Origin: Anthoceros angustus
Taxonomy: Eukaryota > Plantae > Anthocerotophyta
NCBI GenBank assembly: GCA_010909165.1
Contig: MU008185.1
Coordinates: 372,001 to 436,000 of the forward strand
Reading direction: 5' to 3'
Length of the DNA: 64,000 bases
The notes below the pieces were generated by a model. The model made no database searches, was not told the DNA's origin, and worked only from the letters and a program-made list of their open reading frames with translations. Of this stretch, positions 1 to 64,000 are shown one piece after another; position 1 is the first letter of the stretch; the number at the start of each line of letters is the position of its first letter. Made by a program: the position numbers and the translations under genes.

Positions 1-363
1 GGATGAGCAGGAAGTGGAGTGGGACGCCGTTTGCTCTGCTTGCCTTTTCTTGCAAGTCCTCCTGAGAAGGTGGGACGTTGTTGTGGAGGTTGGGCTATGG
101 CTGATCCATCTCTTCCTGCCGGCGCCGCTGGCCAGCACTGGCCAGCAGAAGTGGATTCGAATCTCCCAATCACACTTGCACGCTTTTCGTTGCAACTTGC
201 AAGAGCCCACATTGATCCATATAAGATAATTGGGATGAGCAGGAAGTGGAGTGGGACGCCGTTTGCTCTGCTTGCCTTTCCTTGCAAGTCCTCCTGAGAA
301 GGTGGGACGTTGTTGTGGAGGTTGGGCTATGGCTGATCCATCTCTTCCTGCCGGCGCCCCGCT
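1..363 (+). repeat. 232-bp tandem duplication covering the 5' leader and start codon of gene copy A
   Basis: 1-131 recurs at 233-~363. The junction is at GCGCCGCTGG (122-131). Copy B has a single unit bounded by GCGCCGCTGG at 14681-14690 and 14913-14922. Confidence 0.9.
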
Positions 364-3300
364 GGTGGACCTGCTCGAAATCCTCGAGTCCCGCTCGCCG
401 CAGCTGCGTGCGTTGCTTGCAGAGCTGGAGTCCGACTCGCCAAAGCGGCAGGAACTGCCATCTGTTGATTCGTGGGGAAGCTACTTCAATTGCGACTGCC
501 AGGACGGGGAATGTCACCACCGCGAGGAGTGGCACTGGGCGGTGCGCTTGCGTCTGCTCACCGCTATCGGCAGATGCCGTACGCTCAGGAAGATTCAACT
601 GAATCCTCTGTGGAAGAGGGTCACAGCGTGAGGCGGGACGAGGCGTTGGCGCTCTTTTCAGGCTTGCAACACAACCTTGTGCTGGAGGAGCTGAATCTGT
701 TTGGCTACAAGGGGTTTGGGACGGCAGCAGCGTGCCTCCAGGCACTGAGTGCTGTCATCGACAGAACTCATCGCTCACTGGACTTCCTCGGTCTGCAATC
801 TGTGGGATTGAGTGCAGAAGGACTGGGTGCCATCGCTGCAGCCCTTGGACGCAATGTCAGCTCTTCAGTGCTGTCCAGATTGTCTCTGTGTGGGAACGAC
901 ATCGGAATGCTGTCGGGGCGCAACACTTGGCCGACATCCTTACCAAGTCGCCCAAGCTGCGCAATCTCTGGATGAGCAACCATAGGCATGGACGAGGAAG
1001 GAGCCGTGGTGATTGCAGGCCCTGGCGCATACCACTACACTGGCTGGGCTTAGAATCGGAGATCCTGCGGAATCCAAACCGGCCCGCGCCCATGTTCCTC
1101 GTTCCATTGCTCCAAGCTTTGGTGTGGCACACCCTGGCGGATCCTCCAGCTGCTGTTTCTGGCAATCACTCCATCACACGGCTTGTCCTTGAGTGTCCGG
1201 GAGGCCAGGAGGCTGTGGAGCCGGGGCTGGGAGAAGCCCTGGCTCAGGTGCTGCACCAACCGGGCTCTGAAAGACCTCAGACTATCCAGCTTCTTCGTCA
1301 CACGCGGATTGGGAGCTCTGCGGGAAAACAGCAGCATCACCAAACTCCTGGTGTTTCACTCGCGGCAGTCGGAGGATGATGACATGGATCCCATCCTGAC
1401 CACCATCCTGGATGAGTGCAAGACTGTTGAGGAGGTTCAGATCCGGTTTGACAAGCCCTTTGGTCCGTCCAGCTTCACCAAGGCGTTTTTCAAGGGTTGC
1501 TGCAGAAAACCGCAGCATCAACAGGCTGGTGTTGGATGGCTGGGATGGGCTGGACGACGAGATGTTTGAAGACCTGATTCAATCCCTGTCTACCAACACC
1601 AACACCCACCTCAGGCTGGATCACATCTCCATCAAGGGCACCTCATGGGAAAAGCAAGGCAGGGGCGAACGTCTGGAGAAAGCGTTGGGAGCTGCGCGAG
1701 TGCAGCCGCAGCTGCGTGCGTTGCTCGCAGACTTGGAGTCCGAGTCGCCAGTGCTGCAAGAACTCCCATCTGTGGATTTGTGGGAAGCTATTTCGATTGC
1801 CTTTGCCAGGAGGCCTACAGGAGTGTCAACACCGGGGCAGTGGCAGTGGTACGTACGCCTGCGCCTGCTCACAGCTATCGGCAAATGCCGGTCGCTGAGG
1901 AAGATTCATCTGAATCCTCCGGGAGGAGGGCACTTACAGCGTGAGGGAGGTAGAGGCGCTGGCTCTGCTATCAGGCTTGCAACACAACCTTGTGCTGGAG
2001 GAGCTGAATCTGTATGGCTACAAGGGGTTGGGACGGCACCCTGCCTGCAGGCATTGACTGGCGTCATGGAGATGCTATTTCTCATTGGACTTGCTGGGTC
2101 TGCAACATCTGGGATTGAGTGCAGAAGGACTGGGTGTCATCGCTGCAGCCCTTGGACGCAACCGCAGCTCAGTGCTGTCCAGATTGTCTCTTTGTGGGAA
2201 CGACATCGGGAATGCTGTCGGGGCGCAACACTTGGCCGACATCCTTACCAACTCGCCCAAGCTCCGCAATCTATGGATGAGCAACATAGGCATGAACGAG
2301 GAAGGAGCCGTGGTGATTGCACAGGCCCTGGCGCATACCACTACACTGGCTGGGCTTAGAATCGGAGATCCTGCGCCCCGGAATCCAAACCAGCCCGCGC
2401 CCATGTTCCTCGTTCCATTGCTCCAAGCTTTGGTGTGGCACACCCTGGCGGATCCTCCAGCTGCTGTTTCTGGCAATCACTCCATCACACGGCTTGTCCT
2501 CGAGTGTCCGGGAGGCCAGGAGGCTGTGGAGCCGGGGCTGGGAGAAGCCCTGGCTCAGGTGCTTCACCAACCGGGCTCTGAAAGACCTCACACTATCCAG
2601 CTTCTTCGTCACACGCGGATTGGGAGCTCTGCGGGAAAACAGCAGCATCACCAAACTCCTGGTGTTCCACTCGCGGCAGTCGGAGGATGATGACATGGAT
2701 CCCAACCTGACCGCCATCCTGGATGAGTGCAAGACTGTTGAGGAGGTGCAGATCCGGTTTGACAAGCCCTTTGGTCCGTCCAGCTTCACCAAGGCGTTTT
2801 TCAAGGGTTGCTGCAGAAAACCGCAGCATCAACATGCTGGTGTTGGATGGCTGGGATGGGCTGGACGACGAGATGTTTGAAGACCTGATTCAATCCCTGT
2901 CTACCAACACCAACACCCACCTCAGGCTGGATCACATCTCCATCAAGGGCACCTCATGGGAAAAGCAAGGCAGGGGCGAACGTCTGGAGAAAGCGTTGGG
3001 AGCTGCGCGAGTGCAGCCGCAGCTGCGTGCGTTGCTCGCAGACTTGGAGTCCGAGTCGCCAGTGCTGCAAGAACTCCCATCTGTGGATTTGTGGGAAGCT
3101 ATTTCGATTGCCTTTGCCAGGAGGCCTACAGGAGTGTCAACACCGGGGCAGTGGCAGTGGTACGTACGCCTGCGCCTGCTCACAGCTATCGGCAAATGCC
3201 GGTCGCTGAGGAAGATTCATCTGAATCCTCCGGGGAGGATGGGCACAGCGTGAGGGAGGTAGAGGCGCTGGCGCTGCTATCAGGCTTGCAACACAACCTT

Positions 3301-6300
3301 GTGCTGGAGGAGCTGAATCTGTATGGCTACGTGGGCTTTGGGACGGGACCCTGCCTGCAGGCATTGACTGGCGTCATGGAGAGATGCTATTTCTCATTGG
3401 ACTTGCTGGGTCTGCAATATCTGGGATTGAGTGCAGAAGGACTGGGTGTCATCGCTGCAGCCCTTGGACGCAACCGCAGCTCAGTGCTGTCCAGATTGTC
3501 TCTTTGTGGGAACGACATCGGAATGCTGTCAGGGCGCAACATTTGGCCGACATCCTGAGGAATTCGATCGCCCTCCGCAATCTCTGGATGAGCAATATTG
3601 GCATGGATGAGGAAGGAGCCGTGCTGATTGCAGAGGCCCTGGCGAATACCACCACCCTGATCCGTCTCAGAATCGGAGACCCTGCGGAATCCAAACCAGC
3701 CCGCGCCCATGTTCATTGGTCCAATTCTCGAAGCTTTGGTGTGGCCGGATTCGGAGAATCAGGAGGATTGTCATCCTCTGCTTCTAGAGCCACTTCCAAT
3801 CGCTCCATCAGGCTGCTTGTTCTTGAGTGCCCAGGAGGCCAGCAGGCCGTGGAGCCGGGACTGGGAGAAGCCCTGGCTCGGTGCTGCGCACCAACCGTGC
3901 TCTCACTGACCTCAGACTTGCCAGCTTCTTCGTCACACGCGGATTGGAAGCGCTACCTGAAAACAGCAGCATCACCCAACTCCAAGTAAGTCACACGCGG
4001 AATTCGGAGGATGATGACATGGATCCTATGCTGATCACGATTCTTCAGGAGTGCAAGAATGTCCAGCAGCTGCAGCTTCAGTTTTATAAGCCCTTTGGTC
4101 CATCCAGCTTCTCCAAGGCGTTTTTCCAAGGGTTGCGGGATAATCGTAGCATCAAGACGCTTGTGTTGGATGACTGCGAAGGATTGGATGACTACATGTT
4201 CCAGAACTTGATGCGGTCTCTGGGACGCAACTGCAACAACGTCCTGGAGAACATTTCCATCAAGAAAACAACCTGGGAAAGCGAAGGCAAAGGAATATAC
4301 ATCCAGAATGCTCTCTCAAGGAACATGCGCAGAAGAAGCGCTGCTCCGCAGGGTAGGTGCCCAAGCCAGTAGCTAGCTACCCTTGTCCTGATTTGTATCT
4401 ACAGTCAGAACCCACAAACTCAGATGTATACTGACCCCTTCTCACTTGTGCAGGTTCGGAAGAAGTGCCACCACCGGTCACGGCAACTGTGGCAACCTCT
4501 GATGCCGCAGCAGGTAATGAAACTACATGAATCCATGGATTTGATCCAACCACTTCCAAGCTGTTGTTGTTGTTGCAATTTGTACCGAATGCACCACTTG
4601 ATGCTGCTGCTGGCAGGCAGTCTGATGATTGACTGATTGGCTGTTTTGTTTTCACCACAATTTCCAGTTGCTGTTCCTGAGGAGCTCAGTGCCCTGCTTG
4701 CCGAGCTCGACTCACCTTCGCCCACTCAGTAGTCTTCCTCGTGGAAGCGTTTGGGCACTTGTTCAAGAGGGACGTGGAACATCCACAGGTGGAACTTGAA
4801 CTGCGCATGCGCCTTATGAAGGCTATCGGAAATGCCCCACACTCAGATTCATAGATCTCGACCTCTTGGGCGTCGAAATTACAGGGTGACGGTGGCAGAG
4901 GCGATGGCGCTGCTAGAAGGCCTGAGCTCGAATGCAATAGTGGAACGGCTGGACTTGAGTGGCTTCCTTGGTTTTGGAACAGGTGAAGTCTGCGCTGCAA
5001 TCGCCGCTATCTTGCAATCCAGCCGCACCTTGCAATTTCTGAATATGGGATACACTGGCATGACTGTCGAAGGACTGGCTTGCATTGCCCTACTGCGACA
5101 TAATCGCAGCACTGTGCTTCGCACCTTGTATCTTTCTGGAAACACGACTGTGGGAGAAGGTGTTGGAGCTCAACACCTGGCTGATATCCTGACCAGCACT
5201 CCCGCTCTTCGCAACCTGGGGATGTGGGATACAGGGATGGATGAGGCGGGAGCATTGATGATAGGGGATGCTCTGGCTCAGAACACCACACTTGACTGGC
5301 TGAACATAGGATTCAATCAAGCGTGGAGGCCAAAGCAGGCAGGGATGATGGCCACGCTGTTAGCTCGAGCATTCACCCTGGCATGCTGGACGCAGACCAG
5401 GAGGCTGAAGGTGTTGCTCCCAAGCTTCCTTCTGTTAACGAGTCTGTCACACATCTCCAGCTGGAAGTATGGGGAGCAGGACAGCAGCCTGTCATCGCTG
5501 AGTTGGGAGAAGCTGTGGCCCGCATGCTGCGGTCGAACATGACTTTAAGGCATCTCGATGTATGTAGCTGCTTTATAAGCCAGGGATTGGAGGGGCTGTG
5601 TGACAACAGCAGCGTTATCCGTGTGACAGTCCGACATGGTAGCTCTAGTGCTAAGGAGGACTACTGCAAGCTGATGCCAATACTGCAGAGTTGCCAGACA
5701 GTGGAAAGTTTACAATTAGCTCAGAACAGTTTGGGACCTTTGGGATCATCCGACCTCCCGAAGACGTTTTTCAAATCGTTGCAGGACAATCGTTACCTCA
5801 ACAGGTTGGTGTTGGATGGCTGGAAAGGGTTGGACGACAATATGTTCCAAGACCTGTTGCGGGCTCTGCAAGTGAACACCAATTTGAAGAGTATATCGTT
5901 CGAGAACACTGTGTGGAAAAGTCAGGAAAAGGAGCTGCAGTGGATGAACTACTACGCCAAAACAGGGAATACCGGAAAGCTCTGGCAGGGGCTCCAACAA
6001 TGCCAGTGAAATCATGTCGCCTCGTACTTTGTGGATTTCCATATGCAGGTGAGCCACGTGCTGAACCCAAAGTTTGTACATCCCCAAATGGCGTAGTTGT
6101 GGCAGACTTCACTGCAGTTGTTTCTGTCTTCTCTACATCTGTTTTCTTGTCTTAACGTTGTTTTCGTCTCCGGAGTGTAATCGGTGGTAAATGTTGCTGT
6201 TTCAGGAAAACCACGATACGGAATACGTTGATGAGTATGCAAACACACGAAAACGATGTTGAGATGGAGGGTGAAACGATTTCGAAGCACATACCTCGAA

Positions 6301-9019
6301 CCCTTGGGTTTGAGGTTGAGGTGATAAAAGATGGTCCAGCCTTGAGAATTACCGTTTGGGATCTTGCAGGGCACCAGGAGTTTCATGCTCTTCACGATTT
6401 CGTCTTTCCTGCTGTGAATAACTCTTCTCTCTTCTTGTTTGTCTATAACCCGTTCAAATTTGGTGGTAATTATTCAAGTGCGGAAATGAAGGATAGAAAG
6501 GATTTTCGAGATGAATTTATTTATTGGCTTAAATTTATTGCTTCCAACTCGCGGTTAGCTCAACAGGTGAAACCTTATGTTCATGTGGTGGTAACATTTG
6601 GTGACAAGCTTGAAGGTAGGATGTCTTGAAGGTTGCAATACGGAGGAAGTGTTGGTGATGAAGAAAAGTTCATGGCTGTTGTGGAAACATCCAATGAACC
6701 CACTTTCATCAATGGACAGAGTTGGAAAGATGTGTATGCTCACGCCTCATAGAGGAAAAGCTACGCCAGCCAGCAAATTGGCCCCAATTCCCAATATTTG
6801 TGAGCAGACCGTATACATGTGCAAAGATGGGCTGAGGATCAACAAGGTATGCCAATCATTTCTGTTGAGAAGTTTAGTGAGTTGTTTCATAGCACATGTA
6901 AGGCGGCAATAGGGCATCCACTCATCTCGAGGATTACTGATTTCTTAGAGACTTCATGGACAAAGAGGATAGCTGGAAAGTAGTAGCATCATATCTCAAG
7001 GATTCGGGAGATCATATATTTCCAAATGTCACAGCTTATGGTCATCAACCTCCGATGGTTAGGAATGGGCGTTTTGGTCAGCTGATTAGTATATTTGGTG
7101 AACGGACAATAGGCAAGATTGGCTTCAAGTTCAAAATGGGTTCATCAGCAAATATGGGTTGAGTAGCCTTCTAAAAATGTCTTTGAACAAGGTAGGGCTT
7201 GATGAAACCATTGTGAGCGAGGAACAATTCATCCAATTGATGCTGAGTTACACCTTTGCCACGAAAGTAGAGATGAGGAAGGAGAAGTGCGTTATTTTGT
7301 TCCAATATGTATGCATAAAGAAGAAGATGGAGTTGATCAACAGTTAGTATGGCCTTCACGGTGGTAATCTTCATGATTATATCTTTATGGGTTTGCGTCT
7401 ACAATGTGATGATCAAGATTGTACATTCCTCACACCAGGATTTTTCCCTAGGTTACAGGTTTGTAACTTTTCTCAAGCTCACTATCTTTTGTTTTATGTC
7501 CTTGGAAACTTCTTCTTTTGTTTATTATTATTATTATTATTAGTCTCATTGTTCCTATATATTGTAGGTACTTTTATACACATATTGTTTGACAAAAGGC
7601 TGGGTTGATGAGGAAAGACCAATTGATTCAGAATAAAATTGGAGCCTAATGTCCTTTTAATATCTGCAGAGGCATTGGATATCTTTGTGGAATTTAATGC
7701 TGAATTGGTTGCTACATAGATATCTTGGCCCGATCTACTCAAGGCTATTTAGAGTCCATGTCATTTTGAAGGAACATATTGTATCTCGATTCGGGCATTT
7801 TGTGCTTCGTATGAGGGTTGTGCAGGTCACATTGGTTGAAGGTGTTCTTCGACATGAATGTGTGGCATCCCTCACTCTATGAACATAGGAGACACGAGTG
7901 TATCGGCGGATAAGCTAGTCAAAGCGGTGGCTGCTGCAAAGGACCGATGCTATGCTCACTCACTACCTTGGACACAGGCCTGTGTGGCGCAGGCTCTCAT
8001 TTTAAAGGCCAACATAGAGTATGCAACCGTGGTGAATGGTCATGTCATTTTGGGACAAAAGAGGACCTTGCCCAGCGAGTTCCAAGGTTGAAGCTCTCAA
8101 TCCTGTGAATAGTCTTTGTTTTGCTAGGTGTCCTTGTTCATGTAGTTTTCTATAGCATTACAGTAGGCCGTTTCTTGCAAACTCGAGGTGCATTGCAGGA
8201 TCAAAATCTAGCGGAGAAGATGCTGAAACTTCTACTATCCCATAAGTGCAAAGTGCGAAAGAAGAACCTATTGTTGGGAGTAGTTATCCTAACCATGGTG
8301 TGGAAGGAGGAAAGCGAAGAGGTTTGGCAATGATTGAGTATGGAAGTGGACGGACTGGAGGAGCTTGGGCGAGGCGAGAAGCTCTTTTGAGACTTTGGCA
8401 TTTGATACTATATATTAGTGGGCAGTTGAGAGTGTGAAAGCACGATTTAGGAGCGTTGCCAAACTCCTACCTAGCTAAGGACGATTGCTTTTCATGTTGC
8501 ATCAATGCTCATGGGGATTGAAGAAGATGGCGAGACAATACATTCTCATAAGTGGAGCACGGCGGAGAAGCTATATGTTGATGATGACATCTTGAAGCCC
8601 ATCTCGAATCCACGTGGTTGAGAGACAAGCCCAAGGTGTTTTGATCAATGCTTGTCGAGCCTTGGTAGCCTTATCACAAGCGAGAAGCTAAGGACTCTAA
8701 AGTTGAGAGTAGCCAAATGGTGAGCAAGAGAGCCGGAGAAGTCCGATTCACATTACATGAAGGATTGTCTCATCTTCTTCTCGACGATCATGGACAACAA
8801 TCCTTTAGAGATGTTGAGAAAGGCACAAACTTTATCACGGCTTTGATGAAAGCCATCATTCGGTGTCGAAGAAGGGATGATGTGTGACATTTTAACATCG
8901 ATGATTGCGAGGTCACGGAGATAGAAGTCAAGCTCCCAAGTGAAGAAGGAAGGCGAGAAGAGATCCGGTGTCGAGTTGTACTCCACACTCACAAAAAGCT
9001 TTGCTGGTCTTTACCATAA
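329..9019 (+). CDS. TORNADO1-like LRR-Roc-COR protein with C-terminal caspase domain, copy A (heavily frameshifted as assembled)
   Basis: ATG 329 (MADPSLPAG). RNI-like LRRs (LEELNL, LSRLSLCGNDIG, LRNLWMSNIGM). P-loop VLCGFPYAG|KTT. G3 VWDLAGHQEFHALHD. COR QCDDQDCTFLTPGFFPRLQV. Caspase INAHG, KPKVF-LINACR, STLTKK; TAA 9017-9019. GT-AG introns at about 4353-4453, 4514-4667, 6049-6205, 7459-7567. Confidence 0.85.
399..5990 (+). repeat. Four ~1.31-kb (~438 aa) LRR super-modules inside the ROCO gene
   Basis: CGCAGCTGCGTGCGTTGCT (PQLRALL) starts at 399, 1707 and 3018. A diverged fourth module (ELSALLAEL) starts near 4680. Copy B equivalents are 14956, 16269, 17585 and ~19265. Confidence 0.95.
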
Positions 9020-10504
9020 GTTCACTCACTTGGCCACGGAATTCGGTGTGGCCATGTTCCTTCATCCGTAACCAAACTCTAGTAGAATCATCGTTTCCAA
9101 CAAGACATTGTTGGTGCAGCAAATTGCTTCTAATGCGGTCTCATTTGTCCTTTTCTGCTCATTTCTTGTTCGTGGCTCGCATACAATTTGGAGAAAACAA
9201 CTCCTTACGTGGATGAACACAGTGGGTGAGAGCTCATGGACTTTAGGGAGGAAAGAACAAGGAGTTATGGACGGCATACTCTTTGGTTTCAAGAAGCAAG
9301 TCCGGATGTAAGCGTTCTCGATCGAATGACTTCTAGTCCTTTTGCATATTAGATGTGTGTTCCATCTTCTTGAGTGGACGGATGTCCCTCACTCAAATCG
9401 CGTTTGAGGCTTGCCTTTCTTTCACGATGAGAAAACACAAAGCGCGGACAGTAGCTCACAGCGTGCTAGTGCCAAACCCTCATCTCCGGTGTTAGGGCTA
9501 TGACATTTTCGCTATTGAAATCTGGATTAGGTTACTTTTCATGCATCACCGGCACAAACATGTATGTAAGTTTGTGTTGCATCAATGCTCATGGGGATTG
9601 AAGAAGATGCTAGTAGGTCACACTCCATGCTCATGGGGATTGAAGAAGATGGCGAGGTCCAGTGGGAACTTGCTTTGTGCATTAGTTCGCTGGATGACAC
9701 TTACCTGTACCTAGAATCATTTGTGCCGGAATTTTAGAACCTGTTGTCACAGCTTGATCGAGGTTGAAGGCCGAGATCAATCACCCCGAAGGAGCAGCGA
9801 AACTTTGATGCGATGCTAGCGTGTTCCGGGAGCGAGAGCAAGCTGGGAAGCTATGCACAATTTGTATAGCATGATTGTGGCCAGAACTCGGTAAGCAACC
9901 TGGTGCCACTAGTGGTTAGAAGCACCCTAGCGCGGTGCTTCTACTAGCCTTCATGGGTAGCGTATATGACTATATAATCGCCATGTCTATCCATGACAAT
10001 CTTTGTTTCTGTTTATGTTTATCCCTGTCTATATTGCTATGATTATTTGCAAGGTACAGTTCTCAATTAGAGTATAGAGTACTTTACTAGGACTTACAAC
10101 AAAAATATATATTTACTTTTAAATATCTAGAATGGCAACAAAGAAGCCTTTTATAGTCCACTCGGACAGAATTTCCTTAACAACTTGTATCATGGTGCAC
10201 ACCTCAAAACGTGCTCAAACAACCCGGAACATGGAGGGCAATCACGCTCGTGTTTGAGTCACGTGTCGAGCACTAAGACATGAGTCAAGTCTCCGTACTA
10301 AGACATGAGTCACATCTTTGAGTACAAAACAATACTAACAAGCTAAAATGGAGACTCTTCTAATGAGGGATACAATATAAGCATGTGTAGGCATGAGTGG
10401 CACAAGAAGATGCTAGTAGGTCACACTCCATACCCGATCATCGGATAAAAACTAATGTAGTTTAGGTTTGAATTTGCGTGGAACTTGGCAATACGAAACT
10501 ATGA

Positions 10505-10615
10505 CCCAAATATATATTCATGTATCAATGTGTTAACAAACCCAAACATATATGCATGTATCGATATGTTAGCAAACCCAAATATATATGAACATATCAA
10601 TCTCCTAGCAAACTA
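10505..10615. repeat. ~37-bp degenerate minisatellite, 3 units
   Basis: Repeated CCCAAA(T/C)ATATAT...(T)ATC(A/G)AT...TAGCAAAC units. Confidence 0.7.
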
Positions 10616-10714
10616 GTACAACAAGTGTGTAGTTGAAATGGTTTGGGCCAAATGCACTCACATTTTTAAGAATACAGTTGTTAAGCATCCTGCACTTTAG
10701 ATTGGTACTTAGAT

Positions 10715-10926
10715 GGGCTGCCTAGAGCGAGTGGATGACCTTGGTGCAAGTACTTTAAGAACACCATGTTAAAAATTGGTGCAAGTACTTTAAGAACACC
10801 ATCCGTCCTTAGTGGACTTAAATAAAATTCTTCTTCTTCTTCTACTTTAAGAACACCGTATTACAAATTGTTAAATACCAAGTCCCATGACATGAAAATT
10901 CTTTGTCAGGTGGACAATAGTAGATG

Positions 10927-10957
<31 letters not shown>

Positions 10958-11100
10958 GGGGTGCCTAGAGCGAGTGGATGCCCTTGATGCAAATACCTTA
11001 AGAACATCATATTACAAATTGTTAAATACCAAGTCCCATGACATGAAAATTCTTTATCAAGTGGACTATAATAGATAACTTCTTCTTCTTCTTCTTCTTC
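10715..11100 (+). mobile_element. Two tandem ~140-bp retroposon-like tails ending in (TTC)n, the first carrying an inserted LINE 3' end
   Basis: GCCTAGAGCGAGTGGATG...ATTACAAATTGTTAAATACCAAGTCCCATGACATGAAAATTCTTT...(TTC)n occurs twice. GTCCTTAGTGGACTTAAATAAAATTCTTC at ~10805 matches ~25030. Confidence 0.55.
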
Positions 11101-12129
11101 GTACATACGTACCATAACGAAACCTAACCCACCCAAGTGCTACCAATAGCAAATGGTGGTGGACGTGAAAGCTGATATGTTGTTGGCTAGGAAATATGGA
11201 CCAAAAGAGAGGTCACAGATGATAAAAGAGAATCTGTTCATCTAATGTAACAGAATTTTTATCCCGATCAATAGACGAGAATTCGACTTGATCTTCTAAC
11301 TGAGCCATGATCTTCTAAAAAGACATGATCTTCTAAGTGAGCCATGATCTTAGAAATTCTGCTTAGGACCTGAAAGTATGCCTAAACCCCGTAGAAACAT
11401 ATCAATGTACTGTAACTTGAAAACGGACGATGCAGAAACAGGTTCAGTGGACGCAAATCGTTCGACAATCAATGATGCAGAGCTGGGTTCCATGGACGCT
11501 GATCTCCGGAGGTACCCGTTAGAATCCGAACAGCCCGTCGATACTAAGTTCGAAGAGTGAGGTATGTAAAACAATTTCAACTCGGGAAGCAGAGCAGCAC
11601 AGCATTTGACGGCGAGCATAGACGCATTGGAACAAGTTAGAACTCACCCTGGAAGTCAGCCGTCACTGTGTCAACCTTCAGGCTCTCAACATGGAGTTGA
11701 TTCTTAGGACTTGTACAAGTCAGCAGAGCAATGCATGTCTGCAACTACCGGTGGTGAGGAACTGCCGACCTGGCACCTCCTGATGTTGCAAATCACTGCA
11801 TGATGCATTCTTCGACAGATGCTATATGCTTGGTTTGGTTGCAGCGGAGGCATCTGGGCAGGCACGATGGCGGGAGAAGTCGCTGGCTAACTCTCCGTTG
11901 TGATGCCGGTTCATGTCAGATAAGGTAAATTGGGCACTTGTGGTGATGATGCTCATGTGTTTGCACTGTTTGGGGCTGGTGTTTTGATCACGCCACAATG
12001 CAGGCAGCCCCAAGTTCGTGTAATGGGTACACAGCACAGCAAGGGAGGTAAACCACGTGAAGAGGAACATCTGAGTAAGGAGTAAGGCCGTTGAGGTCCT
12101 GGACCTTCTGGTGCAGCCAGGGTGGTATG

Positions 12130-14237
12130 TACACGTCCGCATCTTTCTTCCATCAGGTCATCAAGAGGTGCATTGCACACAAAGATCTGGGTGCTGGCAG
12201 GGTGTGCATACCCTGATTGTCAGAAGTGGGTATGTGGCAGCAGATTCTTGGCTAATCACGTCATCGCGTGTATGCTGCCTATGGGAGGTTGGAGGATGCG
12301 TTGCAGGTTTTGAATGGATTGGCTGCTCCCAATGCTTATTCGTGGTCCTCCAGAGTTGAGGCACATGTTGACAATGGACAGGCCAGGCAGGCAATCGAGA
12401 TCTATTTGAGGATGGAACAGTCATCCCTATGTTGGCAGCTAATCTTCTGTTTGTGGCAGCATTTAAGGCTTGTGCCAGTGCAGAAGATCTGACATCAGGC
12501 AGACAGGTCCATTCCGATGTCCTGAGTAGTGTGCTTGAGCCTGATGTGTTTGTTGGGAGCTGCCTGGTGGAAATGTATGCAAGATGTGGGAGGTTGGATG
12601 ATGCTCGCACAATCTTTGACAAGTTGGACTCGAGAAACGTGGTCACATGGAATACGGTGCTTGGAGGGTATGCTCAGGGTGGGCGTGGGCAAGAAGCCCT
12701 TGCGCTCTATGCAAGTATGCAAGAGGAGGAATCCACCTGCCTGACCATGTCACGTTTTGTGCCTCCTCAAAGCATGTGCTAGCAGTGGAACACGACACCA
12801 GGAAGGCAGCTTCATTCACAAATACAGGAAGCAGGTGTCGGATCTGAGGTGATGGTGGGAGCTGCCTCATAGATATGTATGCAAGATGTGGAAGCTTGGA
12901 TGATGCCCGGACTGCCTTTGACAACATGACCAGAAGAAATGTGGTGACCTGGAACGTGATGCTCGCAAGATATGCTGATGGTGGGCTAGGTGAAGAAGCC
13001 CTGTCTCTTTATGCAACTATGCAACAGGAGGGCGTTACTTCAGCAGATCACGTAACTTTGTGTGCCTTCTGAAAGCATGTAAAAGCATCGGGGCATTGGA
13101 GCAGGAAGGCAGCTACATGACCAGGTTCAGGAGATGGGCTGCAAGTTGACGTGGTCATTTCGAGCTGCCTGGTGGACATGAATGCAAAGTGTGGGAGCTG
13201 AGAGGATGCCCGCAGGGTGTGCATACCCTGATTGTCAGAAGTGGGTATGTGGCAGCAGATTCTTGGCTAATCACGTCATCCGCGTGTATGCTGCCTATGG
13301 GAGGTTGGAGGATGCGTTGCAGGTTTTGAATGGATTGGCTGCTCCCAATGCTTATTCGTGGTCCTCCAGAGTTGAGGCACATGTTGACAATGGACAGGCC
13401 AGGCAGGCAATCGAGATCTATTTGAGGATGGAACAGTCATCCCTATGTTGGCAGCTAATCATCTGTTTGTGGCAGCATTTAAGGCTTGTGCCAGTGCAGA
13501 AGATCTGACATCAGGCAGACAGGTCCATTCCGATGTCCTGAGTAGTGTGCTTGAGCCTGATGTGTTTGTTGGGAGCTGCCTGGTGGAAATGTATGCAAGA
13601 TGTGGGAGGTTGGATGATGCTCGCACAATCTTTGACAAGTTGGACTCGAGAAACGTGGTCACATGGAATACGGTGCTTGGAGGGTATGCTCAGGGTGGGC
13701 GTGGGCAAGAAGCCCTTGCGCTCTATGCAAGTATGCAAGAGGAGGAATCCACCTGCCTGACCATGTCACGTTTTGTGCCTCCTCAAAGCATGTGCTAGCA
13801 GTGGAACACGACACCAGGAAGGCAGCTTCATTCACAAATACAGGAAGCAGGTGTCGGATCTGAGGTGATGGTGGGAGCTGCCTCATAGATATGTATGCAA
13901 GATGTGGAAGCTTGGATGATGCCCGGACTGCCTTTGACAACATGACCAGAAGAAATGTGGTGACCTGGAACGTGATGCTCGCAAGATATGCTGATGGTGG
14001 GCTAGGTGAAGAAGCCCTGTCTCTTTATGCAACTATGCAACAGGAGGGCGTTACTTCAGCAGATCACGTAACTTTGTGTGCCTTCTGAAAGCATGTAAAA
14101 GCATCGGGGCATTGGAGCAGGAAGGCAGCTACATGACCAGGTTCAGGAGATGGGCTGCAAGTTGACGTGGTCATTTCGAGCTGCCTGGTGGACATGAATG
14201 CAAAGTGTGGGAGCTGAGAGGATGCCCGCAGGGTGTG
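12130..14237 (+). pseudogene. PLS-class pentatricopeptide-repeat gene (frameshifted as assembled; start approximate)
   Basis: Typical motifs: VFVGSCLVEMYARCGRLDDARTIFDKLDSRNVVTWNTVLGGYAQGG and MYARCGSLDDARTAFDNMTRRNVVTWNVML. No E/DYW domain recognised. Confidence 0.85.
12197..14237 (+). repeat. 1016-bp near-perfect tandem duplication within the PPR gene
   Basis: ORF pairs are offset by 1016 (12429/13445, 12875/13891). GCAGGGTGTG occurs at 12197, 13212 and 14228. Confidence 0.95.
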
Positions 14238-14887
14238 ACTGCCATTGCTTCTGGGAAGCTACGTGCATCCACGACTTGCTCCAAAGACAGCTCACCTTGG
14301 GAGCATCACGTGGCAGAGGAATATACCTGTTCTACAAAGCAGTCTTAGTGAGATGAAAGAGCATCGCTTGACGGGGTCAAGAGGAACGTGCCTCATGTTC
14401 TGAAGTTCTGGAGCCCAGCAGACAGTGTACGGATTGGGGCTGGACATCTCGCTTCCTTTCACGGAAGAGCCATCTTCATGGACGAAGAGAGAGAGTGCAG
14501 CGCTCCTGAGGCTGACAGCCACTCACAAGGCATCCGACAAAGCACAGAAAAATGTCGTCCGAAACCACTGGTGTCAGGAATGCCTTGTCGTGCAAAGTCC
14601 ACAGTGTAGACAGGTTGGGAACAAGTAGCTAGAGGGCGCCTTTGCAGGCGTGCAGAAGTTGCTCCACTGCATGCTTCTCCGCGCCGCTGGCCAGCACTGG
14701 CCAGCAGAAGTGGATTCGAATCTCCCAATCACACTTGCACGCTTTTCGTTGCAACTTGCAAGAGCCCACATTGATCCATATAAGATAATTGGGATGAGCA
14801 GGAAGTGGAGTGGGACGCCGTTTGCTCTGCTTGCCTTTTCTTGCAAGTCCTCCTGAGAAGGTGGGACGTTGTTGTGGAGGTTGGGCT

Positions 14888-17800
14888 ATGGCTGATCCAT
14901 CTCTTCCTGCCGGCGCCGCTGGTGGACCTGCTCGAGATCCTCGAGTCCCGCTCGCCGCAGCTGCGTGCGTTGCTTGCAGAGCTGGAGTCCGACTCGCCAA
15001 AGCGGCAGGAACTGCCATCTGTTGATTCGTGGGAAGCTACTTCAATTGCGACTGCCAGGACGGGGAATGTCACCACCGCGAGGAGTGGCACTGGGCGGTG
15101 CGCTTGCGTCTGCTCACCGCTATCGGCAGATGCCGTACGCTCAGGAAGATTCAACTGAATCCTCTGTGGAAGAGGGTCACAGCGTGAGGCGGGACGAGGC
15201 GTTGGCGCTCTTTTCAGGCTTGCAACACAACCTTGTGCTGGAGGAGCTGAATCTGTTTGGCTACAAGGGGTTTGGGACGGCAGCAGCGTGCCTCCAGGCA
15301 CTGAGTGCTGTCATCGACAGAACTCATCGCTCACTGGACTTCCTCGGTCTGCAATCTGTGGGATTGAGTGCAGAAGGACTGGGTGCCATCGCTGCAGCCC
15401 TTGGACGCAATGTCAGCTCTTCAGTGCTGTCCAGATTGTCTCTGTGTGGGAACGACATCGGAATGCTGTCGGGGCGCAACACTTGGCCGACATCCTTACC
15501 AAGTCGCCCAAGCTGCGCAATCTCTGGATGAGCAACATAGGCATGGACGAGGAAGGAGCCGTGGTGATTGCAGGCCCTGGCGCATACCACTACACTGGCT
15601 GGGCTTAGAATCGGAGATCCTGCGCCCCGGAATCCAAACCGGCCCGCGCCCATGTTCCTCGTTCCATTGCTCCAAGCTTTGGTGTGGCACACCCTGGCGG
15701 ATCCTCCAGCTGCTGTTTCTGGCAATCACTCCATCACACGGCTTGTCCTTGAGTGTCCGGGAGGCCAGGAGGCTGTGGAGCCGGGGCTGGGAGAAGCCCT
15801 GGCTCAGGTGCTTCGCACCAACCGGGCTCTGAAAGACCTCAGACTATCCAGCTTCTTCGTCACACGCGGATTGGGAGCTCTGCGGGAAAACAGCAGCATC
15901 ACCAAACTCCTGGTGTTTCACTCGCGGCAGTCGGAGGATGATGACATGGATCCCATCCTGACCACCATCCTGGATGAGTGCAAGACTGTTGAGGAGGTTC
16001 AGATCCGGTTTGACAAGCCCTTTGGTCCGTCCAGCTTCACCAAGGCGTTTTTCAAGGGTTGCTGCAGAAAACCGCAGCATCAACAGGCTGGTGTTGGATG
16101 GCTGGGATGGGCTGGACGACGAGATGTTTGAAGACCTGATTCAATCCCTGTCTACCAACACCAACACCCACCTCAGGCTGGATCACATCTCCATCAAGGG
16201 CACCTCATGGGAAAAGCAAGGCAGGGGCGAACGTCTGGAGAAAGCGTTGGGAGCTGCGCGAGTGCAGCCGCAGCTGCGTGCGTTGCTCGCAGACTTGGAG
16301 TCCGAGTCGCCAGTGCTGCAAGAACTCCCATCTGTGGATTTGTGGGAAGCTATTTCGATTGCCTTTGCCAGGAGGCCTACAGGAGTGTCAACACCGGGGG
16401 CAGTGGCAGTGGTACGTACGCCTGCGCCTGCTCACAGCTATCGGCAAATGCCGGTCGCTGAGGAAGATTCATCTGAATCCTCCGGGAGGAGGGCACTTAC
16501 AGCGTGAGGAGGTAGAGGCGCTGGCTCTGCTATCAGGCTTGCAACACAACCTTGTGCTGGAGGAGCTGAATCTGTATGGCTACAAGGGGTTTGGGAGGGC
16601 ACCCTGCCTGCAGGCATTGACTGGCGTCATGGAGAGATGCTATTTCTCATTGGACTTGCTGGGTCTGCAACATCTGGGATTGAGTGCAGAAGGACTGGGT
16701 GTCATCGCTGCAGCCCTTGGACGCAACCGCAGCTCAGTGCTGTCCAGATTGTCTCTTTGTGGGAACGACATCGGGAATGCTGTCGGGGCGCAACACTTGG
16801 CCGACATCCTTACCAACTCGCCCAAGCTCCGCAATCTATGGATGAGCAACATAGGCATGAACGAGGAAGGAGCCGTGGTGATTGCACAGGCCCTGGCGCA
16901 TACCACTACACTGGCTGGGCTTAGAATCGGAGATCCTGCGCCCCGGAATCCAAACCAGCCCGCGCCCATGTTCCTCGTTCCATTGCTCCAAGCTTTGGTG
17001 TGGCACACCCTGGCGGATCCTCCAGCTGCTGTTTCTGGCAATCACTCCATCACACGGCTTGTCCTCGAGTGTCCGGGAGGCCAGGAGGCTGTGGAGCCGG
17101 GGCTGGGAGAAGCCCTGGCTCAGGTGCTTCGCACCAACCGGGCTCTGAAAGACCTCACACTATCCAGCTTCTTCGTCACACGCGGATTGGGAGCTCTGCG
17201 GGAAAACAGCAGCATCACCAAACTCCTGGTGTTCCACTCGCGGCAGTCGGAGGATGATGACATGGATCCCAACCTGACCGCCATCCTGGATGAGTGCAAG
17301 ACTGTTGAGGAGGTGCAGATCCGGTTTGACAAGCCCTTTGGTCCGTCCAGCTTCACCAAGGCGTTTTTCAAGGGTTGCTGCAGAAAACCGCAGCATCAAC
17401 ATGCTGGTGTTGGATGGCTGGGATGGGCTGGACGACGAGATGTTTGAAGACCTGATTCAATCCCTGTCTACCAACACCAACACCCACCTCAGGCTGGATC
17501 ACATCTCCATCAAGGGCACCTCATGGGAAAAGCAAGGCAGGGGCGAACGTCTGGAGAAAGCGTTGGGAGCTGCGCGAGTGCAGCCGCAGCTGCGTGCGTT
17601 GCTCGCAGACTTGGAGTCCGAGTCGCCAGTGCTGCAAGAACTCCCATCTGTGGATTTGTGGGAAGCTATTTCGATTGCCTTTGCCAGGAGGCCTACAGGA
17701 GTGTCAACACCGGGGGCAGTGGCAGTGGTACGTACGCCTGCGCCTGCTCACAGCTATCGGCAAATGCCGGTCGCTGAGGAAGATTCATCTGAATCCTCCG

Positions 17801-20800
17801 GGAGGATGGGCACTTACAGCGTGAGGGAGGTAGAGGCGCTGGCGCTGCTATCTGGCTTGCAACACAACCTTGTGCTGGAGGAGCTTAATTTGCTTGGCTA
17901 CGTGGGCTTTGGGACGGGACCCTGCCTGCAGGCATTGACTGGCGTCATGGAGAGATGCTATTTCTCATTGGACTTGCTGGGTCTGCAATATCTGGGATTG
18001 AGTGCAGAAGAACTGGGTGTCATCGCTGCAGCCCTTGGACGCAACCGCAGCTCAGTGCTGTCCAGATTGTCTCTTTGTGGGAACGATATCGGGAATGCTG
18101 TCGGGGCGCAACATTTGGCCGACATCCTGAGGAATTCGCCCGCCCTCTACAATCTCTTCATGAGCAATATTGGCATGGACGAGGAAGGAGCCGTGCTGAT
18201 TGCAGAGGCCCTGGCGAATACCACCACCCTGATCCGTCTCAGAATCGGAGACCCTGCGCCCCGGAATCCGAAGCAGCCGGCGCCCATGTTCATTGGTCCA
18301 ATTCTCGAAGCTTTGGTGTGGCACACGCCGGATTCGGAGAATCAGGAGGATTGTCATCCTCTGCTTCTAGAGCCACTTCCAATCGCTCCATCAGGCTGCT
18401 TGTTCTTGAGTGCCCAGGAGGCCAGCAGGCCGTGGAGCCGGGACTGGGAGAAGCCCTGGCTCGGTGCTGCGCACCAACCGTGCTCTCACTGACCTCAGAC
18501 TTGCCAGCTTCTTCGTCACACGCGGATTGGAAGCGCTACCTGAAAACAGCAGCATCACCCAACTCCAAGTAAGTCACACGCGGAATTCGGAGGATGATGA
18601 CATGGATCCTATGCTGATCACGATTCTTCAGGAGTGCAAGAATGTCCAGCAGCTGCAGCTTCAGTTTTATAAGCCCTTTGGTCCATCCAACTTCTCCAAG
18701 GCGTTTTTCCAAGGGTTGCGGGATAATCGTAGCATCAAGACGCTTGTGTTGGATGACTGCGAAGGATTGGATGACTACATGTTCCAGAACTTGATGCGGT
18801 CTCTGGGACGCAACTGCAACAACGTCCTGGAGAACATTTCCATCAAGAAAACAACCTGGGAAAGCGAAGGCAAAGGAATATACATCCAGAATGCTCTCTC
18901 AAGGAACATGCGCAGAAGAAGCGCTGCTCCGCAGGGTAGGTGCCCCAAGCCAGTAGCTAGCTACCCTTGTCCTGATTTGTATCTACAGTCAGAACCCACA
19001 AACTCAGATGTATACTGACCCCTTCTCACTTGTGCAGGTTCGGAAGAAGTGCCACCACCGGTCACTGCAACTGTGGCAACCTCTGATGCCGCAGCAGGTA
19101 ATGAACTACATGAATCCATGGATTTGATCCAACCACTTCCAAGCTGTTGTTGTTGTTGCAATTTGTACCGAATGCACCACTTGATGCTGCTGCTGGCAGG
19201 CAGTCTGATGATTGACTGATTGGCTGTTTTCCTTTTCACCACAATTTCCAGTTGCTGTTCCTGAGGAGCTCAGTGCCCTGCTTGCCGAGCTCGACTCACC
19301 TTCGCCTACACTCAGTAGTCTTCCTCGTGTGGAAGCGTTTGGGCACTTGTTCAAGAGGGACGTGGAACATCCACAGGTGGAACTTGAACTGCGCATGCGC
19401 CTCATGAAGGCTATCGGAAAATGCCCCACACTCAGATTCATAGATCTCGACCGTCTTGGGCGTCGAAATTACAGGGTGACGGTGGCAGAGGCGATGGCGC
19501 TGCTAGAAGGCCTGAGCTCGAATGCAATAGTGGAACGGCTGGACTTGAGTGGCTTCCTTGGTTTTGGAACAGGTGAAGTCTGCGCTGCAATCGCCGCTAT
19601 CTTGCAATCCAGCCGCACCTTGCAATTTCTGAATATGGGATACACTGGCATGACTGTCGAAGGACTGGCTTGCATTGCCCTACTGCGACATAATCGCAGC
19701 ACTGTGCTTCGCACCTTGTATCTTTCTGGAAACACGACTGTGGGAGAAGGTGTTGGAGCTCAACACCTGGCTGATATCCTGACCAGCACTCCCGCTCTTC
19801 GCAACCTGGGGATGTGGGATACAGGGATGGATGAGGCGGGAGCATTGATGATAGGGGATGCTCTGGCTCAGAACACCACACTTGACTGGCTGAACATAGG
19901 ATTCAATCAAGCGTGGAGGCCAAAGCAGGCAGGGATGATGGCCACGCTGTTAGCTCGAGCATTCACCCTGGCATGCTGGACGCAGACCAGGAGGCTGAAG
20001 GTGTTGCTCCCAAGCTTCCTTCTGTTAACGAGTCTGTCACACATCTCCAGCTGGAAGTATGGGGAGCAGGACAGCAGCCTGTCATCGCTGAGTTGGGAGA
20101 AGCTGTGGCCCGCATGCTGCGGTCGAACATGACTTTAAGGCATCTCGATGTATGTAGCTGCTTTATAAGCCAGGGATTGGAGGGCTGTGTGACAACAGCA
20201 GCGTTATCCGTGTGACAGTCCGACATGGTAGCTCTAGTGCTAAGGAGGACTACTGCAAGCTGATGCCAATACTGCAGAGTTGCCAGACAGTGGAAAGTTT
20301 ACAATTAGCTCAGAACAGTTTGGGACCTTTGGGATCATCCGACCTCCCGAAGACGTTTTTCAAATCGTTGCAGGACAATCGTTACCTCAACAGGTTGGTG
20401 TTGGATGGCTGGAAAGGGTTGGACGACAATATGTTCCAAGACCTGTTGCGGGCTCTGCAAGTGAACACCAATTTGAAGAGTATATCGTTCGAGAACACTG
20501 TGTGGAAAAGTCAGGAAAAGGAGCTGCAGTGGATGAACTACTACGCCAAAACAGGGAATACCGGAAAGCTCTGGCAGGGGCTCCAACAATGCCAGTGAAA
20601 TCATGTCGCCTCGTACTTTGTGGATTTCCATATGCAGGTGAGCCACGTGCTGAACCCAAAGTTTGTACATCCCCAAATGGCGTAGTTCGTGGCAGACTTC
20701 ACTGCAGTTGTTTCTGTCTTCTCTACATCTGTTTTCTTGTCTTAACGTTGTTTTCGTCTCCGGAGTGTAATCGGTGGTAAATGTTGCTGTTTCAGGAAAA

Positions 20801-23691
20801 CCACGATACGGAATACGTTGATGAGTATGCAAACACACGAAAACGATGTTGAGATGGAGGGTGAAACGATTTGAAGCACATACCTCGAACCCTTGGGTTT
20901 GAGGTTGAGGTGATAAAAGATGGTCCAGCCTTGAGAATTACCGTTTGGGATCTTGCAGGGCACCAGGAGTTTCATGCTCTTCACGATTTCGTCTTTCCTG
21001 CTGTGAATAACTCTTCTCTCTTCTTGTTTGTCTATAACCCGTTCAAATTTGGTGGTAATTATTCAAGTGCGGAAATGAAGGATAGAAAGGATTTTCGAGA
21101 TGAATTTATTTATTGGCTTAAATTTATTGCTTCCAACTCATGTTAGCTCAACAGGTGAAACCTTATGTTCATGTGGTGGTAACATTTGGTGACAAGCTTG
21201 AAGGTAGGATGTCTTGAAGGTTGCAATACGGAGGAAGTGTTGGTGATGAAGAAAAGTTCATGGCTGTTGTGGAAACATCCAATGAACCCACTTTCATCAA
21301 TGGACAGAGTTGGAAAGATGTGTATGCACTCGCAGCCTCATAGAGGAAAAGCTACAGCTTGTCAAAATTGGCCCCAATTCCCAATATTTGTGAGCAGACC
21401 CGTATACATGTGCAAAGATGGGCTGAGGATCAACAAGGTATGCCAATCATTTCTGTTGAGAAGTTTAGTGAATTGTTTCATAGCACATGTAAGGCGGCAA
21501 TAGGGCATCCACTCATCTCAGAGGATTACAGAAGATTTCTTCGAGACTTCATGGACAAAGAGGATAGCTGGAAAGTAGTAGCATCATATCTCAAGGATTC
21601 AGGGGAGATCATATATTTCCAAATGTCACGGCTTATGGTCATCAACCTCCGATGGTTAGGAATGGGCGTTTTTGGTCAGCTGATTAGTATATTTGGTGAA
21701 CCGGACAATATGCAAGATTTGCTTCAAGTTCAAAATGGGTTCATCAGCAAATATGGGTTGAGTAGCCTTCTAAAAGTGTCTTTGAACAAGGTCGGGCTTG
21801 ATGAAACCATTGTGAGCGAGGAACAATTCATCCAATTGATGCTTGAGTTACACCTTTGCTACGAAAGTAGAGATGAGGAAGGAGAAGTGCGTTATTTTGT
21901 TCCAATATGTATGCATAAAGAAGAAGATGGATCAGGTTGATCAACGATTAGTATGGCCTTCACACGGTGGTAATCTTCATGATTATATCTTTATGGGTTT
22001 GCGTCTACAATGCGATGATCAAGATTGTACATTCCTCACACCAGGATTTTTCCCTAGGTTACAGGTTTGTAACTTTTCTCAAGCTCACTATCTTTTGTTT
22101 TATGTCCTAGGAAACTTCTTCTTTTGTTTATTATTATTATTTACTGTTAACTAGTCTCATTGCCTATATATTGTAGGTACTTTTATACACATATTGTTTG
22201 ACAAAAGGCTGGGTTGATGAGGAAAGACCAATTGATTCAGGAATAAAATTGGAGCGTAATGTCCTTTTAATATCTGCAGAGGCATTGGATATCTTTGTGG
22301 AATTTAATGCCGAAATCGGTTGCTACATAGATATATTGGCCCGATCTACTCAAGGCTATTTAGAGTCCATGTCATTTCTGAAGCAACATATTGTATCTCA
22401 GATTCGGGCATTTTGTGCTTCGTATGAGGGTTGTCAGGGTTACATTGGTTGAAGGTGTTCTTCGACATGAATGTGTGGCATCCCTCACTCTATGTAGACA
22501 TAGGAGACACGAGTGTATCGGCGGATAAGCTAGTCAAAGCGGTGGCTGCTGCAAAGGACCGATGCTATGCTCACTACGCGCAGACTTGGAGGCTGTCTTG
22601 GGCACCGAGCTCTACACTCATTTTAAAGGCCAACATAGAGTATGCAACCGTGGTGAATGGTCATGTCATTTTGGGACAAAAGAGGACCTTGCCAAAGCCG
22701 AGCGAGTTCCAAGGTTGAAGCTCTCAATCCTGTGAATAGTTTGTTTTGCTAGGTGTCCATACTCGCACATGTAGTTTTCTAGCATTACACAAGTAGGCGT
22801 TTCTTGCAAACTCGAGGCTGTGCATTGCGGGATCAAAATCTAGCAGAGAAGTTGCTGAGACTTCTACACTATCCCATAAGTAGTGCAAGTGCGAAAGAAG
22901 AACCTTTTGTTGGGAGTAGTTATCCTAACCATGGTGTGGAAGGAGGCAAACGAAGAGGTTTGGCAATGATTGTGAGTATGGAAGTGGACAGACCTGGAGG
23001 AGCTGTAGACAGAGGGCGACTTGAAGCTCTTTTTGAGACTTTGGCATTTGATACTAATATATTAGTGGACGGTTCTGAGAGTGTGAAAGCACGATTTAGG
23101 AGCGTTGCCAAACTCCCTACCTTAGCTAAGGACGATTGCTTTCTGTGTTGCATCAATGCTCATGGGGGGATTGAAGAAGATGGCAGACAATACATTCTCA
23201 TAAGTGGAGCACGGCGGGAGAAGCTATATGTTGATGATGACATCTTGAAGCCCATCTCTGAATCCACGTGGTTGAGAGACAAGCCCAAGGTGTTTTGATC
23301 AATGCTTGTCGAGGCACTGGTAGCCTTATCACAAGCGAGAAAGCTAAGGACTCTGAAGTTGAGAGTAGCCAAATGGTGAGCAAGAGAGCCGGAGAAGTCC
23401 GATTCCTGCATTCTGTGAAGGATTGTCTCATCTTCTTCTCGACCAGTCATGGACAACAATCCTTTAGAGATGTTGAGAAAGGCACAAACTTTATCACAGC
23501 TTTGATGAAAGCCATCATTCAGGGGTCTCGAAGAAGGGATGATGTGTACAGCATTTTAACATCAGTGATTGCCGAGGTCACGGAGATAGAAGTCAAGCTC
23601 CCAAGTGAAGCAGGAAGGCGCCCTGAGAAGAGATCCCAGTGTCGAGTTGTACTCCACACTCACAAAAAAGCTTTGCTGGTCTTTACCATAA
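14888..23691 (+). CDS. TORNADO1-like LRR-Roc-COR protein with C-terminal caspase domain, copy B (better preserved, still with several indels)
   Basis: ATG 14888. Long LRR ORFs 16278-17447, 17290-18492, 19212-20132. GT-AG introns at about 18936-19037, 19098-19251, 20638-20795, 22065-22176. Roc and COR ORFs 20871-21146, 21359-21940, 22198-22452. Caspase ORFs 22804-23298 and 23268-23756; STLTKKLCWSLP-TAA ends at 23691. Confidence 0.9.
20600..21300 (+). other. Roc GTPase domain of copy B
   Basis: G1 CRLVLCGFPYAG|KTT is split by an intron. G2-like RTLGFEV, G3 TVWDLAGHQEFHALHDFVFP, G4-like VVVTFGDK. Confidence 0.9.
21330..22600 (+). other. COR region, TORNADO1 type, of copy B
   Basis: YLKDSGEIIYF, VINLRWLG, QLMLELHLCYE, YFVP, GLRLQCDDQDCTFLTPGFFPRLQV, VTLVEGVLRHECV. 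Confidence 0.85.
22921..23691 (+). other. Caspase (peptidase C14, p20+p10) domain of copy B
   Basis: RRGLAMIV, DRPGGAVDRGRLEALFETLAF, DDCFLCCINAHG (His codon 23161), KPKVF/LINACRG (Cys codon 23307), DCLIFFSTSHGQQSFRDVEKGTNFITALMKAI, STLTKKL. Confidence 0.92.
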
Positions 23692-24869
23692 GTTCACTCA
23701 CTTGGCCAATGGGAATTCGGTGTGGCCATGTTCCTTCATCCGTAACCAGACTGTAGTAGAATCATCGTTCCCAACAAGACATTGTTGGTGAAGCAAATTG
23801 CTTCTAATGCGGTCTCATTTGTCCTTTTCTGCTCATTTCTTGTTCAGTGGCTCGCATACAATTTGGAAGAGAAACAACTCCTTCTGTGGATGAACCTGTA
23901 GGTGAGAGCTCATGGACTTTAGGGAGGAAAGAACAAGGGAGTTATGGACTGTACTCTTTGGTTTCAAGAAGCAAGTCCAGATGTAAGCGTTCCTTGATCG
24001 AATGACTTCTAGTCCTTTTGCATATTAAATGTGTGTTCCATCTTCTTGAGCGGCCCAGGCTGGGACAGGATGTCCCTCACTCAAATCGCGTTTGAGGCTT
24101 GCCTTTCTTTCACGATGAGAAAACACAAAGCGCGGACAGTAGCTCACAGTGGCTAGTGCCAAACCCTCATCTCCGGTGTTAGGGCTATGACATTTTCGCT
24201 ATTGAAATCTGGATTAGGTTACTTTTCATGCATCACCGACAGCACAAACATGTATGTAAGTTTGTGTTGTCCTTCCAATTGTGCCGGTGACAGCAGAATG
24301 TCTGCGTGCCGTCCTAGGACTTTGAACAGCGGTTCCGCTTAACAACAGCAAATGGCGAGGTCTAGGCTGTGGGAATTTGCTTTGTGCAGCTGAAGTTTCT
24401 GCTGGATGACACTTACCTGTACCTAGAATCATTTGTGCCGGAATTTTAGAACTGTTGTCACAAGATAAGGAAAAATCCACATTAGGGAGGTGCACAAAAA
24501 GGGTTGAAAACGCCAAAAGGAACCCTTTAAAACAATAAATTTATCAAAATAAATACAAAATAAGCTCAAAAAATGCCAAAATTTTAAGATAAGTGCGCAC
24601 ACTTGTGCGCGCATTTGGCTCAAAAACTTGGATTTTTTTTTTTGGGAATTTTTGTATTTTTTAGATTTTTTACTTTTTTTTTCTTTGAATGAACCGTCTG
24701 GGAATGCACTAGTAGACATGAACCCTATGGGTTCATGCCCCTAAAGCTTCTTGACCCTACGTGCGTGCACCTAGGCCCCCTTGCCCCCTGGTGTGCACAC
24801 AAGTGCGCGCATCTTCACTTAGGGGTTTTTTCTCTTTTCCAGATTCTATTATTGCAGGAATTTGCTCGA

Positions 24870-25072
24870 AAGAAATGTGGAAAATAAGAACCAACCACAT
24901 TCAACTTTTCAACTTACCGGATATTTGATTATGCTTCATCAATAGTCTCTAGGGCAGACTCAAAATAGCAGTTAATTTTCATTATGCCCTATGTGTAACT
25001 CTGTCAAATCAGTCCCGTGACGGAAATTCGTCCTTAGTGGACTTAAATAAAATTCTTCTTCTTCTTCTTCTT
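24870..25072 (+). mobile_element. 5'-truncated LINE 3' end with AATAAA and (TTC)n tail
   Basis: Inverted homolog of ~25244-25430. Ends TCCTTAGTGGACTTAAATAAAATTC(TTC)n. Confidence 0.7.
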
Positions 25073-25073
25073 A

Positions 25074-25150
25074 CATCAAAACTCCGCAGTTAAGCGCCCT
25101 TGGGCCGGATTGGTGACCTCCTGGGAAGTCCCGGTGCTGCATGCACCCTT
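25074..25150 (+). rRNA. 5S rRNA fragment (5'-truncated, internally deleted pseudogene)
   Basis: CATCAAAACTCCGCAGTTAAGCGCCCTTGGGCCGG...GGTGACCTCCTGGGAAGTCCCGGTGCTGCAT matches the 3' two-thirds of plant 5S rRNA with a ~13-nt internal deletion. T-rich tract follows. Confidence 0.85.
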
Positions 25151-25243
25151 CGTCTCATCTTTTCTTCCACTCCTTTTTTTTTTCCCTTCTTCTTCTTCTT
25201 TCCATTTTGTGCTCTAGAGTTCTTTGCTTTCCTTTCCCCGAAT

Positions 25244-25700
25244 TTTATTGAAGTCCACTAAGAACGGATTTCCTTCATGTGACTCATTTGTGAGTTACAG
25301 AGGGCATAATGAGAATTAAGCGCTATTCGAGTCGGCCTTCAAACTAGTGTTGTGAAGCATAATCAAAATATCGGCGGTTGAAAAATTGAATATGTTGCGT
25401 TCTTATTTCCCACAATTTGTTTCAAGCAAACTCACGCAATAATAGGGTCAAACGGAGAAAACCCGGAGTGAAGATTGAGTTGTCGTAAGTAGATTGATAA
25501 AAGTATGCTTGACATCATCATAAATGGGATAGAGGAACACAAAGTGGTCTTGATCTCAACACCCTGTTGCATAACTTGCAAATTCTGGACTCCTTGGTGG
25601 CTTTGGGCGTGCATCTATCGGTCTCAATTCAATTCACGAGGGCAGTGAGACCCGATCTGAATATGACCCGTAATCATCCTAAGCTTGAAAGACACATGGG
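25244..25700 (-). mobile_element. LINE 3' fragment (zf-RVT zinc finger plus 3' UTR)
   Basis: Minus strand reads RICKLCNRV-xEDQDHFVFLYPIYDDVKHTF (CxxC..HxxxxC-like), then a UTR homologous to 24870-25055 ending in AATAAAATTC. Confidence 0.7.
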
Positions 25701-26602
25701 TGCGAAGATAGAGAAAGCAAAGGTTTCCCGAGTTGGGAGCGATCTGAAAAATTGTTTGTAGGTCTTGAGCTTAGTGGGTAAGGAGAGAGAGGAGACCAAG
25801 TATAGGACAAATAGGTAGTCAACAACAAAAATAGGTAGTCAAATATGTAGGCATAGCTCATCAACAAAAACCAAACCAACTCCTTTCTCCTTCTTACGTA
25901 AAAGTCGCGGCCTCGTCTGGGGCCTCGGCCAGCGCCAACTAGTTTTCGGGTAGTGCGGGTAAATTTTAGAGAGAGAATTGACCTTTTGGTCATTGTTTTA
26001 CCAGACGGTAAAATTCATTCTGATATAGTAGAAAATCATCTACCATCAAGGTACAAAACAATGAACCATCCAAGTGGGGTAAAAATATCTACCATCATGG
26101 TAGAAAATAGAGCACTAGAGAAAACATGGCGACCAAGTGAATACCATTTGGGTCTAGAAGCTCATTCTAGAAATCCCACCAAAATCGCTAATCGACAAAA
26201 ATATTTTACATTAAATAATATTCATGCGGATCCGGGATATACAAAAACCAACAAAGAAACCTTTTCTTTGCGAGTTTCTGTATATCGAATGGCATGAAAT
26301 ACAAATTCAACTAATGAAGAGTAAATACGGAATAGATTGAACTCGCTAGATTGAACTCTACTTCAACAACAATGGAACCTACAAACAAAGCAGCGACACA
26401 CAAACCGTGATTAGGTGATACTAGAAAACACTGAAATAATCATAGCAAATACTTAGAAATGATACTCACCTTATTTAGGAAATTGGTACAATTATCTGAT
26501 TGAAAGCGTAATTTTCACGACCACTTGGCTTGATTGGCACTTATGCGGCATCATTCTTGGCAACCAATTGATGAAGGCGAGGACTTGGGAAATTGTCCGG
26601 CT

Positions 26603-27091
26603 TCACGCAAGGTGACAACCTAATAAAATACAACCATTGATTTTCAATGTCTGGCGATTAATAAAGAGCATAAGAAAACTTACCAATCCTGACGGATTTT
26701 CGCAGATAGCAGTGCAAATATCTCGAGGCACATTCTTCTGCTCCTGTTCTCTTTTCCACTGCAGTCTTCGAACCTCTTGCTGCTCTATCTGCTGCTGCTT
26801 CAGTTTCTCTTGATGCTTAATGTGCTCTTGTCTCCTCTCCACATTTCTCCGCCTCTGAATCTCAAGGGCTTTCTCTCTTTGCTTAGAGACTCGTAATTCA
26901 ACTGCTTTACGCCTCTGTCTCTCTATAAGAGCCTCCAAATCCTTTTGCCGCTGAAACTCCAATTCCTGTTTCTGTCTATCATACTCCAATTCCCGTACTC
27001 GCGCAATCTCAGCAAGCCGCTGCTCAAAGCCACTTCCATTTCCATTTGCAGTCACAGGCTGCAATACAATATCCAGAGGTGCTACCACCAC
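26603..27091 (-). CDS. Unknown coiled-coil (E/Q/R/K-rich) protein fragment
   Basis: 162-aa ORF with a long charged helical stretch (FEQRLAEIARVRELEYDRQKQELEFQRQK...). Confidence 0.5.
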   Translation of the reverse strand: MVVAPLDIVLQPVTANGNGSGFEQRLAEIARVRELEYDRQKQELEFQRQKDLEALIERQRRKAVELRVSKQREKALEIQRRRNVERRQEHIKHQEKLKQQQIEQQEVRRLQWKREQEQKNVPRDICTAICENPSGLVSFLMLFINRQTLKINGCILLGCHLA

Positions 27092-28541
27092 ATTTACATC
27101 TGGTTAACCCGGATGGTGATCACACTCACTATGCACAATGCCCTCCAACGGAGGGACCCGCATCGACTTCCCTCGGTATCAATGTTGAAATGAGGGACAG
27201 TAAGGCTGCTTCCACTAGTCGCAGGATTCACAACCTGCCAAGATAAACATAATCAGGAAACTCCAAAAGAAGTGAAAACAAACAAACAGACAAAGAATCA
27301 ACCTTGTCAACATATGGAATTTCACTAGAACACCCAGTTGTTGGTCTGCTGTTATCCATCTGGATGCCTTGGCCACTGCTTTCAGGAGGTATGTTTGCAA
27401 CCAAAACACCACAGTCTCCCACCTGCCCGTAACAACAGAGACCAGTATGATTAAAACAGATCCAACATGGCCAGACTGCAACCAAGGAACCTGACAATAC
27501 CAACCTGAACTTCAGGACACAGTGGACCACATGGTGCAGAAAAACTCAGTTCGGTGCTGACATTGTTCAAAGGTGCCTTTCATGATGAACAACAGAGTTG
27601 CTGAGACCTAACACACAAAAAACAAGTCAGGACACAGGATTTTGATAAGTCCCTACAAACTTGCAACAAATCTCAAACACTTACATTGTTAACTGTTGCA
27701 CTCGCAAGTCTTGATCTTGGTGACTAGAAAATACAATTTGAGTCACATTGAGGGGCGGTTGGCGGAAGAACACCCCTTAAATCATCACGCATCCGATTCG
27801 GTTCTTCGTTCAAAAGCTCTGATAGGATCGCGTTCACCCACTACTAGAAACACTGCCTATGTAACGTTTTTGTTGTAGTTCTTGTTATGGTGATCACAAA
27901 GCGTTACAACGGATGGTATGGGAGAGACTCACACAAGCCTAAGTTTGTTACATTGTCTTACCCTTCTCTCTACTTGAATGGGTGCGACATGCTTCCCTCC
28001 AACCGCACGTCCCTCTTTCTCACTTATCTATAGTAAAAATAGTTTCACTACTTGGTACACCGGAGGTCCCAGTTCTAGTTCCATTGTCGATCGGGCCCGT
28101 GAACTCCCTTGTAATTATGTTCATCCACGCCCTCCCACGCGTGGTCCGCAGCCTCTTGTCATGCTCGCTTTTTCATGCACCTTCCCTTAAAATATCTTTG
28201 GAAAACCTCACGCCACATCCACTTGGTGGGTTCCACTCTTGCTCGCACCGGGTGGGCGGGTTCTCCCTGTGAGGCGTTTGGCTGTTTTGTCTTGTCTTGG
28301 GTATCCGGGCCCGGGACGTGCCTTGTGGAAAACCGTGACATGGTGATGTTGTTCCGGTACCCTAAAACCGTATTTTCGGAAGTGGCATGTACGTACGATC
28401 CAACCCATACGAGATGGACAATGTACCCGCGCAGACGGTCAGTCATACGGTAAGGCTGCTGACTATGCCGGATGTCCGTTGCAGTATGCTGAGGATAACA
28501 GGATCAACAGTTCGATTGTCACGCCGAATACATTGCTGTTC

Positions 28542-29946
28542 TTAGAAGGTGTAAGCGACTCCAGTTACGCTGTTGTGAGTGTGAAGATGGAGACAAAAAG
28601 CAGAGCTCTGTGGGCTTGAGACCTCAGAATGGCGGCGCCACACGATTGGCCACTGCCTGCATACAACATCGCTCTCCCACACGTCGTGCTTCCAATGGTC
28701 GATTGAAGATTGGAATCCTTGGCTGGTAAATGTAAACAAAGGCAAACCACATTTTCTGGAGCCGTCGCTTTCGCCACATGGTTTGCGGCCATACCAAATC
28801 TTTGCACAAGAACAACGGATGGTGATCACAAAGCGTTACAACGGATGGTGATCACAAAGCGTTACAACGGATGGTGATCACAAAGCGTTACAACGGATGG
28901 TGATCACAAAGCGTTACAACGGATGGTGATCACACTCACTATGCACAATGCCCTCCAACGGAGGGACCACGCATCCGATTNCACTTCCTTGTTAAAATCG
29001 GTTAAACCACGAAAGAAAGACATCACTGCACAAGTGAAGATCGGCAATCGGTCATGTGAAAGGAAAGTCGAACTATCAAAATCAACAAGTAAGAAAACAT
29101 CACTACTTACGTTTCTGGAGAAAATCTGCTGTTGTCCTTCAGATTGCGAACTTGATGGAAAAAGGTATCGAATAAGATTTAGATCCTTGTGAGGAATATC
29201 CTCAACAGCAGTATCCCATCCACCACTCACTTTCATAAAGGCCACAGGCGACTTGACACGTTATTACGCGTTTGGACCTATCCTCCCCACCACTCAAAGC
29301 ATCATTCACGGCTCCTCACGGGGTGGGTCAAATCCACTCGAAAATTTCTTCATCATCAATTTCCTCCATACCCATGGCAAAGTCATCTTCGGGACCAGCA
29401 CACTTTAGCCTCTCAAACATATCGAGCACTTCTTGATCAGGGATGACCCCAGGGTCAGGAACCACAACAGGCATGGAAAACTGCCCAGCCTGTAAAGCAT
29501 CCTGTTCAACGACAGGACACAAATCTCTAGACTCCAGACAGGCTTTGGCAGCACTCACAACCATGGGATCGTCAGTTATCAAGAAATCATTCTCCCCCAC
29601 AAACTGGACCCCTCTCACAGACAATGGGACATAGTTAGTAATCTCCGCAAGAGGACCTTCAACCAATGCCACAGTCAGTGTCCACCCTTCTCCTCTTCGC
29701 CTCAATGCGTCGAGCATCCTTCTTGGATGAGAAGTGCCTTGGCGGTTTAGGAATGCCTTTTTGGAACTAAATATGTTCCTTCACTGCACCAAGACACCAT
29801 CAACTTTACCATCATCCTGCGGTGGATGAGTTGCGATGTGGAGCGGTGACTTGACACCTTTGTCAGTGTATGAGCTTAGCCATGACTTGACCGAGGACCC
29901 TTGCTTCTTTCCGGTCAAGGCCCGGTGGGTTTCCTTTTGGGTGCCA
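28542..29946 (-). pseudogene. Frameshifted ORF of unknown function beginning MAPKRKPTG
   Basis: Consecutive same-strand ORF pieces 29781-30017, 29328-29717, 28904-29245 and 28542-28829 with protein-like composition. Interrupted by the 26-bp array. Confidence 0.4.
28812..28933. repeat. 26-bp perfect tandem array (4.7 copies)
   Basis: ACAACGGATGGTGATCACAAAGCGTT starts at 28812, 28838, 28864, 28890, with a partial copy at 28916. A single related copy lies at 27888-27918. Confidence 0.95.
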
Positions 29947-31776
29947 TCGCAAGCCAAAAAATTAGAGTGGACAAGGAACACAACATAAAGAACAAACAAA
30001 ACCAAACAAAAAAACACTTACGTGGTGTTGAACTTCCAACTTCTGCTGAAGGGTCTAAGATGATTATAAAACAATTTAAGAGAAGGGAGGTGTGGGGATA
30101 GCACACATTCATTGAATCTACACATTGTTAAATTTTGATCCCTCCACTTTATGTTAGTGAGGAAACTCCTTTCAAACCACATACTTCTGTAATTAGACCC
30201 TTTTGCCAATAATATCAAAAAAAAACAGCAAAAATGTTAGGCCTGATCGGACAGCATACTAGGAGATTCAATGGACAAATCAGCAAGGTTATCACGATTC
30301 ACGAGACGAGTAGAATGTTGGCGAGCCAACCCTTCACACGATGGAATGCCTACACACACAATTTGATGGATTAGATAACTTAAAAGTGGTAGCAAAGCAA
30401 ACTTGACAAAAGCGGCACATATGGCATATCAAAACCATCATTCTAACGTAAAGTTGACATACGGATCAAGGGTTACACCATGGACAAATTTCCTCGACAA
30501 AGCATGCGCCAAAACAAAACAAATAAGAACAAGAATGCACGCTGCGGGCTTAAAAAGACAACGACATCCTGATTAAGTGTGATGCAAAGGATGATAAATG
30601 TAAAATACAAGACAAATGAACTAACATGTATTACACCCTGTTTACCAACCTTTCCACTAGAAAATCTTGAAATTACTTCTGCGTCAAGCAGACAAAGACA
30701 ATGAAAAATAATACAAGCTCAAGAAATCTGTGATTTTCAAAAGCGGCATCTACATAAAGCGACTAAAGAGTTCATTGGCGTACAAACAAAATCCAAATAT
30801 GTTGCCACATAGAAACATAGCATCAAAAGCAAGAGAAGGTAAGAACACGACAAGAAACACCAAAACTTTGTGACAGTCAACATTGCGTGAAAAAAACAAA
30901 GCTTATCAAACAACAAAATGACTAAGCAAGCGAGAGAAAATAGCGTGACAAAACAAAAAAAAGCCATGGAACAACGCATAAAGCGAGACACAAAGTGACT
31001 TGAGACAAAACCAACAAGTTATAGCTACAAGGTGAAAACAAGCTTGAAGATGAAAATGCATAAGCAGACCTAAACAAACAGCTTGAAACAAGCAAAACTC
31101 TGGACAGCGAATCTGCTGGTCGATTTCAAAAAACGACACAATCGGCGATGGCGTCACAAACAAGTCAACAAGAGAGTAACAATCGAGAACCAAGCTTATC
31201 AAAAGTTGATTTAACGACACAAGAGCGTCAAACAGAACACACATCGCCCGAAAACAAGCAAGATGCAAGCGACAAGCCATGACCACACGACAACAAGCGG
31301 CAAGAAAGGTCGGCAACAATCAACGAACGACCGTTAAGAAGGTCAAAAGCAAAATCACTCATGGAACAGACAACCTTCAACTAGATGCAACAATACTGAC
31401 AAAAAGCGCGACAATCACGCTTGTCGTTTTCACAAAAAGCAAGCAAACTCCGTCGACGCATCAAGCGACAAATAAACAAGACAACCTAAGAAGAAATCAA
31501 CTAGCAGCGGAGCTATCGGCGTAAACCTCATCATAGCAAAGTAGTCATTCCCTATGAGGAATCATACGGCAAAACAACGCCACACGAGATAAAAAAAAGC
31601 CTCGAACAAAGCAAGGTAGAAAACATAAACGAACACAAGAACAACCGCACCGACCATACCGGGCGCGAACACCACCGTAGCGAAACAACACCAAAACCGC
31701 ACAAACAACAAACAAGAAACAATAGGCGAGAAACAACAGAAAATAACGTAGCGCAAATGACGGCAAAAAGCATTAA

Positions 31777-32125
31777 CCTTGGCCGACCTCGCCTCAGCAA
31801 TCAACCTTGGCCAAGCAACAAGCCTGGCCTTGACAGCAAACCCTTGGCCTTGAAAGAACCAAGACCAGCAACACCTTGGCCAAGCACGACAGACCTTGGC
31901 CTGAAAGTGAACAAGCCTTCAAACACAACTTGGCGAAAACTACAAAGCCTGAAGCCTAAAGCCTAGAACACCTTGGCCTTCAAAGAAGGCTACAAAACAC
32001 AAGCCTTGAGAGCATCACTTTGGCTCAACCGAACTAGACAACTCATGGACTTGAACAAGCACAGCATGCACAAGGCATGCCTACAAACAGCAGCCTTGCC
32101 CACCAAAGCGAAAAGACCTTGGCTG
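31777..32125. repeat. Irregularly spaced CCTTGGCC motif cluster in an A/C-rich tract
   Basis: Perfect copies at 31777, 31805, 31842, 31874, 31894 and 31971, plus degenerate ones. Confidence 0.75.
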
Positions 32126-32189
32126 ACAAAACGACAACGCTAACACGCGACCTCGGCCTCAAAACAGAATGCAGACCTCCCGCTGGAAG

Positions 32190-32215
32190 CCATTTATATA
32201 GGCCACAAACCCTAA
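32190..32215 (-). promoter_or_regulatory. Candidate TATA box (CCTATATAAATGG, minus strand) next to a telo-box AAACCCTAA
   Basis: Motif match at 32190-32202 and telo-box at 32207-32215, close to a strand-skew switch. Confidence 0.35.
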
Positions 32216-33689
32216 ACACTCTCCCTCTGGCGCGTTCTCTCTCTACCAAACATTTGAATTAGAACCTAAGATTCCGGGATTCCAACCCTCGTAGGTTCGC
32301 CATTCGCCGCCCTCAACCAAACCTAGGTTCTTGATTCCAAACCTAGCCTAACACCAAACCTAATCTCGAACCTCGGGCGTAACGAACCTACCGTTCAACC
32401 ACGGTACCCGCCCCCCTCGAACCATCTAAGAACCAGCGGCCACCTAGGGTTTGATTCTTACGCCCAACACGCCGCTCGCGCGATGTGGTCGGCTCGGGTT
32501 GATCGGGCGGTGCCTTTTGCCGTTTGGCTCCTCGGGAAGGTCTGGAGCGCAATGGCTCCTTCCCTTGTCACGCCCACCACATGCGTCGTTTGATGCGCTT
32601 CTTCTGCCTTTCTTGATTCGCCCTGTCACCAATTTGCGCGATCTACGCCCAATCGATCCGTCTCTTTTGCAGCTCATCTGGCATCCGACACGCTCACGCC
32701 ACCGCCCTCAAGACAACAAAGTCTCTTTGCGTCCTTCGTGACGTAAACCCACTAAGGTAGTGTGGTTCCTTACTTGGTTGAAGTCCTTTCTTGCCACTAT
32801 CTTTGTGGGCTCTTTTCAACCATGCTAGTGCATGAGCTGTCGCTCTGTCGGTTTCCCTTGAGCGCCTTTCTCACAAGTCATATGTTTTGTAGAAACTCAG
32901 ACCCACAAAAGACCCTTCAAGTTCCACGAGGACCTCGACCGCCCTCTTGACGTCGGCCTTATTACCTTGGTTGTTTCCTTTCTGCTGTCACAGTCACCCC
33001 CTGCGCGATCGGCGGCTTGTCTTTTGTCGCGTTTGCGATCGGATTATCTCTGCCTTTTCACCTAGGTCACAACAGCTTTCGTTGCACTTGTGGTGCGTCT
33101 CGAACTCTCGGCGTAAGTCCTTGTTGCTTGCTTTGCATCACGCATCACGGATTGAAGAGCATACCTCTGCAGTCGCGGGCATGGCGTCGCATGATTTTGC
33201 CATTTGCTCCGGACGCCAGGTGCACGACTCAAAAAGCGTGTGTTCCGATAAGTTGCGGTAGCTTCTTTATGCGATTTCTCCTTTGTCCCATCGATCGTCG
33301 GTACCTTGCGGCATCGTTGTGATCTATGCATGTTTCATTTTTGTATCAGTTCTTTAGTCTGTCGGTCTCCACGCAGTCTTTAGGTATCGATTGTTCAAGA
33401 TTGGTGCTCAAACATTTTCGATGCGAGAACAAACAATTGGCTCGCGTGAAGCACTCGGGCGTTGATCGTGAGCGTAAGTTGCCCTTGCTCAACCGTTGAT
33501 GTTTCGGCGATTTTCATGTTTGATTTGCGTGCATCTACTTCTAATGGCCTTTTTGGCGGAATCGGGATGGAATCGAACGGCAGCAATAACGATTTTCAAA
33601 TCCAAGAAGGTACTTGATTGCTCACATATTTTATTTTTGATTGTTCTATGATTCCTTACTTTTACTAATACTTGTTGCACAACCCTGCG

Positions 33690-34975
33690 CGGCAACTACG
33701 GATGCCACCACAGCGCCTCGACAAATTACTTCCACCCATGGGGATCCGGGATATGCATGCGAGTTTGAACCACCTGGAGATAAGGAAAATCGTAGAAAAA
33801 GGTATTCGGAAAAATGATTGCGATTAGTCATATGTTCTCGTTGGTCGAGTCTAACAAAACCCGTGGGTTTGCGGTCCTCTGCGAGCACACAATGTTCTCT
33901 GTCATGGACAAACAAGACCTCAAGCATCTTTGCGAGATGCCTGCCCAGTTGAATAAGATAAAGAAGGTAAGCACTTTTCTTTAATTCATCTAATTATGCT
34001 CAATTTTAAAATCTTAACACTAAATCTATCTCTGCAGGATATCAAAAAGAACCTTCGAACAACAGCCCAATTGGAGCTGGAAACGTACACACTTGTGGAA
34101 AGGTTTAATGGACACCAGATTTCAATGCAAACAATGTTGGAGGGATATCAAAGTTCAATCCAGGCAATACTGGAGGTAATCTGAAATCCCTAATGCGTTC
34201 ATACCTTTTTCTTCACATGCTTCTTTGCTCATAACATGGGATTACGAATCTTTGGAAAACAATTTGCCAAAAACATAAAGGACAAAGTCGATAAGATTGA
34301 CAACAACATTGACAACGCAGCCATCTCCAATCGATACAAAAGTATTAGGTATATAATGTGCATTAATATGATTTGGTTTAAGAAATTAATGATTTTGGTT
34401 TTGATCGGGCAAAAAGAGAAAAATTGATGACTTGAGGAGGATGGACCAACTTACGGGCCGTCACTTGAGTTCACGAGTTTGGAAAGTGGATGAGCAATTT
34501 TCAATATCCACCACTTTTCAAGACTTTAAAGATAAGTATTCGCACTTTGGGAGCATAGTCTAAAAGAGCAAGTAAAGCTGACCCATCTTGAATGAAGATG
34601 GGTCCAACCCAACATTCGATGCAGACAAATCCAAGCAAGTAAGTGCGATAACTTCTCTTTTTCACTATTATTTTCATTACATATAATTCTATGTATTTAA
34701 TTACATGCGCATTGAATGCGAGAGATAGGGGCACAATTGAAAATAAGGAGTTGAAAAGCGACAGACTTGTTGTCTCTCATGGAAGAACCGAGACAACTAA
34801 AACATTCAAAAGGTACATCGTTTGAAAGGTAATATCGCATTCAAAAAAATTCTAATGTTTATGTTTCTTGAACATACGATCACATTTCAGCATGTGGGGA
34901 ATCTTCACAGCACGTGTTTAACGCTTGTCGAAAAGGTATATGCAAAGAAAGATCTTCTCCAATTGAAATGGAGGT
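33690..34975 (+). pseudogene. Multi-exon gene remnant of unknown function
   Basis: Coding-like blocks (MPPQRLDKLLPPMG...; DIKKNLRTTAQLELETY...) separated by GTAAG...CAG and GTAAT introns. Confidence 0.35.
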
Positions 34976-35619
34976 AAATGACTAATTACTTTTACTTTTT
35001 GTTTGTAGTTATCGGAGAATCAAAGCGAGTTGTTTTCACTCTTTGAGGTGAGTACTAAAGTTAAAAATAGATAAGTTTTTATATGAATTCGACATCGGTT
35101 TAAATTGCGAAATATTCTCGCTTGGATGAAATATTGAAATGATAATACATTTATCTGGACCATACAATCAAGCTCAAAAAGTACTATTACGAAGAGCAGG
35201 GACAGAACCATATTACACTCCATCTACTCCAATAGAATATGTGTGATTTAACCAAAATATTTTGATTAGAGCCTAATTACGTGATGATAATCCTTTTATT
35301 GTGTAAAAAGTTGAAAAAAACGAAAAATAATCTGATGGTGAAGGAAATTCTTGTAAGAGAGAAATGACATATAAGCCGGGTGGTATAGGCACCCGGTCTA
35401 AACAAGTTCACGGACCTCGGCTCGCCTCGATGCCGGTCGAGTTAGGCGCGTCTCGGCCCCAGACTCGGCGCTCCCTTACGCCGAGGCGACGTCGGGCGCG
35501 GCCTAGAAACGGTCTCGGCCTCACGGCCTCGGCGTTCTCGGTATGGCGCCCTCCGGCGTCCGTTCTAATCATAGCTATTACAACCCGCCATTTATCCATC
35601 TGTAGCTTCCGGAAAATCT

Positions 35620-38600
35620 AAATACCTACTATCGTAAAGGGCACCAAGTCTCCCGCTACTACGAAGTCCACAGTGAAGCCTCCCATCGTGCCTCTCCTTC
35701 TCTGTTCACACCTTTGTGTCTCCTCTAAGGCATCGTCCACTGATTTCCTCATGCCAAATTCTTCCAACTTTGGCTTGTTCACTATCTTCCACCGTCATTC
35801 GCTCATCTTCCATAATTCTATCGTTGGTACCTCAAATTGGCATTACGGGTGACATCGTATATCGAGATAATCTGATGTCTTCTTGTGGTCACCTTCTCCA
35901 TGATCCACGAAATAGCAGTGTAGCTTGGTATCGATCATACATATGGGAGTCACTTTGTCAAAATGTTGCATAGTAACCCATTTGTCTTCTCCGTGAGTCC
36001 GTTGGCTTTCGGGTTGTAAGCGTAGTCTTCACGTCGAATGTTGAAATAGCGATCCAGACTCGATTATCTTTGTTGAAATCGTCCCTCGATCGCTAACAAG
36101 TTCCGGTGGGCATCCATACCTTGTGATAATCCGTTCAAACAAAAACTTGGCGGCGGTGGGCGCATCATCCTTCCTTTACCTCTACCATCTTTGTGCGATG
36201 TCGCAACAATGTCTTGTCGCTGGTCGGTTGGTGGGTCGAATAGGTCCCAAAATCAATTCCCCATTTTCAAAAGGTGCGGTGGTAGGATGTCGTTAGAGGC
36301 CCTTTGGGTTCGGTGTGGGCCTCCCGTTCGACAAGCATCACAACTCGATGAATAACCATACATCTCGATACATTGTATCCCACAAAACCACTGGTTAGAA
36401 TCTTCTTTGTTGTGATTGTGGCGGAATAGTGTCCTCCCTTCCTCGTGTGCAAGGCTTCTATCACCATGGCTTTCTCATTCCCCTCAAACATCTTGAATCA
36501 CCTCATATTTAATTTGTACCTTGCGATGCAATATGGTGCCGTGTGTATGAATACAACTCCTTCCTTTGATAAATCCACGGCAACTCCCCATGCTCTAAAT
36601 ACCTCCGACTCGGCGTTGATGAGTGTGGAGCACGCCTCCCCCTTCTTCTTACGGTCGGGGTTTACGTCGGGGTTGCGTAGTCCTTGGTCTGGCGTCCCCT
36701 CCGGTTCTCGATGCTCGCGATATCCGGAGAGTCCCAGCTCCGCCGTTTCTCGATCCGTCCTTCTGCGGTGCCTCCTGCGTCTTTCGATCATGCTTTCGAC
36801 GGCTACCAACTCCTCATCAGAACTTATCGTTCGGTGGTGGCGCTTCCCTTCATTCGTAGTCGAAATGAAGTCGGCGTTCACATGTTGCTTCCAGCCCGTG
36901 TTTCCACCTCATAATCGAATTCACCAATGTATCCATCGCGATTCGTCCGGATAGATCGGGTTTGTTTACCAAGTACTTGATGCGAAATGGTCCACATGGA
37001 ACACAACTTTGCAAGCCGGCGAGATAGTGTCGAAATTTCTTGCGAGAATAGATGATGCCGAGCTTCTCTTTCGATTGGTAGTTCCGTTACGCATCCGAAA
37101 GTTGGCGTCCATAGAAGATCGGCCTATCATGCTTCTTTCCATCACGTTGACTCGGGATGGCCCCTATGGCATAGGTGATACATCCACAAAGACATGAAAA
37201 GGTTCTTCCCGGTTGGGGGTTGCAATCATGCCCCAAGCTCTTTTCAAACTTAGGAGCGCTTCACAGCCCGGCGTCCGGTCAAAGGAACATCTTTCTTGAT
37301 AGTTGCGTGAGAGGTCTTGCCTTCTTTGCAAAATCAATGATGAATCTCTGTAGTATCCCTAAGCCGATGAAGGCTCGAACTTGCCTTACCGTTTGAGCAT
37401 CCATCTACTGATGACTCGACCTTTTCCTATCCACCTCAAACCTCGCTTGAAACACGATGTGTGATTCCTTCATCATTCGAAATAACATTTGCTGGGTGCA
37501 ACTTCAAATTGGTTTCTCTACATACTTAAACCTTTGGCGAAGATGTCCCAAGTCGGGCTTCTCTTCCCAAACACACAAAAGTCATCCGAAATACTTCCAT
37601 GAATTTCCTCGGTACTCTCGGAAAATATTCACTACTCTACGAAGGTGGCGGGGCATTGCAAAGACCAAAGGGTAATTTGGCATATGCAAAGCGTCCCCAA
37701 TCGATGGTAAGCGTTGTTTTGTCACGATCTTCCTTTCTCGAGTGATCGATTATATCCACGAATACCCGTCTAAGCGCATCTCATGCCTGCTGTCCAATAC
37801 ACTATCCATAAGCGGCAAGGGTGATGGTCTTTCTTAGTTGCCTCATTCAACTTCACGAAATCACAGACCGAACTTTCCCTGTTGCTTCTTAGGCACAATC
37901 ACAATCGGTGCCACCCATTCTTGAGTACGGATAGATTACTCCGCCTCCATCTTGATCCAATTGCTCCTTCACCACTAGAATACTTTGGATTGAGTCGATC
38001 TTGATCCTCACGGTCGCTCCTTCCTTCAAGTCGATTCGGTGCACTCCCAACTCCTCGGTATCGGTCATTTGTTACCTTGAGCGAAACAATCTATGTATTC
38101 CAACAACGGTGATGGAGTTGTTTCTTCTCTTTGTTAGATGCACGCATACCATGACTTTCTTCGAGGGCCAGCTCCATTTCCTCTAAGGCTTGATCCTTTG
38201 GTCCGTCCGGACAACTTCCTAGTGGCCCGTTCCTTCATCCGGAAAATCTTCATTGTCGGCTTTCCTTTATCCAAGGATCTTCTCGTCCCTTCTCCATTGT
38301 ACTCGATTCTTCTTCTATCTCGACTTGGAAGCCGTCAACAAGCAGCGGGACAATACGTTTGATCATCGATCGAAGACCTCTCCTCTCTCCTCCCCAACCT
38401 CGGTGTACTCCTCGGTGAGGATTGTTTCCCCTTCATAGGTTTCCTTGCTCCGACTCAGAGGCATGAGCCAGCATGCCCTTAGCGATCTGATAATTTCCTT
38501 CTTCCCCAATCAAGGCGCTTTGTGCCCGTATAGCCATGGCCTCCCTATCAACACTTGATACCCGGTCGGACCCGTCGCATGACCACATAAGTCAAAGGAA

Positions 38601-41600
38601 AACAATGCCTCCAATGTTAGTGGGTATCCAGTACCCCGGTGATCGCCCGTCGATCCGCCATTCGAAGATGGTGCGTGTCCTCGAACTTGGTGTATCCTAG
38701 TTTGCTGGCGTTTCTTCCATCATCAGTTAACCCACGAGAGTCGATGGTACCGCCTTATCAAGCATCCGTTCACTTCGACCGATATTTCACTGGCACCCAA
38801 ATCCATGAGTTCCACAACTCGTACATCCGTAATTCGTTTCTGGTTTTCTGTCGACTGAGTCCCTTTCATCGCTTCTCGCATCATACGTCGATACTTGGGG
38901 TTGTCCGACAAGAGTTGTCGAAATGTCACAAGGAATTCTTGATCCAACAGGGAGTCTGCAAAACTGGTGACTTTCTCAGTGAGGGGGGTCTTCTTTTCCT
39001 CAGCGATTACTTCTTCTTGAGCGGTAACCCTCCATCTTTGTCATCACTCCCCTGGACCCATGGTTTACGGGGTGCATGTTTCTTCCTTTCTTGAGTGAGT
39101 TTCCGTAATTCGGCATCGAGCATGCCACCTCTGGTGATGTCGGTGCAATTTGAAGCCTTTGGACCGCCCTCCCTCGGTGCCCGGTCTCAGCGTTTCTTCA
39201 TCTCTCGATGTCACTTCCTCACATTCTTCTTTTCTTTCGCTCGGATTCCATCTCCGAACTTCCAATTTCGAGCATTCTCCTTGTCGTTGAGGTGTCGTCC
39301 CTCCTTAGTCTTGGCCGAGTGGCGGCGTGCGACTAACTCGTCTTCCGGAGATATGCGAGTCCACTTCCTGCACTTCCAACCATTCGCCTTCTTGCTCCTC
39401 TCCCCAGCGTTCGCCGTCTTCTACTTCCACTGTCTGGGGGTGGGCACGAGAGGCATCTCTGGGTTTGGTGGAATCTCTCTGTCACTGGGGTTAGCGAATC
39501 GTACCCACAGTGCAGAATGGTCTTGGGCCCCATCTTGCATCTCCCGCTATATGACTGGCGCCTTGCGGACTGTGAAAGTGTACCCAATCATCGCCTTAGT
39601 TACGGACATGCACGCATAATGATCAGTTGTAACAATGGCGGTACATTAGGGTCGTTGAGAGGATTCCGGTCGCCATTGATTCGCGATTGCTTGCCTTGGA
39701 CCATACCTCATCCCTTTGGGTGATCTTGGGTTGATAGGTGGCTCTCATGGATTGAGGCGGTCGAGCTCATGGCACTCGATACACCTCCTCTCACGAATAG
39801 TATGGGTCTAGATCGTACTCCACGATTGACCCATCGTGTCTTGAGGCGGCATTCACGATGTATGGCTGGTGATGACAATTGCTACAAAGACTTTCTGGGT
39901 AGGGAAGGAGATCGTCGTCGGTCGATCTTGACTAATTTGATCTCGATGTACTTGACCGTTTCATCACATCTTCAAATTGTGTCTTGGTGCGACCTTCCAT
40001 TCGTTCCCTTTTCCCTTCTCAAACCTTCGTGGCGTTTCTCTTGTCTCTCTCCTTCTTCTTGACAAATGTTCCAAGTCTTTTTCACTCGCTTATGATGTGC
40101 TTCTTAGATTCGCTATCATCCGTCCGGATGTTGAATTCTCTTGAGATGATGATGGTTCCGGTAGTGTCTTGACGTCGATTCTTGACGAACTTGAAGGCGA
40201 TGTCTCTTCCTTCTTCCTCTTGCCACTCGCTTTCTTCCGTCTTCTCCTCCCTGAGCGGCCTCCCATGCTTGCTGCTCGAATGCCTTCCTCAAGGTATCAT
40301 TGCCCTGCGGTGAATCTCCATCTTCGTGGTAGTCCACAGACGAACCAATCCAACGCTTGTTCTTAGAATCGCTTGTGATTCTCCTCCGTGTTGTCCACTC
40401 TCGGAGGTATCTTCTCCAGCGTAAAACCGTTCCACATAATCGAGCAAGGATTCTTTTCTTCTTTGCAGTCGAAGTTTTGTTAACATGGGTAGTGTGGCTC
40501 AAACCACGAAACGAATAAGGAAATCAGCTCATGTCAAGCGGTGGGTGGGGTAGAGAACTTCAGCATACCATTGTTGCGCGGTCCTGTGATCTGGAAAATC
40601 GTACCCGATCATCGAGGAATCCTCGATGTTAGCCCTCGAGATGGATTGAAAAGTTTTACAAAACTTTCGGCATCGATGTCGTCCTCCTTCTTGGATCCAA
40701 ATTTGGGATATGGCTGCCTTGTGTGCGGGTGATGGGGCTTGCTCCTCGTCTTGGCTCCTCCGCTCCGCTCATGGCTATGGGCAAAGGTGTCGATCTTGTC
40801 GAGCGGTCGTCACTGCGGAGTAAGTGAAACTCGGGCAGCTCTTGCTCGTGGGTTGTGGACTTGATTGTGTCTTCGCTCTCCCACAATTCTTGCTTCTTCT
40901 CTCGCGGCGCCTCGCATATACTGCGCAACTTCCGCTGTCGAGCCAAATGATCGAGATATTGTCGATTGTAAGTGTCCCAATCCTTGCTCCTGATGCGATC
41001 AACGCCGCCCGTATGGCTGCCTCCGAGCCCTCTCGGTAACAAATGTCGCTCGTTGACTCCCCTCAGGAGATGATCTCATCAAACAAGGCGTTTTCTTCGT
41101 CGGGCTCGAGTCGAAAAATCTTCTAAGGTGTCGATGTCGAGAAGAGGATGCGAGTGCGTTCGGACGGGTGGTAGCGGACCACCCTACTTCCCTCGAGTCC
41201 TTTCACCGTTCGTGGGTGATACTAACTCCAGTCGTGACCTCGAAGGTTCGCAAAGAATGAGCTCGGCCTCCGTTCTTGGTTCCGCTCTGTCTTCTTGATG
41301 TTCCAAAGTACCACGGCTCCCGTCCGTGGGTAGGCGCTGTCGGACCTTCTCCGCAAAACAATCGAGACTAAGCGTGGTGGCGATGCGTTGTGTACTTTCT
41401 TCCTCGGTAGCGAGCTTCGCTTGACTTGGCTTTACCTCCACTCTAGCGATGGCTCGGCTAACCTCTCGGGATTGCCTCTATCCGCGTCGATACTCATCCC
41501 TTGGCGCCCTTTCGCGAGTTGAAAGGGGATAATATTCGCAATGTCCGTTTACTCCCTCTCATCATTCACTCACACACACAATCCTCAAAGCAAATCCCGA

Positions 41601-41610
41601 CAGCGCCAAA
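35620..41610 (-). mobile_element. Decayed Ty3/Gypsy LTR retrotransposon internal region (gag-PR-RT-RH-INT), 3'-truncated
   Basis: Minus strand: gag with zinc knuckles (~39.5-39.7 kb), protease LIDGGS (~38.65 kb), RT (~37.3-37.9 kb), RNase H (~36.9-37.2 kb; RKKFRHYL, KYLVNKPDLSGRIA), integrase GGHYS and WGIDF..KFLFERIITRYGCPPELVSDRG..YNPKANGLTEKTN (35.7-36.5 kb). Domain order is Gypsy type. Confidence 0.9.
41596..41608 (-). promoter_or_regulatory. Primer-binding site of the Gypsy element (TGGCGCTGTCGGG)
   Basis: Follows ...ACA-TTTT on the minus strand, directly inside the presumed LTR end at 41613. Confidence 0.65.
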
Positions 41611-41612
41611 AA

Positions 41613-42490
41613 TGTGGTAGGTTTCGGTCACCGAGCTCGCCTCGGTGGCCACACTTATCCAGTCGTTGAATCGTGAGTTCGATCCCAAGAGATTTGGTTC
41701 GGATTGTTTGCGATCGTCCTCTCACTCTCTCTCTCGTCATTACGCGGTCTACTTGTCCTCGTGGGCAACAAAGCGGTGTTATGCGTTTGGGTTATCGCAG
41801 CGCGCTCCGCCTTCGATTCCCTCCACCTCAACACTCTCCTCGCCAACTTCTGCGATCAATTCACTCTGCGACACCATAGCCAACCTCTTCACCATTCTCA
41901 AAAAACATAGCTCACGGACAACCACATACGGACTCACTTCATTCGATCCCCAAATCTAACTCTACCGTTCGCGGTTTGCGCCTCCCTTGCGGCACAAGCG
42001 CACAGGGTGACTAGCTGGGTATTTCTCTCGGGCGATTCGTATGCACAGCGGCGTAGTCGGCGCCGATCCTGGGGCCACCGAAACACAAAGCACATCCAAC
42101 AACAATCTTTCACGAGGAGGAGCTGCGTTGGCGAACCCACGCGAGGGCCTCGACCGAACCCCACCCTTCTTCTTCGCTTGGCGGGGCGTCGGTCGCACAC
42201 ACACACAAAGGGATGCGGAGGCGAAGAATGCATGACAAAGCAAGGTCGGTGTTTATTCATTCTTCCACCCTCCCTTTTATAGGTGGGGAGTCGGCCACTC
42301 GTGCTAGTTTAATGCTAGGCGACTTGCCAAGTCCAACAATAGGACTCTTGTCATACGATTCGTCCTCTCGGCTCGATCCGGCTCACCTTGACGAATATCC
42401 TATCTGTCTATCTGCCGCCACTCTTAAATACTCACACTTCCCAAGGTGTGCACCACTTGGGACAAAACGTCCCTGAAAGGTCCTCGACAT
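41613..42490 (-). repeat. Putative 5' LTR (outer boundary uncertain)
   Basis: Terminal dinucleotide at 41613 adjacent to the PBS; minus-strand TATA CCTATAAAAGG at 42273-42283. No partner LTR found. Confidence 0.5.
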
Positions 42491-42539
42491 CCTCGTTCGG
42501 CTTGCTTTTGTTAGCCCTCGCGGCTTCAATGTCTTCCCC

Positions 42540-45450
42540 TTGATGGGTCGCCAGCCTTGCCCACCTCCAGTCTTCTCGAGGACTATGCAGCCGCCCTCGT
42601 CGGCCCCCTCGGTGGTAGGTCTTCCTTTGTGGTAGGAGGTTCCATTCCTCCTACTCGTTCATCCTCGATGGGTTCCTCCCCTCTTGTTCGTCTTCTTGGT
42701 AGGCGGTTGTCTCCTACCTCTGTTTGGATCTTGCTATACCTTCCCTCACGGCTGGGTTTCGTGAGGTACCCTTCCTTGGGTCACCTCCTCCTCTTCAGCA
42801 GTTCCTCACGAGTAGGAACTTTGGTGTACCATCCTACCATCGGTCTCTTCCTCCCGGCATAGCTCCACCGTCTCGGGAGGTTCTGGCGTCGCCGTGCTTC
42901 TTGACTCGCTCGCTCGGCTATGTGCCCACTGGCTTTCCTTGTACCAACTCAAAGTTTGACCTCCGGTTGCCATTCCACTTGGCGTCGAGCGGTGAGGTGC
43001 ATTTCTTCGTCTTCCTCATGGCGTTCCTCAATCGCTTCGGGAGGTTGTTGTAGTAGGTCGCCACCCTACCACTCTCCTTCTTTTGTCGTCCATGATGCGG
43101 ACCCTTAGTGGGATGGCCTTTTCGTCCCACCGGCTGATTTGTCACTCCTACCAATGCGGCCTCTTTCTCCACTACCGCTCTCTCCAACTCCGGGCAAGCC
43201 TCCCAATCTCCTTATCTTTCTCCATGGCTTCCATCGCCATGCGTTTCACTATAAGCGTGATCGCTCCTTTGCTCCCTCGAATGACGAAGACCCTCCAAAG
43301 ATCGTTGGGCCATCAAAACTTCCTTCCGCGGTTCCTTGCCTCCGTTTCATAAGGCGTGGGTAAGGTCGTCGGCCTTCTTCGTTCTGCTCCAAAAGTTCTC
43401 TCGTGTCTGAAGCTCCTCTTTGTGACCCTTAGTCACATTGTCCCATCCTTGTTCCTTCACCAAGGCATGTATTTTCCCTTGTAATGCTCCTTCCGTTGCT
43501 CCATGGCAACTAACTTCTTTAGGAGGTCCTTCTCGTCTTCAAGGTCATGCTAGGCTAGATGGCCTCCTCCTTGCTGCGTTCGATGTGTCCTACCCTTGCT
43601 AGGGTAGCTTCCAACTTTCGCCTCCTTCTGGCGGCAACTCCTCGGCCTCTTGGCTGATTTTGCCTCCCCAAGACGGTCAATCATTTCCCACATTCACCAA
43701 CTTGGTGGTCATCTGTCGCTCTTTGGCGGATCTAGCAGTGTTGCTTCTCGGAGGTGGTTTTGAGCTCCTCTCAATTTCTTCTCGGCATCCTCCGGCTCCT
43801 TTCGTAGGTCTCGAAGTTCGGCGAACTTGGTCACCTCCAACCACGGTCCACTAGGGCGTCCATAGATCCTGCGCCCACTTCCTTGACTCGGCAACTACCC
43901 TCTGTGGGATGCGTTCTCGAACACTTCCCTCTGCTCCTCACGTTGGTGCGTAGGTCACCAACGTTCCTCGTTCTTCTCGTCACCCTCAAGTCTTGTTACT
44001 ACTTCTTGGTGGGAGGTAAAGCTCCTACCGTGGGTCCTCCATCCTCCACAGGTCCCTCGTAGGGGGTTCACTCCCCTACCCTTTGGTGTTGTCGGCCTTC
44101 CAATCCTCAACCCTCGGTAGGTGGTCTCGTATCCTTTCCTCCTTCCTCCGTAGGAGAGTGCTTCTAGCCTTCTTCCCTTTCTCTTGTTGGGTTCACGATC
44201 CACGAGGCCTCATGTTGGTTCGCGGGCGTGGCGGTCTCTTGCCCGGGGCCTCTGTCTGTCTCTTCATCCTCAGGGCGATGGCTCTCCTTCCGCTACCCTC
44301 ACGGAGTAGCTTCTATCTTGGCTTCTTCCATTTCGTGTAAGAACCTCCTCCCTCGATATAGGTGTCGAGGAAGGTAGAGACAAAGCGATTCTTGCTCCCT
44401 CCATCACCAAATGGTTTGGTGCGCGCACTTTGTTCATCTGAGAATGGTGGCCCAATCCACCAACTTCCCACACATCTCATACATCATCATTAAATGGGAA
44501 TTTCCCGTCGTCTTCCTCGCGCATTAGTCCCGGCCATATCTTGGCGAATAAATTCCACTTCCGCTCCTTGAACAAGAGATCCTCCAGCCATTGCCTTGCG
44601 ACCATACTTCCTCCTTTGGTCGTGGAACATGCTCATAACCTCCTCGGGATCGATTCTTGGAGGCTGAATGATCCCTCCCTTGTGGGCTTCCGGTATCAAA
44701 TCGTATCACGGAAATGCCGTACCTTCCACATCCGGGATGGCTTGATTGTCGCATCCTCAGGCGGCGTCGCCTTGGTCACTCTCATTCGCGCACTCTCAGA
44801 CCAAGGCGGGGCTGCAAAGTGCCACCGGTACCAAGTGCCATTCCATCTTCATCTCGGGCGGCGCTCGAGCGCCTCAAATCTCGAGGTGAAATTTGGGCGG
44901 CCTACACTCGAACTTCGGGGTGGGTGTTTCTTACCTTTTCCCTTTGTGGGCGGTGTGGTGGAGGTTTCCTCCCGTGGGAGTACCCCGTTCCCGTCCTCAC
45001 TATCTTTACCATCTGCAGAGCACACACAAGGATAGCAAAATTGGAGAGATTGGAGTAATCTATCGGGCTAAGAGAGTGGAGAGCAAAGAGGTGGTGGTTT
45101 GGGTGAGACAGCAAGGGGAGTTCTTCGCGCTCCTCGGCGTCGGCCTCAACGCAACCACTAAGAGGTGGCCTTGGCCCCTTCAATCTCCCCTCCAGCAACT
45201 TCTCCACCTTGCTCGCCTTTTGGCACGGTAGCCTTGTAGCTCACCTCGGCGCCTCTACACAATCGCCTCCGCTCGAGCACCTCCACTCGCGCCCTTGGAT
45301 CCCCCTCACTCCTTTCCGGTCGCTCATGCAGCTAGCTCGCTCCTGCCTCGCTGCTCCTCGGCGCCTTGAGTTCGCGCTCCCTCCGGCTGCGCGCTGCAAT
45401 CGGTGAGCGCCGCTCACTGCTGCCTTCCTTCGCAACTCCACTTACTCCCC
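42540..45450 (-). mobile_element. Decayed accessory ORF region, probably retroelement-derived
   Basis: Fragmented charged/coiled-coil minus-strand ORFs (44902-45207, 43709-43894, 42918-43187) with the same compositional skew as the Gypsy body. Confidence 0.4.
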
Positions 45451-46059
45451 TCGGCGCCTTGACTGCCGGTTCGCTGAAGGCGCCCGTTCAAAACCACAGC
45501 TAACGAGTTTGCGGTACATGCCGCCTTAATGGCGCTCCTCCACGATGGCACGTGTGGTTCAAAACTCCTGGCCATTTTCCATCTACAACTTAACTAGCCC
45601 TTTTGGCATATATAGCCATGCGAGAACCTAAATAATTGAAGGCCAAGGAACTTCCTATATATTCCTACTCCCCATGGTCCAAGGAACTTTGGAACCTATC
45701 ATGCCTATATATGCTTCTATCTACCCATACTTTCTACCCGATCGACCTCCTACAGTGCGCGATTGATTAAGTCCCGAACTCCCTCGGACGTCCTACCATC
45801 TTCCTACTGTTTCTATCGACCTACCTACTACTACTGAACCACAGCTATTCATCCTTGGCGAGTCTCTCCACGCGTCTTGGGTGACCAAAAATTCTTAGTT
45901 CCACAACTTGATGTCGGTCAATATCATTGAGCGTTGAGTTCAAGTTGCAGCAAAATCTACAATTTGTTGTGCACTTGCTTGGGAACTTAGTGCGGCGAGA
46001 TTATGGCGCATCGGTGTGCTACGGCTGTTATTTTGGACCCAAGTCGCATGGGGGCCCCA

Positions 46060-47240
46060 TATGGGCCTAACATTGTGGGAGAACCTCCACGCGGCGTTGT
46101 GGGCGAAGTGTTGTCCTCTGCCGTTGTGGCGTTTCGCTTGAGCATGCGTGCGAGACGGTGGTACACGTACATGAGGTCGCCTCTTTTCTTGGAGGAGCAT
46201 TACGCAAAATTTGATGATCGGGATGTGGGCAGTCCTACGGTGTGCGTTGTGGGCGCGCCCGTTGAAGAGAGGCCTAGGAGCTCAAGGGCCGTCGGAGATG
46301 GATTTGTCCTTCCTTCCACGGAGGTATTGCGATTTGTTTTGGCTGCGATGAGCTTGAGGCGGAGTGCCTTGTGGGGTCCCGACACCACGTTCGCGGCAGT
46401 GGCGGCTACATTGTTGTCGGAGACAGTCCAGCGGGATGGGGAGGATCCCATGGTACCCTGGACTCTTGCATTTTCAATCCGTGACCAAGGCGTCGACTGT
46501 CTTGAATCTGAGCCGGCGGGTTGGCAGCCCGACTGCAGGGTGTGCAAGTAGTAGGCTGCGGACGGCGGTTCAAGGTGTTTGTACTTCACCACGTTAGTGG
46601 CGGTGAAGTTCGAGCCTCCATGTACCGTCGGCCGAGCAGATGGAGCGGGGCCGCGGCGCAACTCGTCGCGTGTGGACTTTGAGCTTACGGGCAGCGGCGG
46701 GCCGCCGGACCAAATCCTATGCCGACAACACCATTTACGAGGTGGATCGTTGTGGAAGGCTCTCGGCTTATTACCTAGATGTCGGCGCTGAAGGCGCGTT
46801 CGTCCATGCAAATGTGCTCATCAATGATGACACTCGAGGGAGTCCGGTGTCATTCAAGTGGTTTAATAGTCGGCGTAAGGGCCGTGCAGTGTGAGCACCG
46901 TGGAACTCTCTACCTCGTTCACACCATTAAGGCTTGGAGATCAGGCGGGGACGAGCCTGGATCGATCACGTTTGTGTCTCGAAGGCACAGGCCGATACCA
47001 TCCGGTGGTCAAACCTGGACATTGAGGGGTGAAAGTGGTGGGTGACATGATGTGCATACGAATTAAGGTGAGGCACCTCCGGTGGGGGAGCCGCAAGCCA
47101 AACCTAGTGATGAGTCGGGATTTGTTGGGGTACCACGAGAAGAAGAGTGGCTTTGCTTTCACGTTGTGGAAGGCTTTTGGATCTCGAGGAAAGTGACATC
47201 TTGGGCAAGAAGCGATCGCCAAGCCTTTGTCTTTGAATTT
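46060..47240 (+). pseudogene. F-box protein (F-box/kelch-like) paralog 1, frameshifted
   Basis: LWENL..VVGEVLS.LPLWR...RRW F-box-like N-terminus. SEMDLSFLP and FKVF..EVRAS motifs are shared with paralog 2. Confidence 0.6.
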
Positions 47241-47444
47241 CGACCTCGTCGACTTTGAATAAGAGTACTAGTGGATGTATGTACATACATATGCACGATG
47301 TTCAAGTGTTGTGAACTTCTCTCCAACATCCATTAGGTTGTCTTAGTCCAATTCCTCTATGAAATTCTTGGTTTTAATATCAAATTGTGCCAAAGTCCAC
47401 AACAAAAGCTCTTAATAATATGTCCAACCTACGGACTACAGCAC

Positions 47445-47815
47445 TATAGGTTGTAATACATTATACATATATAAAATACCAGCGTGATCAATGTTGTGTC
47501 ACCGAATTTTGTAGGGATGGCGTTATAGAATGTTAATTATAACCCGTGAGCACTAGGCGAACCATGATCTCACAACACTCTATCCGATCGAACATACGAT
47601 GAAATCTTGCAAGGCACACGATCTCACGGTGTACAGTGTAATACATTATATCCATATATATATAAACTACCAACGTGGTGGTGGTTCACGAATTTTGTAG
47701 AGATATTATAGAATGTTAACCCCGAGCATCGGACGAACCATGACCGCTAACAACACTGGGACTATCCAATCGAACATACGATGATTGCAAGGCATACGAT
47801 CTCAGGGCCAAGAAC
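47445..47815. repeat. ~190-bp degenerate tandem duplication
   Basis: GAATTTTGTAG...ATAGAATGTTAA...CGAACCATGA...ATCGAACATACGATGA...TGCAAGGCA.ACGATCTCA occurs twice. Confidence 0.75.
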
Positions 47816-48329
47816 ATGATATCGCTTTGATGCCAAGCAAACTTCAATTCGTCATCATGCAGGGCGTATATGTTTGATTACGATTTGCCGAGCGCCGATC
47901 CTCGATCAACCGGATGGATGCTGCACCCCATCCACTAAGCCGGAGCTCCACCCTGAAGGACCAAAAGAAAAAGTGAACAATTTGTTTAGATCGCGATCGA
48001 TCCCAAGCCATCCTTGTCGAGCTACCGAGTTGAGAGCTGCTGAATCTTTAATGCTGCCTTCAAACCGTGTGCATTTGTCGCTAGCCGGAATGCGCAGTAT
48101 TAACTTTTGTTGCCAATCGGCCGTGGGACATGTGCAAGATCCGCGAGTTGAAAGAAGCGCGTTTTATTAGCATGGCCACAAAAGGATGTCGAACGTGGAA
48201 TGCCCTTGGATCCGGTCTTGCAAAATGTGGTGAGTCAAACATCACGCCACGCTTTTGACAAGTCGAGGCACAAGGATGTGGTGAAAGGGAATGCCTAAGG
48301 ATCTAGCTCTTGTCCGAGTAGGTTGCATA

Positions 48330-48432
48330 TGCTTACGACGCTAAGGGAAGATGCTTAGGATGCTAAGGATGGATGATTAGGATGCTAAGGACACATGCTT
48401 AGGATGCTAAGGCGGAAGCCGAGGATGGTAAG
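48330..48432. repeat. Short GGATGCT(T)A(A)GG tandem repeats
   Basis: About 7 degenerate units. Confidence 0.7.
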
Positions 48433-49399
48433 GCGGTGGCTCCCTCCCACAAAGCCAACATTATCCGAACCAAATTGTAAAGTTTCAAACATGAAAGACA
48501 AATCAAAAGTAGTTTGAGTTATTTGAGTAGTCGGAATACATTATATAATATTAAAAATAAATTAGAGTGATTGAAGAAATTCTTTGTCACTTTAAATAAT
48601 TTTCAATAATAAATCATGATTAATGATCCTTGATTATTTAATTATAGTTTGAATTTTGAAACCCGACATGCTCACATGTCCTAGTGCCATAGGGTGACAT
48701 GAGTATGCAAAGAGTGTGTCATAAGGTGCAGCAACGCAAATAGTGTGTTACGGTGTGGTAGGGAGTGGCAGCCCATAAATAAATGAACTGAATTAATTAG
48801 TATGGCTGGTGGTTCAAGGATCCCGGACCTAAAAATCTTATCACGACTTGAAAAACAACGACGGTCACACATTATATAACATATTGGTGTGGTTTGAATA
48901 AAGTTGACCCCTCAAACTTCCAATCAAAGGAATTTCTATTTAAAGGGTAAAATTAGAAGGGATGGATAATATACTATTTTAAAATTAGATAATGTATTTA
49001 TTAAAACATATTTCTTTAATTAATAAATTTGCTCCTAAACTTTCCTTGAATTGTGTTTACTTCTTCCTTGCCCATGACCTTAGGTAATGTTACTTCTTTA
49101 GAAGCATCTATTCCTTGACCAAGATCCTTGAATAATATATAGTTCTAAAATATCCTACTTCTTAACCACGTACTTAAAATAGTAGTATTTAACAGGCTCT
49201 AACCTATATATTGAGATTGTGCTCCTTTGGTATTGACTTAGAGGCTCGGCCCTTGGTGTTCCTCGTTGATTGGGGAGAAGAATAGCTTTAAACACGGCGA
49301 CCCAATTGTTGCGGCTAAAAGGGAGAGAACTTGGCGGGTAGGGAGATGGAGGAGGCGATATTGTGGTGGGTGTTTTGGACCTAGGTTTCAAGCATAGTG

Positions 49400-50446
49400 A
49401 TTTGTCCATGGATGATGAAGGTGGGAGAAACTTCTTGATGATGTCTTGGAGCATCTTTGGGAATGAGGCGGCGAGTGCAGTGAGTGTGTAGTGTAGGGCG
49501 TCGTCCCTTGGGCAAAGGGCTATCGGAGATGGACTTGTCCTTCCTTCCAGTGAGGTACCGCAATGCGTTTCGGCACAGCGATATGAGCCCGACGTTGATG
49601 ACTCGATGGTGTACCTGGCCCAATTCACCATTTGCAGCCGCTACACGTGATGGCTACGTTGTTGTTGCTGAGTCGGTTTCTGAGGTGGGGAATGTGATGG
49701 CACTGCATTTGTGCGTTTTCAGTCCTTTGACAAAGACTTACACAGAGTTGCCAGTGTTCCATTTGGGCCCATGGCCACAGCTTGAGCCATGCATGCCTGC
49801 GTTACTTCCTCGGGGCCGGCGCCCATGCGACCCATATCGATATCTTGGTCTAGGCATTCCTCCGCTCCATGGGCCATGCATGCCTGGGTTTGCTCTGGGC
49901 GCATGCATCCCATATGGTCTAGACATGCTTGGGTTCCTTGGGCCACACACGCCTTCTTCTTTCCGTATGGGCCCTTGCATCCCGTATATTTCTACAGGCG
50001 TGACTCAGTTCTATGGGCAACTCCCTCGGATGCAAAATATTAAGGCTGCTTATTTGGAATGTCACGTGGCATGCGAAGGCGGGTTCAAGGTGTTTTTACT
50101 TACCCACTATAGTTACCACGAGGTTCGAGCCTCTGTATACAACTCGGGGCTGAAGATATGGACTGAACATGCAGGACGTGGTCAAAGGTCGCGAAGTGTG
50201 CTCTTCAACCTAACAATGAACACCCGACAAGATCCGCTAGACCTAGTCCTGTGTTTTGACGACCACATTGTCTCTATGGAAGAAGGATGGATGCATGCTC
50301 TTGACGTAGGTACCGAGCGAGGAGGTCCATCGACCATGGCGTCCTGCGCCCGNTCTCAACCTATATGCGCCATGGAGGCGGCACATCTCGCGAGGAGAAG
50401 TGCGGGGAGGCGAGAATGTGGTCTGAATCAGTCAGGTGGCATTTGA
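49400..50446 (+). CDS. F-box protein (F-box/kelch-like) paralog 2; F-box motif disrupted as assembled
   Basis: WEKLLDDVLEHL near 49420. The 320-aa ORF 49484-50446 has SEMDLSFLP, LCVFSPLTKTYTELP and FKVFLLT..EVRASVYNS. Confidence 0.6.
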
Positions 50447-50475
50447 TGCCGAAACGTGGCCTATTTTGTGCAGGG

Positions 50476-53360
50476 ATGAGTGATCGTGGGGATGCCACTG
50501 ATGAGGGGGAGGATATTGGAGTCGAGGATGAAGAAAACGTGTTCCAGTCGCTGGTAGGAGAGCCAGTCCCGAAATCTTATCATCCGAAGCCAATGTGTGA
50601 ATCTTTGCATGCCACTAAGAAAGTTGGAGTCGGCTGCCAGAGGAGACGAGCTGCAGGAGTTCCATTGCAGAAGTGTGACACGAACAGCATCAATATGGAT
50701 TTCAATAAGGCATGTTGCAATGAGATGTGTGTGTAAAAATGGACCAGCAAAAGATTTCGTGAACAACGATACCGGTATTTGTGCATGGGAAGACAGGAGC
50801 AGGAAACGTTTTTGGAGTCCCTGCTTGAGGTACAACGAAACGCCAAAGGTAATGTAAAGATTACAACTCATCTACCGGGAAGAGAGCGATTCCAATGTTG
50901 TTTGCGCGCATTCCGAAGAGTCTTTTGCCTTGGTCACAACAGGTATTCAGAGTTGAAAAACAGAGTCACTTTGCATGCCCCATGGGACGCATTGAGAGCC
51001 AATCCCAAGGAGAAGTCCCATCATGCCGAATTCGCCATATCTTGGATGGACACCACTTTTCTAAACATGGCGGAGAGACTTCCAAATGTCGAAGTGTTCA
51101 ACCTTCCCGACTCGTATACAAGACTTGAAATTTGGAGTATGTATAATTGCGAGGAAGTCGGATGAATATGTTATATGCATGGTTCTTGGCCAGGGTAAGA
51201 CACTTCAATGGTGAAGATCAACAAAGGTTTCAACATGCTCGTTATGTGCTGATTGAAGACAACGATTCTCAATCTGCCAGGGACCAAGGTAAGCACTACC
51301 TTTGCATTTTCATGGGATCTAGAGGCGTTGGGCGCGCCGCCGGCGCCCGCAATCTTCCAGCCAGCCGGGCGCCGGCGGGCGATAATCAATCTCCCAGTAG
51401 GCGGCAGGCCGGCCCGGCCGGCGCCCTCAATCTGCCGGGAGGGAGGGCGCAAGGCGGCCGCGCCTGGTCCTGCACATCCGCGGCCGCCGCGCCTGCAGCT
51501 TTCAGCCATGGGCGGGCGGCCGGCCGCCTCCTCTCGCCTGGCAAGGCGCGCCCGGCGCCTCCCCGCTGGCGACGGGCGCCCGGCCGGCTCTGCAATGAGA
51601 GCATGGCCCGGCCTGCGCCATGCTCATTAATAGCCATGAGGGGAGGCGCGCTGGCTGGCCGGGCGCTCTCCTGGAGTCGGGCATGGCCTTGTTGTTGAGC
51701 AGCTGCCGCGCCCATGCCCATCGCAACTATGGGCAGCCGGCCCCTAAAGGTCTTGATGGCTTTAGCCCAACGCCTAATCCGCTTTTAATGTTTGCAGAGA
51801 AATATCACAAATAAGTAGATCGCCCATCGCCACACTTCTTGCAACGCGCCAAGATGACTAAACATCTAAGAGTTATATAGAGCCACATAAGTATATTTTA
51901 TTGGCGATTGATGGAATGGACCAGAAGAAGACGGAGATCCCGCACATTCTGAGGTGGCCAAAGAACTTGGATGAGGAATGCCGATTTCAGCAATATGTAG
52001 TGGGGTGCATGATCCACAACTACACCCACAAGGCAGAGCTTTTACACTATGCCAACCGAATGATGCAAATTTGACTATTACTGTCATTCAAGATGTTATC
52101 CACAACTATGATGGTGTCTTGCCCAAGGTTCTTTATCTTCACCGACAATACATGCGTGAGAACAAGAACCAGCTACTATTTGCTTATCTCAACATGCTCG
52201 TGGACATGGGCACGTTTGAGAAGGTGAAGGTGGGCTTTCTACTGGTTGGCCACACTCACGATCAAATTGATCAAATGTTCTCATGCTTCTCCAAAAGCTT
52301 GAGACACAAAGAAGCGCACACGCTACCCGCATTGGCAGACATTCTCAAATGTGCCTACACACCATCGCCAGATGTTAAAGTGTTGACGGAGGTCCCGGAT
52401 TTTAGGACATATGTGTGGCCGAAAACGCGAGGAGGTAGCAGTGCGGTTTGTTGCACGTCAAAATCGAATAACTGCTGCCCAAGACAGCTCAAAATTACGC
52501 GAAGACAAACCCGGCTTGCCTTTGTCACCGCTATCGGAGCAAATAGTATTCAACATCCTCGCTATGGGAAACCGAAGCTGGATTAGAGTTTTTGAATTTT
52601 GTTCCTTCTGAGGGAATAACGGCTGCGCCTTTGTTGTCACTGCGAGCCCGGGATAAGAAGGGAACGGCAGGTATCCTATCACCCACTGAAGGAGTCGCCC
52701 ACTTGTGAAGGATTAAAAGGGTTGCGCCCATATGTAATCATCAAGAGTACAAGTGGTGGGAGGCCTTTTGGTGGACCAAGGAGATTGTCATTGTGGAGAA
52801 TAACATCGGTCTAGTGCTAGAACATCCTTGAAGTGGTTTTCACGTATGGGAGCATACACGACCACTTCAAGTCCTGGATGAAGCTTTGTTGGATGAGGCA
52901 TTATTGAGGGACCTCCCACAACGGATATGTACTTGGGGGCATATCAAAATGCGGAAGGCAACGGAAATGGCCTGATGAATGGGGACATAACGGAATCCAA
53001 GAGGGATGTTTATGGCGGCGGCACTACGGACATGCACATAATGTGCCATTTTGGATTGGGGAGGTCATTGACGTGAAGCTAAATGCACCACGACCTCACT
53101 TTCTTATCCAATCGGTATCGGACCGAGCACATGTATGCGTATGAAGGAGATATGTGCAGAATACATAGTCCGCCAGAGTGGTAACCCATTTGGTCCAATG
53201 TCAAGAAAAAGGGAATAAGGGTCATTACAAAAACATACAGAGGTATTTGTGAATGAAATTATCCGTATTATGGGTTTTGTTGAACGCACGAAACATCTCA
53301 GCGTGGACAAAAGCGATAAGGATAAGCTCATGAGTTGCGTGGTTTTCATACAACTCATGA
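50476..53360 (+). mobile_element. Sola-like (DUF7869-type) DDD transposase gene with intron, frameshifted; element ends not found
   Basis: RFSTCSLCADLK (~51230), LAIDGMDQKKT (51901-51933), LYL..DN..RENKNQ and FLLVGHTHDQIDQMFS (ORF 51978-52586). GT-AG intron at 51289-51797. Confidence 0.7.
51323..51775. mobile_element. 453-bp GC-rich MITE-like insertion with 11-bp TIRs
   Basis: AGGCGTTGGGC (51323-51333) and GCCCAACGCCT (51765-51775). Sharp GC increase. No clear TSD. Confidence 0.7.
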
Positions 53361-53822
53361 GTCAAAGTGTCATCAAGATAGCGATGACAATGCGGAGAAG
53401 TCGGACCAAGTGACGACGAAGGATTGACCTCCGGGATGATGGAAACCGAATCTCGCTCGGGTCCCGGAGTTAACGCTAGAAGTCCTGGCCGAAATGTTTT
53501 AGGAAATACACTGTCCTGGCTTATGTGATGTCATAACAAAACCACATTTTCCTCCCAAACTGAAGTTCTGCCGCTCTTGCCGGCAGCAGAACGGCCTTCC
53601 TCACTGCTCCTACTTTGCATTATTTCCTAGGTTGGAGTTTCGACTCACCATTGGCCACAAACATTGCTAGATGGAAAGTAGTAATTTTTCTCGGACACCC
53701 TTTTTCTGAGTCGTTTTCCTAATGCCTTCAAAACTGCTTTAGGGCCCATCAAAAACCCCCTTCAGAGATTATTTGCGGAAAACCCCCTTCGAGATTATTA
53801 ACCCCCTTCAAAAATTATCGTG

Positions 53823-53904
53823 TTACTAGGATGCCTTGCTTGTTTTTGGCGCTTTGAAAACTTTACTAGGATGCCTTGCTTGTTTTTGGCGCTTTGAAAA
53901 CTTT
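53823..53904. repeat. 40-bp perfect tandem duplication
   Basis: TTACTAGGATGCCTTGCTTGTTTTTGGCGCTTTGAAAACT occurs twice. Confidence 0.9.
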
Positions 53905-55299
53905 GTAACAACTCCTCTGTTAAGCAACCTAGAGGCGTATCAATACTAGGATGGAGTGTTGATTTTTAGTGGTTTGAAAAATTTGTAAATCATCCTGTGA
54001 TCTAGGACGAAGTCATGAATATTATTTTTGAAAATCATTTGTTGGTTGATGTTATATTCCCACATTCGCTTTGTATACAACATGTTAAACCTTTTGGCCT
54101 TACTCTATGTGCCCTTCCGATGACTTGTACCGGATCTCTTTGATTGGTGCCAAATGTCCGGCTATTCGAGTTTGATGCACGATAGATGCATAGGCCTTGG
54201 TTTCTAGATGAGCTACATTTTCCAAAATTCGACATGTATGATGGTGGTTTCTAATGGCCAACCTTTTGAAGACGACATGTTTCACAATGTTTTGCGTAGA
54301 AGCAAGAAAATAAATTGAATAGATGATTTTTCCTTGAGTAATGAAAGCCCGCTTGATGCTGAACACAAGCATAAGAGAGCATCCGCTGCCACCGCGAGCC
54401 CTAGTGAGAGCCTATCCGAAGAAAGAGGGTCGGTCGCCCGAGCCGGGGTTTTGACCAAATGGTGAGTATTTCGTGAGGCTCAAGAAGGACCTATCTATAC
54501 CCACTGTGACGCCCACTACAGCTGTGGCGCAGCTAGGTGTTCGTGAGACAAACTATAGCCAAGCTTCGCAGGAGATTTTGAATTTAAGATCTCGACTTGC
54601 TCCATGTGCCACCCATGGATAGATTAAGGTTGAAAGCTTGACTTGACAAGAAGAAATGTAAGCTCAAGAGTTTGATCAAGAACGGTTGAGGAGGCCTCAC
54701 ATCCTTTACCTTGTCCACCGCATGGGCCCAATGTCAGAGATCTAAGCGGCTTATCTCGACATGGAGGGGCCAGCAGTGGTATGCCCGTCTGGGATTGCTC
54801 AATCACGGGGTTTGAAAAGAGAATTGATGTGAGGGCAAGTGTGCACAAGCAACTTGAACGAAAGTGTTTGCCACACAAGAATTGAAACCCTCTCCAAACC
54901 CTGTGCACCTCTTGAGTATAAGTGCACCGGACGTCGCACTCACTTTGAGCATAAGTGCGCCACCATCCCCACTTGGTACAAAGGTGTCCTCATTTGTGCG
55001 GACGGGCACATTAGGTCTTCCTTGGGCTCGGATGCATGGGTGGTCGCAAATCATCAAAAGTGAAATGAGACATGTGCATTTCTGGATGGTTGGGGCCAAA
55101 ATGGGGTTTGGAGACAAACCCCTATGCTGAGAAACAATGCTTATCGCCAACCTCGAAAACCCAAAAAGCAGGTCTCGCGACCCTCCAAAAGGTCTGGGTT
55201 TAGAAGGTTTTGCGCAGGCCGTAGACCTCCTGTCCAAGTATACCTTGGATTGCCGTCAGGATGCCTCATCCGCCGCGTGCTGCACTGTTGGACTTCGCT

Positions 55300-56808
55300 T
55301 AACTCCTCCATTTGTTGATGTTGGAGTTGTTGATGCCAAGCATCCTCACCGACTCAAATGTGGTCTGGGCTCCTCCGGAGCTCCATGTTTGGTTCAAGCT
55401 TCCCATCTCGCATTTTGCTTCCACCGAGATACCACAACCCCGCCGTAATCGCTCGCCAACTCTTGTTTGTGTTGTTCCTCCTGCTGCGGTCGCTGGTGGC
55501 TGTGCCCCACGCTTGTTGTAATCGCTTGTACTGGACCAAGTTCCCCGCCTTGTAATCAAGTCCTGTTCCTCCACCGATGCCGCGGAATCCTCAGGTCAAA
55601 AAGATAACGATATTCGGCCGTGCTCCTCAAAGAAGCGCACAATTCAGGGCACGCCTGGTGCCCGCAGATCGAAACCACGCCTCAGCTCCGCGTGAGGTGG
55701 TAGCGAAAATCTTCCCCAATTCCAATTGTGCCATATTCCAAGCTAGCTTTTGGCCGATTGTCCACTCCTCCGACAACCGCAATCTTTTTTGGAACAATAC
55801 TTTCTATCACCAACCCTGCCCACAGAGGGCGGGTCCTGAATCAGCAAGAGAAGAGCGATGGTCCGCCTATTTTCCTACATCGATCACCGTGATTGATGCT
55901 TTTGCCCGCCTATCCCGTGCTTCATCCGCTAGAATTTCTACATCATATTGCTGGACTAGCACATATGGGTCTCTCACCATCTACTATGACGCAATCAACC
56001 TTGCAAAGCTGTCACAAAGCTTCACTAGAGGTCTATGCGTGTTCTTCTAACAACAATTCTTCAATGGCTCTCTGGCTTCCGCTGTATCTGGTTGCCCCTT
56101 CCAAGGCGAGACCCAATGCCAGTTCAAGTTCAGCACACAACACACGATAAGCTCCCCACTGTCTAAGAGTCCAAGGGCGCGTTTGATCGGTCGTTACTCG
56201 CAGGCATAGTTGAGACACCAACAATGCCCACATGAAAATACGCCCACGGTAGATTTTGCTCAACCTGAGCAACTTCTCGACATAACGGGCGAGTATCGAA
56301 TCGGCTGCTTGAGGACAAGAAACCAACCGTGTTTTCTTATCTCGTAAAAGCACTCCTGCCCCTGGTCAAGGCGCTTAAGCGTCGGGCTATTGACAACACC
56401 CACTCCCTAAGGTTTCGATCTATTCCCAACTGCCGACCATGTTGCATTTGCCACCACGCTTCCCTTCGTGTCAGGCTTCCAAGTCCTATTGAGCTTTCCC
56501 AGCTGAGGGGGGGTTTTCCATGACTAGGAGAGGGTGTATGCAACACCTATCCGATTCTCCACACCCTTTCCTGCCATAGGAAACTTCACGATCAGCTACG
56601 TGAGTCAACCGATGCTACTCTCAAAGTGCTGGTCGAAGGCTCTGATACCAAAATGTAACGACAGAAAAGCGCCTCCGAGCTCAGCGTGTATTTAACATCC
56701 CGTGATCATATTTCTAAATCGTGACATGACTCACTACGGTGAATCGTATTGCCTTATCCGCACGCACTTTGCTATATGCGAGCACGGTCTGGGATATGTA
56801 TCCTATAC
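55300..56808 (-). mobile_element. Truncated LTR retrotransposon 5' end (tRNA-iMet PBS, gag-like remnant); boundaries approximate
   Basis: GCTCTGATACCA at 56639-56650 is the reverse complement of TGGTATCAGAGC and abuts TGTAAC at 56654. Degenerate gag-like minus ORFs follow. Confidence 0.65.
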
Positions 56809-57048
56809 ATATACGTATATACTCATATATATACGTATATATCATTACATGAAGTCTATGAAAATTAACTCTTTATAACTATCCAAAACATTAATATTAA
56901 TCTTGTCTAAACACTGGAATATTATGTAGTCTTTGATAATATTACCTTTTATTGTTGCCTAAATTTTATGAGAACCAAATAACAACAACCATATAAGATA
57001 AATCAACGGGCACTAGCCCCCCCAATGTCACCCAGCAATACACTCGAG

Positions 57049-57308
57049 GATATCCCGGGCCAATGATGTCATCCAACACCTACATGACTAGGCTGTCAAA
57101 TTCCCTCGAGCTTGATAGAGAGGAGGAGAGGGAGGTATCCTGGGCCGATGATGTTACCCAACATCTACGTGACCAGGCTGTTAAAGTCCTTCAGGCTTGA
57201 TAGAAAAGGAGGAGAGGGAGGTATCCTGGGCCAATGATGTCACCCAACACCTACATGACCAGGCTGTCAAAGTCCCTCAGGCTTGATAGAAAAGGAGGAG
57301 AGGGAGGC
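57049..57308. repeat. ~86-bp minisatellite, 3 units
   Basis: GGTATCCTGGGCCAATGATGTCACCCAACACCTACATGACCAGGCTGTCAAAGTCCCTCAGGCTTGATAGAAAAGGAGGAGAGGGAG, three degenerate copies. Confidence 0.9.
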
Positions 57309-57959
57309 ATAATTCGAATAAGGTAGCCTAGGCGATGCGCGAAATAGGAAGAGGAGATGAGACCAAATGCCACTTGTGAGTCCCCTAATAGATAGGTTAC
57401 CAATGTGGACCAAGTTCTCCTTTAAATCTGTGTCCGCGTGCTCGTGTATAACGCTAGGGGGCCTCATCGAAACGCAAAAGTTCCTACAAAGAATCAATAT
57501 CCTCCACCTCTTCCTTGATCTTATCTCCCAGCCCTAAGAAATGAGTGTCGGCCGCCACTAACGGATAGAGACAATCTCAAACCAAGGAGACAGTGACCGA
57601 CAATGCCTTCATACTGGTAACTGATAACTGATAACGAATACAAGGGGGTAATTTTGCACACAGAGACCTCACACGAGGGAGGTTAGCACGCCTAGGTAAA
57701 CTGGGGCAATTTGCAAAACCAAACCTACTAGTACTACAACTAAGGCTAAGGCTAAAGCTAGGGCCCTAATGACCAAGGTGCGCTTGCCAAATCCTATTGT
57801 TGAGTACGCCATGGCAAAGAGCGCACCCCGGGCCATAGCTCGATCCGCTTGCCTAGTGCTAGTTGCCGAGTCAAACATGCATATGAAGACCCCTTTCACT
57901 AAGGAACCATACTGATAATAGAGGTCAAATGGGGAACCATAAAAGGAACAAACAAAAAG

Positions 57960-58300
57960 AGTAAGACTGCCAGCTGCTTGCCCACATCCTTGAGCTCGTC
58001 AAAAATGGTGGCCATGGAGACAATGTTGAAAGCATTATGAACATCGACTTGTAGGGCTACCTAATCAGAATGTGACTCTGGAATCGTCGGCGCCTTGACA
58101 CCGAAGGCCACTGGCTCAAAGTCCCCCGGAATGGCAATCCCAAGTTGATGGGGGCTAAGATATGGGCCTGGAATTGCTCCCGGAGCTGGAGGGCAATGCA
58201 CCGGCTAATGAGCCACAAGAACCCCTCCTCCATGGCGATAGGGCGTACCCCTAGTGTGGGCTTATCTATAACCAATAACTTACTAGCACCCAACACCTGA
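57960..58300 (-). mobile_element. Non-LTR retrotransposon RT fragment (CRE/NeSL/R2-like motifs)
   Basis: GVRPIAMEE...LREQFQAHIL...VALQVDVHNAFNIVSMATIFDEL. Confidence 0.7.
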
Positions 58301-58439
58301 CACAGTCAAAAACACTCGCCATAGTCGTTGCTAGAAATTAATGAAAAGCTCTGAAAAACCATTATAAGGATCCTCGGGAGTAAATCTTAGTTTGACAAGT
58401 ATGGCGACCATTAGAGATAACAAAAGTTACTTGATGTAG

Positions 58440-58700
58440 AATATCTCCGCATGCCGTTGCTATCAAACTTCACGAAGGTGATTGCGAGATTCAAAATCAA
58501 AGGTCATAAGCTACATAGCATAACATGAAGGGGACGTATGTTAAGAAATGACAGACTGTGCCAACAATGCAACATCAAGGAGGTCGCAGACGAAACACAT
58601 TTCCTATTCAAATGCGTTGCAATACAAGAATGTAGAGAAGCCTACAACAGCCTGTTCGAAGGAAGGTAGAAAATGTTAGAGATTGCCACCGCCATGCCCA
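58440..58700 (+). mobile_element. LINE 3' coding fragment (zf-RVT)
   Basis: IARFKIKGHKL...RLCQQCNIKEVADETHFLFKCVAIQECR. Confidence 0.7.
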
Positions 58701-60308
58701 TATAGGTCGCTTTGTTCGTAGCCAAATCCAAAATAAATCGAAGAACATATCACCTGAGCGGAGAATGAATCAAGATCATGACACATGGAAGTACGCCATG
58801 AGGTAAGAACTTGCATTCATATAAGCACTTCCTTAACATACAACTAAGCAAAAGAAATCTAATACGCAAATATAGATGCAAACCAATAACAATAGGAGAG
58901 AGTAGCTCGCACATCGTGGCACAAACACACTCTCACAACATGCAAATTCACACATCGCCCGAGTCATAGTTTTGGCCTCCTCACAACACCCTTGAATTGC
59001 ATATCTAGAGGACAAGCTATGATATGAGCTTGTCCTCTGTGAAAGGGTCTATATATACCAGCCCTTGGCATCAGCATATTCCTAAGATATCTTGCTGGGC
59101 AGATGGACGGGTTGGGGCCCCAATTTTGTTTGCCCCATGCGTAGTTGAGGATAGTCGGCTGATTCCAATGTGGTAGGGATCGTGCCTTGCTGTAGCAATA
59201 CTTCCCTCGTTTGTGCCTAAGGGCTTAGGATTTTGCCCAGGCTCTTTGTTCTCCTTTGAGACTCTGCGTGGTTTCCGTTTTTGCCGTCCAGACATGTTTT
59301 GGTCTTGAGCTTTTCTAGCCTCTTGTCATGAGCTTCAACTGTAATGTCTTCTATCTTTAAAGTCTGTACAGATGGACCGCTAAAACAAATGCCTAACGGA
59401 TGGACGCGGAAGAAAGGGGCCCGTAAAAAAAATAAACCAAATTTCTTGAAAAAGGATGAAACACAAGGAAAAAGATAAAAAGAAAGAGGGCCAGAAAAAG
59501 AATAAATAAATAGATACGGATGGATGAAACAAAAGAAAAGTGGTCAGAAGGTATAAAAGGAATTCAGAGATAAAAAGAAAATTAGTAGAGATAGGATCAA
59601 TAAAGATATAAAGAAAAAATATTTACTGAAATATAATATAAATAAAGATGATTTAAAAATAAATAGAGGTCTTACTTTGATTTACTTATTTTTGATAAAT
59701 GGATATAAGTGAAGATGAATAGATCTAGCCAAGAATAGATAAAGATTGATCGTATTTATCAAAAATTAATTAAAATAGATTGAAACCAGAAAGATTAGAG
59801 GTATAAGAAAAGATAAAGAATATGGAATCTCCGTCACACGGGCGTGTGTGACTCTTTGTTTTGTTATACGCTACGAATATGCCACGACATCTTTTAGATA
59901 CCACGACACATATAATACATGCCATAATACACATGTCAGCACATGCGTTCGCGTGGGCAAAAACTTCTATTACACGTAGGCATGGTGTTCCCATTGTGGC
60001 ATGCATATGTTTTCTTTAGGGTTTCGGTCCCATCAACACACATACATGTTAAACATGCGGGCAAGACATCCATACACAAATTTTAGTTCGCAAGTATGGC
60101 CCGTGTGCACGGTTCCCATTTGCTCAAGGCCTCGATCTCGCGGTCTCGCTTTTGCCACGCTCTCGCATGTGTCTGGCGCTCTCGCTCTCGCATGTGTCTG
60201 GCGCGACCATCGGTAGAATATGCATGCTCACAATCGAGACAGATTCAACAGCGGCATCTGATGGCATGGACAGGCCATGTAGTCCAGTAGGCCCTTTGAA
60301 CTGCACGC

Positions 60309-60857
60309 TTGTGCATTGCAAGCTTTGAATGCAAGCCGTATGTCTTGTTGCGAAGCCCTTTTCCTGGTCCTTCCGGTACAAGCTTGTTTCGGGTAGTTGG
60401 TGCTATGTGTTGCCTCCGTAAGCGCAGGTCTAGGAAACATTGCAGCCATGTCGGCCGAAAACACCTGCAGTCTTGCACGCGTAAGGGCAACGCCTTTTCG
60501 GCCGCAAACACAGACGTAGGCGCAACGCAACGCCATTGCATACCGAAGCGCGCTTACGCAACCGACAACCCTAACAAATTGTGGATGCGGCGGTCGCGAC
60601 ATGGCATAATGCGTGCCGCAATGGCGGCGCAAAATGACCTCAACGCAACCCTAACCCCAAAAGAAGAAAAGTTTCTATATGTTGTGGAATCATTTTGTAT
60701 CATGAGGAAGGTTGACCACATCGACACCGGGGCCGCAGTTTCAACCGATGTGGTCATGATGATATGCCGAAATAGTGCCAGACAAGTGGACTATTTCTTT
60801 CTCGCCCACAACCCTAAAAAAATGTGGATGCCGCGTGACCAGATTGGTATTCCATAA
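60309..60857 (+). CDS. Hypothetical 182-aa ORF
   Basis: Open frame only; no motif recognised. Confidence 0.2.
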   Translation: MCIASFECKPYVLLRSPFPGPSGTSLFRVVGAMCCLRKRRSRKHCSHVGRKHLQSCTRKGNAFSAANTDVGATQRHCIPKRAYATDNPNKLWMRRSRHGIMRAAMAAQNDLNATLTPKEEKFLYVVESFCIMRKVDHIDTGAAVSTDVVMMICRNSARQVDYFFLAHNPKKMWMPRDQIGIP

Positions 60858-60939
60858 AAGAAAAGGTTTTTTAGGAACTAAATTATATAAAGATCTTTTA
60901 ACTAAAACTAAAATGAATTCAAAATGTATAATATGGTGC

Positions 60940-61210
60940 ACAATATTATATATAAAAAAACTGAATTAAATACTAATTTATTTGCAATAAGTTAATAAAT
61001 TTATTTATATATATATAATATATAATATAATATATAATATAATATATAATATATAGATATATATTAAAATATATCTATAAAATCTACATCTATATACAAT
61101 ATATATCCATTATATATAATATATCCATATATTAAAAATGATAGATATATATTAAAAGGATTAAAAAATATTATATGATGCTGTATAAAAAAAGATATAT
61201 ATAAAACTAG
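60940..61210. repeat. AT-rich low-complexity / (ATATA)n tract
   Basis: Almost entirely A/T with repeated TATAA/TATA units. Confidence 0.9.
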
Positions 61211-61319
61211 GTCTGGATGTCAATTAGAAGGGGGAAATGGGGAGAGAAGAAAGGAGAATGTAAGCGAAAAGTAACGCGGAGAGAAAGCGAGGAGACGACG
61301 CAAAAATGATGTAAATTCC

Positions 61320-63902
61320 TGGATAAATTGAAAACTAGAAGATCCACCATACATTTGTAGTGGTCCTTCATGGAGGTGATCTCATACTTGTCTGCTTGTA
61401 GCCTCAAAGCACTCCCCCATGCCTTTGTAGTGGTCCTTCATGGGGGATGATTCCATAATGTCTGCTCATAGCCTCAAAGCACTCCCGCCCTTTTCCACTA
61501 GACCCGCAGGACTACAGACTGTGAGCACGCTGAGGAATGTGATTGTCAACTGGCCGTACACTAGCCTCTCTCATTCTCCGAACCGTATCAAAGGCCACTT
61601 CACCGTCTCCTTGACAGGTATAGCCTGCACTATGTGCGTTCTAGGCGATGATATCTCTCTTGGGCAGGGCAGCGGGTCAAACCACTGCCGTGCATCAAGC
61701 ATGCTGCCACACTTTCCCCACATATTAATCAAACTGCAGGCTACAAAGACATCAGCTTCAAACCCTTGTTCTGCAATCTGAGCATGTAACTGCCTTCCTA
61801 GACTGTTAGCTGCCACATTTGGGCATGCCTGCAGAATCCACACAAACTTGGAAGAATTGGGTCCAGAGATGCCTTCTTCTTGCATAGCACTGTAGAAACG
61901 AAGGGCTTCATGCCCCATGGTCTGCCTACTGGGCATATCCAGCAACGATGGCAGTCCAAGTCACCACAGCTTTGTGACCAAGTCCATCAGACGCTCTCTG
62001 AGCCTCCTACAAGCTGGCACACTTTGCACACATGTTCATCGAACTGCTGTCTACAAACACATCTTGCTGTCCTCTTCCTCTGATTTGTGCATGAAGATGC
62101 TTCCCCATCTCCAAGGCCACAAAACCAACACTGGAACATGCCTGCAGGAGGAACAGCAATGTATCGATGCAGTTATGTATGTTACATTATCCGGTATACA
62201 GATGCATTCTTCCTGCATAGCACTACAGAGAATCAGGGCTTCCTGCCTTTTTCCCTGCTGCAAATATCCTGCCATCATGGCAGTCCACGTCAGCACATCC
62301 TTGTGACCGAGGCTATCGAACACTATCCCAGCATCATTCAAGATGCTGCCGCACTCAGCATACATGTTCACTAGACTGTTGGCTACAAACACATCAGCTT
62401 GGTGCTCTCGCTCTCTAATTTTCAGATGAAAATGCCTCCCCATCTCCAAGGCCGAGGTGCCCCCATCCTGCTCCATGCCCTGCTGCTATCATGGCAGTCC
62501 ATGCTACCTCATTTTTTTGACCAAGTCCGTTTAAAACTCTCTCAGCATCTTCCATCTTCTACTTTGCATACACATTCACCAAACTACTAACGAAAACCTC
62601 GTCACCTTCCTGCCCAGTGCTCTAATCTGCGTATGGAGATGCCTGACCTTCGCCAACACCAGGGTGCCCGCACTTGCACATGCCTAAAAGAGGCCATGCC
62701 CTGCTGGGACTATCCTGCTATCACGGTGGTCCACGAGCAAGTCCATCAAACATCGTTTGTGCATCTTCAAAGCTACCACACTTTGCATACATGTTCACCA
62801 AACTGTTGGCTACAAACACATCAGCTTGATGTCCAAGATCTCTGACTAGCATATGCAGCTGCTTTCCCATGTCCAAAGCCAGGAACCCCACATTCACACA
62901 TGCCTGCAGCAAAGCACACAAAGGTCACCAGATTTGGCACAGTCAGGCCTTCATCCTGCAGACCCCTGTAGAGGTGGAGGGCTTCCTGCCCCATCCCCTG
63001 CTGAGAGTATCGTGCCATCATGGCAGTCCACATAATCACATCTTTGCAACCAAGTCCATCAAACATTCTGTGCACACATTCCAAGCTGCCACACTTTGCA
63101 TACATGTTCACCAATTGCGGGCTACAACCACATCTTCATAACCTCGTTCTCTAATATGCACATGAAGCTGCTTCCCCTTCTCCAGCGCTTGGGCCCCCAC
63201 ATTTGCACACCCCTGCAAGAGGCTGACAAATGTAACGAAGCTGGGTACAGCCATGCCTCCCTCTTGCACAGCAGTGTAGAGACGAAAGGCTTCCAGTCCC
63301 CTGCCATGCTGAACATACCCTGCCATCATGTCTTTCGACGTCACCACATCTTTCTGACCGCAGCCTGAGCATGCTCCCTTGCCACACTTCACATACATAT
63401 CCACCAGGCAACTAGAAAGAAACAAATCAGGTTCGACACAGTAAGCCAACACACCAGCATGCACCTGCTGTCCAGATTTCAAGTCTGCACCCCTTGCACC
63501 AGCCTGAAGGGCTGCCTCAAACACAAGCCCGTCTGGGGTAACATCGGACATGGTCATGGCATGATGAAGCTGTATGGGCTGCTTGTCTTGTCCGCGTCTA
63601 ACATGCGCAGAAATTATGGACGACCCCATGAAGGCATGGGTTGGCAACGGCAGCCGACATATGCATTGCCTCTCGCAACCTGCCATGAGAAGCATACACC
63701 CGCATGATGTGGTTGCACACGAACGTGTCCGACTGGTAGCCCGTTTTGACAGCAAAAGAATGAACCCAGCGACCGAGAACGAGGTCTTTGTCCACCATAC
63801 AACACTTAAGTGACGTAAAAAAGAGAGACTTGAAAACACAACCCTCTGCCTGCACAAAAATTCCAAACGCCTCAACAGCCTCACTAAGATGGCCCCTGAC
63901 AA
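61320..63902 (-). pseudogene. PLS-class PPR gene 2 (frameshifted as assembled; ends after the L2/S2-type motifs)
   Basis: Repeated DVFVANSLVNMYAKCGS, DVIMWTAMMARY and VTFVSLLQGC motifs. Terminal CFEAMSRHYGI..MKDHYKCMVDLL with a ~70-bp tandem duplication (61354-61487). Confidence 0.85.
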
Positions 63903-64000
63903 CGCAGCTCGCTCACGGTGTCAGCCGTTACGCTCCCTTTGCATCCTGTAGGCCTGACAGAGTCAACATCATCCGGCAAGCTCCAGTGGCAAAGGGAGGC

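Follow-up and report, generated by a model that had tools for sequence, protein, structure and literature searches.

A Tandem Pair of Plant Genes Predicted To Join LRR, Roc-COR, and Caspase-Like Domains

Gene organization and domain content of the locus

The window analyzed, a stretch of 64,000 nucleotides from Anthoceros angustus, contains two tandem copies of a gene with LRR, Roc, COR, and caspase domains, offset by approximately 14.5 kb. In the downstream copy, copy B, the domains follow one another on the plus strand in the order (i) four RNI-type LRR super-repeats, (ii) Roc, (iii) COR-A, (iv) a COR-B-like region, and (v) Peptidase_C14. The positions of all features are provided in Table 1. 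On the best reading of these data, each copy is predicted to encode a single polypeptide of approximately 2,700 amino acids, in which an RNI-type LRR array at the N terminus is followed by a Roc GTPase and a COR dimerization module, with a caspase-like protease at the C terminus, and both copies are members of an expressed, multicopy plant gene family, the members of which are named Roco-caspases here. The original prediction of a spliced LRR-Roc-COR-caspase gene is upheld in that all domains were found in the expected order, on one strand and with splice junctions; as assembled, the gene has no intact open reading frame (ORF).

Table 1. Features of the two gene copies in the window
Feature	Position	Strand	Evidence or remarks
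Copy A, tandem duplicate	356..9126	+	tblastx self-comparison, ORFs, DNA alignments
Copy B	14888..23691	+	
LRR region of copy B	14888..20604	+	four RNI-type super-repeat modules, ~438-446 aa each
Intron 1	19098..19251	+	GT..AG, 154 nt, in LRR region ahead of module 4
Roc G domain	20605..21340	+	Pfam Roc, LRRK2 Roc match, Atlas Roc clusters
Intron 2	20638..20795	+	157-158 nt
COR-A	21344..22064	+	ends ...FLTPGFFPRLQ; Pfam, Atlas
Intron 3	22065..22176	+	GT..AG, 112 nt; RNA joint 22062 to 22175, cut shift +2
COR-B-like region and linker	22177..22713	+	position, similarity to L002
Intron 4, COR-B exon to caspase exon	22714..22830	+	GT..GG in copy B, GT..AG in copy A
Linker and caspase domain	22831..23691	+	PF00656 on both halves, PDB caspases, family alignment
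p20	~22948-23295	+	DRPGG (Arg179 equivalent), CINAHGG (His codon 23161-23163)
p10	23297-23688	+	INACRG (Cys codon 23307-23309), SFR (Arg341 equivalent)
Stop codon of copy B	23689-23691	+	

The LRR-Roc parts of the two copies are ~97 to 100% identical, whereas the COR-caspase part of copy A is only ~90 to 95% identical to that of copy B, contains many indels, and is more diverged and more broken; in its caspase part, the DNA alignment to copy B revealed gaps of 5 and 8 nt as well as scrambled stretches. The claim that the architecture is repeated in copy A thus holds for the presence of the second copy and has to be qualified for its COR-caspase part. PPR genes flank the Roco-caspase copies on both sides of the same contig, and PPR and DUF7869 were the only matches of ten flanking or distal ORFs. 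Neither these ten ORFs nor the ORF lists, in which broken ORFs could hide such a gene, yielded a gasdermin-like neighbor.

According to the copy B translations, LRR modules 1 to 3 are near-identical and module 4 has diverged. The spacing of direct repeats gives a super-repeat period of 1,316 to 1,340 nt (~1.32 kb), which exceeds the 500 nt of Tandem Repeats Finder, and this program reported no repeat in the LRR region. PDB matches of the modules were LRR proteins of the RNI type (LRRP, 4.7e-11; ribonuclease inhibitor, 6.7e-8), and the Pfam family LRR_6 matched at 2.2e-5, in agreement with their initial description as RNI-like. A single-sequence AlphaFold model of one module was unusable (pLDDT of 42.7).

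The Roc domain carries the G1 motif GFPYAG/KTT (split at the slash by intron 2), RTLG in switch I, the G3 motif WDLAGHQEF, and the G4-like VTFGD; in the alignment with the Roc domain of LRRK2, VWDLAGHQEF of copy B faces VWDFAGHEEF. Pfam Roc matched partial pieces at 1e-4 and 7.5e-5, under the gathering score, and the Atlas Roc clusters matched at 0.91 to 0.93. In copy A, an unbroken piece of 133 aa is found at 6228-6629. The motifs, the splice junction, and the LRRK2 and Pfam matches together bear out the proposed Roc GTPase with a P-loop that is assembled across an intron. For COR-A, a partial piece of 193 aa matched the Pfam profile at 5.9e-6 (26.7 bits, compared to a cutoff of 35.3), and the Atlas COR-A clusters matched copy B at 0.97. 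No Pfam COR-B match was obtained with the frame-broken pieces of copy B, but the corresponding stretch is 40% identical (E value of 7e-14) to the segment upstream of the caspase in contig L002; position and this similarity point to COR-B, and we refer to the region as COR-B-like. No piece of the Roco-caspase gene matched an NB-ARC or NACHT profile. Since the switch is Roc-COR, the gene can be termed NLR-like by analogy only.

A caspase-like domain of animal type and its plant relatives

Both halves of the C-terminal domain matched Peptidase_C14 (PF00656) above the curated cutoff of 21.4 bits, with 2.8e-7 (30.9 bits) and 7.4e-12 (45.9 bits), and the His and Cys boxes, CINAHGG and INACRG, are both present. 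This supports the complete p20/p10 caspase of the original prediction, with the qualification that in both copies a one-base frame break in a T-run stands ahead of the Cys box. The C terminus reads ...QCPELYSTLTKKLCW once two C that are carried by some RNA contigs and absent from the window are counted; this insertion, at 23642, is found in 2 RNA contigs that make up ~40% of the depth. A number of observations bear on the type of protease. (i) The PDB sequence matches of the copy B domain were caspases only, all of them from animals. (ii) HMMER alignments to caspase-2 and caspase-8 show that, of the S1 positions in caspase-1 numbering, Arg179 and Arg341 are kept and Gln283 is replaced by Asn (NACRG), so that the P1 preference is uncertain. 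(iii) A model of a relative, P0021 (mean pLDDT of 69.7, with values of at least 90 for 106 of its 394 residues), aligned to caspases-3, -7, -8, and -9 with target TM scores of 0.78 to 0.86, and all 50 fold matches listed were caspases. (iv) Metacaspase or paracaspase chains were found neither among the PDB sequence matches nor among these 50 listed fold matches. Given these match lists and S1 positions that are basic and not acidic, a metacaspase (C14B) identity was rejected, and the protease of the Roco-caspases is best read as animal (C14A-like) in type. A cluster search of the AlphaFold database, in which organism names were masked, returned entries with caspase-type names or without a name; the two exceptions were named as a glutathione transferase and as a glutathione synthetase. 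No plant entry could be recognized among them.

The window domain falls into an unnamed family of plant sequences, which share the motifs CFVCFVSAHG and KPKVFFINACRG. In the phylogenetic tree, plant caspase-like sequences form one group that is split from nine animal caspase domains with an SH-aLRT support of 100, and the window caspase falls into the plant group, which includes a hornwort transcript. As this tree has no independent outgroup, the split fits a sister family of the animal caspases and not a member of an animal caspase subfamily.

Other contigs place relatives of this domain in two contexts. In contigs L001 and L003 to L007, family members with 35 to 40% identity to the window domain are encoded directly upstream of, and on the same strand as, NB-ARC-LRR ORFs, often in tandem pairs; the same effector domain thus appears to be paired with a second, undisputed immune-receptor chassis. 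In L002 and L020/L021, which are independent contigs from other runs, the succession of COR-B and caspase recurs at 32 to 40% identity, and in L020/L021 a single open frame runs from the COR-B tail to the caspase C terminus. The recurrence of this pairing in divergent contigs suggests that the fusion is old and maintained. A scan of metagenome contigs with the family alignment retrieved weak matches only (23 to 40% identity), near which no Roc, COR, or NB-ARC was found, and a pattern scan of bacterial and archaeal genomes identified no relative of the family.

Transcripts, frame breaks, and integrity of the copies

The RNA evidence consists of contigs from a spliced RNA run that were aligned to the window and concerns the gene portion 3' of ~19000. 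At intron 1, the joint in an RNA contig lies between 19094 and 19249 (cut shift, +3). A contig of 980 nt spans intron 2, aligning to 20055-20637 without mismatches and to 20795-21187 with 3 mismatches, and removal of this intron builds the P-loop codons GCA GGG AAA ACC ACG (A G K T T). At intron 4, the RNA joint connects 22701 to 22842 with a bridging sequence of 28 nt, and after splicing the COR-B exon runs in frame into the caspase exon (...KEDLAKAEQSSK/DQNLAEKLL...). Contig depth falls across the introns. The RNA contigs hence support four introns and an in-frame COR-B/caspase junction, as expected for the COR-to-caspase transcript on which the original prediction depended. Of 196 aligned RNA contigs, 61 were at least 99% alike to the window. 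Among the RNA variants, those of the Roc-COR-A part agree with copy A in most cases, whereas many of those in the caspase part agree with neither copy, indicating that some transcripts derive from paralogues.

As assembled, copy B contains ~20 single-base frame breaks within 20.1 to 23.7 kb. One of them, common to both copies, lies in the T-run 23293-23296 between KPKVF and LINACRG, just ahead of the catalytic Cys, where the family consensus predicts one T more. The differences listed between the window and the RNA contigs are all bases that are absent from the window, either in a G-run or a C before G. Because most breaks can be traced to bases of this kind, dropped from G-runs or CpG sites and present in the RNA contigs, we consider the frame breaks to be mainly assembly errors, although some may mark true decay of either copy. 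An in-frame TAG is found at 21341-21343, where an RNA contig has nine extra bases and the frame is uncertain; no other stop codon made by substitution was seen along the coding path.

These data bear directly on the possibility that the family is real but that both window copies are a pair of pseudogenes, decayed relics whose transcripts come from intact paralogues elsewhere. The number of frame breaks, the shared break at the catalytic Cys, the GG at the last acceptor of copy B, the gaps and scrambled stretches in the caspase part of copy A, and the many RNA variants that match neither copy all fit such decay. However, missing bases in G-runs and in C before G are the signature of long-read assembly errors and not of decay, no substitution stop codon was seen apart from the one TAG in a frame-uncertain stretch, the 980-nt contig restores the frame with 0 to 3 mismatches to copy B, and close to a third of the RNA contigs are nearly identical to the window. 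We therefore regard decay of both copies as a serious contender but, on balance, doubtful. Far less credible is an artifact, in the form of a chimeric assembly, a contaminant, or neighboring ROCO and caspase genes taken for one. The animal type of the caspase, the error-rich assembly, and the capacity of short-read contigs to merge neighbors could all be cited in its favor; yet the flanking PPR genes on the same contig, the tandem duplication of the arrangement, the grouping of the caspase with plant sequences, apart from those of animals, the in-frame splice junction, and the same pairing in independent contigs led us to reject both animal DNA contamination and the two-gene reading. We consider an artifact of any of these kinds very improbable.

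Possible function and relation to known systems

Our main reading is that a Roco-caspase is an intracellular immune or cell death receptor with a caspase effector, to which we assign a probability of roughly 0.55. Loci of immune receptors are typically marked by tandem duplication, by variation in the LRR super-repeat, and by paralogues in decay, and in other proteins Roc-COR is known to act as the switch of death or immunity domains. The receptor-protease of the original prediction gains further support from the caspase relatives that adjoin NB-ARC-LRR genes and from the recurrence of COR-B with a caspase; ligand sensing, GTP control, dimer-driven activation, P1 specificity, and the cell death outcome are elements that we infer. 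Before activation, the LRR array, together with the nucleotide state of Roc-COR, would keep the caspase monomeric or occluded. Binding of a ligand to the LRRs, or their perturbation, could alter the nucleotide cycle of Roc and, through it, the COR-mediated dimer or oligomer state, so that the caspase domains would be brought together and activated by induced proximity. The active caspase would then cleave substrates after an acidic residue.

Alternatively, the gene may be a TORNADO1-like ROCO with a developmental or trafficking role, whose caspase would process a housekeeping or developmental substrate in a regulated manner instead of acting as an immune or death effector. Caspases also have nondeath roles, which is compatible with this idea. 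So is TORNADO1 itself, which has the same RNI-like LRR and ROC-COR chassis and functions in leaf patterning (PMC4104024). The tandem, multicopy organization with a recently rearranged LRR array and decaying paralogues does not, however, resemble a conserved, single-copy gene of development; moreover, relatives of the caspase adjoin NB-ARC-LRR genes, and the absence of a close homologue from a library of 1.84 billion proteins argues against a conserved core function. We thus consider a developmental role quite unlikely and retain the receptor reading. A more far-reaching version of the latter is that some land plants of the bryophyte grade, probably hornworts and their kin, own a true caspase-based system of regulated cell death, a counterpart of the inflammasome and of pyroptosis, in which an LRR-Roc-COR sensor activates an acid-specific caspase in one chain, the family also serves as an NLR executioner, and substrates are perhaps gasdermin-like. 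This version is speculative, and we think it probably does not hold in full.

The relevance of these data lies in the presence, in a plant genome, of a transcribed caspase-like domain that retains both basic S1 arginines, that among solved structures is most closely related to animal caspases, and that is wired to two kinds of sensor-switch, Roc-COR in the window and NB-ARC in related contigs. In nonseed plants, the Roco-caspases form a novel class of potential immune receptors. Should the protein be active, it would provide a single-chain model for induced-proximity caspase activation, extend the ROCO family to a protease effector, and reopen the questions of when caspase-type death signaling arose and whether vascular plants lost it. 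Textbooks and recent papers describe plants as being without caspases and as having metacaspases in their place; the abstract of PMC12521494 is one example. A caspase-based death system in plants, if true, would overturn this view. Full-text literature searches retrieved no paper on the LRR-Roc-COR-caspase combination and no annotated protein was found; in the 1.84-billion-protein library, no named protein was closer than 34 to 38% identity. Word-indexed protein searches with a p20 piece and a COR-A piece, using a length filter that excludes full-length relatives, gave no match. The literature and library searches agree with the initial statement that no plant protein of this architecture has been described.

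TORNADO1 (TRN1/LOP1) of Arabidopsis, the only characterized plant ROCO, has N-terminal ribonuclease inhibitor-like LRRs followed by ROC-COR, and its role is developmental and not immune (PMC4104024). Compared by its published description, it shares this chassis with the window gene but ends after COR without a protease, whereas the window gene continues with a linker of ~40 aa and the caspase domain and therefore falls outside the TORNADO1 family, defined as having nothing beyond ROC-COR. In addition, its LRR array, with four modules of ~440 aa, is much longer, and it is tandem and multicopy. Brown algae have LRR-ROCO genes whose LRRs undergo exon shuffling and which are candidate immune receptors (PMC3341825, PMC11378527). 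They resemble the window gene in their LRR-ROC-COR order, multigene families, rearrangement of LRR units, and proposed role as pathogen receptors; they differ in that they belong to another eukaryotic supergroup and have no fused caspase or other enzymatic effector.

Some animal ROCOs, namely, DAPK1 and the death-fold proteins of Trichoplax and mollusks, tie Roc-COR to the apoptosis machinery (PMC4104024, PMC11378527), a coupling comparable to that in the window gene. In Trichoplax, Roc-COR is joined to CARD, death, or TIR domains (PMC4104024), and Atlas clusters contain COR-CARD/Death proteins of mollusks, Roc/COR-A-TIR, and a bacterial COR-A/COR-B-CHAT family that is named as a kinase. In the animal death-fold proteins, a separate caspase would be recruited through adaptor domains, whereas in the window gene the caspase lies within the chain. 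In bacteria, the AP-GTPase conflict systems of Kaur et al. (2020) have been read as an anti-invader switch plus effector (PMC7159879), and Roc-COR GTPases joined to the clan CD caspase-like peptidase CHAT or to TIR are akin to the switch-effector arrangement of the window gene; these systems are prokaryotic, however, and CHAT is a distant family of the caspase fold, while the closest relatives of the window domain are animal caspases.

The caspase-NB-ARC-LRR loci of L001 and L003 to L007, some with an intervening hydrolase, draw on the same plant caspase-like family, but their caspases form a separate subclade in the tree and are neighboring ORFs, associated by adjacency. There, the caspase ORF lies upstream, like the N-terminal executioner domain of an NLR, whereas in the window the caspase is C-terminal to Roc-COR. 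The inflammasome and apoptosome, in which NLRP1, NLRC4, or Apaf-1 acts with caspase-1 or -9, likewise combine an LRR or other sensor, an NTPase switch, and a caspase that becomes active through induced proximity. This likeness is one of function only, since the window gene would use a Roc-COR GTPase in place of a STAND ATPase and is predicted to unite sensor, switch, and protease in one chain, without CARD or PYD adaptors.

Domain architecture and splicing of the Roco-caspase gene

The window is plant nuclear DNA. The ORF of copy B (14888-23691) is interrupted in the assembly, and Pfam was run on its open pieces (table below). The LRR region is a super-repeat whose units recur every 1316-1340 nt; in the PDB, one module matched LRR proteins of the RNI type (LRRP at 4.7e-11, ribonuclease inhibitor at 6.7e-8) as well as the LRRs of NOD2 and NLRP1. 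The Roc piece aligned with the LRRK2 Roc domain over switch II (VWDLAGHQEF/VWDFAGHEEF), a G4-like VTFGD motif lies downstream, and an intron splits the P-loop (GFPYAG|KTT). Both halves of the caspase domain, p20 and p10, exceeded the Pfam curated cut-off, which bears out the Peptidase_C14 domain of the original prediction.

Features of copy B (window coordinates)
Feature	Position	Strand	Evidence
LRR_6	copy B LRR region	+	Pfam
Roc	20871-21146	+	Pfam, E 1e-4
COR-A	21359-21940	+	Pfam, E 5.9e-6
Peptidase_C14, first piece	22804-23298	+	Pfam, 2.8e-7
Peptidase_C14, adjoining second piece	23268-23756	+	Pfam, 7.4e-12
Skipped stretch 1	19098-19251	+	RNA contigs
Skipped stretch 2	~20638-20795	+	RNA contigs
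Skipped stretch 3	22065-22176	+	RNA contigs
Skipped stretch 4	~22714-22830	+	RNA contigs

RNA contigs of a public run sharing about half of the sampled words were aligned to 19000-23950. These contigs leave out four stretches bounded by splice sites, and since contig depth drops across the stretches, the run contains spliced RNA. A 980-nt contig connects the last LRR exon (no mismatches) with the Roc exon (3 mismatches), and this junction creates the A-G-K-T-T codons that complete the P-loop. At the joint across the last intron, where the contigs have 28 bridging letters, the COR-B-like exon continues into the caspase exon in frame (...KEDLAKAEQSSK|DQNLAEKLL...), given an extra A at 22677 and another in the bridge; short-read contigs thus recover the predicted COR-to-caspase transcript.

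The kind of protease and its relatives

A full HMMER search of the p10 half against 1.84 billion representative proteins returned 15 matches in total, none closer than 34-38% identity: mollusc and insect caspases, unnamed contigs, and one transcript of the hornwort Nothoceros aenigmaticus. Among the PDB matches of both halves there were animal caspases only (caspase-8, 3.3e-5; caspase-2, 7.9e-4) and no metacaspase or paracaspase. In these alignments, the Arg of DRPGG falls at the caspase Arg179 position, CINAHGG at the His box, INACRG at QACRG (Gln to Asn), and SFR at the Arg341 position. A profile built from the plant hits retrieved 16 unnamed proteins with the common motifs CFVCFVSAHG and KPKVFFINACRG, followed by molluscan caspases; the window halves are 35-40% identical to these 16 relatives and 26-31% to animal caspases. 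The AlphaFold model of one relative, P0021 (mean pLDDT 69.7; at least 90 in 106 of 394 residues), matched caspases-3, -7, -8, -9, -6, and -1 with target TM scores of 0.78-0.86, and all 50 matches listed were caspases. A quick maximum-likelihood tree, built without an independent outgroup, separated the plant sequences from nine animal caspase domains (SH-aLRT 100) and placed them in two groups, one containing the window copy, hornwort transcripts, and COR-linked contigs and the other the NB-ARC-linked members.

The gene context of the relatives was read from contigs of Logan, ENA, and JGI assemblies. On six of them (L001 and L003-L007), a caspase ORF lies upstream of an NB-ARC-LRR ORF on the same strand; some have a distance of about 190-280 nt from the caspase ORF to the start of the NB-ARC ORF, others have an intervening hydrolase-like ORF of about 250 aa, and the unit is often tandemly repeated. 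This order resembles the liverwort hydrolase-NBS-LRR class (PMC3352924) with a caspase added in front, and full-text searches yielded no paper on such a candidate class of caspase-(hydrolase)-NLR genes from another plant. In contig L002, p20 and p10 come after a stretch that resembles COR-B and is 40% identical to window 22177-22449 (E 7e-14). In L020 and L021, near-copies of L002 that come from two runs, a single frame stays open from the COR-B-like tail (VEAAIRHVCVE...) through the caspase C terminus. The COR-then-caspase order is thus an old, maintained arrangement and no accident of the window locus. L002 and the L020/L021 versions (Logan, two related runs) are mostly identical in the first 330 nt aligned; each version has a frame-shifting indel of its own, of 7 nt in one case and 2 nt in the other, with an additional in-frame stop in L002, and they may be alleles or paralogues at different stages of decay.

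The locus and its frame breaks

Six-frame self-comparison of the window showed that the copy B stretch (14888-23800) recurs at 356-9126 as copy A, in line with the original claim of a repeated architecture; the tandem unit is about 14.5 kb long. PPR-repeat genes (ORFs with Pfam PPR matches) lie between and beyond the copies. Two ORFs between them (12429-12782 and 13445-13798, 1016 nt apart) encode near-identical 117-aa PPR-repeat products that differ in 2 residues; this PPR gene is itself internally duplicated or fragmented. A 25-nt His-box segment, found at 8505 in copy A, has two additional exact copies (9585-9609 and 9627-9651) beginning about 450 nt past the end of copy A, a stray duplicated piece of the p20 exon. 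The ORF at 51978-52586, with its strong match to DUF7869 (E 3e-37), probably represents a transposon-related gene, and the remainder of 24-62 kb looks repeat rich, with no clear host genes. Ten flanking or distal ORFs matched PPR and DUF7869 profiles only, and nothing resembling gasdermin turned up among these or the other open ORFs listed for the window.

RNA contigs carry a base absent from the window at 25 sites, 12 of which are listed. All 12 are insertions relative to the window, and most of their extra bases belong to G-runs or put back a C that precedes a G, as expected when a long-read assembly errs at homopolymers and methylated CpG. The only substitution-made stop seen along the copy B coding path is the in-frame TAG at 21341-21343, where the frame is uncertain because the RNA contig has nine extra bases in the stretch. 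Two contigs (~40% of the depth) add two C after 23642, giving the C terminus ...QCPELYSTLTKKLCW with a stop at 23689-23691, a much better match to the family consensus than the as-assembled frame. From the insertion pattern, the scarcity of stops, and the restored C terminus, we infer that most breaks are errors, while some are not excused in this way. Across 20100-23700, the concentration of assembly-missing bases in G-runs and C-before-G sites points to systematic long-read base-calling error, possibly involving methylated CpG, which bears on all ORF calls in the Anthoceros angustus assembly.

Proposed function and comparison with known systems

The LRR, Roc-COR, and caspase parts would correspond to sensor, switch, and effector of a receptor. 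As is established for these families, nucleotide state governs the monomer-dimer cycle of Roc-COR proteins, and induced proximity activates initiator caspases. We favor, at a probability of roughly 55%, an immune or cell-death receptor, because members of the caspase family sit beside NB-ARC-LRR genes elsewhere and the locus combines tandem duplication with a rearranged LRR array and paralogues in decay.

The leading alternative is that copies A and B are themselves dead, which is compatible with a functional family. Both copies have four T before the catalytic Cys where the family motif KPKVF-[FL]INACRG requires five, the last-intron acceptor is GG in copy B versus AG in copy A, and the COR-caspase parts of the copies differ by 5-10%, with multi-base gaps. 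RNA variants mostly carry copy A letters in the Roc and COR-A part and often match neither copy in the caspase part; therefore, the family is certainly transcribed, and its transcripts can be assigned to copy B only in part. On balance we consider the death of both copies unlikely, though a serious contender. A developmental role like that of TORNADO1, a plant ROCO with RNI-like LRRs and ROC-COR and without a protease (PMC4104024), is improbable, and an artefact is very unlikely.

Full-text searches turned up no description of a Roco-caspase, a C14A-like caspase in plants, or a plant caspase-NLR, in agreement with the claimed novelty of the architecture. What is new is the effector on a ROCO receptor, and it is surprising for plants. 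Brown-algal LRR-ROCOs are proposed receptors (PMC3341825, PMC11378527), and animal ROCOs carry CARD, death, or TIR domains (PMC4104024, PMC11378527). Bacterial COR-A/COR-B-CHAT and Roc/COR-A-TIR proteins are present among the clusters of the Atlas, and Kaur et al. assigned Roc-COR "AP-GTPases" to prokaryotic conflict systems (PMC7159879).
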